Shown: positions 1 through 64,000, numbered from the stretch's first letter. The stretch: DNA of 64,000 nucleotides from Candidatus Poribacteria bacterium (GCA_965215265.1 OZ244048.1:2080001-2144000); one strand, 5' to 3'. A program made the numbers and translations. The notes: generated by a model not told the origin, from the sequence alone.

Positions 1-2
1 CA

Positions 3-1493
3 TCCATAACGGGCACTGGAATTGAGCACCTTAAGCAAACTATTGTCAAACAGGTAAAGGCTGCCAACGAAGCGCAGGAGCATGATGGCATTCCGCGGCT
101 CTACGTCGACCGGGTTTTTACCCTTCAAGGCTTTGGTGTCGTGGTTACTGGCACTCTCATAGGCGGTTCCATTAATCGTGAACAACGGATGGTGCTGCTA
201 CCGCGTGGAGATGTCGTGCGCATTCGAGGCATCCAAGTGCATAATAAACCTGCGACAGCAGCTGAAGCAGGGCAAAGAACAGCGTTAAACCTCTCCGGTA
301 TCTCCGCAAACGACATTCAACGCGGCAATGTTCTCTGCCCGTCTGAATTTTCCCGGGTGACTGACAACATTGATATATCCTTACAAGTCTTATCCGGGTT
401 TCCTAGAATTCTCGAACACTGGACCCGGTTTCGCGCCTACATCGGAACATGCGAGATATTTTGCAGGTTGATTCTACTTGTTGATGAAGCCATTCTACCC
501 GGCGACACCGTTCAAGTCCAACTACGTCTAGAACGGCCGATTTTAACCTTTAGAGGAGATCGAATTATTTTGCGCGATTTTTCCGCACAACACACAGTAG
601 GCGGAGGCACAGTTATTAACCCGTTCGCACCTAAACATAAGCGCTTTACGCAAGAAACCTTTGACACCCTCGCACAGTGGGAAGAAGCCGATGATGCACA
701 CGTAGTTAACACAGTATTGAAGCAGATGCCAACTCTCTGTGTACCCGAGTCGTTCCTTTATTACTACCTGCCGCACTCAAAAGCGAACGTTGGCACAATC
801 TTCAACGCATTAGAATCGGAGAAGAAGATCGTCCGGTGGGAACCCTCAAGCCGCACCCCACTTGTCTCTGACGCTGCTCGCACCGCTGCCTATAAAAATA
901 GGATCAAAGCAGCACTGTCAGAATTTCACCAAGCACAGCCCCTTCGCACCGGTCAGAATGCGTCGCAACTTCGACTTCAACTCAAATTGGACGAAACCGG
1001 ATTTGAGAAACTGGCAGATAGACTCATTGCTGAAGGAGAACTCTTTAAAGACGGAAATCTATTGCGGTTAGCATCGCATCAAATCCAATTTTCTGAAGAG
1101 GAAGAAACCGCCAAGCAAACATTAGAGAAACTTTTCTTAGAAGCCGGTATCAATACGCCTACACTGAAAGAACTTATGACCGGTTCAGGCCGGATAACCT
1201 TAGACGAATATACACCTGAGGTTATTGAATCCACCTTTTTTGCTTTGCTCAACCTGGGACAATTTGTCAAAATAGCCGATACTTTCTTCATTCACAAAAC
1301 TGTTTTTGAGGACATCGTTGATTTATTAACCGACTTCCTTCACAAAAATGATGTCATATCGGTGGCAGAATTTAGAGAACTAGCACAAACTTCTCGAAAA
1401 TACGCAGTCCCTTTTCTGGAAGCTTGTGACGGCCGTAACATTACCATTAGGGATGGCAATATCCGAAAATTGCACCCACGATTGCAGAAATAG
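3..1493 (+). CDS. selB: Selenocysteine-specific elongation factor SelB (5' end lies outside the window)
   Basis: Frame is open from base 3: RLYVDRVFTLQGFGVVVTGTL, AGQRTALNL, DRIILRD..TVGGG, C-terminal winged-helix TSRKYAVPFLE. Adjacent to tRNA-Sec. Confidence 0.95.
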   Translation, partial: SITGTGIEHLKQTIVKQVKAANEAQEHDGIPRLYVDRVFTLQGFGVVVTGTLIGGSINREQRMVLLPRGDVVRIRGIQVHNKPATAAEAGQRTALNLSGISANDIQRGNVLCPSEFSRVTDNIDISLQVLSGFPRILEHWTRFRAYIGTCEIFCRLILLVDEAILPGDTVQVQLRLERPILTFRGDRIILRDFSAQHTVGGGTVINPFAPKHKRFTQETFDTLAQWEEADDAHVVNTVLKQMPTLCVPESFLYYYLPHSKANVGTIFNALESEKKIVRWEPSSRTPLVSDAARTAAYKNRIKAALSEFHQAQPLRTGQNASQLRLQLKLDETGFEKLADRLIAEGELFKDGNLLRLASHQIQFSEEEETAKQTLEKLFLEAGINTPTLKELMTGSGRITLDEYTPEVIESTFFALLNLGQFVKIADTFFIHKTVFEDIVDLLTDFLHKNDVISVAEFRELAQTSRKYAVPFLEACDGRNITIRDGNIRKLHPRLQK

Positions 1494-1520
1494 GAATTTC
1501 AGACTTTTTGTAGTAAACCT

Positions 1521-1614
1521 GGGAGAGGATAGGGTCCGGTGGCCCTACCGGTCTTCAAAACCGGCTTGTCCATGCAAGTGGATAGGTGGGTTCGACTCCC
1601 ACCCTCTCCCGCCA
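1521..1614 (+). tRNA. selC: tRNA-Sec (anticodon UCA)
   Basis: GGGAGAGG...CCTCTCCC-G-CCA acceptor stem, anticodon arm CCGGT-CT TCA AA-ACCGG, long variable arm, GGTTCGACTCC T-arm, 94 nt, directly after selB. Confidence 0.96.
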
Positions 1615-1622
1615 TTTTTATT

Positions 1623-1643
1623 ACGGATAGCCGGATCCGTTTT
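1623..1643 (+). terminator. Putative terminator after tRNA-Sec
   Basis: ACGGAT-agccgg-ATCCGT followed by TTT. Confidence 0.45.
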
Positions 1644-1710
1644 CCTATAGCAATCATCAAACTGACACCTGAATACAGACAAATAAACGTGCCGGTAACT
1701 TAAAACGACT

Positions 1711-2700
1711 ATGCACAAACCACTCCCGATATTTGATTCAGCAACACAAGCGCATCGGAGACATCCGGTCTGGATTAAGGCCCGCATGCCCGGCGGTAAA
1801 AATTACGCAGAACTCAAAAAATTGATGCGGAACTTAGAACTCCACACCGTCTGTGAAGAAGCAAGATGTCCTAATATCGGTGAATGCTGGAACAGCCGAA
1901 CCGCCACTTTCATGATATTAGGCGATGTCTGTACTCGACGCTGTATGTTCTGTGCTGTAAAAAAAGGAAACCCTGATGGAGCCGTCGACGTTGATGAACC
2001 CCAAAGACTTGGCGAAGCCGTCGGTTATTTAAAACTGAAACACGTCGTCATCACGTCTGTCAACCGTGATGATTTGCCGGATGGCGGCGCGCGCACTTTC
2101 GCCGCATGTATTGCTGAAGCACGTGAGAATCGCCCATCCTGTACAGTGGAAGTCCTTATCCCTGACCTTGAAGGAAATTGGGATGCACTTAAGATGATCG
2201 TCGAAGCACAACCAGAAGTGCTTAATCATAATACGGAAACCGTGCCGAGACTTTATCGGCGCGTTCGCCCCTACGCGAATTATGAGCAGACGCTAACCCT
2301 CCTCCGGATGGGCAAACACTACGCAAAAATCCTTTTTCGGAATCCAGAAACAGTAGAAATCGACAAGACAGGATTCGTCAAAACTTCATCTGGATACTAC
2401 ACACAAAAAATGCTTACAAAATCAGGAATTATGGTAGGACTAGGCGAAACCGTAACAGAACTTTTAGAAACAATGCAAGACATTCGCGATACCGATTGTG
2501 ATATTCTTACAATCGGGCAATACCTGTCTCCGTCATCACGCCACCTGCCAATTCAACGCTACTATACACCCGAAGAATTTGCAGAACTCAAAGCAGCAGG
2601 CATGGAAATGGGATTTCGATATGTAGAATCCGGGCCCCTAGTACGGAGCTCATATCATGCCGGCGAACAAGCACGTTTAGCATCAAACTTGCCGGCCTAA
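1711..2700 (+). CDS. lipA: Lipoyl synthase
   Basis: CEEARCPNIGEC motif, radical-SAM CTRRCMFC, NHNTETV, TKSGIMVGLGE, RSSYHA. Confidence 0.96.
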   Translation: MHKPLPIFDSATQAHRRHPVWIKARMPGGKNYAELKKLMRNLELHTVCEEARCPNIGECWNSRTATFMILGDVCTRRCMFCAVKKGNPDGAVDVDEPQRLGEAVGYLKLKHVVITSVNRDDLPDGGARTFAACIAEARENRPSCTVEVLIPDLEGNWDALKMIVEAQPEVLNHNTETVPRLYRRVRPYANYEQTLTLLRMGKHYAKILFRNPETVEIDKTGFVKTSSGYYTQKMLTKSGIMVGLGETVTELLETMQDIRDTDCDILTIGQYLSPSSRHLPIQRYYTPEEFAELKAAGMEMGFRYVESGPLVRSSYHAGEQARLASNLPA

Positions 2701-2720
2701 CGGTTCTCTATGTTGACATC

Positions 2721-2771
2721 GCGGGCGCAGGTTTCTAACTGCTCTCGCCTAGGTTGGGAAACCTCGCCTAC
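2721..2771. repeat. Degenerate REP-like palindrome (GTAG type)
   Basis: Left arm GCGGGCGCAGGTTTCTAACT versus reverse complement of right arm GTAGGCGAGGTTTCCCAACC. Intergenic. Confidence 0.5.
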
Positions 2772-2845
2772 CAATAAATGCACTTATGTCTTCAGATTTT
2801 ACTCTAGTGTGTACGCTTATTTCCCAAATTCTAAAAATTTTCAGG

Positions 2846-2874
2846 TTTACACAAAAACTGATTTTTGGTAAAAT
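2846..2874 (+). promoter_or_regulatory. Sigma70-type promoter
   Basis: TTTACA-17 bp-TAAAAT with TGn extended -10. Confidence 0.55.
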
Positions 2875-3321
2875 AATACCTACGAAACCCTCTTTTTCTC
2901 AGAAGGATACGCATGCGGTAAATGCCACACAGCTCACGGCAGAGGGACCACCGGCACAGGGAACGAAATAGGGCCCGATCTGACCTATATTGCTCGAACC
3001 CGGGCACCACAATTCATTGTGGTGTCGATCCTAAATCCCCGGGCCTATATCGCACCTGAATATGAAATGCTAACCATCGTCACTAAAGATGGAAAGGAAA
3101 TTACCAGCAGGAAACGTCATCTGTATGATCATGGAGGAAACGAAGATACAGAGACGTTGCAAATACTTGACAAATCAGGAAAGTTATGGACAACTTACTT
3201 CAAAAAGGATTTGAGGAGCAGCAGCACCCGACAAACAGGCGTTATGCCCGAAAACTTTGCTGATATTCTTTCAGTCAAACAGATGCATGACCTTTTGGCG
3301 TATCTGCTTACTTTGAAGTGA
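2872..3321 (+). pseudogene. 5'-truncated c-type heme-binding domain protein (Planctomycete/Verrucomicrobia CxxCH type)
   Basis: In frame with ORF 3019..3321 but upstream of it: LFFSEGYACGKCH...IGPDLTYIA..., later MPENF..LLAYL. In-frame TAA at 2869 and no canonical start codon before CxxCH (2914-2928). Confidence 0.7.
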
Positions 3322-3337
3322 AGTCTAACACATTCTT

Positions 3338-3372
3338 ATAGACGCACGTTGTAGGCGTGCATCTATTTTTTT
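3338..3372 (+). terminator. Rho-independent terminator
   Basis: ATAGACGCACG / CGTGCATCTAT stem (1 mismatch) followed by a T-run. Confidence 0.65.
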
Positions 3373-3386
3373 ACTGAGGAAAGTTA

Positions 3387-4190
3387 ATGATTCGTGTCAT
3401 AATTAATGGGGCATGTGGCCGCATGGGCATGCTCATCACACAAAGTGTTGCTCAACAAACTGAGATGAAACTCGTAGGAGCGGTTGAGTTTCCCTCACAC
3501 CCACAAATTGGCAGTGATGCCGGGGTTGTTGCAGGTATTGGCAAAATCGGAATCCCAATTACCGGAGAACTTGACGATGTGCTCGATAACGCGGATGTCC
3601 TTATCGAATTCTCCAAACCGGCAGCAACATTGGCGCATCTACAGCAGGTTGTTGCTGCAGATAAAGCAATGGTAATCGCTACAACAGGATTCACCGCAGA
3701 AGAACTCGCTAACGTACACGAACTCGCACGGAAGATTCGCTGTGTCATGGCACCCAACATGAGCCTCGGCGTCAACGTTATGATTCAAGCACTTCAATTG
3801 ATTGCTAAAGCACTGGGCGATGATTACAATATCGAAGTCATAGAGGCACATCACAACCACAAGGCAGACTCTCCTAGTGGTACCGCGCTTCGATTAGCTG
3901 AAACTGTCGCTACCGCACTCGGACGCGACTTGGCAGAAGTGGGCGTTTACGGACGCCATGGCATCGTCGGACCGAGAAGTCAAAAGGAAATCGGTATACA
4001 CGCCGTCCGCGGCGGGGACATTGCAGGAGAACATACCGTGCTCTTCGCGACAGAAGGCGAACAACTCAGCGTTGTACATCGCGCACACAGCCCTGAGGCA
4101 TTCGCAAAAGGCGCGATCCGAGCAGCACGGTGGGTGCTGGACGCACCCAGAGGACTGCACGATGTTAGCGAAGTTTTATTTCGGAATTAG
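3387..4190 (+). CDS. dapB: 4-hydroxy-tetrahydrodipicolinate reductase
   Basis: GACGRMG Rossmann motif, ATTG, APNMSLGVN, EAHHNHKADSPSGTA, RGGDIAGEH. Confidence 0.96.
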   Translation: MIRVIINGACGRMGMLITQSVAQQTEMKLVGAVEFPSHPQIGSDAGVVAGIGKIGIPITGELDDVLDNADVLIEFSKPAATLAHLQQVVAADKAMVIATTGFTAEELANVHELARKIRCVMAPNMSLGVNVMIQALQLIAKALGDDYNIEVIEAHHNHKADSPSGTALRLAETVATALGRDLAEVGVYGRHGIVGPRSQKEIGIHAVRGGDIAGEHTVLFATEGEQLSVVHRAHSPEAFAKGAIRAARWVLDAPRGLHDVSEVLFRN

Positions 4191-6219
4191 GACGAATAAA
4201 CTAACAAAAGCCAGCATTCCAGTTTTATATCTGCTCTGCTTTATCTTAGCGTGCACAGATGCACCACCTAAGCACTTTGAATGGAAAACTGTTGTCAAAG
4301 GCGACTGGAGCGCTCATCTCTACGATGTTCATTTTGTCTCTGAAAAAATAGGATGGGCTGTCGGAAATCAGGCGGGGATGCGCCCACCCTCACACCTATC
4401 CCCAGCACACCACACGCACACCGATGCTTACGAGCAGGCCTCAGAAGCAAGGACGACAGAAAGCATCATTATCCATACCGACGATGGCGGGAAAAACTGG
4501 AATCGACAACATAGCGGAATCTTCGGAAAACCGCTGCGAAAAATCTTTTTTCGGAATAGTTCTGAGGGTTGGTGTGTCGGAGAAGATGGCGTTCTCATCC
4601 GAACAACGGATGGCGGAGAGAAATGGGACCGGCTTGAAACGGAAACTGATAATAATTTACATGATATTTTTATTTTAGGAAAGACAGGCTGGGTTGTCGG
4701 GGATTGGGGCACCCTCCTCCAAACAACGGATGGCGGGCAAACCTTTAACCTAATTGAAGCAAGCATTGATGGCGACAAAGCACATGCTTTCAACAAAAAA
4801 TCCTTGCAAGCCATCCATTTTGCTGATAACATGCACGGATGGATTGTTGCATACAGTACACCGCGTAATGGTGATAGAAACTCAGGGTATATCTATGCCA
4901 CTGCAGACGGTGGGCAGACATGGCAGCAGCAATTTTCAACGGAACCCGCGCTCTTCAATCTGCATTTTCTTGACAGAATGACGGGTTGGGTAGTCGGGGA
5001 TAAACGGAGCCTGTTTTTTACAAACGATGGCGGCAATACCTGGGAATTTGTGACAGACGGAAGCAACAAACGCCACAAAGAGAATTACGGACAGCCAGAT
5101 TACCTCGGTAACGAACTGCTGCATACCTTTACACTCTACGACATCGATTTCGTAGACGCATCACACGGATGGATTGTCGGCGATTTAGGGGTGATTCTTC
5201 ACAAACAGAAAGATAAGTGGAAGCACCAACGCGGCGGCCCCCGATTTCATAACAGTGCCGATGCACTCCTTTTAGGAGTGGACTTCATCTCTAAAAAACT
5301 CGGTTGGGCAGTCGGTGAAAATGGCACAATTTTACAGACGCGTAACGGGGGTATCACATGGGAATCACAATCCAATCCGAGCCACCTCCTCGTTGATGTG
5401 TGTGCCGTTTCGCCTGAGGAAGCCTACGTTGTCGGAGACCGTGGCGCGATTTTGCAAACACGAAATGGCGGCAACGCTTGGAATACACAAGATAGCCGCA
5501 CTACCGAGTGTTTCGGGGCAACCCACTTCGTATCCACACAAAAAGGATGGGCAGTCGCCGAATCCGGCGTAATCCTACATACCACAAACGGCGGAAGCCT
5601 CTGGAAACGGCAATTCGCAGATACAGAGCAAGACCTTTTGGCGCTCTTCTTTGTCGATGAACACACAGGTTGGTGTGTCGGAAGCGGAGGAGACATTATC
5701 CACACCGAGGACGGCGGAAAGAGCTGGCAATGGCAGAAAAGCGGAACAAGTGCTACCCTCTTTGACGTGCACTTTACCTCAAAACAGAAAGGATGGGCAG
5801 TCGGTGTCAGAGGAACAATACTTTACACAGTCGACGGTGGAAAACGGTGGCACATTTCGCCCATTAGCCGACATTACGAATTCTGGTTAGATGCTGTCTA
5901 CTTCGTTTCACCCTACTCCGGTTGGATTGTTGGAATTGAAGGAACAATTCTGCACACCCAAAATGGAGGCAAAACGTGGCAACGTCAGAAAAGCTACACG
6001 CAAAATTTCCTTGATGATGTCTTTTTTATTAATGAGAGAGAGGGTTGGGCCGTCGGAAAAGAGGGCGTTGTTTTGCACACCAAAGACAGCGGCAAAAACT
6101 GGAGGCCCCAACGCACCGATACGCGGACAGATCTCAAAGCTATTTACATGGGCAGCCCGAATAACGGATGGGTGGTTGGCCAATACGGAACAATTCTCAC
6201 TTATACAGAAATAGAATAA
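4162..6219 (+). CDS. YCF48/BNR-repeat beta-propeller lipoprotein
   Basis: Many [HQ]T.DGG.TW / GW.VG..G.IL repeats. ATG 4162 with GAGGA SD and lipobox ILAC, so the ORF-track start at 3958 is an over-extension. Confidence 0.85.
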   Translation: MLAKFYFGIRTNKLTKASIPVLYLLCFILACTDAPPKHFEWKTVVKGDWSAHLYDVHFVSEKIGWAVGNQAGMRPPSHLSPAHHTHTDAYEQASEARTTESIIIHTDDGGKNWNRQHSGIFGKPLRKIFFRNSSEGWCVGEDGVLIRTTDGGEKWDRLETETDNNLHDIFILGKTGWVVGDWGTLLQTTDGGQTFNLIEASIDGDKAHAFNKKSLQAIHFADNMHGWIVAYSTPRNGDRNSGYIYATADGGQTWQQQFSTEPALFNLHFLDRMTGWVVGDKRSLFFTNDGGNTWEFVTDGSNKRHKENYGQPDYLGNELLHTFTLYDIDFVDASHGWIVGDLGVILHKQKDKWKHQRGGPRFHNSADALLLGVDFISKKLGWAVGENGTILQTRNGGITWESQSNPSHLLVDVCAVSPEEAYVVGDRGAILQTRNGGNAWNTQDSRTTECFGATHFVSTQKGWAVAESGVILHTTNGGSLWKRQFADTEQDLLALFFVDEHTGWCVGSGGDIIHTEDGGKSWQWQKSGTSATLFDVHFTSKQKGWAVGVRGTILYTVDGGKRWHISPISRHYEFWLDAVYFVSPYSGWIVGIEGTILHTQNGGKTWQRQKSYTQNFLDDVFFINEREGWAVGKEGVVLHTKDSGKNWRPQRTDTRTDLKAIYMGSPNNGWVVGQYGTILTYTEIE

Positions 6220-6284
6220 AGGCAGCGAAAAGTCCCGCAACGCCAACCGACACGCACATTACGAATTGGGACGGAGGAGCAGCA

Positions 6285-7028
6285 ATGACAGACGAACAGA
6301 AGTATCTATTTGACTTGCAAGGCTATATTGTGTTGAACGATGTCATTCCAAAGCAGGTCATCGATTCGTGCAACACGGTTTTGGACCGGTTCGAGCAAAT
6401 GCCGCCAGCGGAATATCCGCCCCCGCTGTGCCTCGGCACACAGCGAACGGAGAAAGAACTCTATATCTCTAATATCTTGGAAGCAGACACAGTTTTTAAC
6501 GCGCTCATCGATATTCCAGAGGTCCTGGACGTGGTTGCAGGAGTCACAGGTGGACCGTACCGTCTCAATCATACCTATACGATTTATCGATGGGGCGGCG
6601 GCTATACAGGCTTACACATGCACGGCACACCAATTATTCCAAAATGTCAATACCACTGCAAGAATGGCGAAATGGTTTCAACACTGACTAAGGCTGTCTT
6701 TCCGATGCTAGATTGTGACGTAGCAGATGGATGTTTCGCCGTTATTCCGGGCGCGCATAAGAGTAATTTCCCCAAACCGTGGGGAAGTCACCCCGACGAA
6801 AATCCCGTACTCACACCCATCCCCGCAAAAGCAGGTGATGCCATTATCTTTACGGAAGCACTCACACACGGCTCTGTCATTAACGTCTCCGGTAAACCGC
6901 GCAGAACCCTTTATTACTGCTATAGCATCGGTTACATGCCCGACTGGGGCGGCCAAGGCTTGAATTTTAGCGATAATGTCATGAATCAACTCAATCAAGC
7001 ACAACAAGCAATCCTTCAACTCAAATAA
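6285..7028 (+). CDS. Phytanoyl-CoA dioxygenase (PhyH) family Fe(II)/2OG enzyme
   Basis: MTDEQKYLFDLQGYIVL, IPGAHK, KAGDAIIF..LTHGS..RR. GGAGG SD before ATG 6285. Confidence 0.85.
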   Translation: MTDEQKYLFDLQGYIVLNDVIPKQVIDSCNTVLDRFEQMPPAEYPPPLCLGTQRTEKELYISNILEADTVFNALIDIPEVLDVVAGVTGGPYRLNHTYTIYRWGGGYTGLHMHGTPIIPKCQYHCKNGEMVSTLTKAVFPMLDCDVADGCFAVIPGAHKSNFPKPWGSHPDENPVLTPIPAKAGDAIIFTEALTHGSVINVSGKPRRTLYYCYSIGYMPDWGGQGLNFSDNVMNQLNQAQQAILQLK

Positions 7029-7162
7029 AAAATTCGAACAAAAATTGATAACACGGATTAAAATGCAGTTACGGTTGTTTGGAAAATGCCGTAATAGGCT
7101 CCTACGCGTTATCAGTTTCATCTACATTTACCAACTATCAGAAAGCAGAAAGGATAAACAGT

Positions 7163-8335
7163 TTGATTACAATTGCCGAACGGTTACAAAAACTTCCACC
7201 CTATCTCTTTGTAGATTTACGTCAGAAAATGGCGGCAGCGAAAGCACGCGGCGTTGATGTCATTTCTCTCGGCATCGGAGACCCGGATATGCCGACACCA
7301 GACGCAGTCGTTGAAACCCTCTGCAGTGCAATTCAGAATCCGGCAGATCCGGATAGGCACCGCTACGGTTGCGACAACCCAGTCCCGGATTTCCCACAAG
7401 CAGTCCGAGACTTCTATCAGCACCGGTACGGTGTCTCCCTAACCGATGCACAGGTAGCCATCACACTTGGCAGTAAAGATGCCATCGTAAAAATGGCGTT
7501 GGGAATACTCAACCCCGGCGACATCGGCATCGCCGCGAGCCCAGGCTATCCGACATATAACATTGGGCATGTCTTCGCCAGTGCAACGACTTATTATGCC
7601 CCTTTACTCCGCCAAAATAATTTTTACGTCGACTTTGACGCAATTCCTGATGAAATGAAACGTCTTGCTAAGGTTTTATGGATTAACTACCCAAACAATC
7701 CAACCACAGCTACCGCAGAACTTGACTTTTTCGAGCGCGCCGTCGCATTTGGGCGCGAAAACAGCATCTTAATCGCACACGATAACGCATATAGCGAAAA
7801 TACTTACGACGACTACCGGGCTCCAAGTATCTTGCAGGTAGAAGGTGCCGACGAAACCGCAGTCGAATTCTTTTCCTTGAGTAAAGCGTTCAATATGACA
7901 GGTTGGCGGTTGGGGTTTGTCGTAGGCAACGCAACAGCGGTTGAAGCTGTTAAGACAGTCAAAGATAATATCGATAACGGCTCACTCCGCGCACTTCAAT
8001 TCGCAGGTGCGAAAGCCCTTTCAATGGCAGACGACATCACACCATCACTAAATAAAATCTATCAAAAACGCCGTGATATGGTCGTCGACGCACTCATACA
8101 GAGCGGATGGACACTTGAAAAACCGAAAGCGACCATGTACGTCTGGGCACCTGTTCCTGCTCGATTTGAAAACTCCAGTCGCGCCTTCGCCACAGCACTG
8201 CTTGAAGAAGCAGGCGTGGTTGTTACGCCCGGGCTCGGCTATGGGCAATGGAGTGAAGGCTATTTTCGCATCTCTCTGACTTATCCTGACACCGTAATCT
8301 CAGAAGCGGTGAGCAGAATTCAAGATTTTTCGTAA
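7163..8335 (+). CDS. dapL: LL-diaminopimelate aminotransferase-like (class I/II PLP enzyme)
   Basis: LPPYLF, ISLGIGDPD, NYPNNPT, DNAY, SLSKAFNMTGWRLG. TTG start with AGGA SD. Near dapB. Confidence 0.75.
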   Translation: MITIAERLQKLPPYLFVDLRQKMAAAKARGVDVISLGIGDPDMPTPDAVVETLCSAIQNPADPDRHRYGCDNPVPDFPQAVRDFYQHRYGVSLTDAQVAITLGSKDAIVKMALGILNPGDIGIAASPGYPTYNIGHVFASATTYYAPLLRQNNFYVDFDAIPDEMKRLAKVLWINYPNNPTTATAELDFFERAVAFGRENSILIAHDNAYSENTYDDYRAPSILQVEGADETAVEFFSLSKAFNMTGWRLGFVVGNATAVEAVKTVKDNIDNGSLRALQFAGAKALSMADDITPSLNKIYQKRRDMVVDALIQSGWTLEKPKATMYVWAPVPARFENSSRAFATALLEEAGVVVTPGLGYGQWSEGYFRISLTYPDTVISEAVSRIQDFS

Positions 8336-8394
8336 ACTCGAATAACTGAGAAGCGGCCACGTGGACAACCTGTGCAAGCAAAACTTCCTTGGAA

Positions 8395-11300
8395 ATGGAT
8401 AGAAAAATGCCAAACCCAAAAAAGTGGAAAAGCCTTTTAGGCATACTGTTGATACAAACCGCTCTGTTCACAACCGTTGTCCTAACAAGCCGCGCTGAGA
8501 TGAAAACATACACCGTCGCCGATGGACTCGTGGCCCCCGTCGTCCGGATAATTTTTCAGGACAGCCGGGGCACCCTCTGGTTCGGTTCTGACCGCGGAGA
8601 CGTGAATCGCTTTGATAACAAAGAGCAAAAGCTTTTACCCTTAAGCGTCTATGCTGAGAAGGTTGATCCAGAGGCACTGCTAGGCACAACACTGCAAATC
8701 GTTGAAGATAAATGGGGACATATCTGGTTTCTTACCCAGCACCCATCAGAAAGAAAAGGACGCGTGAGTCAATTCAATGGGAAGGCTATTCAATACCTCG
8801 GCACCGCGAACGCACTCATCGTTGACAAACAAGGTGATGTGTGGGTAGCCGATAGCGATAGCACCGGGCCACGCCTCAGCAAGTACACAACATCCGGGGT
8901 TCAACGCCCGTTGAAAATTCAGTCCTTTGCAATTGCAGATCGGAATATCGCTCCTAACTTACAAGCATCCACTGCCAAACAGGATGTCACCGCTTGGACA
9001 ATAGAAATTATCTTTCAAGCTCAAGGCGGGAAATTCTGGTTAGGGGGCAGTGACGGGGAAAAAGGGCTAATTCTCAGTTTTCAACCCGAATCTGCTGGAA
9101 AAAAGGCAAAATTCGCAATATTGTCTCAATATCTCCGGGAAGGGAGCAGCTTAGGTCCGCATATTCAGTACACTGATACAATTCGCGCGATAACTCAAGA
9201 TACCGATGGCACCCTCTGGTTCGGCGGCCATGAATTTCTACTCGAATTTGATGGCCAAACAGTCACGCGCAGAATACCAGCACCCTGGTCGTATAGTGGC
9301 GGACAGACTCGGAGACGACGGGGACCGAATGGACGCAGAAATCAACCCCTCCATCCAGAGCAAAAAGTATCACTCAATAGAGACTCCAAAGGAACAATCT
9401 GGCTTAGCGATAAGTCCAGGGGTAGATACAACCTAAGGCGATGGGACGGTTTTGAATCCGTCCCTCTTAAAACAAATGCAATAGGTGAAGCTGATACACC
9501 ACAATATCTACGAGGCTTCTTTGAAATTCAGGATAAATCAGGAAATTTATGGTTTTCCAGCGATGCCGGCGCACACCGATACGATGCCGATTTAGTTGAT
9601 GAAATGCTCTATCGCGTCGAAGATGGACTCGGAAGCAATCGGATCAAAACCATTTTCGAAGCCATGGATGGCACCTTGTGGTTTGGACATGATAACGGGG
9701 TAACAAAATTCAATCCTAGACCTGCAATGGTGGATAGGACAACCCACTCCGCAGCCGGAATTAGCAGCGTTCGCCTCATATATGAAGACAACGCAGAACG
9801 ATTCTGGTTTAGCATACCAGGCGGCGTCGCCTTATACAACGGCGATGAACTCCGGCAGCATCAACTCACCGTGGAAATCGAAGAAACCCCACGACCGGCA
9901 TTCCCAAACCCACCATCACGAAGACAGCGCGAAACCAGAAGACGCACAGAAATTGTTAAAATTTTTGAAGTCGGAAACCAGGTGTGGTTCGTCTGCAATC
10001 GCGTCCGACGGTTTAACACAACGCGATATACGTTCTTCCGCTACGCTAACGGCAAATTCGATCAGGTTTCACTTAATGTTGAAACAGACATTGGACCAGG
10101 CGGAGAGAGACTCCACAGAAATTCTGATGTTTTAGTTTCCACCGAAGCAGAACCATGGATAGCATTTGGAGGATGGCTCTTCAAACCTAATGCATCCGGA
10201 TTACAGTGGTTATCAAACAGAGGATTCACTCAAATCTCGTTTGGGCAGACACGCAAAATTCGACACGCCGACTCCGCAATTACAGCACTTCATCGCGACA
10301 CGCACGGGCAATTATGGTACCACTTAGAAAATGGAGAAGTCTTTCGTTATCCAATTTCGCTCGACGAAGTATCAAATAGACGGCAAAGGCGACAAGCACG
10401 AATGCAACCAGAAATCTTGCCCATTAACAGTGTCATTCCTGTAGCCGGAGGTAGACATGAACATATTAAGTGGTTCTTTAGTGTCGCTACAGGTAAATTG
10501 ACACGGTGGATCGAACCGCTCATAAAAGAGACCGGAGAGGCCTCCATCATCGAACTACAAGGCAGATCCGGATCCCCGCCTGTCTCAATATGGGAAACTC
10601 CACCTTCTGAAAACACGCAAAAAAGAATCACCTTTATCTTTAAAGATAGTTTGAGCACATACGAATTGGAGAACTTACAAAGCGCGCCTACGATTACGAA
10701 TATTAACCTCGCCCCCGTCAATGCAACCCTTACATCTACCACTGGCATACTGTGGTTGGCAACATCACGCGGGGCAATACGATACGACGGAACCGCCCTC
10801 ACAACCTATGCTACAAAAAAGGAGGGGTTTCTTGTTGATGACATCCGCGACGTGAAGGAAGATAGTTGGGGCAATATATGGTTCGCCACCTGGGGCGGCG
10901 GGGTAGTCCGATATGACGGGGAAACTTTCTACGCTATTACCACCAGAGATGGCCTCAAGCATAATAACGTCTCAAAAATTCACGAATCCCAGGCGAAACA
11001 TATATGGTTTGCCACAGAAGGCGGCGTAACGCACTACACACCTGAAAACGGCGGACTACCGTTTTGTCGTCTAACCGCAATAGCCGCAGACGACACCAAT
11101 ATTGAACTTTCATCAACAGTCAATCTGCCGGCTAAACCGCAGCATATCACAATCGATTTCCAAGGCATCAGTCCACTTCGCGAACCGCTCGCTTATCAAT
11201 TTAAGTTAATTGGGCTTGACACAAATATCTGGACAGAAGTCTCTTCAAAGCAGATTGAAGCAATGCCCATTCAGCTCGATATGCCCACCGACGAGCCCAC

Positions 11301-12402
11301 ACACAAACCATTGATGTCCAACGCCGATATTACTTACCAACTCAATCGCATCCAGAACGGGAGACTCCAAATTCGGTATAAAAATCTCAAATCCGGAACA
11401 TACACAATTCTGATTAAGGCGATGCGGGAAGGCTCATCTTATACGCAACCACCCGCTGCCTTAAATTTTACTATCCCACCACCTATTTGGACCCATTGGC
11501 GCAGCTACCTCCTCCCTATTCTTTTTGCCATTGTCGTCCTCGGATTACTAGCCAGACTTCTCGTGAACCTTAGGCAAACGAGACTCCTACGCGCTGAAAT
11601 GCAACGACAAGAAACCGCAGAAGTAGACCGGATGCGCTCAGAATTAGAGGAAGCCAGAAACATTCAAGCCGGATTATTACCCACGGAAGCACCAGTTACC
11701 GAAGGGTTTGAAATCGCAGGATTCTCTATGCCGGCTACACAGGTCGGCGGCGATTTCTACGATTACCTTACAGTTCAGAACGGACACACAGCAATCGCAA
11801 TTGCCGATGCAGCCGGAAAAGGATTACGCGGCGCTATGAACGCAGTACTAACGAACGGCATGTTGCACGAAGTCGCACGCTTCAAAGCAAAAGCAGAGGT
11901 AATTTTGAGCGATCTGAACGCTAGCCTAGCCCCACGGTTATACGGACCCAGCTTCATTGCATTAAATCTCGCTATTCTTGATGAATCTAAAAAACAGATC
12001 GACTACGCAAATGCAGGACAACCTTACCCTATTCTGAAACGAGGCACTGACAGCACCACCACCGCTACTGAAAACAACCGAACCAACGCAACGCTTTTCG
12101 AAATAGAAAGCAGCGACTTGCCCCTCGGCGGTATGAAAAAGGCTAGCTACGAATCAGTTACCTGCACCCTAACAGAGGGCGACACCCTTATCTTTTTTTC
12201 CGACGGCCTTATTGAAGCACTGAATACTGCTCAGGAAATGTACGGGACAGACCGGTTAAAAGAATTAATTGCCAATATCCCGCAGCACCTTAGCGCCGAA
12301 CAGATTATCCGATGCATCGTTGACGACGTAGACAATTATATCGGCGAGGCAGAACAGTACGACGATATGACACTTGTTGTCATAAAGTGTCTTCTGGCGT
12401 AA
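8395..12402 (+). CDS. Membrane sensor: two-component-regulator propeller repeats + TM + PP2C/SpoIIE phosphatase
   Basis: Signal peptide, D..G.LWF and DGL..N repeats, TM segment, C-terminal VGGDFYD, IADAAGKG, FSDGL, DDMT. Exact start uncertain. Confidence 0.88.
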   Translation: MDRKMPNPKKWKSLLGILLIQTALFTTVVLTSRAEMKTYTVADGLVAPVVRIIFQDSRGTLWFGSDRGDVNRFDNKEQKLLPLSVYAEKVDPEALLGTTLQIVEDKWGHIWFLTQHPSERKGRVSQFNGKAIQYLGTANALIVDKQGDVWVADSDSTGPRLSKYTTSGVQRPLKIQSFAIADRNIAPNLQASTAKQDVTAWTIEIIFQAQGGKFWLGGSDGEKGLILSFQPESAGKKAKFAILSQYLREGSSLGPHIQYTDTIRAITQDTDGTLWFGGHEFLLEFDGQTVTRRIPAPWSYSGGQTRRRRGPNGRRNQPLHPEQKVSLNRDSKGTIWLSDKSRGRYNLRRWDGFESVPLKTNAIGEADTPQYLRGFFEIQDKSGNLWFSSDAGAHRYDADLVDEMLYRVEDGLGSNRIKTIFEAMDGTLWFGHDNGVTKFNPRPAMVDRTTHSAAGISSVRLIYEDNAERFWFSIPGGVALYNGDELRQHQLTVEIEETPRPAFPNPPSRRQRETRRRTEIVKIFEVGNQVWFVCNRVRRFNTTRYTFFRYANGKFDQVSLNVETDIGPGGERLHRNSDVLVSTEAEPWIAFGGWLFKPNASGLQWLSNRGFTQISFGQTRKIRHADSAITALHRDTHGQLWYHLENGEVFRYPISLDEVSNRRQRRQARMQPEILPINSVIPVAGGRHEHIKWFFSVATGKLTRWIEPLIKETGEASIIELQGRSGSPPVSIWETPPSENTQKRITFIFKDSLSTYELENLQSAPTITNINLAPVNATLTSTTGILWLATSRGAIRYDGTALTTYATKKEGFLVDDIRDVKEDSWGNIWFATWGGGVVRYDGETFYAITTRDGLKHNNVSKIHESQAKHIWFATEGGVTHYTPENGGLPFCRLTAIAADDTNIELSSTVNLPAKPQHITIDFQGISPLREPLAYQFKLIGLDTNIWTEVSSKQIEAMPIQLDMPTDEPTHKPLMSNADITYQLNRIQNGRLQIRYKNLKSGTYTILIKAMREGSSYTQPPAALNFTIPPPIWTHWRSYLLPILFAIVVLGLLARLLVNLRQTRLLRAEMQRQETAEVDRMRSELEEARNIQAGLLPTEAPVTEGFEIAGFSMPATQVGGDFYDYLTVQNGHTAIAIADAAGKGLRGAMNAVLTNGMLHEVARFKAKAEVILSDLNASLAPRLYGPSFIALNLAILDESKKQIDYANAGQPYPILKRGTDSTTTATENNRTNATLFEIESSDLPLGGMKKASYESVTCTLTEGDTLIFFSDGLIEALNTAQEMYGTDRLKELIANIPQHLSAEQIIRCIVDDVDNYIGEAEQYDDMTLVVIKCLLA

Positions 12403-12459
12403 CGCCTCCGTACGGATATCCAACGTCTTATTTCACAGAACCGAACGCACGCATCTCGC

Positions 12460-14382
12460 CTACGCCCCCCGAAAATCCATCACTGTTTGTCTATATTCCT
12501 CAGGGATACCTATGTCAAATCGCCTGCCGTTGACGAGATAACCTGTAAAACCCTCCACTTTCCGCAACTCATCTAAGCAGGAGGTCAATTGGAATTCGCC
12601 ACGCTCGCGAAGATTGTACGTAATATTCTGTTCCAAAAAGGCAAATATCTGCGGTGTCAGTACATAGATACCGAAAACCGTCAAGAATTCATCTGCATCC
12701 ATGCCATCGACATGAAGATGCTCCCTGGCGTATGCAGCATCCGGCTTCTCATAAAACTCCGTCACCGATAGCAGCGCGTTCTCCTCTTTCCATCTACCCG
12801 TGACACATCCGAAATTTGGTAATTCTTTAATGGATGTTACTTTCAAGCCGACTACACTGTGATTTACCCGCTCGTATACTTCTAATACTTGCTTTGCACA
12901 CGAATTCTCCTCATGAGTCGAACCGTAAAGATGGTCACCGAGCATAAGAAGGAACGGCTCGTTTCCTACCCACTCACGTGCACAGTAGACAGCATGCCCG
13001 AATCCATCTTGGACATCTTGCGTGATGAACGACACACGACTCCCTAATTCCATTAAATAGTCACAGTAGGCCTTATTTTCTTTGCTAAGTTTGTTAAAAT
13101 TTGCAATCGGCGGCGGCGTTTTGAAAAACGATTCAAACAGTTCAGTATCCGCAGGCTGGACGATGAGACAGACCTCCTCAATCCCGGCATTAATCGCCTC
13201 TTCTACAATCGCCATAATCGCCGGTTTTGCACGCCCAGACTGATCAACTATTGGAAACAACTCTTTTTTTATCGCTTTTGAGGCAGGAAACAAGCGTGTC
13301 CCAAAACCTGCAGCCGGAATTACCGCTTTGCGGACATGCCGCCCAGCCTCAATAACGAGCTGCAGACACGACATCCCAAGCTCACGTTCAATTATTTCAA
13401 TCACCTTCTTTTGGCTTGCCTCATCTTTCACGATAAATTGCGCAGACCCATCCCCCTGTGAACCAACCCCTTTTCCACCCCAGAGGTAAGGTTGAATCTG
13501 CGGATAATTCAGAACTTTGTGCAGAACCGGCGCAGTCAATTCCGATGGACACGCCGGAATAAGATGTTTATCAAATTCATGCTGCGCACGTTTCATTAAT
13601 GCACCTACAGATTCTGCATCACCACGGTGAAGCGCCTCGTACGCAGCTAACGTAATTTCCGCACTCAGTGGACCGAGGTAGTGTTGCACATTTTTCTGAA
13701 GCGCATCCTCGGCAAACGGAAAACAGTGGTGCAGTTGATTTAATATCAGACGCGTATCCTTACCTGCTGCTAAATCAACAAGCACAAGGTACATGTCTTG
13801 GGGCACACTAAATTCTCGTACATCCACCCGGTCACCGTCAAACGTCATCAAGATAGGGCGCATATACGCACAGCCTTGGTCCATACGACCACAGCGCGAT
13901 GGTGTCGTCGTTTCGCCTCTGTAGGCATACTCCATCTCACCGCGCGTCGTCATCTTCAGATTATAGATACGGTTAAAGGCGCGCGCCACGAGAACACAGA
14001 TCGCCGCACTGGAAGATAGCCCCTTTTTTACCGGTAAATCTGTTAGATAATTGTCAATTTCAAGTCCCTGCACACGGTAGTCCGTCAGAATTTGATACGC
14101 AACACCGGCAGCATAACTGAAAAAACTCCCTTTCTCTGCTTCTGCAAGCAGTAACTCCGGCTCCATCGGCAACGTATAGGGACCATGGCGGCTACCATCA
14201 CTCAGACAAGTTTTGAGTATAAAGCGATTTGGATGCGGTTGAACTGACGCATACACACCTTGGTTTGTACTTGTAATTAAGGTATAACCTTTTTCAAGCT
14301 CAGCGTTATCTTGACGGTAGCGACCTGCCCAATCGCTGTGTTCACCAAATAGACAGATGCGCCCCGGTACAAAAAGTTTCAT
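12460..14382 (-). CDS. GHMP sugar kinase fused to GalU-like nucleotidyltransferase
   Basis: PGRICLFGEHSD, PVKKGLSSSAA, GKGVGSQGDG, then KAVIPAAGFGTRLFPASKAIKKE, GFGHAV, LGDH. ATG 14382 with GGAGG SD overlaps the upstream stop. Confidence 0.88.
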   Translation of the reverse strand: MKLFVPGRICLFGEHSDWAGRYRQDNAELEKGYTLITSTNQGVYASVQPHPNRFILKTCLSDGSRHGPYTLPMEPELLLAEAEKGSFFSYAAGVAYQILTDYRVQGLEIDNYLTDLPVKKGLSSSAAICVLVARAFNRIYNLKMTTRGEMEYAYRGETTTPSRCGRMDQGCAYMRPILMTFDGDRVDVREFSVPQDMYLVLVDLAAGKDTRLILNQLHHCFPFAEDALQKNVQHYLGPLSAEITLAAYEALHRGDAESVGALMKRAQHEFDKHLIPACPSELTAPVLHKVLNYPQIQPYLWGGKGVGSQGDGSAQFIVKDEASQKKVIEIIERELGMSCLQLVIEAGRHVRKAVIPAAGFGTRLFPASKAIKKELFPIVDQSGRAKPAIMAIVEEAINAGIEEVCLIVQPADTELFESFFKTPPPIANFNKLSKENKAYCDYLMELGSRVSFITQDVQDGFGHAVYCAREWVGNEPFLLMLGDHLYGSTHEENSCAKQVLEVYERVNHSVVGLKVTSIKELPNFGCVTGRWKEENALLSVTEFYEKPDAAYAREHLHVDGMDADEFLTVFGIYVLTPQIFAFLEQNITYNLRERGEFQLTSCLDELRKVEGFTGYLVNGRRFDIGIPEEYRQTVMDFRGA

Positions 14383-16880
14383 TGTTCCTCCAATTCGTAT
14401 AACAAGCGGACGGCTCTCCCGCTCCCCTTCACCTCTACACTTCTCTGGGCCCATTGGCACCGACGTATCCACGTCTGCGCCTGCATGACGCTACCCAAGG
14501 GGAGGGTTTTATCCATCGCTATTTCCGAAAAGGCCTCTTCCGCAGCCTTGTAATGGATAGCCCCGTTTGATGCCCCAGATTGAAACGCCAGACGATACGC
14601 ATTGATACCGGTTAATCTTCGCGCTTCTATTACGAGCTGCCCCATATCTTCGCCACCTCTAATCAGGGCCTGCCGGAGATAGTGGTTGCTCATGTCCCAC
14701 ACCTTCTCTGTATGAAGCAGCTCCCCTGCAAGGAAATAGGCCAACCAACTATCCGGCACTGCTTCTTGGCAAACTAACACCCACGTCATTTTTTCTGCAG
14801 GATTGTTAAACTCAACGAGCACATTGCGAAGCAGTTCTCGTAAGGAAACTTCTATATCAGAGGTAACCTTTATGGACGATGAAGGATAGGAAAGCGCCAC
14901 AAGACGTTTGATAGCTCTATTTTCAAGCGTGCCATAGTTCATTAACGGTGTAGCCTGCAAATCCACATTAGAACTTACCGACACGTAGGCCTTTCTCGCC
15001 GCTTCATATTCATCTTTCAGCCAGTGAATATCACCTTTTAACAGCGCGGCTTCTTTACTAAACCGCGTATTTTCTGAAGTTATGAGATGAGTCGCGAGCG
15101 ATAATGCACGTTCGTACTCCTTCATCTGATAGACACTGAACATAAGCCCACGGATGTCACGTAAATTTTTTGTATCCCACCTAAACGGTTGCTCCCGGGG
15201 GTTAACAGCCGACCGTTGAAATCGCCGCCAGAAACCGGGGATCGAGTCAAAAGAGAGTATCCGTTCAAACGTTTTCGTCGCTGTCGCGAAATCTTTTCGT
15301 GAGTATGCCCGCCAAGCGATATTTCGCAATTCTGCTATTTCATGCGCGCACGCCCTCTCAAAAATACTCTGCCGTTTTAACCTATCTTTCGCGTAGGCTA
15401 AAGACGCATCCGACAACGGAACGCTTTTCAGAAAATCCATCCACTCTCTCTCTAAAACACCTACGTCTTTGCCCTCAGAACCAACTCGGTAGTACTTCTC
15501 AAAATTGCCGAACGGAAAAACACGTTTGAATTTTTCTATACCGTAGGTATCAACAAGGAATCGGACAAAGGAACCCGCGAGGACATAACTGCGGGCACCC
15601 GCATGCCCCCAGAACCCAACACCCAGAATTGCCGAAAGCGACGGCGCAACCTCCAATCGATGCATCGCTTTTGCCCATTGATGCCCCGTCAGCTTTCCTT
15701 CATCCCAATCTGCAGCAACCGCAATGCCTTCGTGAAGTCCTATCTTGAAACTTACCTTCATAGGCGACCAGGGCACCGTAAAAACGTGTGCCAATTCATG
15801 TTTCAGCACCGGATGTGGAAATCCCTGAGCATGGATGTGAAACCCGTGCCCAAACGGATCTTCGACTGATGTGTAGCGCGCGCCAATTAACCGCTTTTTT
15901 TGCGCAGCAGAAGCATAGATATAGGCACGCACCTTATACTGTAGAGGCGCACCTAAATATGAAGCTAATTCAGCATATTGAAACTCACACTCCTCGGCAA
16001 TCAGTGCAATATCGTCTTCCAGAACTGTCGCATAATAGATTTCAAAATGTTCCGTTTCGTGGAACCCACCCAATTCTCGCTCAATATCTCCACGGGTCGG
16101 ACGAATCCCCAATGCCCCAATGTTGAAATTGACAACGAGAGTTGAAAGCGCCAATAGGTAAACTACTAGCTGCCCAGCCGCCCGGAATTGTAAAAGATTG
16201 CGCCAGTTGAATTGTGGCTTTAATGCCGTCTCACGACTCATTTCACAATTAACAGCAGAAACGGCTAAAAAGAAAAACGCCACTAACAGCGTGCAGCCTC
16301 GTGCAATCAGCAACGGAGTTGTTATCGTAACCTGCTCATCGTAAATTGGACCGGCGAAATAACCGAACGTATCATGATACGCAAACACAGGCGGATGAAA
16401 CACAACGTTAATAAACAACGGAATAAATGTCAGAAGAATGTAACCGATGTAAACTGTATACGCTCTCCAACGCCTCTCGAAACATAGCCCAAAGAATAGC
16501 CCCGCAGCAGTCGCATAAACGCAACTCACCCCTGGCAATAACCCGAAAAACAGCAACCCTTCACTAATATCGCAGTTTTTAACACGAAATGCATTGAACA
16601 AAATTATGATTAAGGCGGCAAGGAGCAGTCCTACGTTAATCCCCAGCGCCCGCCAGAAACATCGCAGCACAACTTCGCGTGCAGAACCGCTCAACGCACC
16701 CGGCGAACGTTTCATCTGCTTTAGCGTCGTTATTGCTATAAATGAACCGACGAATGAAATCACGAAGGCAAGAACAGCACTGAACTCATAGCCGAGAACG
16801 TTAAAGAGCGGAACGTTCGTCAGAATTAAAGCCAATACGCTGAATCCGATCAACCAGAAGATGAAGGTTTTATGCATCAT
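14379..16880 (-). CDS. Multi-pass membrane protein with peptidase MA-like (HExxH) domain and TPR-like C-terminus
   Basis: About 7 N-terminal hydrophobic segments, HELAH...HEG, helical repeats. Confidence 0.7.
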   Translation of the reverse strand: MMHKTFIFWLIGFSVLALILTNVPLFNVLGYEFSAVLAFVISFVGSFIAITTLKQMKRSPGALSGSAREVVLRCFWRALGINVGLLLAALIIILFNAFRVKNCDISEGLLFFGLLPGVSCVYATAAGLFFGLCFERRWRAYTVYIGYILLTFIPLFINVVFHPPVFAYHDTFGYFAGPIYDEQVTITTPLLIARGCTLLVAFFFLAVSAVNCEMSRETALKPQFNWRNLLQFRAAGQLVVYLLALSTLVVNFNIGALGIRPTRGDIERELGGFHETEHFEIYYATVLEDDIALIAEECEFQYAELASYLGAPLQYKVRAYIYASAAQKKRLIGARYTSVEDPFGHGFHIHAQGFPHPVLKHELAHVFTVPWSPMKVSFKIGLHEGIAVAADWDEGKLTGHQWAKAMHRLEVAPSLSAILGVGFWGHAGARSYVLAGSFVRFLVDTYGIEKFKRVFPFGNFEKYYRVGSEGKDVGVLEREWMDFLKSVPLSDASLAYAKDRLKRQSIFERACAHEIAELRNIAWRAYSRKDFATATKTFERILSFDSIPGFWRRFQRSAVNPREQPFRWDTKNLRDIRGLMFSVYQMKEYERALSLATHLITSENTRFSKEAALLKGDIHWLKDEYEAARKAYVSVSSNVDLQATPLMNYGTLENRAIKRLVALSYPSSSIKVTSDIEVSLRELLRNVLVEFNNPAEKMTWVLVCQEAVPDSWLAYFLAGELLHTEKVWDMSNHYLRQALIRGGEDMGQLVIEARRLTGINAYRLAFQSGASNGAIHYKAAEEAFSEIAMDKTLPLGSVMQAQTWIRRCQWAQRSVEVKGSGRAVRLLYELEEQ

Positions 16881-16948
16881 AGAGTTCGCAGCTGCCTACC
16901 TGAAACTTTTTGTACCAGTGTTCCTTGCCAATTTGTTTGTCTATCACT

Positions 16949-16978
16949 ATTTTAACGCAATATTAGAAGACGTGTCAA
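16949..16978 (-). promoter_or_regulatory. Sigma70-type promoter
   Basis: TTGACA-18 bp-TAAAAT on the minus strand. Confidence 0.55.
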
Positions 16979-17252
16979 TCAACTTTTCATAGCCATTAGA
17001 GGCACCTAACACTAAATCTGGTTAATCAATCCGATAGGAACTATTTCCATAATCGGGTTTAATAAACTAAATCCGTCAGGATAAACCAAGACAATGGAAC
17101 GCCAGGTTCACTGCCCAAAACACTCTTTTTCGCACTATGGAAAACGAAAAACAAGAACTATGATAGAAAATTCAAAGTCAGTAAAATTCAGGCGCAATAC
17201 ACTATGTTCTGTCGAACTTCTGCCATAATTTCAGTCGCATTAAATGTTTTTC

Positions 17253-17281
17253 TTGCAAACGTGTGAACAATATGTTATAAT
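17253..17281 (+). promoter_or_regulatory. Sigma70-type promoter of the PspA-like gene
   Basis: TTGCAA-17 bp-TATAAT with TGn. Confidence 0.65.
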
Positions 17282-17348
17282 GTGTAATATAGATTTGAAA
17301 GTTTTTCGCCTTGTCGCTTCTGCTTAATTTAACCAAGGAGGAATTACC

Positions 17349-18197
17349 ATGGCAAACGGAATCACCCGTTTTTTCAAGGCAATCTGGTATACGCTCACCG
17401 GTCGCGCCCATGAATCCGCTGATAGGATGATGGAAAATCCTGAGGCAGTGCGCGGTGCTTACGAAGAAATTATTAACGAAAAGCAAGGAAATATCCAACG
17501 CTATAAACAGGCAATTGGACAATTGATTGCACTGGTTGAACAGAAAAAGAGTACGCTTAAGAGTCTCACTGATGACATTAGCCGCTTGGAAGAGTTGAAA
17601 GCCGGTGCCATCGCCAAGGCACAACAGGTGGCAGGAGGCTTACAGAATTCTGGGATGAGCCCTGAAGAAGTCAAACAGCATTCGGAATACACGCGATGTG
17701 TGACTGCATACAACGATTTCCACTCCACCTTGGAGGAGAAAAATGCACGCGTCACCGAATTGGAAACCGATATTGAACGCGCACAAGCCGACATCGCATC
17801 GCATAAACTTCAGATAACCAATCTCCATCGCGATTTGAACAAGATTAAGGAAGAACAATCCGAAGCTGTCGCTGACCTGATTACTGCACGTGAACAAGAG
17901 GATATCGCCGATATGCTTTCAGGCATCAGTACCGACGGTACCTCCGCCGAATTGACACGGATGCGAGAAATTCGTGAAAAGGCAAAGGGACGCTCGAAAG
18001 TCGCGCAAGAATTGGCCGGGACCGACTCACGCACCGAAGAAGATGAATTCCTAACAGCTGCCCGCACTTCATCTACTTCCAATGAATTTGACGAGCTAAT
18101 CTTCGGCGCACAAAAAACCGATACCGCACAGAAAAGCGAAGGCGACAGTCAGAAAGAGTCAGCATCCGCCAACTCTAACTCAGAACTTCCGCTTTAA
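17349..18197 (+). CDS. PspA/IM30-like coiled-coil protein
   Basis: N-terminal amphipathic GITRFFKAIW, MENPE, long coiled coil. AAGGAGG SD. Confidence 0.7.
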   Translation: MANGITRFFKAIWYTLTGRAHESADRMMENPEAVRGAYEEIINEKQGNIQRYKQAIGQLIALVEQKKSTLKSLTDDISRLEELKAGAIAKAQQVAGGLQNSGMSPEEVKQHSEYTRCVTAYNDFHSTLEEKNARVTELETDIERAQADIASHKLQITNLHRDLNKIKEEQSEAVADLITAREQEDIADMLSGISTDGTSAELTRMREIREKAKGRSKVAQELAGTDSRTEEDEFLTAARTSSTSNEFDELIFGAQKTDTAQKSEGDSQKESASANSNSELPL

Positions 18198-18366
18198 CGA
18201 AACGAGAGGGCACGCCGCAGCTAAAACGAATCCGGGAATCGCACCCACACCCAAAATACGCAGGCGCTAGCCACGTCTCAACCTCTAGAGATACCCAATT
18301 TTCGGACTCTTTTAGCAGCCCTCAGAATTTTTGCGACTTTCTCGCCATAAAGGAGGTGGAAAAACA

Positions 18367-20274
18367 ATCGCTATAAAAAATCCTGAATATCCATTCCGAA
18401 CTGAAGCAGGAATGCTTATTAACGCTGGCACTTCCCGGAGCCTCGTCCTTTTTGGCAACGTCCACGACCTCTTCTTTATTCAAAACACGGAACAAGCGGA
18501 TTATGTGCCTCTCGTCCCCTTCTTAACACAAAGCTGGGATATACCAGGGTTCATCCTCATTGTTTATGAGCTCAACGGACCGCTACGGTTCACGCAAACC
18601 CGTGGTAGAGAGAAAGTCAAGGCGGCGTTCAATTTATGGAGGCAAGTCACAGAGCCTTCCCTGACAAAACCGGAACGCCAATTCAGGCAGGTTAACGACG
18701 AATCGTTCATATCGCGTCGACGCATCACACGCCCACAATATTCACCTACAAACCCAGGTGAAAAACCGACAGAAACACATGAGGATGTCTTTGAACGCTA
18801 CCTCAACAATGCAATCGGCAGTCCTACGCTCGCACTTGAACTCCTACGCCAATTCTGTCTTATCTCCCGCACTACCAACCGACACGGCGAGAAATTTATA
18901 ACCGAAAAGCTGCTTATTCTAATCGAAGCAACGGACATGCTCCTCCCCGAAGGCGAAATCCGGAGCCTGAGCCAATCAGACCGGCACCGCGTCAGTATCG
19001 TCCAAGATTGGATTTCGGATTCTGAATTCATGAACGGCACGGATACTGTCGTCTTCATCACGGAATCCAAAAGTCTCGTCAACTCACGCATTATGCGTCT
19101 ACCACAAGTCGTTGGAGTCGAGATTCCATCACCTCCGCTCGAAGCACGACGGCATTTCATCTCTTGGTTTAACACAACAAGCGGTTATCAAATTGACAAG
19201 GAGCAAAAGGAGAGAACTCTCAACCTTTGGGGAACTCAGGTGCAACTCGCGATGCTGACAGCAGGCTTATCAATACATGCACTACGGCAGCTGCTCATCG
19301 CCGCATCCTATTCCGGTGAAAAACTACTCCCAGAAACCGTTATCGAGAAAGTCTCCGCATTCATACAGACACAACTAGGCGAAGATGTTGTTGAATTTAA
19401 AAAGCCCGCTCACACTCTTAAGGATATTGTCGGGAATCAGAACCTCGTTGCCTTCCTAAAAGCGCACCTTATTCCACGCATCACCTCCACTGGTGCCGAT
19501 GCTATCACAGGACTTAGCGTCTGTGGACCCATCGGCAGCGGAAAAACCTTCATCTTTGAAGCACTCGCAGGCGAATTAGATATCCCCGTACTAGTCCTCA
19601 AAAACATACGGAGTATGTGGTTCGGACAGACAGATGTCATTTTTGAAAGACTCAGACGATTGCTTATGGCACTCGTCAAGGTGCTCATCTTTGTCGATGA
19701 AGCCGATACACAGTTCGGGAACATCGGTAGAGAGGCACACAGCACCGAACGACGACTCACCGGAAAAATACAAGCGATGATGTCCGATGCGCAGCTACGC
19801 GGCAATATTACATGGCTGTTGATGACAGCACGCATCTATAATCTTTCGCCTGATCTGCGACGCGAAGGCCGCGTCGGAGACATCGTCGTTCCCGTACTCG
19901 ACCCAACCGGCGAAGACCGCAAAACCTTCCTGCACTGGACACTCCGCGACGTTATCAATGGAAAACTACCAGACGCGCTCATCGAAACCCTACTCGAACA
20001 CACCGAAGGCTACTCCGCAGCTAGCTTCGCAGCACTACGCGCAGAGCTCAAAGCCGCAAAAAATCTTATAGGCGACTTAACACCAGACGATATCGTTGAG
20101 GTTATCTCCGACAGAATACTGCCTAACATCGGACCCATTCGAAAATATCAAACATTACAAGCGTTCGTTAACTGTACGCGGAAATCTTTGCTACCTGTTG
20201 AATACTCACCGGAAACTCGAGAATCTTGGCTCAGAGAGATTGCCGCACTGGAAGCGATGGGCGTTAAAGGATAG
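18367..20274 (+). CDS. AAA+ ATPase (classical clade), start uncertain
   Basis: Walker A GPIGSGKT, Walker B IFVDEAD, pore loop SMWFG, SRH LRREGR, degenerate N-terminal AAA-like region. Confidence 0.85.
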   Translation: MAIKNPEYPFRTEAGMLINAGTSRSLVLFGNVHDLFFIQNTEQADYVPLVPFLTQSWDIPGFILIVYELNGPLRFTQTRGREKVKAAFNLWRQVTEPSLTKPERQFRQVNDESFISRRRITRPQYSPTNPGEKPTETHEDVFERYLNNAIGSPTLALELLRQFCLISRTTNRHGEKFITEKLLILIEATDMLLPEGEIRSLSQSDRHRVSIVQDWISDSEFMNGTDTVVFITESKSLVNSRIMRLPQVVGVEIPSPPLEARRHFISWFNTTSGYQIDKEQKERTLNLWGTQVQLAMLTAGLSIHALRQLLIAASYSGEKLLPETVIEKVSAFIQTQLGEDVVEFKKPAHTLKDIVGNQNLVAFLKAHLIPRITSTGADAITGLSVCGPIGSGKTFIFEALAGELDIPVLVLKNIRSMWFGQTDVIFERLRRLLMALVKVLIFVDEADTQFGNIGREAHSTERRLTGKIQAMMSDAQLRGNITWLLMTARIYNLSPDLRREGRVGDIVVPVLDPTGEDRKTFLHWTLRDVINGKLPDALIETLLEHTEGYSAASFAALRAELKAAKNLIGDLTPDDIVEVISDRILPNIGPIRKYQTLQAFVNCTRKSLLPVEYSPETRESWLREIAALEAMGVKG

Positions 20275-20349
20275 CCATACGTTTTACCGGTTTACTGAAG
20301 CTGAACTGACCGCTGCCTATTGGCAGTAAGTAACTGAAGACCTGGCTTC

Positions 20350-21489
20350 TCACCTAAGTGTAACAACTTCCCCATTTGCTGCAGAACAGTAGCCTGCACT
20401 GATAATCTCTATAGATTGCGCCGCAAACTCTGCGTTCATCTCACTCTCTATCCCCTGCTCAATACAGTCGATAAACACGCTGAATTCCCGTGCACCGTCG
20501 TTACTTCCCCCAATATCTACCCACTGTTGCTTAGGTCGGATGCCGATTTCCGATTGTGTGCTGCTCCACATACCCATCGGGTCAAGCGGATGCGGCGGCG
20601 GCGGTTCAAATGCCGGCTCCGCCGCGAAAATCTCAAGCCGACCGGCCGACGCATCAAATGTTAACGTGTTGGTTGTACCAACAAGCTGCACCTTCCGTAC
20701 ACCACCCTGTGGATGACTCTGCCACCCATAGCGCCCACCGACAATTGTCGCCGTAATTCCGCCTGCTAAATTCAGAACCAACGCCCCAAAATCCTCAACA
20801 TCGCAATCGTGATGTTCGGCAAAAAAATAATTGGCTGTCGCACCAAAAACTGTCTCGACAGGCCGCTGGGTTAACCAATTCACCATAGATACCGCATAGA
20901 CTCCCACATCAAACATCTCAGGTTTTGATTCAACAAAACTGTAACGCTCAACTGCCGGTTTCTCTACCCGTTTCTTACCAATAGGGGCACTGCCCGGATG
21001 GCCCTTGGCAAAGAGGACATCGCAATGAATCGCCCGCAATTCCCCCAGCTGCCCACTAGTTAACGCATGTTTTACCGTTCGCGCCCAAGCACTATGGATA
21101 TTGCTAAACATCTGACTCCGCACCCCGGTCCGCGCAATCGCATCGACGATGCGACGCGCAGCATTAGGATTCAATGCCATCGGCTTATCAAGGTAGACAT
21201 GTTTACCTGCCAGCGCACACTTAGCACCGACACGCCCACGACGCTCCACCTCAGTGCATAGACTCACAATATGCACATCGTCGCGTGCCAAGGCCGCGTC
21301 CAAGTCCGAAATAAAAGGCAGCTCCAATTCTTCGGCTAGGGATTTTCCCAACGCTATACGCTCCGCAGGTGCCCCCTGTTCATCAGCAAACGCAATCAGA
21401 CGGCACCGCGCATCTTGCGCGAAATGCTGCGCATAGTTCTCTTGGTGCGTCCGGTGCCCGCCCAGCAATAGTACACCGTACTTTTCCAT
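20350..21489 (-). CDS. Gfo/Idh/MocA family oxidoreductase
   Basis: GKHVYLDKPMA, GQLGELRAI, D.GVY. Confidence 0.88.
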   Translation of the reverse strand: MEKYGVLLLGGHRTHQENYAQHFAQDARCRLIAFADEQGAPAERIALGKSLAEELELPFISDLDAALARDDVHIVSLCTEVERRGRVGAKCALAGKHVYLDKPMALNPNAARRIVDAIARTGVRSQMFSNIHSAWARTVKHALTSGQLGELRAIHCDVLFAKGHPGSAPIGKKRVEKPAVERYSFVESKPEMFDVGVYAVSMVNWLTQRPVETVFGATANYFFAEHHDCDVEDFGALVLNLAGGITATIVGGRYGWQSHPQGGVRKVQLVGTTNTLTFDASAGRLEIFAAEPAFEPPPPHPLDPMGMWSSTQSEIGIRPKQQWVDIGGSNDGAREFSVFIDCIEQGIESEMNAEFAAQSIEIISAGYCSAANGEVVTLR

Positions 21490-21494
21490 CTTGT

Positions 21495-21959
21495 TTAACC
21501 CTCCACTCGTATAGGCTGACCGCTCTCAAGCGCTCGTGAGATAACAGCCGTCAATTCACCACTACCTCCGAAGTCCAAGGCTTGTACGCCGAGACGATGC
21601 CGGCCGGTCGGCGTTTCATGATAGATAACGCCTCTGTTCCCAACCAACATGATGTCTACCCCCGGCTCCTTCTCAACCCGATTCACGTTCAACAGTGCTA
21701 TCTCTCCACCTGTGTACTTCACCATTAGCGTTAACTGCGTTCCCTCCGCATCGCCTTGCGCATAGATATGCTCAGGTTTTGAAGGCATCCATCCGTTGGC
21801 AACACGCGCCACCACCGTGACAGGCTCCAGAAGAGACACCTTGCTCCACATGTCCGATTCATTCGCAACCTGAAGGGCACACCGCAAAAACACTGGACTC
21901 CCAATCCGACCCGATTCAATCACAGTTTGAACCGATTTTCTAACTGATTCCATTTTCAT
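21495..21959 (-). CDS. Gfo/Idh/MocA C-terminal-domain-like protein
   Basis: IESGRIGSPVF...ALESGQPI, no Rossmann domain. Confidence 0.65.
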   Translation of the reverse strand: MKMESVRKSVQTVIESGRIGSPVFLRCALQVANESDMWSKVSLLEPVTVVARVANGWMPSKPEHIYAQGDAEGTQLTLMVKYTGGEIALLNVNRVEKEPGVDIMLVGNRGVIYHETPTGRHRLGVQALDFGGSGELTAVISRALESGQPIRVEG

Positions 21960-21985
21960 CTCCTCGATGCTTCGCTTTAAGCTGA

Positions 21986-22014
21986 ATTGTACTCTACCAC
22001 GAGAAAGGTGTCAA
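21986..22014 (-). promoter_or_regulatory. Sigma70-type promoter
   Basis: TTGACA-17 bp-TACAAT on the minus strand. Confidence 0.6.
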
Positions 22015-22107
22015 CATCTTTTTCAAAGGCAGCCCTCACCGAATGCCCCACGGTTATTACACCCCCAGTCTGTCTTAAGACGCAGCAATTTGGGTCCATT
22101 TTAAATA

Positions 22108-22136
22108 TTGACACAGCCCTAAAATTCTGATAAAAT
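22108..22136 (+). promoter_or_regulatory. Sigma70-type promoter
   Basis: TTGACA-17 bp-TAAAAT with TGn. Confidence 0.7.
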
Positions 22137-22170
22137 ATAACCAAATAATTTTACGATGTGGAGAACAACC

Positions 22171-22539
22171 ATGCGAGGAAAAACCCTTCAACAATTACTG
22201 GCCGAAGCAAAAGCAAACGTGGGGCATATTTCAGCCGAAGAACTCCAGCAGGCTGAGCACCCCGTTATTCTCATAGATGTCCGCGACGAGGCAGACTACG
22301 AAAAAGAACATCTACCTACAGCAGCATCCCTGCCGCGCGGCTACCTCGAACTTGATATCGATGAAGTCGCACCTGACCAGGACGCACATATTGTCACCTA
22401 TTGCGGGGGCGGGACCCGCGCAACGCTCTCTGCACACACCTTAAAAATCATGGGGTACGACAACGTCGCAGTACTCACCGGAGGCTTCCGAGGCTGGAAA
22501 TCCGACGGATTGCCGACCGAAAAAGGAACCGACGAATAA
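22171..22539 (+). CDS. Rhodanese-like domain protein
   Basis: LIDVRDEADY..HLP.A, YCGGGTRA, LTGGFRGW. Confidence 0.9.
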   Translation: MRGKTLQQLLAEAKANVGHISAEELQQAEHPVILIDVRDEADYEKEHLPTAASLPRGYLELDIDEVAPDQDAHIVTYCGGGTRATLSAHTLKIMGYDNVAVLTGGFRGWKSDGLPTEKGTDE

Positions 22540-22585
22540 AAATCTCACTTATTGCTCTCACAACTGCGCCAAAATGGAGGAAAAT

Positions 22586-23617
22586 ATGCGAAACCTATGG
22601 ACGCTCTTCGCAGTCATGCTACTCACACTGTGCATCGGACAGCACAGCGATGGACAAAAACGCCAACTTAACATCTTTACATGGGCAAGCTACATCAACG
22701 ATGACATTCGCTCCGGATTTGAAAAAGAATTCGGCGCAAACGTCACCGTGGACACTTATGCAAGCAACGAAGATTTACTCGCAAAACTCCAAGCAGGCGC
22801 CACTGGCTACGATATTATCATGCCCTCTGACTACATGGTCTCCATTTTAATCAAATTGGACCTATTAGCTGCGTTATCTCGTCAAAACATCCCAAATTGG
22901 CAGAACATTAGCCCACTGTTCCTTGGAAAGTACTATGATGCGCAGAACCGCTATTCTGTACCGTATACGTTTGGAACTGCCGGCATCGCATACGATTCTG
23001 ATGTAGTTTCACCCGCACCTGACAGCTGGGCAGTACTTTGGGATGCGAAATACCACAATCAATTCAGTATGCTTGATGATCAGCGTGAGACACTTGGTGC
23101 CGCACTCAAACTGCTCGGATATAGCCTTAACACCACTGATGAAAACGAACTTAACGCAGCGAAAGCACAATTAATTGCACAGAAACCGCTCGTTAAACAG
23201 TACAAAAGTGAAGCAGAGGAGGTTCTCGCCGCCGGGGATGTCGTAATGGCACACTGCTGGAGCGGGGATGCTTTCCGGGCCGCTGAAACGCGCCCCTCTA
23301 TTCGATACGTGATTCCCAAGGAAGGTTCAAGTCAATTTATTGACACCGTCTGTATCCCCAAATCTGCACCGCATAAAACACTCGCTGAACAGTTTATTAA
23401 CTACCTCCTCCGACCAGATGTCAATGCAAAAATCACGGCACTGACGAAATACGGCACGTGCGTTCCGGCAGCAAAACAATATTTGCCACAACATTTACGC
23501 GAACACGAATTCATCTATCCAACCGAAGAAGTGTTGGATACGCTTGAATGGCTGAAAGACCCCGGCGAGTTTACGAAGCACTACAACCGAGCCTGGGAAG
23601 AGATTAAAGCGAGATAG
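22586..23617 (+). CDS. potD: Spermidine/putrescine ABC transporter substrate-binding protein
   Basis: LNIFTWASYI, SNEDL.AKL, YDIIMPSDY, DDQRE, WSGDA, PKEGS. Confidence 0.85.
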   Translation: MRNLWTLFAVMLLTLCIGQHSDGQKRQLNIFTWASYINDDIRSGFEKEFGANVTVDTYASNEDLLAKLQAGATGYDIIMPSDYMVSILIKLDLLAALSRQNIPNWQNISPLFLGKYYDAQNRYSVPYTFGTAGIAYDSDVVSPAPDSWAVLWDAKYHNQFSMLDDQRETLGAALKLLGYSLNTTDENELNAAKAQLIAQKPLVKQYKSEAEEVLAAGDVVMAHCWSGDAFRAAETRPSIRYVIPKEGSSQFIDTVCIPKSAPHKTLAEQFINYLLRPDVNAKITALTKYGTCVPAAKQYLPQHLREHEFIYPTEEVLDTLEWLKDPGEFTKHYNRAWEEIKAR

Positions 23618-23618
23618 C

Positions 23619-25001
23619 ATGAAAACCTCTCACACCCTTGGCTGTAAGACAACAACTTCACACACTTTTTCATTTACCAGATTTATTCTTCTCCTCTGTT
23701 TGATTCTACCTCCGTTGCTCGCCGCGGAAAGCCACGCAAATTCGGATTGGCCAGATTTTCTCGGCCCAGAGCGAAACGGCAAATCAAGCGAAAAACTAGA
23801 GATAATGCCATGGCCAAAAACGGGGCCACCCATCGCCTGGCACAAAGAGATTGGAACCAGTTACGGGGCACCGACCATCGCAGACGGACGGTTGTTTATC
23901 TTCGCACGCCACGCGGATACCGCACGTCTAACCTGTATGGAAAGCAAAACCGGGAATGAATTATGGCACTTCGAATATCCTACAGACTACGAGGATATGT
24001 ACGGTTACAACGACGGGCCCAGGTGTTGTCCCGTCGTTGACCAAGAACGCGTCTATCTCTTCGGGGCCGAGGGCATGTTGCACTGCGTCAGCGTTTCGGA
24101 TGGCAGCCTCTTATGGAAAGTAGACACAACCGCACGTTTTAACGTCGTCCAAAACTTCTTCGGCATCGCATCAGCACCTATTGTAGAAGGCGAATTGCTC
24201 ATCGTTCAGATTGGCGGCTCCCCACCAGGAAGCCCTAAGGATATCTGGGGTGCGAACGGAAAACCCAAACCCAACGGCACCGGGATTGTCGCATTCAACA
24301 AACTGACCGGCGCTGTTGTCTACAAACTTGCCGATGAACTCGCTAGCTACGCAAGTCCTATCATCGCGACAATCGAGGAACGACGATGGGGATTCGCATT
24401 TCTGCGCGGAGGAATCGTCGGCTTTGAACCCGCAACCGGCGAATTTGACTTCTACTACCCATGGCGACATCCTAAAATCGAATCTGTCAACGCCTCATCG
24501 CCCGTCGTAGTTGACGATTTTGTGTTTATTAGCGAATCATACGGCATAGGCAGCTCTCTCATCCAAGTGCGCCCTAATGGCTACCGCGTCGTCTGGAAAG
24601 ACAAGCCCAATCAGCCTAACAAGGCAATGGAATTGCACTGGACTACCGCCATCCATCACGAAGGCTACCTCTACGGATGTAGCGGTAGGCATTCTAACGG
24701 CGCATCACTGCGCTGCGTTGAGCTCACAACAGGCAAATTAATCTGGTCAGAGCACGTTAACGAGCGCGCCTCGCTGCTCTGGGTGAACGATTACTTCATC
24801 TATCTCAGTGAATTTGGACGCTTAATGCTGCTCAAATGCACACCCCAAAAAGTAGAAGTACTTTCTCAGGCAGTACCAATCAATGAGAAAGGAAATCAGC
24901 TAATTGAATATCCGGCTTGGGCCGCACCGGCCTTAGCAAACGGCTACTTGTACGTCCGCGGGAAAAATAGACTCATCTGTTTCGCATTGGCTCCACAGTG
25001 A
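23619..25001 (+). CDS. PQQ-binding-like beta-propeller protein
   Basis: DWPDFLGPERNG, SYASP, WAAPALANGYLYVR, signal peptide. Confidence 0.85.
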   Translation: MKTSHTLGCKTTTSHTFSFTRFILLLCLILPPLLAAESHANSDWPDFLGPERNGKSSEKLEIMPWPKTGPPIAWHKEIGTSYGAPTIADGRLFIFARHADTARLTCMESKTGNELWHFEYPTDYEDMYGYNDGPRCCPVVDQERVYLFGAEGMLHCVSVSDGSLLWKVDTTARFNVVQNFFGIASAPIVEGELLIVQIGGSPPGSPKDIWGANGKPKPNGTGIVAFNKLTGAVVYKLADELASYASPIIATIEERRWGFAFLRGGIVGFEPATGEFDFYYPWRHPKIESVNASSPVVVDDFVFISESYGIGSSLIQVRPNGYRVVWKDKPNQPNKAMELHWTTAIHHEGYLYGCSGRHSNGASLRCVELTTGKLIWSEHVNERASLLWVNDYFIYLSEFGRLMLLKCTPQKVEVLSQAVPINEKGNQLIEYPAWAAPALANGYLYVRGKNRLICFALAPQ

Positions 25002-25023
25002 GATTTAGCAAGCGTTCCGCCTA

Positions 25024-26100
25024 TTACGGTGTCCATAGCGTCGCCTCAATAAACCGCTCACCGTCAGGCTCCTCATCAAAATAGTAGACGGTAACCACCA
25101 CGCCATCAGGCCGTTGAACTGTGCGAGGGTAGCCGATGTCGTGGTCCCCGCCATTATCGCGCAAAACGAGTTCATCGCCCCAACTACACCCATCATCACC
25201 GCTCAATTTCGCACAGATACGATAAGGCGCATCTCTATAACCATAAATGAGACACAACCGGCCATCGTGGAGCAGTGTTAATGTAGGCGGATTCCCGCCG
25301 CGGCCCGTACTCTCTACAGGCCGATTCACATAACGCCAAGTTGAACCGTTATCATCTGAGGCGTAAAGGTCAATCCAATTAGCCCGAGTTTGCCAGTCTG
25401 TACCTGCCCCGCGGCACCGAACTGCCACTAAAATTCGAGAATCGCTCAGCCGCACACTCGCAGGCATAATCGCAAATCCTTCCGGTTCCGGACCAATTTG
25501 TGCATGCCGTGTAAACGACAGAGCACCATCAGTGGTGCGTGCACAAAATATCAAACCTTCCTCACCGTTCGCTTTCGCCGCAGTTAAAAATAGCAGGCAC
25601 TCTTCTGAAGAACTAACGAGGTAATCTGTCCGCGCAGCGATGCCCGTGTAACCGAACATCGGTAAACGAAACGGTCCGTCCCAACTCCTACATCTATCGG
25701 TAGAGGTATAAAACCAGGAATGTGAACCACTTGTGAGCCCAGATCTGCCGCACATCATTGCAAAGTCAGAATGTGCAAAATCTACACTTTGTCTCGCACT
25801 GTACCCACCAGATTCCGACAACCTATGTTCCTTCAGAACATGCTCATCTGCCGACAATGTACCTTCCCCAGGAAGACGGCACGGAGTCGCCGAAACGTCC
25901 CACGTCTCTCCACCATCCAGGCTACGTGCCTGCATCGCTGTAAACGGTTTATCCCGAGCTCTACGGTGAAACCCGGCATCGGATTGATGATAGCCGACTG
26001 TAAACCCGACGACGATTTCGTCGCCCCACGCCCAAATGCCATAGTTTGCGGGCCAGCCAGCGTAACGTCCACGTTCTCTATAGAGTGTAACCTGTTCCAT
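25024..26100 (-). CDS. Sialidase-like BNR/Asp-box protein
   Basis: SLDGGETW, STDRCRSW, SDDNGSTW, DIGYP..V.RPDG. Confidence 0.8.
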   Translation of the reverse strand: MEQVTLYRERGRYAGWPANYGIWAWGDEIVVGFTVGYHQSDAGFHRRARDKPFTAMQARSLDGGETWDVSATPCRLPGEGTLSADEHVLKEHRLSESGGYSARQSVDFAHSDFAMMCGRSGLTSGSHSWFYTSTDRCRSWDGPFRLPMFGYTGIAARTDYLVSSSEECLLFLTAAKANGEEGLIFCARTTDGALSFTRHAQIGPEPEGFAIMPASVRLSDSRILVAVRCRGAGTDWQTRANWIDLYASDDNGSTWRYVNRPVESTGRGGNPPTLTLLHDGRLCLIYGYRDAPYRICAKLSGDDGCSWGDELVLRDNGGDHDIGYPRTVQRPDGVVVTVYYFDEEPDGERFIEATLWTP

Positions 26101-26159
26101 ATTGTTGACTCTCCTTCACTCGAACACGCCGGCGGACTTCAATCCCGCCAGATGTTTTT

Positions 26160-26621
26160 TTACTTCACTGGATGCAGCACGACTTCATCCGTCCGAAGAT
26201 AGGTATAGAGCTCCTCTGCTGCAAACAGGATACCTAACTCGCGCCGGGCGTTCTCACGAGAATCGGAGGCATGCACAATATTATGCGTTACATTAATTGA
26301 GAAATCGCCCCGGATACTCCCAGGCTGCGACACCTTCGGGTCCGTTTCACCATGCAGAATACGCACGAGCTCAATAGCATTACGCCCCTCAATAGCTATC
26401 GCAACCATCGGCGCAGATGTCATAAACCGAATCAGCACCTCGTAAAAGGAACTACCCCGATGCACAGCATAGAGCGCCTCCGCAGTAGCAAGCGGAAGCC
26501 GCAACATTTTCATTCCAATCAGTTTTAAACCCTTCCGTTCATACCGGGAAATGATTTCCCCTATCAGCCCACGTTGAACACCATCCGGTTTAATCAAAAC
26601 GAGTGTCTGTTCATTTTCCAT
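26160..26621 (-). CDS. ndk: Nucleoside diphosphate kinase
   Basis: TLVLIKPDGVQRGLIGEII, PGSIRGDF, NIVHASD. Confidence 0.95.
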   Translation of the reverse strand: MENEQTLVLIKPDGVQRGLIGEIISRYERKGLKLIGMKMLRLPLATAEALYAVHRGSSFYEVLIRFMTSAPMVAIAIEGRNAIELVRILHGETDPKVSQPGSIRGDFSINVTHNIVHASDSRENARRELGILFAAEELYTYLRTDEVVLHPVK

Positions 26622-26821
26622 AGCCATTCCTTTTATGAAATAGGACATGGCGGTTCACCGCACAACTCATCAAAACAAACGGGCATACACAAAACACACA
26701 CGAAAAACTTAGTGCCCAGCGGCTTCCCACGACATCCCTTGACATGAATCCTTTTTAAGTATACCATATTCGTAAGGCAGATACCTAATTTATTTTTTAC
26801 AGACGTAGAACAGAGGTAGAT

Positions 26822-27802
26822 ATGTACAATCAATTGGCGCAATGCATCTTAAAAACAGGAGAACGGATGGAAGTCGGCGTGATTAACGCACCCGACGAAC
26901 CACACGCAGCAGAAGTCAAACGGTTCCTTGGACACAAACAAGGCGATTATAAATGGCACATAGAACGGGCTGTCACTGAAGTACTTGGCAGCTTAGAAAC
27001 TCACTTCTATGTTGGAAAACTTGAAGGAAAGGTGATTAGTAATGTGATGACCGTCGAGCACGAAGGAATCGGGATTTTAGGGCATGTCTTTACATTACCG
27101 CAACAGCGCAGAAAAGGCGCATGTAAAGGCATTATGACACATCAGATGGCGGATTTTCGGCAGCGCAACGGACGCGCACTCTACCTCGGCACAGGATATA
27201 ATAGCCATCCGTATTACATCTATAACAACTTCGGCTTTCAGAGCGTATTCCCAGGATCCGGTTTTATGAAATACCACGTCGAACCCGATTTTGAGGAACA
27301 TTACTTCGCCCAGACATCTGCCTCGCCCAAACCGATAGAATGGCATGATTGGCCCAAGGTAACCGCTCTCTCCGCTATCATCGGAGGGGATGCCCTTCGG
27401 AGCCTCACATGGCGTGTTTACGGACCCACGAATCTGGAAGGCGGTTTCCTTACATTTAAACACGCATTAGAAACAGACAACATTTACGATGATGCCAAAT
27501 TATTAGTCACACCGGACGGGGCTATCGTCGGTTGGGCAACAGTCTCTAGAGAACCGCATTGGCGAAATACAACCGCGCTCTTAGACCTCTTTTTTCACCC
27601 GAACTTCACCGAATCTGTACCGTCGCTCCTTGCAGCCTTAACCTTCCCAGAATTGAAGGTGCAGTGTTACGTTGACGCAGGGGCAGAGCAAAAAGCCGAG
27701 CTGCTCGCAGCAGCAGGCTTTTATTGTGAGGCACGTTTGAAAAGCCAATTTGAATACGGAAGTCTGCGTTACGACGTTTTAGTATTTTCGCGCGAATCAT
27801 AA
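26822..27802 (+). CDS. GNAT family acetyltransferase
   Basis: HVFTLPQQRRKG acetyl-CoA motif, Y...GF. Upstream TTGACA-17-TACCAT at 26739-26767. Confidence 0.8.
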   Translation: MYNQLAQCILKTGERMEVGVINAPDEPHAAEVKRFLGHKQGDYKWHIERAVTEVLGSLETHFYVGKLEGKVISNVMTVEHEGIGILGHVFTLPQQRRKGACKGIMTHQMADFRQRNGRALYLGTGYNSHPYYIYNNFGFQSVFPGSGFMKYHVEPDFEEHYFAQTSASPKPIEWHDWPKVTALSAIIGGDALRSLTWRVYGPTNLEGGFLTFKHALETDNIYDDAKLLVTPDGAIVGWATVSREPHWRNTTALLDLFFHPNFTESVPSLLAALTFPELKVQCYVDAGAEQKAELLAAAGFYCEARLKSQFEYGSLRYDVLVFSRES

Positions 27803-27823
27803 ACACACTCTACATATTTTAAC

Positions 27824-27852
27824 TTGACAATTTTTTATACTTGTGGTATAGT
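27824..27852 (+). promoter_or_regulatory. Sigma70-type promoter of the helicase operon
   Basis: TTGACA-17 bp-TATAGT with TGn. Confidence 0.7.
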
Positions 27853-27997
27853 CATATCAGTTTCACAAGAAAATGCCTAATTTGTGAGCAAACTCAAACT
27901 ATGAATCAAATAACAAGGGCAACATTAAAATTATGCAGCACTGCTCCTCGTAGGAGTCTTATAGCGCAAACATTCTTGAGAAATGAAATAAATAGCT

Positions 27998-30007
27998 ATG
28001 GTAACTTATGAACGATGGAATCAAGCCATCATCTCCCACTTTTTTGAAGATTGCGAGCCTGGAGAAATCGTTTTTCTGCAAACGAATGCTGAAACGCTTA
28101 CTGATATCGCCAAGCAATTTGATTTCAACGTAGAGAGTGCTGAAGAGAGTTTGAAAGAAGCCGTTAGGCTTAAAGTGGTTACTGATAATCGAGTCAACCT
28201 CTTACCCATTAATCCTCCAGATCTAGATACTTTATGGGCGGATTTGGCAGCAGAAGAACCCTCCCAAGTTGCTTTTCTCGCACTTACCGTACTTGCCGCA
28301 AGTTTGATGGAAACTTCTAAAGGAGTCTCTCATACCAATTACTACGTTCATCTAAATTATCTACTTTTTGATAAATCTTCTAAAGGCAAGCCAAAAGGGA
28401 TTGAATTGTGGCAAATCAAGACATTTTGGAAGCATCTTCAGAGTTGGGCGAGAAATAAGTATAATGTTGAACTCTATTTGACTACTGCAGGTTCATCAAA
28501 TCGCAGATACGTTTGGTATCCGATTTCGCAATGCCTAATCAGTAAACATAATCGACACAACATTTATCACTTTTTCCGTGATTACAACCTAACACCATTT
28601 TCAGACATTCCGGAGAATCAACTTGAACAAAACCTTCGGGCTTGGTTAGGATCGTCGGACAAGTCTGTAAAAATTGAACGTTATTTTTTTTCCAATGAAG
28701 CCTACAAGAAGTCAATCCTTAACCAAGTTAAATCCATTTTGGAACGTTGGGATGGTGAAATTCCACCTGAACCGCTTAAGGGCATAAGCCAGACAACTGA
28801 ACGAATAGACGTTGAACTTCGATTTGACCTATTTGACAATGTAGAAATTCGTTATTGGTTCCGAAGACGCTGGAGAGATGAAATAGACTGTGAAACAAAT
28901 CAGTTAGAGGTGAAACGTTTGCTACTTTCTGGCTCAGAAAAGTGGTTTGAGCCAATTATTGATAACGGAGGCATATTTTGGAATTTACGAAAACCCTTGC
29001 AATTGCAAACGGTTGAAACTAACCCAATAATCTACACACTGGGGTACTCTGATATCTGGATTTTCCGAGAAGACCCGGAGCGTGACGATGGCTGGTTATC
29101 CCGTAGAAACTTGCAACTATATGAAGATCATCTGATAGTATTCCGCAAACAAGTTCTCGACTATATAGACCAAACTTGTGAATTAGGAATTGAAACGCTG
29201 AGGGAAACGATAAACAATATCTGGGTCGATGGGAAAGAAAATGGCTGGTGCTGTCTGAAAGTCAAACCTACCAAATCTGTGTCTTTTTCTGACCAAGAAC
29301 TTTGGAGGCTTTCTGTCACTGTCAATTCTAGCAAGCAGATTCGTCTGATTGACGGTCTATCGGTTAAAGACAAGGACGGCCGCAGAGCCTACGTTAATAT
29401 TTGTCTTCCTATGGTTTTTGTTCCGGATCTTGGACTTCCTAGTGAAACCCCATTGCAGATCAACAAGCAGGAGTTACCAATAGGTAAAAATCGATTAGTC
29501 CCTTTAGATAAGATGCTAGATGTGGGAGTGTATCAACTCTCTTATGGAAATAAGACGAAGGAATTACGAATCATAGCCCCTGAACGTTCGTTGCAACATA
29601 AAGACCGAACCCTTATTGCTTCCTTATCCGCAAATCAAACAAGGATACCAAACTATGCTGTAAAGGAAATTGCAGAAATCTCTGCGAAATCCGGTATATG
29701 GTTCGCAGGAGCAAAGTTTTTTGGTACCGACATTCCAGAAGTTACATGGGACGATGTACAGACGGAACCGCAGAGACCAGAAGAAAACAGGAGACTATTG
29801 TTCAAAACTCCAGCAGAATTCATTTCCTCAGTCGTGAAAATAGCGATCGAGCTCAAACATGACCAATCTTCTGCACCGGAATGGCTCAATAAAGCAATTG
29901 AATATCTAGATCAGAACGTTGCAATGCGAGTCCTTGTTAAAAAGAAATTAGGATTGTACAGCAAAACGGCTTTGTCGTATGCTGATCTCCGGAAACTAGG
30001 AGGTTAG
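27998..30007 (+). CDS. Hypothetical protein, first gene of Druantia-like operon (DruB-like position)
   Basis: 669-aa ORF starting YERWNQAIISHFF. Assigned from operon context only. Confidence 0.6.
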   Translation: MVTYERWNQAIISHFFEDCEPGEIVFLQTNAETLTDIAKQFDFNVESAEESLKEAVRLKVVTDNRVNLLPINPPDLDTLWADLAAEEPSQVAFLALTVLAASLMETSKGVSHTNYYVHLNYLLFDKSSKGKPKGIELWQIKTFWKHLQSWARNKYNVELYLTTAGSSNRRYVWYPISQCLISKHNRHNIYHFFRDYNLTPFSDIPENQLEQNLRAWLGSSDKSVKIERYFFSNEAYKKSILNQVKSILERWDGEIPPEPLKGISQTTERIDVELRFDLFDNVEIRYWFRRRWRDEIDCETNQLEVKRLLLSGSEKWFEPIIDNGGIFWNLRKPLQLQTVETNPIIYTLGYSDIWIFREDPERDDGWLSRRNLQLYEDHLIVFRKQVLDYIDQTCELGIETLRETINNIWVDGKENGWCCLKVKPTKSVSFSDQELWRLSVTVNSSKQIRLIDGLSVKDKDGRRAYVNICLPMVFVPDLGLPSETPLQINKQELPIGKNRLVPLDKMLDVGVYQLSYGNKTKELRIIAPERSLQHKDRTLIASLSANQTRIPNYAVKEIAEISAKSGIWFAGAKFFGTDIPEVTWDDVQTEPQRPEENRRLLFKTPAEFISSVVKIAIELKHDQSSAPEWLNKAIEYLDQNVAMRVLVKKKLGLYSKTALSYADLRKLGG

Positions 30008-30012
30008 TAATT

Positions 30013-31926
30013 ATGGAACCCAAACCTTATCCAGAAGAGAAGCGGCGAATTTTAATAGAACGGTGTTCATCGGATTTTATTACATTCTTGGAACAGATAA
30101 CAGATAGTAACGGCAAACAGTTCGTACGAGAAAAACTCTCTCCACAAAGGAAAGGATTCCGAAAGGGAAGACGGCCGTTAAAACAGTCAGTCCCAAACTT
30201 GATCACCGAGTTAAGCCGAGAACGAGAATTGACTAATTCTAAATCCACTATTTGGAATAAGTTCAGAGATGCCTGGATTTACTGGATTAAATCTCACAGT
30301 AGACTGCACAACATCTTACTTGAATTCGATAATAGTGCGGATTTTGAAAACGACGAGTGCCTCACACCACCGAATAGCGAACTTGATCTGCAATGCTTCA
30401 AAACCTTGCTCAAAGCAAACTGTAACAACCAGATTGATCAGGAGACAATTCGACGTTTTTACGAGTACGGTTACTTCAACAAAGATGATAAGATTGAAGA
30501 TTTAATTGATAAGGCACTACCACAGGAAGTGATAGAGAACAAGCAACGGCTAGAGGAACTTCCGTGTGAAATTGATCAGTTATCTGACACTGTCACAGAT
30601 CTCAATTCCCGGATTTCTGATATAGAATCTGCAAATCAAGTAGAACCCAAACTTGCCCAGCAAATCGCTGAGACGCGTGAATTTTTTGAGACACAACTTC
30701 AGAATTTTTCTGAACAAATTTCAGTATTGGAAAGGTCTTCTGAGACACAACTTCCCAGAATAGAATCCAACTCTACCCAATTGACGAATCTGTTGAGGAG
30801 GCTTTCCAAGCTTAATAAATCAGTAAAATCATTTGAAACTAAACTACCGTTAGTTAATAGGGCCGAGGTTCAATCTATTGAAACACGGCTGGACGCGATG
30901 GACAAGTTAATCGCTGAAATTCAGGAGATGACAGAAGAGCAGCAGCAAACGACTAGAGTACCACAAATCGCCCATCAAGCCTTAAAAGTAGGGAAACGTT
31001 ATGCCACATTGAGAGACGGAAAAGAGCATTACAGCGATGAAAACGATTATTTCTCCAATTTTAAGGATTATCTCCAAATTTTCAAGGTAACGGATGCTGA
31101 TGAGATAGCAGCAGCTATACACGTTGCCTTGAAAGCCTTTCCAGCACTTGAAATTGCTGATACACGAATTATTAAAGTTTGGCAACTGATATCTGGTAAT
31201 AGCCTCTACATCACGACAATTGGTGTGGAAATGGGTTGGCTCGGATTACAAGATTGGTTCCCGGGTCTGTTTGCTGAAGAGTGCTTTGAAGAAAGACTGG
31301 AACGAGCAGAGCTTGATATCTCAATTCGAAAGATGCTTGAGATTGGCAATATGCCTTGGGCTATTCATTTTAGCAATTGTGACATGTCATTTCCAGAGAG
31401 CTACCTGCCCCGATTCCTTGATTGGATTGGTAAGTTTGGCAAAAGCGGCATCAGAGCGTTTCTCACTCGCTGTTCTGGGACGAATCGCTGTGACCTGAGC
31501 GAGGATATTTACGCTCGGGTCGCACGTTTGCCGAAACCGCACGTTCTAGAACCTATTGCGGCACGCAACTTCCCACCTTCAGAGATTGTCACACGGCTGA
31601 CTGAATGGAGATCTTGGTGTTGTCCGAATTCGGACTCGTTTGCCGACGGATCTCCGGACTTGAGGCAACTCCAGGTCGCAATCGAAGACAGCGGAGTGAA
31701 AATTCCAAGAGAACTTCTGCAGGAAATTAGTCATTACCGACAACTCTCACATAAAATTCTGGCACCCACGAAATCACTCGATTGGGCATTAACTTTACGC
31801 CTCCTACCGTGGATTGGAAATCGCCAAGAGTTAATTGATACAGTACATAACTGGATCCATCACGCAGATTTTGAATTACCTCACTTCCAAGAAGGATTAC
31901 AAAAGGCACGCGAGGCAGACGAATGA
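30013..31926 (+). CDS. Hypothetical coiled-coil protein (DruC-like position)
   Basis: 637 aa, central coiled coil, GGAGG SD, ATGA overlap with the next gene. Confidence 0.6.
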   Translation: MEPKPYPEEKRRILIERCSSDFITFLEQITDSNGKQFVREKLSPQRKGFRKGRRPLKQSVPNLITELSRERELTNSKSTIWNKFRDAWIYWIKSHSRLHNILLEFDNSADFENDECLTPPNSELDLQCFKTLLKANCNNQIDQETIRRFYEYGYFNKDDKIEDLIDKALPQEVIENKQRLEELPCEIDQLSDTVTDLNSRISDIESANQVEPKLAQQIAETREFFETQLQNFSEQISVLERSSETQLPRIESNSTQLTNLLRRLSKLNKSVKSFETKLPLVNRAEVQSIETRLDAMDKLIAEIQEMTEEQQQTTRVPQIAHQALKVGKRYATLRDGKEHYSDENDYFSNFKDYLQIFKVTDADEIAAAIHVALKAFPALEIADTRIIKVWQLISGNSLYITTIGVEMGWLGLQDWFPGLFAEECFEERLERAELDISIRKMLEIGNMPWAIHFSNCDMSFPESYLPRFLDWIGKFGKSGIRAFLTRCSGTNRCDLSEDIYARVARLPKPHVLEPIAARNFPPSEIVTRLTEWRSWCCPNSDSFADGSPDLRQLQVAIEDSGVKIPRELLQEISHYRQLSHKILAPTKSLDWALTLRLLPWIGNRQELIDTVHNWIHHADFELPHFQEGLQKAREADE

Positions 31927-32819
31927 ATAGAACCGAAACAAATATATTTGATCGACTCCTCTATTACCTATCGCATGTGGGCACACTTAGTTGGGAGAAA
32001 TTTAAGCAAACAGTCAATCGACTCACAAGAGATAAACCTGACTTTAAAGAATCAACTTATCTCACCTGTCTAGCACGCTTGGGACATATTGATTTCGACC
32101 CGACGGATTTATCCCATGTCGCTATTGGATCTGCATCTCTTGTTGAGACAGCCGTCGCGGATCGATATGTTCTTGTTGGCAGTCGAACACCCGATTTTCT
32201 TAAGAAGACTCGAAAGTGTGTTGCTGAAATTGGGGGGAAATTCTGCTTACATCCGGAGAAATATGCACCAATGACCATCGTACTGAGTGGATTGCAAGAA
32301 CCTGCCTTTTCTGCTCTTGAAAGTTTGGAGATTCACATCAGCAGGGCATTTTCGGCGAAAATGTCAAAAGTACTACCAAGGCCAAAACGCACCAGTTTCA
32401 AGGAAAGCGAAATATTACTTCCAAATTCGATTAAAAAGTTTAACCCTGAAACCTTGAAATACGAGACACACACCGACTCATTGCAGAACTATGAGCTTTA
32501 TGAAACGCCTCGATATGGCTCCGATGTTTATATCCTACGATCCGCCTTTGAACAGCGAAAAATGCCACGCGACTGGGGAGAATGGCTTGTACTTTCGATT
32601 TCAGGCAAAACGACCGGACTGATTTCTTATGAAAAGAATTCTCAAATTTGGCGTGTCAAGCGCCCTTTGCTTGTACCACTAATTATTGATCGGTGCGCAA
32701 CCCTCTGCTCTGGTTTTCCACCGAAAAATAAGAAAGGTTTTATGTGCTATTCCGACGTACCAGCCGGTATCGCATATCAATTAACTAAATCGCTTTACCA
32801 AGATTGGGAGATTGTTTGA
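31923..32819 (+). CDS. Hypothetical protein (DruD-like position)
   Basis: 298 aa, LARLGHIDF, RCATLCSGFPP, TGATG overlap with the helicase gene. Confidence 0.6.
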   Translation: MNRTETNIFDRLLYYLSHVGTLSWEKFKQTVNRLTRDKPDFKESTYLTCLARLGHIDFDPTDLSHVAIGSASLVETAVADRYVLVGSRTPDFLKKTRKCVAEIGGKFCLHPEKYAPMTIVLSGLQEPAFSALESLEIHISRAFSAKMSKVLPRPKRTSFKESEILLPNSIKKFNPETLKYETHTDSLQNYELYETPRYGSDVYILRSAFEQRKMPRDWGEWLVLSISGKTTGLISYEKNSQIWRVKRPLLVPLIIDRCATLCSGFPPKNKKGFMCYSDVPAGIAYQLTKSLYQDWEIV

Positions 32820-35800
32820 TGTCAGATCCATTTGAAACTTATAAAATCCTTTGTGATTCTTACATTCGTTACATACAAACAATTATGGGTTTCAATGACG
32901 AGAAACTCGAAGAAGAACGTGACAAACTACTTCGGAAAAATGGACTGCTTTTCCAAGAACCTCGTTTCGAACCGATTTTTCCTTATCCATCTTCTGGAAA
33001 AACCTTATCCAAGTTGTGCTATGATGTGCAACTCCCCTCTGAACTCGGTCATTTTCTCGCACTCGGAGGCGACGATGGGCTTGCACCTAAAGATCGAAAT
33101 CTCTATCAACACCAAGCGGAAGCAATCAAAGCATCGGTTATTGAAGGAAAGGATGTCGTCGTTACGACTGGGACCGGTTCAGGAAAAACAGAATGCTTTT
33201 TGCTGCCGATCTTCAGTTATCTTATCAAGGAATCACAAAACTGGACTGATTACGGCAGCCGGAATCCCAACCACCCATGGTGGCGTGAACGTGAGAGTAT
33301 AACCGGTAAACGAGTTCCACAACGCCAAGGAGAAAAGCGTCCAGCTGCTATCCGTGCGTTGATTTTGTATCCTCTTAACGCGCTTGTTGAAGACCAACTG
33401 ATGCGGCTTCGGCGCACCTGTGACAGCCCAGGATCGCGCCTGTGGCTTGATAAAAACCGATTAAAGAATCGGTTTTACTTCGGTCGGTATACCGGTTTAA
33501 CCTCGGTTCCCGGCTACGAAAACGCAAGGAACCTCAAAAAACTTCGAGAACAACTTGATAAATTACATAAGCAAACTGAAAAAGTTCGTGATTCGGAGGA
33601 GAAGCGTTATTTCTTCCCTTCAACCGATGTTGATACGGCTGAGATGTGGTCACGGTGGGACATGCAAGAGCATCCACCGGACATTTTAATCACAAACTAT
33701 TCAATGTTGAACATCATGCTCATTCGTGACTTAGAACAACCAATCTTTGAAAAAACCAAAGCATGGCTCGAAAAAGAGGACAGTATTTTTCATCTTGTTG
33801 TTGATGAATTACACGCTTATCGCGGAACAGCAGGATCGGAGGTCGCTTATCTGCTTCGAACACTGTTCGATCGGCTAGGTCTTGAACCCGATTCTCCGAA
33901 AATACGTATCATTGCCTCAAGCGCGTCGCTTGATGGAAATGATGGACATAAGTACCTCCGACAATTTTTTGCCCGAAGTAAAGAATTTGAAATTATTGGT
34001 TCACCTCTGCATCCCGATCAAAGTGATAAACTCCGGGAGTGCCTCACGCACGCCGAACACTTTAATGCATTTGATTCCAATCGAGATTCTGTGCAGCTAG
34101 ATCAAATTCCGAAGGAACTTATCAAATCCGCTGTAGCACAACTGTGCAATCATCATGGAAAATTACACGCTTCAACGATTGGAGAGATGGTTGAAGCTGC
34201 AAATCAGGTTAATCCAACAAAAATCTCCGACGCTACTATCCGTGGGCTCATTCGCTATATAGTTCAGCAGAAGGATCCGGAAGCAACCGGGGCGCTGTTG
34301 CCCTTGCGCGTTCATTACTTTTTCAAAAACTTTGAGGGATTGTGGGCCTGTAGCAATCCAAAGTGTTGTGGCTCTACCCACGACGACACTTCTATTGGTA
34401 AACTGTACGCAACTCAGCGATTTTTGTGTGATGAATGCGGATCTCGAGTATTAGAACTATTAAGTTGTCAAACATGCGGGAACCTCTTTCTCGGAGGATA
34501 TAAACACCAAATCTCTGAGAATTCCCGCGGCTGGTACCTCAGCGGCGACTATCAAGAATTAGAAGGGTTACCCGAAAAAGGAATCAGAAATCGAAACTAT
34601 GAAACTTACGCTATCTTTTGGCAAAGAAAAGAAAAGCCAGATCGACCGCCGTGGCATAAAAATAAGAGACGTTGGGCGCGCGCCCAATTCTCTCCATTCC
34701 GTGGGACACTTATTCCGGACTCATCTGCTGCATACAATGGCCACTTTTACAAGATTGACGATCCTGATGAATCGTGTTCAGAAATTCCCAAGTATTGTCC
34801 CAATTGTGGTGATGCGTGGGATGTTTCTCGGAAAACAACTCTTGTCAATGGCAAAGAGCAAACGTATTCACCGATTCATTATATGGGCACAGGGTTGCAA
34901 AAAGTGATTCAGATCCTCACGCAAACCTTGCAAGCAACTGTCAAAGAGCAATCGAAACGGAAGACCGTCATCTTCTCTGATAGCCGACAGGACGCAGCAA
35001 AATATGCCACTGGAATTCAATGGTCACACTATCAAGATATGGTTCGACTCATCGCCGTTGAAGCAATGAAGGAACAAGAGGACTCCCCTGAATTTTCAAT
35101 TCTGCGTGATTTGCAAAATAAGACGGTTAATCGACTAGAATTCAAAGACTTCCTTATGCTTAGAAAAAAGTTTCCATACGATGAAACACTATTCGCTGAT
35201 CTCTATGAGGGAAAACCTTTGACATCCAGTCAGAAAAACCGACTTGCAGCACTTAGCAGCAATTATCAATTTACAGTTCTACAGAAGGCTTGCTTTGATA
35301 AATTTATCAATCTTGGTATGAATCCCGGAGGCTACGGTGACAAGGTTGATTCTTCTTCGACTCTTGCTAATAACGATAGGGAGGTCTTCCATAAATGGGA
35401 GGAACTCTGTAATTGGGAAACGGATCCTGTCACACTAAAGGAATTACGGTACCTTGAACGACATCAGGAACGCCTTATAGAAAATATTGAGGCTGAACTA
35501 AAAAAAGTGATTGCTGAACGAATCTTGTTCGCACGGAGAGATATGGGTTTAGAGGGACTTGGACTTGCATGGTGTGAACCCAACATGGATCCGGGCAAAT
35601 GGCCCATTGAAGGAATCGATTCTGCAGAAATGATGTCTGCCGTTACCCGAATCCTTGGCGAACGAAGATACACTAAGATTTACCGACCTGATGCTGAACA
35701 AAGGAGCATGCCAAAGTTTATGGATAATTACCTCGTAGATTCGGCAAAGAAAATTGGGTGCTCTCCGGAAAACCTCACAAGTGCAATTAGCAAACAGATT

Positions 35801-38251
35801 GAATCCTCTAATAGTTTTGACAATGACAACTACCTCATCCGCGTTGAAAACCTGAACCTTCGCTTATCTCAGGGAGACAGAATTTTCAGGTGTTCCCAAT
35901 GCAGACGCAAGCACCTTTATAAAGCAGGTGGGATTTGTACAAATACGATGTGCGGCGGCGAATTGGAGGAAATTGATAGCAAATCCGATAAACTAGAGCA
36001 ATATGGAGGCTACTATGCTTATCAAAACCGTCTAGAGCCAAACGGACTTGGAATTCAACCTTACCGTTTCCATTGCGAAGAGTTGACAGCACAAACCGAC
36101 TCGAAAGAACGGCCCAACCGTCAACGTTGGTTTCAAGGAGTTATCCTTGATAATGAAAATCAACGAACGAATGAGATAGATCTTCTCAGCGTAACAACAA
36201 CAATGGAGGCGGGGATTGACATCGGGGCACTCTCAATTGTGTTAATGGGTAATGTCCCTCCACAACGCTTCAACTACCAACAACGTGTTGGGCGCGCAGG
36301 AAGACGAGGCGAATCACTTGCGTATGCCCTCACACTTTGCCGACTGCGTACGCATGACGATCACTACTTTACTCACACAAGCGAGATTACAAACGCAGAA
36401 ACACCCCTGCCATATCTTGATATGCGGAACCAGGATATTCTCAAACGCGTTTTGGCAAAGGAAATTTTATACCACGCCTTCCGGGGCTCAGCAAATGCAG
36501 AAAACGCCAACGTAGAAAATGTCCACGGAAAATTCGGAAAGGTTTCCGATTGGAAAGTCAATCGAGAACAGCTCTCCGAATGGATTCAAGAGCGTTCTCA
36601 TCAAAGCAGAATTAAGCAAATCTTGCAGCTGCTCGCCGCACAGACGGAACCGGGAATCTCGGATAAAATGGAGGAACTGAGAATTTGGGTTATTAACAAC
36701 CTTGTGAAAGAGATTGATAATCGCGTCAAGGAACATCCATTTGAAGAAGACGAACTAAGTCAAGCACTTGCAGAATGCGGCTTGTTGCCAATGTTCGGTT
36801 TTCCTACCGGTGTACGCCTTTTGTACCATGAGCATCCAAAGATTTCAAAGTGGCCACCAACATCAGGTGTCATCGATCGAGATATTGAAATCGCCATTAG
36901 TCAATTTGCCCCCGGTTCAGAGACTATTAAGGATAAAAAGATTCATACCTCAATTGGCCTCGTCTCTTATAAACCGAGGAAAGGTCGTTTAGTCCCTGAA
37001 AACGGTATCGCGAATCGACTACGAATAGGGTTTTGTCGTAAATGCAAAGCAGTTTTCACAAACCTTGGTGAAAACCAAAATAACTGTAAAATCTGCGGAT
37101 CCGAAGAATTCAAGCAGATTGATGGAGTCGAACCTAAAGGTTTTCTTACCAATTTTAATCCAGAAGATGCTCATGAATCTTTTAGTTGGGCACCGAGGGC
37201 AACCTATTCTCGCTTACCTTCTGACTCACCTGTCAACTTGAACAAACACTTCAATTTCCGTTGGGGAACAGAAAGTAAGCTGCAACTGTTCTCAATCAAC
37301 ACCAATGCCGATCAATTATTTGAACTTCAAAAACTGGAAAAAAACGCAGCCCTTGTATCAACCAAAGTCTGTCAGGAGCTAGCTGCAAAAAATGATAGAT
37401 ACGCTTTCAATAAAGAAACGGACGTGACGGGGCCTACAGAGGAAGTAGCACTTTACGCTGCTCGGACGACAGATGTTCTATTAATTGATGTCGATGAAAT
37501 CCCTATCGGTGTTCTAACTGATCAGAGAACGGAATATTGGCGAGCTGCCCTTTATTCCTTTGGTTTTCTATTTCGTCAATTTGCAGCGAGTCAATTGGAC
37601 ATATCTCCTAATGAGCTGCGCGTTGAGATTCGACCAATCTCTTCGGGAGAGAACAGAATTCGTAAACAGCAAATATTTATTGCCGATTCATTAGCAAATG
37701 GGGCAGGATACTGTCGCTATTTAGGTGAACACCATAGTGATGGAAAACCGTTCCGACTGATTGAATTTTTACGCAAGATGATTAATCCAAACATGGATTT
37801 TGCAAAAGGGTTGATGACTCACAGCGGAGATTGTGATTCGTCCTGCTACAGCAAAGGTTGCATGCGGGACTACGCTAACATGCCCTATCATCCCTTTTTG
37901 GACTGGCGTTTAGGATTAGATGTAGCACACCTTTGCCTTGAAAAAGACTATCAGATAGATCTCCAAAAGAACCATTGGGACTCTCTGGTTGATCGAGTAG
38001 AGAAAAACTTCATGGAACTTCTCCCAGGACTTATGCGCAGAGATCGAGATGGTGTAGCTGTTTTTGAAGCACGAGCCCAGAAAAAGGCATTCATCTTGCA
38101 TCATCCTTTGGCATCTGCCGAAGAAGATCGGTTAGGACCTCATATTGCATCTGCTACAAAGGAACTTCATGAAACCGGGTTTAAGGTAGAATACATTAAC
38201 ATCTTTGATGCTATCCGTAGAGTGAGTATCGTGATGAATAAACTTAAATAG
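32819..38251 (+). CDS. Large DEAD/DEAH SF2 helicase with DUF1998 Zn domain (DruE-like)
   Basis: LYQHQ, TGTGSGKTE, YPLNAL, DELH, SSAS, TTTMEAGIDIG, QRVGRAGR, several CxxC pairs, C-terminal ADSLANGAGY...CDSSCY..C...HPFLDWRLG. Confidence 0.85.
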   Translation: MSDPFETYKILCDSYIRYIQTIMGFNDEKLEEERDKLLRKNGLLFQEPRFEPIFPYPSSGKTLSKLCYDVQLPSELGHFLALGGDDGLAPKDRNLYQHQAEAIKASVIEGKDVVVTTGTGSGKTECFLLPIFSYLIKESQNWTDYGSRNPNHPWWRERESITGKRVPQRQGEKRPAAIRALILYPLNALVEDQLMRLRRTCDSPGSRLWLDKNRLKNRFYFGRYTGLTSVPGYENARNLKKLREQLDKLHKQTEKVRDSEEKRYFFPSTDVDTAEMWSRWDMQEHPPDILITNYSMLNIMLIRDLEQPIFEKTKAWLEKEDSIFHLVVDELHAYRGTAGSEVAYLLRTLFDRLGLEPDSPKIRIIASSASLDGNDGHKYLRQFFARSKEFEIIGSPLHPDQSDKLRECLTHAEHFNAFDSNRDSVQLDQIPKELIKSAVAQLCNHHGKLHASTIGEMVEAANQVNPTKISDATIRGLIRYIVQQKDPEATGALLPLRVHYFFKNFEGLWACSNPKCCGSTHDDTSIGKLYATQRFLCDECGSRVLELLSCQTCGNLFLGGYKHQISENSRGWYLSGDYQELEGLPEKGIRNRNYETYAIFWQRKEKPDRPPWHKNKRRWARAQFSPFRGTLIPDSSAAYNGHFYKIDDPDESCSEIPKYCPNCGDAWDVSRKTTLVNGKEQTYSPIHYMGTGLQKVIQILTQTLQATVKEQSKRKTVIFSDSRQDAAKYATGIQWSHYQDMVRLIAVEAMKEQEDSPEFSILRDLQNKTVNRLEFKDFLMLRKKFPYDETLFADLYEGKPLTSSQKNRLAALSSNYQFTVLQKACFDKFINLGMNPGGYGDKVDSSSTLANNDREVFHKWEELCNWETDPVTLKELRYLERHQERLIENIEAELKKVIAERILFARRDMGLEGLGLAWCEPNMDPGKWPIEGIDSAEMMSAVTRILGERRYTKIYRPDAEQRSMPKFMDNYLVDSAKKIGCSPENLTSAISKQIESSNSFDNDNYLIRVENLNLRLSQGDRIFRCSQCRRKHLYKAGGICTNTMCGGELEEIDSKSDKLEQYGGYYAYQNRLEPNGLGIQPYRFHCEELTAQTDSKERPNRQRWFQGVILDNENQRTNEIDLLSVTTTMEAGIDIGALSIVLMGNVPPQRFNYQQRVGRAGRRGESLAYALTLCRLRTHDDHYFTHTSEITNAETPLPYLDMRNQDILKRVLAKEILYHAFRGSANAENANVENVHGKFGKVSDWKVNREQLSEWIQERSHQSRIKQILQLLAAQTEPGISDKMEELRIWVINNLVKEIDNRVKEHPFEEDELSQALAECGLLPMFGFPTGVRLLYHEHPKISKWPPTSGVIDRDIEIAISQFAPGSETIKDKKIHTSIGLVSYKPRKGRLVPENGIANRLRIGFCRKCKAVFTNLGENQNNCKICGSEEFKQIDGVEPKGFLTNFNPEDAHESFSWAPRATYSRLPSDSPVNLNKHFNFRWGTESKLQLFSINTNADQLFELQKLEKNAALVSTKVCQELAAKNDRYAFNKETDVTGPTEEVALYAARTTDVLLIDVDEIPIGVLTDQRTEYWRAALYSFGFLFRQFAASQLDISPNELRVEIRPISSGENRIRKQQIFIADSLANGAGYCRYLGEHHSDGKPFRLIEFLRKMINPNMDFAKGLMTHSGDCDSSCYSKGCMRDYANMPYHPFLDWRLGLDVAHLCLEKDYQIDLQKNHWDSLVDRVEKNFMELLPGLMRRDRDGVAVFEARAQKKAFILHHPLASAEEDRLGPHIASATKELHETGFKVEYINIFDAIRRVSIVMNKLK

Positions 38252-38442
38252 AAAAGTAATATGGAACTTCAACCACTCCCCAAACTGCAACCTATTACGA
38301 AATTATCACCTACAATGTACTTGTGCCAACTGTCTCAATCAAGAGGAAACGGATACAGACTTTACGAGATTGCTGACTGTCTTTTGCTGCTTTACTATAA
38401 ACGAGCGTGAGGTAGAACAGAATTTCGCTACTTTTTTGATGA

Positions 38443-39024
38443 ATGATGACTTTCAAATACCTGATTTGGCTCTGTTTTTCCTTCAAAGGGAGAATCAACC
38501 GCACAACCTACTAGGTCTCTATATTGAGCCTGCTACCTATTCTGACACTGCTTGGCGGCCTGAGTATGATTCTAGATGATTCTCTCACGCCCACCGTGGT
38601 TAGCGCTATCGTAGTATTGGTGGGTATAACCTTCTACTATGTATCTATCCCTATTTCCGTAAAAAGGTTCCACGACACTAACAGATCGGGCTGGAACGTG
38701 CTTTGGGGGCTTATCCCTATATTTGGCCCACTGTATATCATCATCGTCCTAGGATGCCTGAAAGGCACGGAGGGGCCAAACGCTTATGGCCCGCCTCCCA
38801 CAATGCTTCCACAAACAAAAAAAGCCATAAAATTCATTGGAGTCATTGTGCTGTCAGTAGTAGCTGCGTTAATAATTAGTTCAGGCCTGAATGATGGGGA
38901 TGATCCCACTCTGAATACAATTCCGATAGCGTTTCTGATATTCTGCATTATCCAGCACAAACTTGTATGGCAATTCGTACTGACTCGAGTTCGGGAATTG
39001 TCACGAGCTATTCGCGATGAATAG
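38443..39024 (+). pseudogene. DUF805 membrane protein with premature amber stop
   Basis: MMTFKYLIWLCFSFKGRINRTTY*VSIL... (TAG at 38512) in frame with KRFHDTNRSGW and GTEGPNAYGP. Confidence 0.75.
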
Positions 39025-39185
39025 GGTATCTACCGGAACTTATCACGCTGGCACAAGCTAGCCTTGTACGCGACATCCACCGCATCGCCTCAAAAACTTA
39101 CAATCAATGCAACCATCGTCTTTTCTCAAAGTCCCACTTCTCGCAACAACAAAGCATTGCTTGGATTTGCAGGGGAACCGGAGGA

Positions 39186-39320
39186 GTGCCATCGATGCAA
39201 ACTTATCGTCACACTCCCTTTGGGCATACGGATTGGGTCCATAGCGCATCGTTCAGCCCAGACGGCAGCACGTTCGCCACTGGGAGTAATGACGGCACCG
39301 TGCTGCTCTGGGATCTCCGC
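39186..39320 (+). pseudogene. WD40-repeat gene remnant
   Basis: One intact repeat GHTDWVHSASFSPDGSTFATGSNDGTVLLWDL (39222-39317). Upstream sequence is degenerate. Confidence 0.7.
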
Positions 39321-39330
39321 AGTTGTCTCT

Positions 39331-39588
39331 CTAAGTGTGCAAGGCTTGCAGGAACGCTTCAAAACTGGGTGTCTCAACGGCGATGAGATGCAGCTGCTTG
39401 AGCCGCACCAGGTCTGGTATGGCTTCAAGGTGCGGTTGAGTCGTCTGCACGTCGCTCTGCGGGAACCGTGCGGTGAGCACCGTGATGACGTTTTCTATCG
39501 CATTCCGGCGTGCACCTTGTTCAATGCCTTGCTCAATGCCTTGTTTGAGTCCTTGTTGCACCAGGACTTCTGCCATGGTTTCTGCCAT
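39331..39588 (-). CDS. Putative internally translated small Rpn C-terminal protein (RpnS-like antitoxin), 85 aa
   Basis: In-frame GGAGGT-7 nt-ATG inside rpn (MAETMAEVLVQQG...). Confidence 0.55.
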   Translation of the reverse strand: MAETMAEVLVQQGLKQGIEQGIEQGARRNAIENVITVLTARFPQSDVQTTQPHLEAIPDLVRLKQLHLIAVETPSFEAFLQALHT

Positions 39589-40428
39589 CTGTTTTACCTC
39601 CATCTTATCTTCTGCGAGTTGTTCCACTAATGTTACTAAGCCACTTTGTTCTGATAGCGGCCGACGATGCAAGATGAGTAGCAGGAAATAGACTATCGCC
39701 TCACGCCGCTGTTCGGCACCAACCGTATCAAACTCATCAAGGTGCGCTATCGCCGTGCGTAACGCATCCCGTATCTCCGCCTCGTCTGCTCTCTCTTTTT
39801 GCAGCACCGTCAAAAGCCACCCGAACGGATGATGCGTTTGAGTCAGTGTGGCGACATCGGTTTGCTTCACGCTCAAAAACAGCGTCTCAAAGGCAGGAAC
39901 GAACCGGGCGAGTTCAGCAGGGATGTCCATCAGTGCCTCAAGTGTCAGCGGGGTTTTCCACTCTCTCTCGCCGGTATAAAACACAATCGGCAGTATCGGG
40001 GGCAACCGCCGCGCCGGTTTGGGCACCTTGTCGTGTTCCCATTGCCTGCGATGTGCGTCCCAAATCAGCATCATATAAAACAGCACCCGAAACCCCATCG
40101 TCGCATCCACCGTCGATTGATGTTCCACGAGCAGATAGATGAGCAGCGCCTCGGTGGCTGTCTCGGTTCTAAACGGGACGCGGAACACGCTATCCGCTTC
40201 CTGCTCCCGCAGCACTTCCGGCAGCAGGCTTCTCGGGAGTGGAACGAGTTGGCTAAAATCTATGCGTTCTGCGATGTCAGCGGCGACGATTTCTAGCACA
40301 CCTCGGACGTTTTCGCCGTTTTGTAGCAAGCGCCGCACACTTCTGTCGGCGAAGTGTTCAACGCGTCCATCAAGCAGCGCGCGGATATGCTGCATCTGCG
40401 TATCCACGGCTTTGGTTTCTTGCGTCAT
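39331..40428 (-). CDS. Rpn family recombination-promoting nuclease / YhgA-like putative transposase
   Basis: EADSVFRV, LLVEHQS, LPPILPIVFYTG..W, C-terminal QGIEQG repeats. Confidence 0.9.
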   Translation of the reverse strand: MTQETKAVDTQMQHIRALLDGRVEHFADRSVRRLLQNGENVRGVLEIVAADIAERIDFSQLVPLPRSLLPEVLREQEADSVFRVPFRTETATEALLIYLLVEHQSTVDATMGFRVLFYMMLIWDAHRRQWEHDKVPKPARRLPPILPIVFYTGEREWKTPLTLEALMDIPAELARFVPAFETLFLSVKQTDVATLTQTHHPFGWLLTVLQKERADEAEIRDALRTAIAHLDEFDTVGAEQRREAIVYFLLLILHRRPLSEQSGLVTLVEQLAEDKMEVKQMAETMAEVLVQQGLKQGIEQGIEQGARRNAIENVITVLTARFPQSDVQTTQPHLEAIPDLVRLKQLHLIAVETPSFEAFLQALHT

Positions 40429-40611
40429 TTCTCTCCTCAGTGCCGGGGGCCTGCCATTCGGGCAGCCCGCCGGTAAAAAGCGGTGAAGACTTAACTCAAA
40501 TTATACTACTTTTGGCAGTAAAGATGCCACCCTTTTTTTTCTGGCGATTTCGTTTTCGCTTCTGACAGCGGAGGTTGTGGACTAAAAAAAGCAAAAACCG
40601 CTCACTTTTCC

Positions 40612-40640
40612 TTGACAATACCTCAAAAATAATGTATAAT
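40612..40640 (+). promoter_or_regulatory. Consensus sigma70 promoter of mod
   Basis: Perfect TTGACA-17 bp-TATAAT. Confidence 0.8.
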
Positions 40641-40677
40641 TAAAACAAAACAAACCAATAACCTGAAAACAACACTC

Positions 40678-43600
40678 ATGCGAACACCAAAACAGAAACT
40701 CCAAACGCTTCTCCAACAACTCTTCCGTACCGATGCCGCCGAACTCGACTTCGGCATCTACCGCATCATTAACTACCGCCGCAACCAAATCCAAAACTTT
40801 ATAGATACCGAGCTCCCCACCCTCATCAACGCCGCACTCCACGCAGACACACACGCAGAAAATGCACACCAACAGATAGAAACCCTCGCAAAACAGATAC
40901 AACAAACCCTCGGCGACACCGTCTTAGACGCAGACGGAAACCTGCTCAACGAGAACTTCAGACAAGCCCCACTTGTCCAGCAATACCTCACCGCAAAACA
41001 ACAACTCGGCACCCCCAGAACCCAAACCGAGCGCGCCGATGCCGTTTTCAATCACCTCTACACCTTTTTCTCACGCTACTACGAAAATGGCGACTTCCTC
41101 CCACGCAGACGCTACACGCAAACCCAACGATACGCCATCCCGTATAACGGCGAAGAAGTCTACCTCCACTGGGCAAACCGAGAACAATACTACGTCAAAA
41201 GCGGAGAACATTTCACCGGTTACACGTTCAAAGCCGAAGCGATTACCGTCACCTTCTCGCTCCGCACCATAGACATAGAAAAGGACAACGTCAAAGGCGC
41301 GAAACGCTTCTTTATTCCGCTCTCTGCCGAAACGCGGTATCACCCGGAAACCAAGCAGCTGGAGCTTCCGTTTGAACATCGTCCGCTCACTGATGCGGAA
41401 AAGAAGCGCTACGGCACGCAGAACCAGCAAGAGAAAATCCTTGATGCCGCTGAACCTGAAATCCTAGCAAACCTGAGCGCCCACTATGAAGTGCTGTCCG
41501 CCCTAGAGCGCCGCGCCGATGAACTAAGCCTGCTGAAGAAACACCTGCGCACCTACACACGCCGCAACACTGCGGACTTCTTCATCCACAAGGCGCTGAA
41601 GCGATTCCTGACGCGTGAGTTAGATGTATATCTAAAAAACGAGGTTATCCCTCTGTCTGGCTTTATACTTAACACATATCAAGGGGGGGGGCGGTACGGG
41701 CAAATGGAAACGGCCCCACGCCGCCACCTTGGCTTGAAACCGCACAACTCGTTCACCGCATCGCCACACAACTCATCCACTTCCTCGCAGACATAGAAGA
41801 ATTCCAGAAACGCCTCTGGCTCAAAAAGAAATTCGTCCTCTCTACCGACTACTGCCTCACGCTCGACCGGGTCCCGGAAGCGTTCTACCCCGAAATCGCT
41901 CACAACCGCGCACAACGCGAGGCGTGGCAGCACCTCTTCGCCATTGAGGATATCGCAGGCCACCTCATCAACACCCACTATTCTGAGCCGCTCACGGTGG
42001 AGTTCCTCAAGCAAAACCCGAACCTCGTTCTGGATACCTGCCACTTCGACGCAGACTTCAAAGACCGGCTGCTGGCACACTTCGACGAACTGGACGCCCA
42101 AACCGATGGACTGCTCATTCATGGAGAGAATTTCCAAGCGTTAAACCTCCTCACAGCGAAATACCGAGATGCCGTGAAAGCCATCTACATCGATCCGCCC
42201 TATAACACCAAAGGCTCCCCAATTTTGTATAAGAATGACTATAAAGATTCATCATGGATGTCCCTCATGGCTGACCGAATTGCTATTTCCCGGGAGTTAT
42301 TAACAAACAACGGTACCTTCTGTGCCGCCATTGATGACGTGGAAGCCCCTAACCTCCGGCACCTCCTCCAGCATCTCTTCGGCAAAGAGAACGAGCTCGG
42401 CATTGTTGCAGTCTGTTCCAATCCAGCGGGCAGACGAACTCCAACAGGCTTTGCTCCGGCCCACGAATATGCAATGTTTTTCAGTAAAACACAAAACTCG
42501 CGAATTAGTCCTTTGGAATATACAAAAGAACAACTCAATAGTTATAATCAAGTTGATGCCCAAGGACAAGTTTTCAAATGGGTGCCTCTTCTAAAAGGGA
42601 GCGACGCTGCTTCACGAAGAGAACTGCGGCCCCGATTGTTCTATCCAATCTTCGTCAGAGAAGATCAAATTAGAATTCCGCGCATGGAATGGGATGACGT
42701 TAGTCGACAATGGCAACTATTAGAATCTCCTCACCAAACTGAAACGGATGTCTGGCCAATTAATTCAAAAGGCGAAGAAATGAGATGGAAATACAAGGTT
42801 AAAACCTTACAAAAAAAGTTAGTTTCGTCTGAGCTTGCTGTGCATTTTGATCGAAATGACACTGTCAAAATTCAGATTAAATGGTACCTAAACAAAGAAG
42901 GTATACGACCTAAGACGTGGTGGGATAAAAAAGCATACTCAGCAACATCACATGGCTCCACTTTTTTAACAAGTATATTAGGCGATAATACAGCATTCCC
43001 GTTTCCCAAGTCTATCTATCTCGTAGAGGATTGCCTCCGCGTCTCTTCGCTGGGTAAAAACGATACTGTCTTAGACTACTTCGCAGGTTCTGGCACCACC
43101 GCCCACGCCACCATCAACCTGAACCGCCAAGACAACGGCAACAGGAAATATATTCTCGTTGAAATGGGACACCACTTCAACACCGCTCTCAAACCGCGAC
43201 TCCTCAAAGCCATATACGCACAAAACTGGAAACACGCAAAACCCACATCACGCCAAAGCACGCTCTCACACCTCTTCAAATACCAACGCATAGAATCCTA
43301 CGAAGACACTCTCAACAACATCCAGTTCAAAACACACCAAAATCCGCTCTTTGAAGAACCGATGCTACGCTACCTGTTAGGAAACGAAACCCATGAGAGC
43401 CCAACGCTGCTCAACATTGATAACCTCCAAACCCCGTTTCACTATCAACTCAACATCGTCACCGGGCTAAACACACAAACACAAACCATAGACATACCCG
43501 AAACCTTCACCTACCTGCTTGGACTCACCGTCAAAACCCGGCGCGTCTTCTACGATAAAGCCAGACGCTACCTCGTCTACCGTGGCACTCTCCAGACGAA

Positions 43601-43790
43601 GAGCGTCACGATTATCTGGCGAGAGACGCACGGCTGGCAACCGGAAGATTGGGAAAGAGACTCTCGTTTTATTCAACACCATAAACTCACGGAACACGCA
43701 GACACGCTCTATGTGAACACCGACAGCATCGTCCCCGAGGCAAAAGCGTTGGACGTGCTCTTCAAACAGTTAATGTTCAGCGAACCCTGA
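40678..43790 (+). CDS. mod: Type III R-M DNA methyltransferase (Mod), frameshifted at a G9 tract
   Basis: ELDFGIYRI / YNGEEVYLHWAN N-terminal half (40678..41796) and DPPY...DYFAGSG C-terminal half (frame open from 41673). One extra G joins them into about 1037 aa. Confidence 0.85.
41683..41691 (+). repeat. G9 homopolymer at the mod frameshift
   Basis: CAA GGGGGGGGG CGG lies within the interval where the frame must switch. Confidence 0.85.
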
Positions 43791-43913
43791 ATTGGCAGAT
43801 GCGAAAATGTTACCGTTCCGCCTTTTTTTTTCTGGTGAATATGAGAGAAAACGCCTCTGCACCTATACAGGGCGTGCGTTCTCAACCAGATGCAACATGT
43901 TACCAAAAACAGC

Positions 43914-43939
43914 AAAACGTTACCAAACGGTAACGTTTT
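43914..43939. promoter_or_regulatory. Perfect 11-bp inverted repeat, operator-like
   Basis: AAAACGTTACC-AAAC-GGTAACGTTTT abutting the AGGAG SD. Further half-sites at 43804 and 43894. Confidence 0.65.
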
Positions 43940-43955
43940 AAGGAGAAATAAAAAG

Positions 43956-44693
43956 ATGAAATTTAAAGAAAAACACAAACAATTCGCCGTCAAATGCTAC
44001 GCACGATTTATGAAACGCTCTGATGTCCTTGCGGCATTCATGTCAGAATTTTTTGACGATGTATTGCAGCCACACCTCGAAGAAAGCCTTGAAGAGAACG
44101 CCTCGGTGGAGCTCATAGAAAAAGCGGCCGATTTATTCAAGGCATTAAACATGGAAATAGAAGCCACGGAGAAAAGAATGGAGTCGTGGAATCTCCCCCC
44201 AGAGTCGGATATCACCAGCGCCGACGTAATCACCAGCTTGGCATCCTATTTTGGAAACCCAGGACTGCCTAAGGAATTTATGATCACAGTCACCAACAAA
44301 CTCTCAGAGCAACTTCGCAGGTTCGACATTACCCATCGCCAATTTCCTAAAAAATACGAGACACTGTTTTACGAAACCCGCAGAGACTTTTGCGCCAGCT
44401 ACAACGATGCCAACCTGCAAAACGCAGATAACATCGCTACGGAATTGAACAACCGCTACGGCTACACCAAACAACTCGCCTTTCAAGAAGAAGAACCGGA
44501 AAAGGCCATAAAACACGTGAACCTCGCACACCAACTCCTCAAAACCCTGATTACCTACAAAGCACTCAACGCAGAGCAAAACCTCGTAGATGTCACCCCT
44601 GAAACTGCAAAAGACATCACGGAACCGCAGAAACATTTAACGCAACAATTAGAGGAAAACGCAGAAACAACAAACGGGAAACAACCGTCATGA
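43956..44693 (+). CDS. Hypothetical protein, DUF2280-like
   Basis: KQFAVKCYARF...V...F..EF and KKYETLFYETRRDF resemble the phage DUF2280 pattern (by eye). AGGAG SD. Confidence 0.5.
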   Translation: MKFKEKHKQFAVKCYARFMKRSDVLAAFMSEFFDDVLQPHLEESLEENASVELIEKAADLFKALNMEIEATEKRMESWNLPPESDITSADVITSLASYFGNPGLPKEFMITVTNKLSEQLRRFDITHRQFPKKYETLFYETRRDFCASYNDANLQNADNIATELNNRYGYTKQLAFQEEEPEKAIKHVNLAHQLLKTLITYKALNAEQNLVDVTPETAKDITEPQKHLTQQLEENAETTNGKQPS

Positions 44694-44757
44694 GTGTCCG
44701 AACAGCCCTTGTTGTCTTTCACTAAAGTAAATGTCTACTTTTCAAGGAATTCGCACT

Positions 44758-47700
44758 ATGTCAAAACCTCGCAACCTAGAAACCGAGCTCCTCCGCCATG
44801 CCTGGCTCAATCACAACTTCGGCTACAACACCACCGGCGAGCTGCTCCACGCCATGAAAAACGAAGCGGAACGCCTCAGCCAAGACGGAAACGCCGCCCT
44901 CACTGAAGCGCTCCGCGCACGCGCCACACCGCCAATCGCAGACGCACTCCCTACCTACGACGCAAACATCCAACGCCACCTCAATGCCATCAACCGCACC
45001 CGAACCCAACCCATCCGCCTCCGCTATTTCCAATACCTCGCACTCCTCTACACCGAAATCTGCCTCGATTGGACATTGAATAAACGCACCGCCTTCCTGC
45101 ACCACCTCAACGCCTTCGTCCAACAACGCAACGCCGACAAAGCCCCCGGCGAACCCCAACATGCCCGCTTCACCGACGCAGAACTAGATAAACTCGCCTT
45201 CTGGATGGCGACAGGCGCAGGCAAAACCCTCATTCTCCACATCAACTACCACCAGTTCCGACACTACTGCCAAACCCCGTTGGATGACATTCTGCTCATC
45301 ACGCCCAACGAGGCTTTGAGCGAACAACACCGGCGCGAACTCGCAAACTCTGACATCCCCGCAGAACGCTTCCAAATGCACCGAAACCGCATCGCACACA
45401 CACACAACGCCATACAGATACTCGAAATCACAAAACTCGTCATCCAAAAAACAGGAGAAGGCGACACCATACCCGTTGAGGCGTTTGAGGGCAACAACCT
45501 TATTTTCGTTGATGAGGGACACAAAGGCACCGGCGGAGATGTCTGGCGCCACCTTCGCCAACAACTCGCCCAGACAGGCTTCACCTTTGAATACAGCGCC
45601 ACCTTCGGACAAGCGCTCGCCGCCGCAAAAAACCGAGAACGCGTTGAGGAATACGGCAAAGCCATCGTCTTCGACTATTCATACCGCCACTTTTACGCAG
45701 ACGGCTACGGAAAAGACTTCCGCATCCTCAACCTCAAACACGACGAACACACCCAAACCGAGACGCTCCTCCTCGCCAATCTCCTCGCTTTTTACCAACA
45801 GCACCACTACTTCACACACAACCGAGACAGCGCACACACCTATGGATTAGACGCACCTCTCTGGGCGTTCGTCGGCAGCAAAGTCAACGCCGTCTATACC
45901 GAAAAGCACACAAAACGCTCCGATGTCCTCAAAGTCCTCCGATTCCTCCACCGATTCCTAAAAAACCCGCACAACTGGGCCATCCGCACCCTCGCCAAAA
46001 TCCTGAATGGAGAGAGCGGCCTCACCGATGAAAACGGCACCGATGTGTTCGCCAACCAATTCCTGCTGCTCTCTCAACTTCACAAAACCCCAGCCGACAT
46101 ATACACCGCCATCCTCACAGAAGTCTTCCATACCGATACCCGTGGCGCACTGCATCTCTCTCACATCCGAAACGCACCCGGCGAAATCGCACTCAAAACC
46201 ACACACGGCCGCCAGCACTTCGGACTGCTCTACATCGGCGATACCGCTTCCTTCAAAAAACTCGTTGAAACCGATGATGCCGCCATCGTCTTCGACACCG
46301 ATAATCTCATCACGGAGAGCCTTTTCACCCACATCAACACGCCCACGAGCCCCATCAATCTGCTCATCGGCGCCAAAAAGTTCATAGAGGGCTGGGACAG
46401 CTGGCGTGTCACCGCCATGGGACTGCTCAACATCGGCAGGCAAGAAGGCGCACAAATCATACAACTCTTCGGGCGCGGAGTGCGCCTGCGCGGCAAACAG
46501 ATGAACCTAAAACGCAGCAGCGCCCTCGACGGCGAACATCCACCCCATCTCCGGCTATTGGAAACCCTTAACATCTTCGCCGTCCGGGCAAACTTCATGG
46601 CACAATTCCGAGAATACCTCACCCGTGAAGGTATCCCTGCAGAAGAACCTGTCCACATAGAAATCCCCATCAAACCCAACAAAGATTGGCTACAGACACC
46701 GCTGTTTGTCCCAGAAGTCCCAGCCTACCGCGACACCGCAAAAGACACCTGCGTGCCCTTAGCCGTCAACCCAGGCATCTATATCACCCATCGCACCCAA
46801 ACCGTTGAAATCCTACAAAGTCGCAACACCGAAAGCATACAAGACAGCACCGCACAACCCGCCATAACCCACGCACACATCCCACACGACAGCCTCAACC
46901 TCCTCAACTGGGAAGCAATCTACCTCCAACTCATCGAATACAAACAGCAAAAGCAGTATCACAATCTCATCTTCGATACCCCCACCCTCAAACGCATCAT
47001 CGCCCCAGACGCTGGCACCTATCAACTCGCCATCAGAGACGAAACTGAAATCAGCCCCACGTCTCTCACAGAACTCGCCCGGGTAGAGCAGCTCGTCCTC
47101 ACACTGCTCCGCAAGTATCTCACCAAATTCTACGGCACCATCCAGAAACGGTGGAGTGAGCATCACATCCGCCTCCGCATCTTAGACGAAAAAGACACGA
47201 ACTTCACCAACTGGCGCGTCGCCATCTCCCAAAACAACGCACAGGAACTGGTGCCGCACCTCACAGCCCTCATAGAGGCTGGCACCATCTACGGCCCCGA
47301 CTTCACCGCGCTACCCACCGCCTATAACGAATGCCACCTCTACCAACCCCTCCTCGCCGAGGACAACCGCACCATAGAACGCACCACCCCACCCCCTTTG
47401 AACGCAAGCGAAAAAGCGTTTGTCGAAGATATGCACCGATACATCCGAAAACATCACAACAGAAAACAGATTGTCCTCTTACGCAACCACAGCCGAGGCA
47501 AAGGCATCGGATTCTACCAAAACCACGGATTCTACCCCGACTTCATCCTCTGGATACTTCACGACGGCAAACAACGCATCGTCTTCATTGAACCGCACGG
47601 CCTGATGCATGAAGCCATCAACCCACACAACGAGAAAATCATGCTATTCAAAACACTCCGCCACATCAGCAGCGATACACGGTTCCGCAGTCAGTCCGTC

Positions 47701-47850
47701 GAAATGGATGCCTATATCATCTCCCACACCGATTTCACACAGATGCAGAAAAAATGCGGGTTCGACAAACAGACGTTCGAGCAGTGGCATATCCTTTTCC
47801 CAAACCCTACCGATACCACATACCTCGAACCAATTTTCAGACAGACGTAA
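44758..47850 (+). CDS. res: Type III restriction enzyme Res subunit (helicase + PD-(D/E)xK-like nuclease)
   Basis: MATGAGKT, VDEGH, YSAT, EGWD, QLFGRGVR, FYPDFILW..FIEPHG. Confidence 0.88.
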   Translation: MSKPRNLETELLRHAWLNHNFGYNTTGELLHAMKNEAERLSQDGNAALTEALRARATPPIADALPTYDANIQRHLNAINRTRTQPIRLRYFQYLALLYTEICLDWTLNKRTAFLHHLNAFVQQRNADKAPGEPQHARFTDAELDKLAFWMATGAGKTLILHINYHQFRHYCQTPLDDILLITPNEALSEQHRRELANSDIPAERFQMHRNRIAHTHNAIQILEITKLVIQKTGEGDTIPVEAFEGNNLIFVDEGHKGTGGDVWRHLRQQLAQTGFTFEYSATFGQALAAAKNRERVEEYGKAIVFDYSYRHFYADGYGKDFRILNLKHDEHTQTETLLLANLLAFYQQHHYFTHNRDSAHTYGLDAPLWAFVGSKVNAVYTEKHTKRSDVLKVLRFLHRFLKNPHNWAIRTLAKILNGESGLTDENGTDVFANQFLLLSQLHKTPADIYTAILTEVFHTDTRGALHLSHIRNAPGEIALKTTHGRQHFGLLYIGDTASFKKLVETDDAAIVFDTDNLITESLFTHINTPTSPINLLIGAKKFIEGWDSWRVTAMGLLNIGRQEGAQIIQLFGRGVRLRGKQMNLKRSSALDGEHPPHLRLLETLNIFAVRANFMAQFREYLTREGIPAEEPVHIEIPIKPNKDWLQTPLFVPEVPAYRDTAKDTCVPLAVNPGIYITHRTQTVEILQSRNTESIQDSTAQPAITHAHIPHDSLNLLNWEAIYLQLIEYKQQKQYHNLIFDTPTLKRIIAPDAGTYQLAIRDETEISPTSLTELARVEQLVLTLLRKYLTKFYGTIQKRWSEHHIRLRILDEKDTNFTNWRVAISQNNAQELVPHLTALIEAGTIYGPDFTALPTAYNECHLYQPLLAEDNRTIERTTPPPLNASEKAFVEDMHRYIRKHHNRKQIVLLRNHSRGKGIGFYQNHGFYPDFILWILHDGKQRIVFIEPHGLMHEAINPHNEKIMLFKTLRHISSDTRFRSQSVEMDAYIISHTDFTQMQKKCGFDKQTFEQWHILFPNPTDTTYLEPIFRQT

Positions 47851-47946
47851 AAAAACTTGCCAATTAACCCAAAAATCGATTATTATAAACATGATATCTT
47901 GAGGTTTTTAACTTGTTTAGAGAAACAGAAATCAGATTAGCAGCCA

Positions 47947-49119
47947 ATGAATGAACAGAACCTCCTTCAACAACTCACAGATTTTTGTCGCTTACTTCGG
48001 CAGATGGGTGTCAATGTCACCACCACGAATCAGCTCAGTTGGTGCAAAAGCGTTAACTTGATAGAGCTCAGTGAACGGGAGATTTTCTATCACACAGCAC
48101 GCACCAATCTCATCGCCGCCGAAGCCGATATAGAGACGTTCGACCTGGCGTTTAACCTATTTTGGCGGTATCCCAGACCTGAACTCCACACTCTCGAACC
48201 TGAAGCCGATCGCACAGAACCTTTAGCACTGCAAGATCTCGCCGACGACAACAGTCCCGGAGACGACACCCTCCAACAGTGGATAGACTACGATGAAAAA
48301 CAGCACGAAGAAGGCGATGATGACAACACCATCGCGTATAGTGACGAGGAGATACTCACCCAGAAGGATTTTAGCGACTTCACAGAAGAAGATATGGAAA
48401 AAGCACGCCAGATTATCGCGAAGTTGGCAGCACACCTAGCCACAAAACTTAGCCGACGAAAGGTGACCGGCCCCAACGGGCGCACCATCGATTTTCGACA
48501 AAGCTGGCGAAAAAACATCGCACACGGCGGAGAACCCCTCACATTAATCCGAAAACAGAAAAAAATTAAGAAAAACAAAATTCTACTACTCTGTGATGTC
48601 AGCGGCTCAATGGATTGCTACGCCAAATTCCTTATACAGTTTGTTTACGGCATGCAACAGACCTTTAACATGAACGGACGAGACGTTGAAGTCGCAGTCT
48701 TTAGTACCCACATGACCGACGTTACCGGGCTACTCCGCAGAAAAGGATTAGCAGATGGCTTAGAGGCATTGGCAACAGTTGTTACCGACTGGTCCGGAGG
48801 AACCAAAATCGGTGAAAGCCTCTTGGCGTTTTATCGGCAGTTCGCAGCCTCCTTCTCAGCCTACCGGACAGTCGTCATACTCATTAGCGACGGCTGGGAT
48901 CGAGGAGACACAGAGCTCCTCCAACGGGCTATGGAGATGTTGCATCGCCACGCATACCGGCTCATCTGGCTTAATCCTCTGCTCGGCAGCGATGGGTATC
49001 AGCCCATTTGCCGCGGCATCCGCACCGCATTACCGTACGTCGATTACTTCCTACCAGCGCACAATCTCGAAAGTTTAGCCCAGTTGACAAAGGTATTAAT
49101 GCCGCTCTGGGCACGATAA
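47947..49119 (+). CDS. VWA domain CoxE-like protein
   Basis: DVSGSM MIDAS motif, WSGGTKIG, ISDGWD, WLNPL. Confidence 0.88.
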   Translation: MNEQNLLQQLTDFCRLLRQMGVNVTTTNQLSWCKSVNLIELSEREIFYHTARTNLIAAEADIETFDLAFNLFWRYPRPELHTLEPEADRTEPLALQDLADDNSPGDDTLQQWIDYDEKQHEEGDDDNTIAYSDEEILTQKDFSDFTEEDMEKARQIIAKLAAHLATKLSRRKVTGPNGRTIDFRQSWRKNIAHGGEPLTLIRKQKKIKKNKILLLCDVSGSMDCYAKFLIQFVYGMQQTFNMNGRDVEVAVFSTHMTDVTGLLRRKGLADGLEALATVVTDWSGGTKIGESLLAFYRQFAASFSAYRTVVILISDGWDRGDTELLQRAMEMLHRHAYRLIWLNPLLGSDGYQPICRGIRTALPYVDYFLPAHNLESLAQLTKVLMPLWAR

Positions 49120-49168
49120 ATTAAAGCAGCCAACCAGAGCTGACGCACAAAAATAAGGAATCATAACC

Positions 49169-50296
49169 ATGCAAGTCCAAGCAGCGCTGATGCTCCAACC
49201 AGGGCAGATAGAACTCCGCGAATTTGAGAAACCGAACCCAGAAACCGACGCACTCCTGCTACAAGTTGATTCAGTCGGAATCTGCGGCAGCGATAAGCAC
49301 ATGTACCTCGGACACACCAACTTGAAATTTCCAGTCATTCCGGGACATGAAGTCGTCGGAACCGTTGCTGAAATTGGCAGTCAGGCGAATGACGTTATGA
49401 ACGTCATCGGCGGACCCATCAAGGCCGGAGATCGCATCACCGTCGTCCCCGGTTCAAAGAACTGCGGAAGCTGTTATTACTGCTTGCGGGTGCCAGGACG
49501 CCCTACCCTCTGCACCAGTAGAACAATTTACGGATTCAGCAACAGCGAAACTCCACCCTATCTCACAGGTGAATTCTCCGAGTACACCTATATCCATGGA
49601 AACTCGTGGGTCTACAAGATACCTCACACCCTCCCAGAGGAAATTCCAGTTTTAACAGAGCCGGTCGCAGTCGCGACACGCACTGTTGAACGCGCCTTTG
49701 CACCAGGACTGCCCCATATCGGCGATGGAATGGGCATTGGCAGCCGAGTCGCCGTACTCGGATGCGGACCGATCGGGCTGCTCGTGATTGCAGTACTCCG
49801 CGATAGCGGCGCAGGCACAATCATCGCTACAGATCTGGTCGAGAGCCGCCTGGAAATGGCACAACGGATGGGCGCAGATCTGACCATCAACGCAGCAGAT
49901 ACCACACCCGAACAACGGATTGAACACATTCAGCAAATCACAGACGGTGTCGGCGTGGACATCGCTATTGAGTGCGCAGGAATACCGCAGGTCTTCTCTG
50001 AAGCCGTTGATGTTGTACGACGCGGCGGAAAACTCGTTGAAGTCGGACACTATACCGATTCAGGCAAAACGGCAATACGGCCACATCAAATTTGCAACAA
50101 AGACCTCGATATCTCCGGTGTCTGGGCATATCCGCAAATCCAATTTCAGACAGCCATAGAATTCCTACAGCGAACACGTGCACCCTTGGACGAACTCATA
50201 ACCCATCACCTCCCCTTGCACCAACTCGAAAACGGAATTGAGATGCTCGGGCAAGAAAACGTTTATAAAGTTGTAATCAAACCACACAGACTTTAA
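49169..50296 (+). CDS. Zinc-binding (MDR) alcohol/polyol dehydrogenase
   Basis: GICGSD, GHE, C..C..C...C, GCGPIG. Confidence 0.9.
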   Translation: MQVQAALMLQPGQIELREFEKPNPETDALLLQVDSVGICGSDKHMYLGHTNLKFPVIPGHEVVGTVAEIGSQANDVMNVIGGPIKAGDRITVVPGSKNCGSCYYCLRVPGRPTLCTSRTIYGFSNSETPPYLTGEFSEYTYIHGNSWVYKIPHTLPEEIPVLTEPVAVATRTVERAFAPGLPHIGDGMGIGSRVAVLGCGPIGLLVIAVLRDSGAGTIIATDLVESRLEMAQRMGADLTINAADTTPEQRIEHIQQITDGVGVDIAIECAGIPQVFSEAVDVVRRGGKLVEVGHYTDSGKTAIRPHQICNKDLDISGVWAYPQIQFQTAIEFLQRTRAPLDELITHHLPLHQLENGIEMLGQENVYKVVIKPHRL

Positions 50297-50306
50297 GGGG
50301 AAAACG

Positions 50307-51293
50307 ATGAAAAATTCCACACTCACATCCCGCAACTCGCAAAAATTTCACATCTGGTCCACCATAGCGTTAATCTTCTTTCTTTCGAACCCACAACTCT
50401 TTGCCGCTGACGCTACGGAGGAACCCTTACTCTACAAAACAATAGAAGGTACCAAGAAATACATTGTCGAACAGCAAAATCGCGACGGCGGCTGGCCACT
50501 ATTACCCGGGAACGAGAGCGAAGTCGAAACCACAGCGTTCGCAATTTGGGCGCTTATCGACGCAGGCTGGGGCACCGGCTCACAAGTCATCCGAATGGGC
50601 ATCGCATATCTCAGACACGCACAGCAGGACAACGGCAGCTGGAATAACAACACAGCACACACCGCATTCGCACTCATCGCATTGTCCACGGCTGAAACGG
50701 ACCCAGAGGCACGCTTTGAAGGACTACAATGGCTACGCAAAGCGCAGAACCCTGATGGCAGCTGGGCTAAACAGCCACGAAGTCCTAACAACATCCTTTA
50801 TACTGCCGCTGTACTAACTGCGTTCAAAAGACTCGGTTTCAAAGGAAACTTTGAACCAGTCTCTAAAGGCACCGATTGGCTCGCCGAACGGATTAATTTT
50901 GATGGCGGCTGGGCACACAATCGCGGGCAGCGATCCGACGTTTTTTTGACCGCCTGGGTCCTGCAAGCATTATCCACTGTCTACGATGTTGATACCCAAA
51001 TCGCATGGATAAAACAGATGCAGAACCTCGACGGCGGCTTCGGGCAATATAAGAATACCAATAGCGATGCAGAGGTGACTGCACTCGCAATTATGGCACT
51101 CGCCGCCGGCAATGACCCACTCAATACAAGACGCGTCGCAATCAACTATTTAACGCGCACCCAACAACCCGATGGCGGGTTTGTCAGCGATACACCCAGC
51201 GAACTCACCCAACCCACCGCAAACCTGCAGTCCACCTGTTTCGTACTCATCGCTATCTACACAAAAGGGGACGAGGAAACAACCCCAGAGTAA
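50307..51293 (+). CDS. Secreted prenyltransferase/squalene-oxidase repeat protein
   Basis: Signal peptide and repeated Q..DG[GS][WF] motifs. Confidence 0.8.
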   Translation: MKNSTLTSRNSQKFHIWSTIALIFFLSNPQLFAADATEEPLLYKTIEGTKKYIVEQQNRDGGWPLLPGNESEVETTAFAIWALIDAGWGTGSQVIRMGIAYLRHAQQDNGSWNNNTAHTAFALIALSTAETDPEARFEGLQWLRKAQNPDGSWAKQPRSPNNILYTAAVLTAFKRLGFKGNFEPVSKGTDWLAERINFDGGWAHNRGQRSDVFLTAWVLQALSTVYDVDTQIAWIKQMQNLDGGFGQYKNTNSDAEVTALAIMALAAGNDPLNTRRVAINYLTRTQQPDGGFVSDTPSELTQPTANLQSTCFVLIAIYTKGDEETTPE

Positions 51294-51527
51294 CCGCACA
51301 TGCCTACCAGAGAAGTTACGCCACCGATGATATCCACACACCCACCGGCAAAACCACAGACTGCTATCGCTTTGCAAGCCGTGCACCCTTTTTCGCCCCC
51401 TCCGGCGTTGATTCATCCGTGACGAGCCGCAAAACCAATGCCCGTTCCCGAGACATCTCAGCCCTAGAACAGCCCCATAATCGCATCCAGTATCAGAAAC
51501 AGCCTCATCTCCTTCCCTTCTGAAAAA

Positions 51528-52583
51528 TCAGAATGAATACGATGTTGCCAAAGAAAACAAGCTGCCAATTTTAATCGCATCCCCTTCAGCGTAAAGCGTC
51601 GCTTGAGTTAACGGCAACATGACGTTAGCAGAAACGGAAATCTCATTGGGCATCGCCAAGGCGATACCGAGTGCTGCTACGCTATAACGCAGCCCGGTAT
51701 TGATATCACGCTCTCCAGCCCAAGCCGCTGAAGCTTGGTAAAATCCAAGGTAGTTCCCGGTCACTGAAAGCCACCTGAATGGGCGATACCTAACCCCTAT
51801 CGTATAAGTCAACTCTACTGGACCTCGATAAGTTTTGCTATTTTCATAGACAGGAAACGTGCCACGGCCGGAAGCAGTCAGCGCCATACCTCGATAGAGC
51901 GGGAGGCTGTACTCCAAATTCGCAATCGGGTTAAAGGTACCAGTACCAAACTGGATATGGAGGTGCCTCATACCAGCATCTCCCAGTTTCCAAGGGTTTT
52001 CCTCGGTTTTACCAATCGGAATCGTGGTACCCAACCGGGCAAACAAGATGTCATCCGTTTTAAACAGCCCAGAAATTCTATAGCCTAATAACAGATCCAA
52101 ATCCGAAAATCCGACGTAGGTCTCATTTCTATGATGGATATCTCCATTATCCAAAATAGCTTGCTCATCTTCAGCACTCACTGAACTAAAGAACTCAACA
52201 TGTGCATCTTGATTTTTAATCGCATACGGAACGTTTGCTCGTAACGTCCATTGATGGTTCAGCAAGTATTGTAAACCAACATCAATTCGGTACGTGCTCA
52301 TCTCGACATGGTGTCTATGCTCAGGAACGCGCACAACTTCTCCTGTTGGTGAAAGTCCTTTTTTTGAAAAATGTCCACCTTGTGCATTAGGGGACATCAA
52401 CATATTGACATTAAGGCGAAATTGCCTCATCTCTTTTGAAGTCAAACTGACTTCACCTATCCCGCTCGGCGGCAAGATAGGATTGCTTCATGCAGGGCAG
52501 CTTTCTTGGGTGAACCCAACAGAGATAAAAACCCAATTTAGCAGCATGATGTGTAGGAATAGACTCATTTTCATGTTACGCAT
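51528..52583 (-). CDS. Putative selenoprotein: outer-membrane beta-barrel with N-terminal CxxU motif (351 aa)
   Basis: GGAGG-6 nt-ATG at 52583, signal-peptide-like N-terminus, ES-C-P-A-UGA(52490..52488)-SNPILPP in frame with ORF 51528..52475, alternating beta-strand pattern, terminal YSF. Confidence 0.78.
52456..52481 (-). promoter_or_regulatory. Candidate bacterial SECIS element
   Basis: Six nt after the UGA: CCUAUC-UUG-CCGC-CGA-GCGG-GAUAGG hairpin with a U-rich bulge and G in the apical loop. Confidence 0.68.
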
Positions 52584-52948
52584 TTTAGTCCTCCGAAAAG
52601 TACTTTAACATCAGTTTTATATAAACCGTAGGCATACAGGCTTGAACCGCTTGTGCGGTTGCATGCTGCCATCTCGTCACCACTCTGGAAGCGCACAAAC
52701 CTCCTCTTGAACCCGATGTCCAATTTTACAAAGAAGCACGTTCGCTATCCGGTGGATGCGGAAGGGCTAGCACATGTCACACTATTTTTATTCTTCACTA
52801 TAAATAGCCCTAATAGAACGACAAGCACTATTGCCACCAGACACAGCCCACAGAAAAGTTGCGGACAACGCTCGGCAGCATGCCCTATTTTGCTCGATTT
52901 TAAAATTTGAACCTGAACTCTGATATGAAACGCCACACGCCCAACGCG

Positions 52949-53356
52949 TTAAGAACTGGCGCACGGAGGACCCCGACGGGCTATGGTGTAACGGAGCGAA
53001 ACAGCAAATAGATGTGGAGGGTCAGGAAGAAGGGATGAACTCACAGACGCAGCCGACAAGCAGAACCTATCCTGCTTATACAATTCACCGACTGCAATCT
53101 GAAGAAATTTGGCTCGGGCGGTACTCTCATTTCGATAAATGCACTCAAACTTGGCAAAGCAGCATAACTCTTGACTCTCTGCAGGTACCTCAGATGCATC
53201 CGCGGCATTTCCGCAACACCTCTCGCGGTGTTCCACGCTCGAAGAAGCAGCACGACACAACTTCTGTTCTAAACCCGCACAAAGAAGCGGACATATTGAA
53301 TAGACATACACTATGCCTACAATTAGGATAAGAAACTGCCGGGATTTGGATAACAT
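52949..53356 (-). CDS. Small exported Cys-rich protein with C-terminal RGPP motif (DUF2946/CruR/CutF-like leader)
   Basis: Hydrophobic N-terminus, CPLLC, CC, CC, C-terminal ARRGPP. Confidence 0.6.
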   Translation of the reverse strand: MLSKSRQFLILIVGIVYVYSICPLLCAGLEQKLCRAASSSVEHRERCCGNAADASEVPAESQELCCFAKFECIYRNESTARAKFLQIAVGELYKQDRFCLSAASVSSSLLPDPPHLFAVSLRYTIARRGPPCASS

Positions 53357-53531
53357 CGCTATTAACTCGCGCAGCACGCAGTTTGAGTAAAAATATAAAA
53401 ACCTATAAAAACGTGTGATATTCTCACACCAACTTTGCACAAAAGTTCCATTGAAGATATATGATACCATAAAACACTAAAAGATTGTAAGCAAAAATCT
53501 TTGACAATTCGGCATCCTGTTCTCACAACGT

Positions 53532-53560
53532 TTGCACTTTTAATAAAAATGTAGTATAAT
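53532..53560 (+). promoter_or_regulatory. Sigma70-type promoter of msrP
   Basis: TTGCAC-17 bp-TATAAT. Confidence 0.6.
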
Positions 53561-53629
53561 AACTGACAACATAAGTCTCCCAGGCGTATTTCACTCAAAA
53601 CAAGAAAACACACCACGGAGGAAAGTCTA

Positions 53630-54592
53630 ATGCCGTATCTCAAAATTCCCAAAAGATGGAACATACCCGAAAAACAGGTAACCCCCGAATCAGATTATAT
53701 CAACCGTCGAACATTTCTCAAAACACTCGGCATAACAAGCGCAGGCGCATTATCGTTGTTCGGCTCAAGCGCTTGTGCCCAAGGAAGTGGCGTTGAAAAA
53801 CAGTTAAAGCCATACCAAGCAGAGGTGCTCCCTGCTGAGAACAATCCGCAGTTTACGGTAAACCGCGCGATGACAGATGAACACGTCGCGGCGACTTACA
53901 ATAACTTCTATGAGTTTACTTCATCCAAATCCAGAGTCTGGAAAATGGTCGACCGGTTCCAAACCCGCCCGTGGGAAATTGAAGTATCCGGCCTCGTAGA
54001 CAAGCCGCAAACCTTCGACATCGACACACTTCTCAAACAGATGCCCCTGGAAGAGCGAATCTATCGGTTCCGATGCGTCGAAACCTGGGCGATGGTGGTA
54101 CCTTGGATCGGATTTCCCATGAGCGCACTGCTAGAGAAAGTGCAACCGACTTCCAAAGCCAAGTACGTCCGAATGGTCACGTTCTTCCGACCTGATGAGG
54201 CACCCGAACAGATGGATCCGCGTAGCCCGTGGCCCTACTATGAAGGATTGACGATCGAGGAAGCCATGAACAAACTCACCCTCATCGTTGTCGGTATCTA
54301 TGGGCACATACTGCCACCGCAGCACGGCGCACCGCTCCGGCTAATTGCACCCTGGAAATACGGTTTTAAAAGCATCAAATCAATCGTTAGCATTGAGTTG
54401 ACAGACCGGAAGCCGCGCACCTTTTGGAATACCATTTTTCCACGTGAATACGATTTTGAGGCAAACGTCAACCCCAACGTCCCCCATCCGCGCTGGTCAC
54501 AGGCACAGGAACGCATGATTGGCACAGGTGAAAGACATCCGACAGTCATTTACAACGGTTATGGGCCAGAAGTCGCACACCTTTACAAGTAG
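53630..54592 (+). CDS. msrP: Methionine sulfoxide reductase catalytic subunit MsrP (molybdoenzyme)
   Basis: Tat signal NRRTFL, YNNFYEF, RFRCVETW, PWKYGFKSIKSI, HPRWSQA. Confidence 0.93.
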   Translation: MPYLKIPKRWNIPEKQVTPESDYINRRTFLKTLGITSAGALSLFGSSACAQGSGVEKQLKPYQAEVLPAENNPQFTVNRAMTDEHVAATYNNFYEFTSSKSRVWKMVDRFQTRPWEIEVSGLVDKPQTFDIDTLLKQMPLEERIYRFRCVETWAMVVPWIGFPMSALLEKVQPTSKAKYVRMVTFFRPDEAPEQMDPRSPWPYYEGLTIEEAMNKLTLIVVGIYGHILPPQHGAPLRLIAPWKYGFKSIKSIVSIELTDRKPRTFWNTIFPREYDFEANVNPNVPHPRWSQAQERMIGTGERHPTVIYNGYGPEVAHLYK

Positions 54593-55508
54593 CCTCACCA
54601 TTCTATCGTTCGCATTTAGCCTCTTGTCGCTTGTGGGTTCCGCTGCAGATGCCGCCTGGGAATCGGAGAGCAGCACGCATTTCCGCGTCTACTACCGGGA
54701 TGGCACCCTACAACCAGAGCACATCCTTGAAATCGCTGAAACTTTCTATACGGAGATGCAACGTCTAACCGCGCGCATCCCCGATGGCAAAATCGATATT
54801 TGGGTTTGCGGCACCGAATCAGATTTTCAGACAGCTGTTCACGCACCCATTCAAGATTGGGCTGTTGGATGTGCTTTCCCGCTGTCCCGCCGCATCGTCA
54901 TCCAAAATCCAACGCACATCCGTTTCAAGCAACTTCAGCTAGTGCAAGTACTACGCCACGAAATCGCCCATGTCCTCTTCGGACAGTACACACAAAAAAA
55001 TGTTAAAGAGATACCGTTGTGGTTTATTGAAGGAATCGCTATCTATTTTGCCGAAGAATGGGTACCCAGCCGGCACGAAATCCTGCTCAAGCATATTTTC
55101 TCACGTTCCGTGCTCCCACTGAGCACCCTTGCACAGCAATTCCCGAATTCACACGACGGTGCCGCACTCGCGTACGCAGAAAGTCACGATGCAATACAAT
55201 GGCTCGTGGAAACCAAGGGGAGTGAAACGCTATGGCACCTCATTCACCAACTACACACCGGCGAAAACTTCAATACCAGTTTTCAAACTGTAGTCGGGTA
55301 CGACTTAACCACCTACGATACCTTATGGCAGGCATCGCTCCGCGAACGCTACCATTGGGCAGCTCTCTTTTCCAATGCCTACCTATTGTGGGGCGGAATC
55401 GGCGGACTCACTCTCCTCGGATACCTCATCTGTCGTAACCGGAGACGACACCACCTCAAAAAACTCGCAGAACAGGAGGAAACAGTCGATGCCTTCTTTA
55501 GAACCTAA
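54561..55508 (+). CDS. Peptidase MA-like metallohydrolase with C-terminal TM
   Basis: HEIAH...PLWFIEG. Start uncertain. Confidence 0.75.
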   Translation: MGQKSHTFTSSLTILSFAFSLLSLVGSAADAAWESESSTHFRVYYRDGTLQPEHILEIAETFYTEMQRLTARIPDGKIDIWVCGTESDFQTAVHAPIQDWAVGCAFPLSRRIVIQNPTHIRFKQLQLVQVLRHEIAHVLFGQYTQKNVKEIPLWFIEGIAIYFAEEWVPSRHEILLKHIFSRSVLPLSTLAQQFPNSHDGAALAYAESHDAIQWLVETKGSETLWHLIHQLHTGENFNTSFQTVVGYDLTTYDTLWQASLRERYHWAALFSNAYLLWGGIGGLTLLGYLICRNRRRHHLKKLAEQEETVDAFFRT

Positions 55509-56478
55509 ACTTCAACTCCTTACTACTACTATGTGCATCGTCTCTCTGATTGCCTCTGCAGCTGAAACCAAACAGCTCGCGCACTACCCCAATCAGCCTA
55601 CGCGCGACGGCCACATCCTCGTACTACCCCCACACGGCACACTCTACATTGTCTCCGATTTACACGCACACTGGAATGATTTCAACGAGTGGTTAAAACA
55701 GACTCAACTCATTGAACGCATTCACGCCGGGGAAGATGTTTATGGACTTATCCTCGGGGACGCAATTGACTATAAGCCTGATGAACCCAGGCACCCACCT
55801 CATGGTGATATACAGATTATTGACACCATCATCCAACTACACCAGCAGCTCGGCAACCGCGCCACGCACCTCATCTATCTCAGAGGCAATCATGAATTCG
55901 CAGCAGCCGACGCTTACGCTATGCTCAAAAAGCAAGGCATGACAGATGCAAACCGGCCCCATTTTATTCGCGCACTTTACAACAGTCCAGTCGGTGCCTA
56001 TTATCAGCAATTCAATTTCATAGAAAGAATGACAGATGAACACTATCTGTTCTTAATGAATCTCCCCACAGTCGTCATCGGCAAAAACGGATTCGTTGGA
56101 ATCCACGCCGGGCCAGCCCGAGCGCCGATCGGCTTGGCTGACCTGGTCAATCCAGCGCCAAAAACGCTCGAAGAACTACTCTGGCACCGTCCAGAGGCCG
56201 CGCTCAGCGGCGGTTATACCATCGCCGAAACGCAGAATTTCCTCACTGCTATTGACGCTAATTTGCTTGTTGTTGGACATACCCCTATCAGTTATTTCCC
56301 TAAGGAAAATGTCAGGGACGGCATTGCCACGTTTGGGGATAACCAACTCATCTTTTCCACAGGCTACAGCGGAGCACCAGGCGTGCCCGCCTATATCGAA
56401 ATAGATCTCGGAAAAACATACGCCTCTGTCGACGCACTAAAATTAGGCGTTAATATCCATCATCTCTATCCTGACTAG
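55489..56478 (+). CDS. Calcineurin-like metallophosphoesterase
   Basis: SDLH, GDAID, RGNHE, HAG, VGHTP. AGGAGG SD before ATG 55489. Confidence 0.85.
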   Translation: MPSLEPKLQLLTTTMCIVSLIASAAETKQLAHYPNQPTRDGHILVLPPHGTLYIVSDLHAHWNDFNEWLKQTQLIERIHAGEDVYGLILGDAIDYKPDEPRHPPHGDIQIIDTIIQLHQQLGNRATHLIYLRGNHEFAAADAYAMLKKQGMTDANRPHFIRALYNSPVGAYYQQFNFIERMTDEHYLFLMNLPTVVIGKNGFVGIHAGPARAPIGLADLVNPAPKTLEELLWHRPEAALSGGYTIAETQNFLTAIDANLLVVGHTPISYFPKENVRDGIATFGDNQLIFSTGYSGAPGVPAYIEIDLGKTYASVDALKLGVNIHHLYPD

Positions 56479-56504
56479 CCCGACGTTATATCAGAGCACA
56501 CCCC

Positions 56505-57365
56505 ATGCGCCCACTTATTTACATCATGACCCCGGTACTCATGCTCGCTATTTTGTTCGCATCCCGGTTTGTAACCTGGGATTCAGTGAAAGGGGAAAAC
56601 CCGCACGCACGACAATATCTGAATGAAGGCACACGGTTCCTGAGGGCATGGAAGATGTCAGAGGCAATTGCAGCCTTCACCCGCGCCATTAATATCGACG
56701 CACGATATGCTGAAGCTTATGTGAAACGTGGACTCGCCTATTATCGCTCCGGTCAGTACGAAGCTGCCATCGCGGATTATAACAGGACGCTAACTCTCAA
56801 AAGGTATCATGCCGATGCCTATGCTAGCCGCGCCCACGCATATCGCGCACTGGGAAACCGACAGCGCGCTATCGTTGACTACACCGCATCCCTAAAAAAA
56901 AGATGGAACGCTCAGGTACTGCTGCAGCAAGCTGAAACTTACCGCGAACTCGGCAACCTTCACAACGCACTCACCGCTTATAATGACGTGATTGAGCGGC
57001 ACCCGAGCGCTACGGCTTACTACCTTCGCAGCAAAGCTTACACTCATAACCGGCAAGTAGAGAAAACACTCAAACTCGCTTTAGTTGACCTGGAGAAGGC
57101 GCTCTCTCTTGAACCACGTTTTGCCCACGCATACATCCGCCGCGCATACATTTATCAAAAATTAGGCGACAAGCCATTCGCAACCTCTGATTATTCAAAG
57201 GCGATCGAAACGCTCACCCAGCAGATTCAGGCCCGGCAAGGCACACCCGGTCCCCTTATCTGGCGCGCCTTTGCTTATCAAAAATTAGGAGAAATCGACA
57301 ACGCACGCACTGATGTCCGTGCAGCGAATAAAAAGATTTTTCGTTTTTTCCTTGAAAAATATTGA
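56505..57365 (+). CDS. Tetratricopeptide repeat protein
   Basis: Repeated AY..RG.AY...G....AI.DY. Confidence 0.88.
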   Translation: MRPLIYIMTPVLMLAILFASRFVTWDSVKGENPHARQYLNEGTRFLRAWKMSEAIAAFTRAINIDARYAEAYVKRGLAYYRSGQYEAAIADYNRTLTLKRYHADAYASRAHAYRALGNRQRAIVDYTASLKKRWNAQVLLQQAETYRELGNLHNALTAYNDVIERHPSATAYYLRSKAYTHNRQVEKTLKLALVDLEKALSLEPRFAHAYIRRAYIYQKLGDKPFATSDYSKAIETLTQQIQARQGTPGPLIWRAFAYQKLGEIDNARTDVRAANKKIFRFFLEKY

Positions 57366-57380
57366 AATCTATGATATACT
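57352..57380 (+). promoter_or_regulatory. Sigma70-type promoter of the BMC locus
   Basis: TTGAAA-17 bp-TATACT with TGn. Confidence 0.6.
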
Positions 57381-57479
57381 TTATCTTAGCTAGTTAACGC
57401 GAATACAATCGCTAATATATCTGTCCTTGACAGCTTACATTTATCACCATTGATTCCATAGGAGGTTATTAGAATTAAT

Positions 57480-57755
57480 ATGACCGGAGATGCATTAGGT
57501 TTAGTTGAAACCCGAGGCTTAGTGGGAAGCATAGAAGCCGCTGATGCTATGGTAAAAGCCGCGAACGTGCGGCTCATCGGCTATGAGCAAGTCGGAGGCG
57601 GCTACGTAACCGTTATCGTCCGTGGCGATGTCGGCGCAGTAAAAGCCGCTACAGATATTGGGGCTGAAGCTGCAGCACGCGTCGGAGAAGTTGTATCTGT
57701 TCATGTCATCCCACGCCCGCACGCAGAAGTTGAAAACATATTACCCAACGACTAA
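57480..57755 (+). CDS. Bacterial microcompartment hexameric shell protein (EutM/PduA-like)
   Basis: [34 protein letters not shown]. Confidence 0.95.
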
Positions 57756-57790
57756 GCTCACTTAACGACTCTGAAAAAGGCAAATCAGAT

Positions 57791-58501
57791 ATGATAGACC
57801 GCTCCCTTATTGAACTGATTACGCGCAGGGTTGTTGACAGCGTTAACACCGCACAATCATGCAGCGGATGTGCCTTGCGCTCTTGCAACGCTGGACAACG
57901 TGCTTGTGATGCAGCCAGCCAGCACAATAAAATACCCATCGGAATCTCCGCACGACATGCCCACGTAACGCAAGAACACCTGGAAATCCTTTACGGCGAC
58001 GGACATCAACTCACTGTCTATGCACCGCTCTATCAGCCCGGCGCATTTGCAGCCAAAGAGACGCTCACTGTCGTCGGAAAAAGGATGCGGGCAATCGAGA
58101 ACGTCCGAATCCTCGGACCTGTCCGAGACTATTCACAAGTCGAAATCGCGAAAACAGAAGCAATCCGGCTCGGACTAACGCCACCCATTCGAGACTCAGG
58201 AGACCTCGCCGGGGCAGAACCTATCACACTTGTCGGACCCGCAGGAACTGTCTATTTAGAAGAAGGTGCCATCTGTGCAACACGGCATATACACATGACA
58301 CCAGCACAAGCAGAAGATCTCAGACTCGACGAAGACAGCCGACTAAAAATCCATTTCCCCGGTGAACGCGCACTCACACTTGAAAATGTCCGACCCAAAA
58401 TCTCTGAAACTTACGTCCTGCAAATGCACCTTGACACCGACGATGCTAACGCTGCCGGATTAAAAGGCGGGGAGGCCGTTGAAATCGAAACGTCGACATG
58501 A
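57791..58501 (+). CDS. pduL: Phosphate propanoyltransferase PduL
   Basis: ISARHAH, VRILGP.R..QVE, RHIHM, MHLDTDDANAA. Confidence 0.92.
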   Translation: MIDRSLIELITRRVVDSVNTAQSCSGCALRSCNAGQRACDAASQHNKIPIGISARHAHVTQEHLEILYGDGHQLTVYAPLYQPGAFAAKETLTVVGKRMRAIENVRILGPVRDYSQVEIAKTEAIRLGLTPPIRDSGDLAGAEPITLVGPAGTVYLEEGAICATRHIHMTPAQAEDLRLDEDSRLKIHFPGERALTLENVRPKISETYVLQMHLDTDDANAAGLKGGEAVEIETST

Positions 58502-59235
58502 ACAAGGAACTCATCGAGCACATTACAAAAATTACCCAAAAGGTATTAAGCGAACGCCTGACACAAGCCGAAACCCAAAAACAGGTGCTGGTTATCTTTG
58601 ATACTACACAAATTGAATTGGATATCCCACTACAGCAGCTTGAGCAGTGTAAACAAGCCGGCTATAAAATTAGAATAATTCTATCACAACTCGCAACTAT
58701 AACGATGCCCAGGCAGCGCTTCCTTCGCACTTTTACCGAACATGATATCTTACATGAACACCAAATAACGAATATACCAGATATGGTAGAGGCATACCAA
58801 CACTTTGTACTGCCCGCTTTCTCTTATCCGATGGCAGCAAAATTGGCGTTGAAAATCGTGGATACACCTTGCACATACTTAGTTTTTGAAGCACTCCGTA
58901 GAGGGAAACAGGTACTCGTCACCTCTGACGCACTCAATCAGGAACGTTCACACGCGGCATCTTTTCTACATAAACTTGAGGAGGAATATGTAAACATTTT
59001 ATCCGAATTGGGAGTTCAATGGATACAAGCAAGGCATATTGCCGAAACCCTCGCTAAGCCGAACAATCCGAGGCAAGCAACTGTAGACGCGGACGTTATT
59101 AGTGCATCTGTTATTGCCAGCCTCACCCACAATATCCAAGAGCTCCTCTACACAAATTCTGCAATTATTACACCCCTCGCACGGGAGATAGCAAAAAAGA
59201 GAGGCATTAAACTCATACCCAAACGGACAAACTGA
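58498..59235 (+). CDS. BMC-associated flavoprotein-like protein
   Basis: AAKLAL.I.DT, ALRRGK.V, C-terminal IITPLARE. ATGA overlap with pduL. Confidence 0.65.
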   Translation: MNKELIEHITKITQKVLSERLTQAETQKQVLVIFDTTQIELDIPLQQLEQCKQAGYKIRIILSQLATITMPRQRFLRTFTEHDILHEHQITNIPDMVEAYQHFVLPAFSYPMAAKLALKIVDTPCTYLVFEALRRGKQVLVTSDALNQERSHAASFLHKLEEEYVNILSELGVQWIQARHIAETLAKPNNPRQATVDADVISASVIASLTHNIQELLYTNSAIITPLAREIAKKRGIKLIPKRTN

Positions 59236-59284
59236 TAGGTTTACGAAATCCTGCACAAGTGTCGTACTAAAAATATTTAATTTC

Positions 59285-59313
59285 TTGATATTATCATAAA
59301 AAAAATGTATAAT
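59285..59313 (+). promoter_or_regulatory. Sigma70-type promoter
   Basis: TTGATA-17 bp-TATAAT. Confidence 0.65.
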
Positions 59314-59393
59314 TACTATATAATTACTGGAACACTCTTAATGACAGGGTGGAAGCCCTCCACCAAAACGGGTTAACTTAGGAGGATATTATC

Positions 59394-60950
59394 ATGATCA
59401 TCAGGGTTTTGAGTTTCACAATAGCTACCCTGCTTAGCTGCATCTTAACTGCAGGCATTTTGCCAGATGCTCATGCGGATTACGACTATTACGCGAACCG
59501 ACTGAGCCGCGAACATCGCGTTGCAAATGAGGTTGATGAATGGATAGAACGCGGCAGCGCCACAATTACCGCAAGCCCACGTTTTGAAGACGGCGTTCGG
59601 CTCACCGCATGGGAAAATAGTACACACACGCAAAAAGATTACGACTTTGCAATTGCCAGCGCAGTCTATCTTTTTGAAATTCCCAGAGGAACCCAGTACA
59701 TTGAAGTATTGATTCGCTACCGCGGCGAACCACACCAACTACAAATTGCAGATCATGATGAACCGATTGCCGGCCGCGTCTGGATTCGCAATACCAAACG
59801 GGAATTAACAAGCCGCGGCTATTACGACGAAAACGCCAAGGAGACTCGCTACGGCGACACCTTTGTACTTCGTGCAAATAAACGATCCGAACTCATCAAA
59901 ATCCCAGCAACAGGACACGTTAAAGATGGTTGGATGGAACTCCATATCGTCGCCGAAGGCGGCGAACAAATTGATGTGGAATATATCGAGGTGTCAACTT
60001 ACCATCGGCAGCCCAAAATTCGTGTGATTCAACGCTACACCCCAACCTACCGCTGGCGCCCGTGGCATCGATACACCTATCTCTACTTTTATGATGGGCC
60101 AATCTATTACGCAACTGACTACGATTACTACCTCCGGTGGAGTTACCCCATCTACGACCATCACTATCTGGCCATCAGGTCGTACTATGGCGGATATCTC
60201 GGCCGCTACCGCGGCTACTATCCGAGTGCCTATTACCGGTGTTATTCACCTTATTATCGCACCCACCGCGCAACACCTAAGGTACACCAGCGTAGAACGC
60301 AGCTCAATCGCTGGAGCAAGCAGCATGAAACTACCCGACGGCAATATAGCCGGAGCCGATTGGCCGTTAATAGTCGCGCCGAACGGACAACCGTTCGGAC
60401 TAATGTACGTACCGTACTTGAAAACCACCGGCGGCACGCACCCGCTAGAACCACGCGCACCACACGTGCAGCTATTATTGCACAGAAACAGCGAACTGCC
60501 GCAGCCACTACCGCCGTACAGCGCAGCCAAGCACGGCAGAGAAGCAACAACGTAAATACGTTGAACAAGCAGCGGCGATATTCTACAACTTCAACCTTTA
60601 ATGCCAACCGCTACAGAAACTCAACAAGGGCACAAAGCACACAGCCGCTTTACAGAAGTTCAACCTCTTCGTCACGTCGTTCAACAGCTTCTAACACGCG
60701 CAGCTACTCAAACAGCAAACAGCGAAATTCAACGCTGCGTTCATCAACACGCTCACGCTCGAGCATCACGCCGTCAACGTCGCGTACATCACGCACCGAG
60801 ACGAGAGCAACACGCTCGACATCCTCAACGTCACGGACGCGCCCAAAAACATCAACTTCATCACGTTCTACCACACGCCAGAGCGATGACGACGATGATA
60901 AAAATCGGAGCCGGAGCCGGACAACGCAACGAACGAAGCGGAGACGCTAA
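59394..60950 (+). CDS. Secreted hypothetical protein with Tyr-rich middle and Arg/Ser/Thr low-complexity tail
   Basis: Signal peptide ending AHA, AGGAGG SD, composition. Confidence 0.75.
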   Translation: MIIRVLSFTIATLLSCILTAGILPDAHADYDYYANRLSREHRVANEVDEWIERGSATITASPRFEDGVRLTAWENSTHTQKDYDFAIASAVYLFEIPRGTQYIEVLIRYRGEPHQLQIADHDEPIAGRVWIRNTKRELTSRGYYDENAKETRYGDTFVLRANKRSELIKIPATGHVKDGWMELHIVAEGGEQIDVEYIEVSTYHRQPKIRVIQRYTPTYRWRPWHRYTYLYFYDGPIYYATDYDYYLRWSYPIYDHHYLAIRSYYGGYLGRYRGYYPSAYYRCYSPYYRTHRATPKVHQRRTQLNRWSKQHETTRRQYSRSRLAVNSRAERTTVRTNVRTVLENHRRHAPARTTRTTRAAIIAQKQRTAAATTAVQRSQARQRSNNVNTLNKQRRYSTTSTFNANRYRNSTRAQSTQPLYRSSTSSSRRSTASNTRSYSNSKQRNSTLRSSTRSRSSITPSTSRTSRTETRATRSTSSTSRTRPKTSTSSRSTTRQSDDDDDKNRSRSRTTQRTKRRR

Positions 60951-60963
60951 CTAATTTCTTTAC

Positions 60964-61017
60964 AGTTAGGCTTTGCACAGTGCCACAGTGCCTCGCTTGT
61001 GTAAAGCCTAACTTTCT
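60964..61017 (+). terminator. 16-bp stem-loop (terminator or REP-like)
   Basis: AGTTAGGCTTTGCACA / TGTGTAAAGCCTAACT with one G-U pair. Confidence 0.6.
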
Positions 61018-61032
61018 ATATCTCTAATCACT

Positions 61033-61590
61033 ATGACAACACGGTTTTGGCCCATCATTTTATTTATACTGATAACTGTTCCGTACACGCACGCTGAAGA
61101 AGCAACAAACCCGCAAACTGCTCCAGATAAAGAACACGAGAAATTCGTCTCACCTATCGGAGCAATGGTTCGCTCAGGAGTGTTTCCAGGCTGGGGCCAG
61201 TTTTATAGCCGAAGCTACATCCGGGGCGGCCTCATTACCGCCGGTATCGCCGGTTCTGTGGTTGGCGCACTCTTAGCAGAAAAATCTTTTCGCAATCGCT
61301 ACAACGATTACGCCACACTTGCTAGCTTAGAACTTGATAATGAAGAAGAGATTTTCCAGAGCTACAATCACGCAAATCAAAGATACAAACTGAGAATGTT
61401 CTTTCTCTATGCAGGTGTCGGTATTTGGGTTTATAGTATTATTGATTCCTACGTCAGTGCAAATTTTTTCAACGCGAAAACCCAAATCCAATCCATTCAA
61501 CGAGATGCACTACAAATCGAAAATAAATTGGGGATAAAACTCGATGCCACCCCTACACACCTCTATTTAGGCATCGTTAAAACCTTTTGA
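61033..61590 (+). CDS. DUF5683-like membrane protein
   Basis: SP..A..RS..FPGWGQFY, IWVYSIIDSYV.A. Confidence 0.7.
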   Translation: MTTRFWPIILFILITVPYTHAEEATNPQTAPDKEHEKFVSPIGAMVRSGVFPGWGQFYSRSYIRGGLITAGIAGSVVGALLAEKSFRNRYNDYATLASLELDNEEEIFQSYNHANQRYKLRMFFLYAGVGIWVYSIIDSYVSANFFNAKTQIQSIQRDALQIENKLGIKLDATPTHLYLGIVKTF

Positions 61591-61606
61591 GATGGAGGAT
61601 ATGGCC

Positions 61607-62167
61607 ATGTTCTCGAATTTTACAAAAATTAGTAGTCTCTTAATTTTAACTATCTGTTTTATAGGATGCGGAGACGCTGATAAGGTTAATCAAGTACCGC
61701 CTGAAGAACTCCTTGAGATTAATCGCGTTTTGGAACGGTGGCGGGAAGGCTATCAATTAGAAGATGTTGATACCTACATGAGCGCATTCTGGGAAGAAGG
61801 ATTCCTTTACGTATCTGATATGGGAACAGACGGCGATAAAACGGATGACGTAGAATTTGACGATATTCGCCAAGAGCGCGATGCCGCAATTCGAGTCTTC
61901 TCACGGTTCCAAGACATCGAAATTGAACTCTCCCTGCCACCCGAGATAATTATTAACAGAGAAGGCAATCAAGCCGAAGTCCGGAATCACTATCGCATCC
62001 AACTGTTTATCGCCGATGGCGAAACCCTTGAAGGCGGATACTCCGGCGTCTACGCAGAGGGCGACAATCTCTTTCTCTTTGAGAAAAGAAAAGACGAATG
62101 GCGGATAGTTGAATGGCATGACGAAGCCTTTGATGACGAAGAAATTCGCATCGCCAATAATCTATAG
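61607..62167 (+). CDS. Lipoprotein, NTF2/SnoaL-like fold
   Basis: Lipobox FIGC, INRVLERW, FEK...EWRIVEW. Confidence 0.65.
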   Translation: MFSNFTKISSLLILTICFIGCGDADKVNQVPPEELLEINRVLERWREGYQLEDVDTYMSAFWEEGFLYVSDMGTDGDKTDDVEFDDIRQERDAAIRVFSRFQDIEIELSLPPEIIINREGNQAEVRNHYRIQLFIADGETLEGGYSGVYAEGDNLFLFEKRKDEWRIVEWHDEAFDDEEIRIANNL

Positions 62168-62218
62168 CAGCACTTACACACAAGATTATTTTCCCTCGCA
62201 TGCTTTGTTGAACTTCAA

Positions 62219-62267
62219 TATGGAAACATGAGTGGTCCGGAGCACTCCGCACCACTCTGTTTCTATA
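62219..62267. repeat. Long intergenic palindrome
   Basis: TATGGAAACA-T-GAGTGGT-C-CGGAG-CA-CTCCG-C-ACCACTC-TGTTTCTATA. Confidence 0.65.
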
Positions 62268-62321
62268 GATGACTCAGGTGAATCTGAACTTCAAACCCCA
62301 AAGCAGCGCTTTTTTATACTC

Positions 62322-63743
62322 ATGGCACAACAGGAAGAGTCCTTAAACGACTATCTACAACTCATCCGAAAACATGACTTTACCATCTGCCTGAGCCTTC
62401 TCCTAGTCTTAGGAACAGCCCTCGTTATTTCCCTTCGATTGCCTAAAACCTATGCAGCTTCAACACTCATGCTACTCGTACAACCCGCTACCACCCCGGC
62501 AATCTCATCAACAAACTTATTCCAAACGGTTTTATCGGGCAGCGGAGACTCGCGCGAATTGGAGACGATCACCACACGATTTACAACCGAGTCTATGCTG
62601 GCAGCAGCAATCGAAAATCTTGAAGAAAACGGGAACCGTCAAGCTGCATCCATACTTCCACCCATTGGCGCACTCAAACGCAAAGTAAAAGCACAAATAT
62701 ATCCAGATTCCTACTATATTGAATTAGCCTTGGAACTAACCGAAGCAGAAGGCGGAGCACGCAACGCCGCACTCCTCGTTAATCAACTAGCAGAAGATAT
62801 GCAGACGCTGAGAACTGAAGATGAAAAAACGAAACTTGTAAAACGAAAACAGTTCCTTGACCAAAAACAGAAAGAAATTACTTCCGAACTTGAGAAACAC
62901 TTAGAAGCCGTTCTCCAATTTGTCAGAGAAAACGGGAGCCCTGAAATATGGATACCTAAACTCACCAATTTGCTTGAACGACACGCGAATTTGCACGCAC
63001 AACTTGAGACAACCCAGCAGAACCTCCACCAAACCCAGGCACACATAGTATATTTACAAGAACGCATCCACTTGCTCCCTGAGGAGATACCACTTTCTCA
63101 GACTACCTCCTACAACCCTATTTGGCTTTTTCAACAAGAAAAGTTATTCACATTAGAAACACAACGCAGCGCTGATGAAAAAAAAGTTGGCAAGGATTCA
63201 TCCGAATTGAAAGGGCTCGATGCCCAAATTCAAGACATCACCGAAAGAAACCACAACACACCACAAAATGCTACCACCACGACATCCGGGATTTCTCCAT
63301 ATTATACCTATATCCAAAATCGCCTAACCGAATTAATTCCGATGCGCGCCCGCTATGAAAATGCTCAAGAACGGATTAAACATGAACTTCGCCGCCTAGA
63401 TACGCAATTGGAGCAGCTACTAAAACAAATCCCTGAAAACCATTCCGTTCTTACCCAATTAAAGGCACGAATTGATAAAATTAATGAATTGAATGAAGAA
63501 ATCGCAAAACGCGCACTCGACGCAGAAATTTTGAGTGCCGAATCAACAGTGACCTCTTCTCAAAATCGGCGCGGCGGCATCGAAATCATCGACCGGGCCG
63601 TACCCAGAAAAATACCTATTGCCCCACAACTCAAATTGATCGTTATCATTGCCGGCGCAGTGGGCTTAGCCTTAGGAACCGCCATTTCACTATTCATTGA
63701 TTTTACCAGTTCTTCTGATAATCTAAGTAAACGGAACAGATAA
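62322..63743 (+). CDS. Wzz/GumC-type polysaccharide chain-length determinant
   Basis: L.DYLQLIRKH, TM1, PKTYAAST, coiled coil, IIDRAVP..PIAP, TM2. Confidence 0.82.
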   Translation: MAQQEESLNDYLQLIRKHDFTICLSLLLVLGTALVISLRLPKTYAASTLMLLVQPATTPAISSTNLFQTVLSGSGDSRELETITTRFTTESMLAAAIENLEENGNRQAASILPPIGALKRKVKAQIYPDSYYIELALELTEAEGGARNAALLVNQLAEDMQTLRTEDEKTKLVKRKQFLDQKQKEITSELEKHLEAVLQFVRENGSPEIWIPKLTNLLERHANLHAQLETTQQNLHQTQAHIVYLQERIHLLPEEIPLSQTTSYNPIWLFQQEKLFTLETQRSADEKKVGKDSSELKGLDAQIQDITERNHNTPQNATTTTSGISPYYTYIQNRLTELIPMRARYENAQERIKHELRRLDTQLEQLLKQIPENHSVLTQLKARIDKINELNEEIAKRALDAEILSAESTVTSSQNRRGGIEIIDRAVPRKIPIAPQLKLIVIIAGAVGLALGTAISLFIDFTSSSDNLSKRNR

Positions 63744-63876
63744 ACTACTTACTTGCATCGAGATAAATAAAAAAATTTACAATTTATCTCAAAATATGGT
63801 ATAATATATAGAAATAAAAGAGTATTAACTTACAGATCGGTTTGTGCAAGTCTTCGCTTCACAGAAAGGCGAGCGC

Positions 63877-63942
63877 ATGCTATCTTGTCAAACATGTCAA
63901 AGTCCACACATGACGAAAAACGGGTTTGGCCAACTCACCTAA
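63877..63942 (+). pseudogene. Possible IS transposase N-terminal zinc-ribbon remnant
   Basis: MLSCQTCQSPHMTKNG matches the C..C.S....KNG pattern of InsA-like Zn ribbons, then stops. Confidence 0.4.
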
Positions 63943-64000
63943 CATGTGGAGATAATTCTGTTCTTGGGGCTCGGCGCTTCATGCCCCAAACTGCCATCCC

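Follow-up and report, generated by a model that had tools for sequence, protein, structure and literature searches.

A single in-frame TGA interrupts a gene of a Candidatus Poribacteria bacterium, and the question raised by this locus is whether that codon ends the gene or is read as selenocysteine (Sec) and, in the latter case, what an exported selenoprotein of this type might do. In the window (the whole stretch of 64,000 nucleotides that was analysed), an ORF listing of the locus under translation table 11 returns only an ORF of 315 aa (51528..52475, minus strand). The first-pass annotation had extended this frame through one TGA (52490..52488) to an ATG at 52583 preceded by GGAGG, an extension that can be read directly in the sequence. 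The complete gene (51528..52583, minus strand) starts with the ATG at 52583..52581, carries the Shine-Dalgarno motif GGAGG (52590..52594) 6 nt 5' of this codon, and encodes 351 residues followed by a true stop codon, which is also a TGA (51530..51528). The TGA at 52490..52488 corresponds to codon 32 and is the sole in-frame stop between start and terminator, such that the selenoprotein gene is completed by read-through of this one codon.

Reading frame, export signal and selenocysteine machinery

The read-through translation begins with MRNMKMSLFLHIMLLNWVFISVGFTQES-C-P-A-U-SNPILPPSG... and ends with ...SLATSYSF at the C-terminus; the His clusters noted earlier, EHRHH (residues 88-92) and HHRN (residues 150-153), as well as the terminal Phe, are all present in it. 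Residues 1 to ~25 (52509..52583, minus strand) resemble a signal peptide, with a helix from residue 2 to 21 in the structural model described below. If the cleavage site is placed as in relatives, between ...FGFA and QES, the mature protein would start with QES-C-P-A-U, in agreement with the initial placement of a CxxU motif at the predicted mature N-terminus. This C-P-A-U motif (52488..52499, minus strand) is made of a Cys codon TGC (52499..52497), two intervening codons and the presumed Sec codon TGA (52490..52488).

The selB and tRNA-Sec genes that had been reported for the same window are indeed found there, as the 3' part of selB (3..1493, plus strand; TIGR00475, E 1.8e-41, with SelB winged-helix domains) and a tRNA-Sec with anticodon TCA (1521..1614, plus strand). 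The genome from which the window is taken, a single contig of 4.83 Mb, encodes selA (588.6 bits), selB, selD (359.6 bits) and tRNA-Sec, selD itself having an in-frame TGA. If the TGA of codon 32 were instead a genuine stop, or an error of the assembly, translation of the barrel described below would begin at a downstream start, e.g. TTG 52475, and the frame before it would be without meaning. This would agree with the table 11 ORF and with all public gene calls, which break at the TGA: the annotation found elsewhere is a fragment of 268-315 aa beginning after the UGA, and the database record of the window gene itself (P0002) has 268 aa. Yet a barrel begun past the TGA would be devoid of a signal peptide, and the genome holds the full Sec machinery. 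A genome-wide reassignment of UGA to Trp or Gly was also considered and rejected, since the gene itself stops at a TGA.

Conservation of the UGA, its hairpins and its cysteine counterparts

A protein search with the window product returned 548 relatives. Among the 120 listed, nearly all have annotated lengths of 291-312 aa and align to 82-88% of the query, which implies that their annotated starts fall just past the TGA; the named relatives among these 120 are Candidatus Poribacteria. As a first set, the DNA of 27 genomic loci was translated upstream of the called starts, and two of them were excluded, one cut by a contig end (L020) and one with a spurious 63-residue match (L027). All 25 usable loci keep the frame, the signal peptide and the QES(C/U)-motif followed by a stop and then SNP, and the stop at motif position 2 is TGA in every one of them, as in the window. 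Four of these loci, two from distant Poribacteria (L023, L024) and two from Acidobacteriota (L025, L026), also have TGA in place of the Cys codon and thus carry a UxxU motif. A second scan with a 29-row alignment yielded 292 genomic relatives, the best 80 of which are all Poribacteria, and 77 of 78 further loci have TGA at motif position 2, the remaining one (L070) being cut by a contig end. The TGA is hence not unique to one assembly (25 of the 27 first loci and 77 of the 78 further ones), and its retention across the loci of relatives argues against a chance event. The 77 readable Poribacteria loci divide into two paralog groups, with 44 C-P-A-TGA and 33 TGA-G-A-TGA motifs; clade A has Cys at motif position 1, and clade B as well as Acidobacteriota have TGA there. 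When the phylum was sampled evenly, a match turned up in 122 of 151 Poribacteria genomes, often in two copies. Among the 150 matches listed from this sample (83 more lie beyond these), almost all have one or two in-frame TGA codons, the exceptions being a match truncated at residue 71, a partial one containing a TAA, another with an additional TAA and a fourth with three TGAs.

The first-pass annotation had also asked for Sec/Cys pairs, and these exist: at the position of the UGA, homologs carry Cys rather than Trp, Arg or Gly. An all-against-library search gave 412 cluster representatives at E <= 0.001, 11 of which have Cys at both motif positions (P0126, P0128, P0133, P0137, P0167, P0201, P0215, P0235, P0243, P0260 and P0263). 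These 11 are full-length or longer N-terminal forms with CPAC, CAAC or CPGC motifs, for example GQACPACSNP, ACAACGNP and ACPGCSNP; the exact counterpart CPACSNP is found in four proteins (P0126, P0128, P0133, P0137) and in 22 Bacteroidota loci. Two other representatives, P0178 and P0185, show W at motif positions, which we read as probable gene calls under another genetic code. selB was found above cut-off in five of five genomes with TGA forms versus none of five Bacteroidota genomes with Cys forms, whose best selB matches cover the GTPase part only. This comparison supports the view that the Sec or Cys state tracks the presence of selB.

The stem-loop predicted earlier to follow the UGA is present at 52481..52456, and a second one at 52455..52437. 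Hairpin 1 (52456..52481, minus strand) has a 10-bp stem that begins 6 nt past the UGA and a loop ~17 nt past it, while hairpin 2 (52437..52455, minus strand), directly after it, has a 7-8-bp stem GAAGUCA/UGACUUC and the loop GUU. The 71-nt segment of the window has a minimum free energy of -24.3 kcal/mol (z -2.71), a stability reached by 2 of 200 shuffles. In an RNAalifold consensus of 12 diverse sequences both hairpins are retained, with compensatory changes in 7 of 17 pairs. A fold control, applied to 75 nt from the second motif codon of all distinct sequences with mononucleotide-preserving shuffles, gave a median z of -2.2 for CxxU (n=42) and -2.4 for UxxU forms (n=36) versus -0.78 for Cys forms (n=21), and no common hairpin was found in the 75-nt folds of the 21 Cys-form sequences. 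Over 82 distinct sequences, 99.7% of the hairpin 2 cells are paired, with both-sided changes in two pairs. The rows of Acidobacteriota and of L024 show G-C/A-U exchanges in this hairpin, and a U-A/U-G alternation in it accompanies a Thr/Ala change. Hairpin 1 is found in every clade with register shifts, its loop G being absent from some sequences. The loop of a bacterial SECIS element usually lies ~17-22 nt after the UGA, and ~40 nt is at or past the range of bacterial SECIS models. The loop of hairpin 1 lies ~17-22 nt past the second UGA, and that of hairpin 2 ~40 nt past the UGA. Both UGA and hairpins are thus kept in Sec-using relatives, and on sequence grounds the two hairpins are SECIS-like candidates that appear confined to TGA forms. 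In the UxxU forms, two UGA codons 9 nt apart are followed by the two hairpins, which makes these forms a useful natural case for SECIS elements serving closely spaced Sec codons.

Given these comparisons, we are highly confident in reading codon 32 as selenocysteine and the gene as one for a real selenoprotein. A stop or an assembly error at this position appears very improbable: the upstream frame, the signal peptide and QES(C/U)xxU are kept in ~100 loci from separate assemblies, Cys takes the place of the TGA precisely in phyla of which the sampled genomes are devoid of selB, and the hairpins track the TGA. Since every public call examined truncates the gene, the selenoproteomes of Poribacteria, Acidobacteriota and other phyla appear to be undercounted.

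The relationships among the motif variants were examined in a quick IQ-TREE phylogeny of 58 sequences, built from the region after the motif only and rooted at the midpoint, in which several metagenomic rows sit on long branches. TGA forms and forms truncated by gene callers make up one group (SH-aLRT 93), separate from a Bacteroidota CxxC group (SH-aLRT 89) and from a deep CxxC group (SH-aLRT 100). The CxxU clade of the window (SH-aLRT 99) is nested among UxxU forms and may therefore be a Poribacteria-specific derivative of a UxxU ancestor. In this midpoint-rooted tree, UxxU would represent the ancestral Sec form and CxxU a derived Poribacteria paralog.

Fold of the predicted product and its place among known barrels

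The outer-membrane beta-barrel suggested from the sequence takes shape in an AlphaFold2 model (88-row alignment; mean pLDDT 89, pTM 0.85), in which the helix of residues 2-21 is followed by a low-confidence tail (residues 22-54; pLDDT 31-61 for residues 21-50) and by twelve strands (residues 55-350), with two short helices in the loops. The 12-stranded barrel (residues 55-351; 51531..52421, minus strand) ends with the C-terminal Phe, and the product is very likely an outer-membrane barrel. The top PDB matches in Foldseek were FapF (E 4.5e-13) and the COG4313 channel 4rl8. Upon structural realignment, 4rl8 ranked first (Z 24.8, rmsd 2.7 Å, 254 of 268 residues aligned at ~11% identity), followed by FapF (Z 23.4) and other 12-stranded barrels, and PcoB (7pge; Z 12.6, rank 49) came out at the level of unrelated barrels. 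These comparisons support a 12-stranded barrel of COG4313/FapF type for the modelled protein. Sequence-based matches are fainter: Pfam PF13557 scores 19.7 bits on the window protein, under the gathering cut-off of 22, and matches 6 of 29 family members at E <= 0.01; a few database homologs bear a precomputed PF13557 label, and the atlas neighbours of the family are PF13557 clusters. When PDB sequences were searched with a profile, no barrel reached significance (FapF, E 0.9), and the weak thioredoxin matches of this search stem from fused alignment members.

Seven His residues of the barrel are conserved (71, 89, 91, 150, 151, 207 and 209); among 88 sequences, those at 91 and 151 never vary and those at 71, 150, 207 and 209 hardly do. 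They are part of the conserved motifs H71, H89xH91, IH150H151R and GKTEENP...H207xH209xQFGTGT, to which YENSK and W288..ERDxNxG are to be added. If both termini are periplasmic, as they are in other barrels, the strand order of the model would put these motifs in the outer half of the barrel or in its outer loops.

The COG4313 channel of Pseudomonas putida F1 (4rl8; PF13557) is likewise a 12-stranded outer-membrane barrel with inward-folding outer loops, but unlike the window family it has neither an N-terminal CxxC/CxxU tail nor Sec, nor a link to HMA or thioredoxin genes. This channel is thought to transport hydrophobic molecules rather than metals. The window protein might accordingly be considered an ordinary channel of this type for hydrophobic or aromatic compounds, its Cys/Sec pair serving only to staple or anchor the N-terminal tail and the metal genes found near relatives being coincidental island neighbours. 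The best structural match (4rl8, Z 24.8), the weak PF13557 matches and the PF13557 clusters next to the family in the atlas speak in favor of such a channel. We nevertheless consider it unlikely, as a pair with a purely structural task would hardly be maintained in different phyla in the form of Sec, which is costly, at both positions and as we know of no counterpart of the conserved His cluster in COG4313 channels. The amyloid secretion channel FapF (5o65, 5o67) is also a 12-stranded barrel (12-14% identity), yet differs by its fap operon context and the absence of a Cys/Sec motif. In FapF the pore is occupied or plugged by an N-terminal segment, which sets a precedent for a tail of this kind acting within the barrel. 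PcoB/CopB (7pge) is an outer-membrane barrel of metal resistance with a disordered metal-binding N-terminal region; its resemblance to the window protein is generic (Z 12.6), it is without Sec, and the window protein and family members have no Pfam match to a CopB/PcoB-type family.

Exported and outer-membrane selenoproteins are rare, and the window family is large. A 2026 review of prokaryotic selenoproteomes, in its accessible part, names two outer-membrane selenoproteins, GSU2204 of MtrB/PioB type and an FCYXU TonB-dependent receptor (PMC13188914). GSU2204 (NF041027) and the TonB receptor (NF049945) are likewise Sec-containing outer-membrane barrels, the latter also with CxxU, but they are much larger, belong to different barrel families and have Sec elsewhere, and neither NCBIfam model matches the window protein. 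The family is covered by no model of Pfam or NCBIfam. No NCBIfam model at all matched the window protein at E <= 0.01, nor five barrel-only Cys-form proteins at E <= 0.001; P0133 matches only metallochaperone-type models (CopZ, MerP and related ones), on its C-terminal HMA domain. A barrel of COG4313/PF13557 type was not found among the selenoproteins catalogued in the tables of the 2026 review (PMC13188914), nor in the available parts of a 2022 review (PMC9312934), deep-Sep (PMC12013277) and BSepDB (PMC13326102). With the families of Haft and Tolstoy (2025) compared through the review table and NCBIfam, the barrel family appears uncatalogued as a selenoprotein within these sources, and the initial impression of an undescribed family holds to the same extent. 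The Poribacteria selenoprotein literature that we found deals, in the portions available, with Sec-containing [NiFe] hydrogenases.

Metal-related neighbourhoods and possible function

The Cys forms of the family are embedded in a distinct genomic context. In 19 of 22 Bacteroidota loci, which span many families, the ORF immediately 5' of the barrel gene, which it abuts or overlaps in the same orientation, has ~216 aa and combines an HMA with a thioredoxin domain (WCGPC); two of the remaining loci have no such gene and one has an upstream ORF of the same size. The HMA+thioredoxin gene is also found upstream in both Acidobacteriota UxxU loci, and one of the HMA+thioredoxin ORFs has a clear signal peptide. 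MerT matches occur beside nine of the 22 Cys-form barrels (eight above cut-off), MerA is encoded next to one of them (L110; TIGR02053, 501 bits versus a cut-off of 454), and a MerA-like domain architecture is seen at another (L113). Regulators of CsoR type (8 loci) and ArsR type (5 loci), small Thioredoxin_3 proteins (5 loci), HMA P-type ATPases (2 loci), a multicopper oxidase, a CDF transporter and a weak Csp1-like match complete these neighbourhoods. Domain fusions are found as well: of ten homologs longer than 395 aa, eight have a His/Asp-rich linker and, C-terminal to it, a thioredoxin domain (one of them with an additional cupredoxin domain), one has an HMA domain and one has no extra domain. 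The C-terminus of outer-membrane barrels is periplasmic, and the fused thioredoxin and metal modules would therefore lie on the same side of the membrane as the N-terminal CxxC/CxxU tail. An ordinary channel for hydrophobic compounds is hard to reconcile with the independent domain fusions and with an HMA+thioredoxin gene that adjoins the barrel gene in 19 of the 22 Bacteroidota loci and also in Acidobacteriota.

Soft-ligand pairs two residues apart that pass on Hg(II) or Cu(I) are known from the MerP/MerT CxxC relay and from HMA metallochaperones, including the UxxU type NF041115. Some members of these groups likewise have Sec for Cys, and their genes physically adjoin those of Cys-form barrels; they are however small soluble or inner-membrane proteins, whereas the motif of the window protein stands at the N-terminus of an outer-membrane barrel. 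The accessible part of the 2026 review mentions metal-related selenoproteins, among them MerT-like proteins, the UxxU HMA and the SO_0444 transporter (PMC13188914). By analogy with its relatives, we lean towards a function of the family in handling thiophilic metals (Hg, Cu). The guess of copper, mercury or redox handling made at the outset gains indirect support from the gene neighbourhoods and fusions of relatives, but none from the neighbourhood of the window gene itself, in which no mer or cop genes were found.

In Poribacteria, a gene for a small Cys-rich protein without family match (52949..53356, minus strand) lies directly upstream on the same strand. The N-terminus of its product is hydrophobic and closes with CPLLC, after which come the invariant C, CC, CC and RRGPP; the gene was found by tblastn at 21 first-set loci (27 sequences aligned) and goes with the CxxU paralog. 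Other neighbours in the window are a divergent MsrP gene, a peptidase and a squalene-cyclase-like protein, and this neighbourhood as a whole is uninformative as to function. The UxxU paralog of the same genome (C1:1352758-1353768, with two TGAs) belongs to a group that sits after an aldo-keto reductase (33 of 33 loci) and before a solute-binding protein (32 of 33). That these paralogs adjoin an aldo-keto reductase and a solute-binding protein and not metal genes again speaks for an ordinary channel, yet the synteny of the Cys-rich ORF, MsrP and aldo-keto reductase is weak evidence since the Poribacteria genomes are close kin. The best MerA match in the genome of the window reaches 377.6 bits, below the cut-off of 454.45, and no MerT was found there. 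For Poribacteria this leaves a role with mercury unsupported and copper or another substrate as likely, and among thiophilic metals we would rather think of copper, or of one other than mercury, in this phylum.

The same Sec barrel might alternatively use its CxxU/UxxU motif as a redox centre, i.e. as a selenylsulfide or diselenide switch cycled by a thioredoxin-fold partner. Such a switch might serve as a gate or plug of the channel, or deliver reducing equivalents to a substrate in the periplasm or at the surface. CxxC and CxxU motifs of known selenoproteins are mostly redox-active, according to a table of the 2026 review (PMC13188914). In addition, no partner is more constant than the thioredoxin domain (WCxPC; 19 of 22 adjacent genes, 8 of 10 long homologs fused), and a gene for MsrP, which carries out redox repair in the periplasm, lies divergently next to the barrel gene in the window and in 11 Poribacteria loci. 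On the other hand, the thioredoxin partner nearly always also has an HMA metal-binding domain, the fusions include His-rich linkers and a cupredoxin domain, the nearby regulators are metal sensors, and the barrel has seven conserved His, such that we regard a purely redox role as a minor possibility. The redox and metal readings are compatible, as a periplasmic metal relay needs reduction. MsrP as a functional partner was set aside, its adjacency being limited to 11 closely related loci and to the opposite strand.

We slightly favor a full reading of the protein as an exported Sec barrel that would act as an outer-membrane gate or relay for thiophilic metals (Hg, Cu). SelB and tRNA-Sec would decode the UGA of codon 32 with the aid of the downstream hairpins, while the final UGA, having no such hairpin context, would terminate translation. 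A Sec-type signal peptide would export the product, leaving the mature QES-Cys-Pro-Ala-Sec on a flexible tail of ~25 residues, with both ends of the barrel presumably directed toward the periplasm. There, CxxU (ancestrally UxxU, and CxxC in other phyla) could serve as a soft-metal ligand pair for receipt or hand-over of Hg(II) or Cu(I), in cooperation with the conserved His residues, which would cluster in the barrel lumen or its outer loops. A periplasmic thioredoxin-fold/HMA partner may keep the motif reduced or exchange metal with it, and in Poribacteria the upstream small Cys-rich protein probably replaces this partner. The use of Sec over Cys might provide tighter binding of Hg or Cu and easier re-reduction in the oxidising periplasm. 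On such a function, the family would connect selenium use with metal handling at the cell surface.

A more specific and speculative version, which we put forward only tentatively, would see in the protein a missing outer-membrane step of soft-metal traffic. Here, the UxxU/CxxU motif, capable of forming a diselenide or selenylsulfide, would act as a 'ball on a chain' that loads Hg(II) or Cu(I) at the His-lined barrel; the tail would then swing back and hand the metal to the periplasmic HMA-thioredoxin protein, which would re-reduce the motif. If true, mer operons would have a dedicated outer-membrane entry gate for Hg(II) feeding MerT and MerA. An available portion of a mer operon review describes no outer-membrane component (PMC8261052), and literature searches linking COG4313 with mercury, or joining selenoprotein, outer-membrane protein and mercury, found nothing. 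The Poribacteria sponge symbionts would, on the same assumption, have two paralogs with different partners and employ selenium in dealing with copper or further thiophilic metals acquired from filtered sea water. More generally, the Cys relatives point to an undescribed outer-membrane component and its HMA-thioredoxin partner in the mercury and copper resistance clusters of Bacteroidota, and the function is directly testable since Cys forms occur in culturable lineages. Lastly, three of the five HMA matches in the genome of the window themselves contain an in-frame TGA.

A second family copy and the public records of its relatives

The genome from which the window comes carries, outside the window, a second copy of the outer-membrane barrel family (G000:C1:1352758-1353768, minus strand), in which both positions of the UxxU motif are in-frame TGA codons (FAQDS-U-G-A-U-SNPAIPRGG). 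An aldo-keto reductase gene lies directly 5' of this copy and a gene for a family-5-like solute-binding protein 3' of it; the former arrangement recurs in all 33 related loci and the latter in 32 of them.

Tryptophan occupies the motif positions in two of the collected protein entries (P0178 and P0185; DSWGAWSNP and CSLWSNP), probably because the gene caller read TGA under another genetic code. Relatives, P0069 among them, are truncated in the public records, where one bears the name "restriction endonuclease subunit S".

Other TGA-containing genes in the genome

Three of the five HMA-domain matches in the same genome contain an in-frame TGA (G000:C1:2909995-2910180, 2910408-2910590 and 3280315-3280491), two of them in tandem, and these may encode selenocysteine-containing metallochaperone-like proteins. 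The selD gene (G000:C1:4044300-4045226) has one in-frame TGA as well, as in the known selenocysteine-containing form of selenophosphate synthetase, to which it belongs.

Gene neighborhood of the CxxU paralog in the window

A small conserved protein is encoded at 52949..53356 (minus strand), and its gene is always found 5' of the CxxU paralog in Poribacteria. Searches of Pfam and NCBIfam gave no match for this protein, which displays seven invariant cysteines (in order, a CPxxC that closes a hydrophobic helix, C, CC and CC) and a C-terminal RRGPP motif. MsrP (NF003767, 428.6 bits) is encoded at 53630..54592 on the plus strand; its TAT-signal match is weak and falls under the PF10518 cut-off (E 0.0086). 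No MsrQ-like gene was found 3' of MsrP; the next ORFs, whose listed frames overlap each other, encode a Peptidase_MA_2 protein and a metallophosphoesterase.

Elsewhere in the window, a large-ORF island (27998..47850) has the look of a region for restriction or defence. It comprises a DEAD/Helicase_C protein (1815 aa), a ResIII helicase (1039 aa), a YhgA-like transposase, an N6_N4 DNA methylase, three ORFs without family (669, 637 and 298 aa) and a weakly matching DarA/DUF2280-like ORF.
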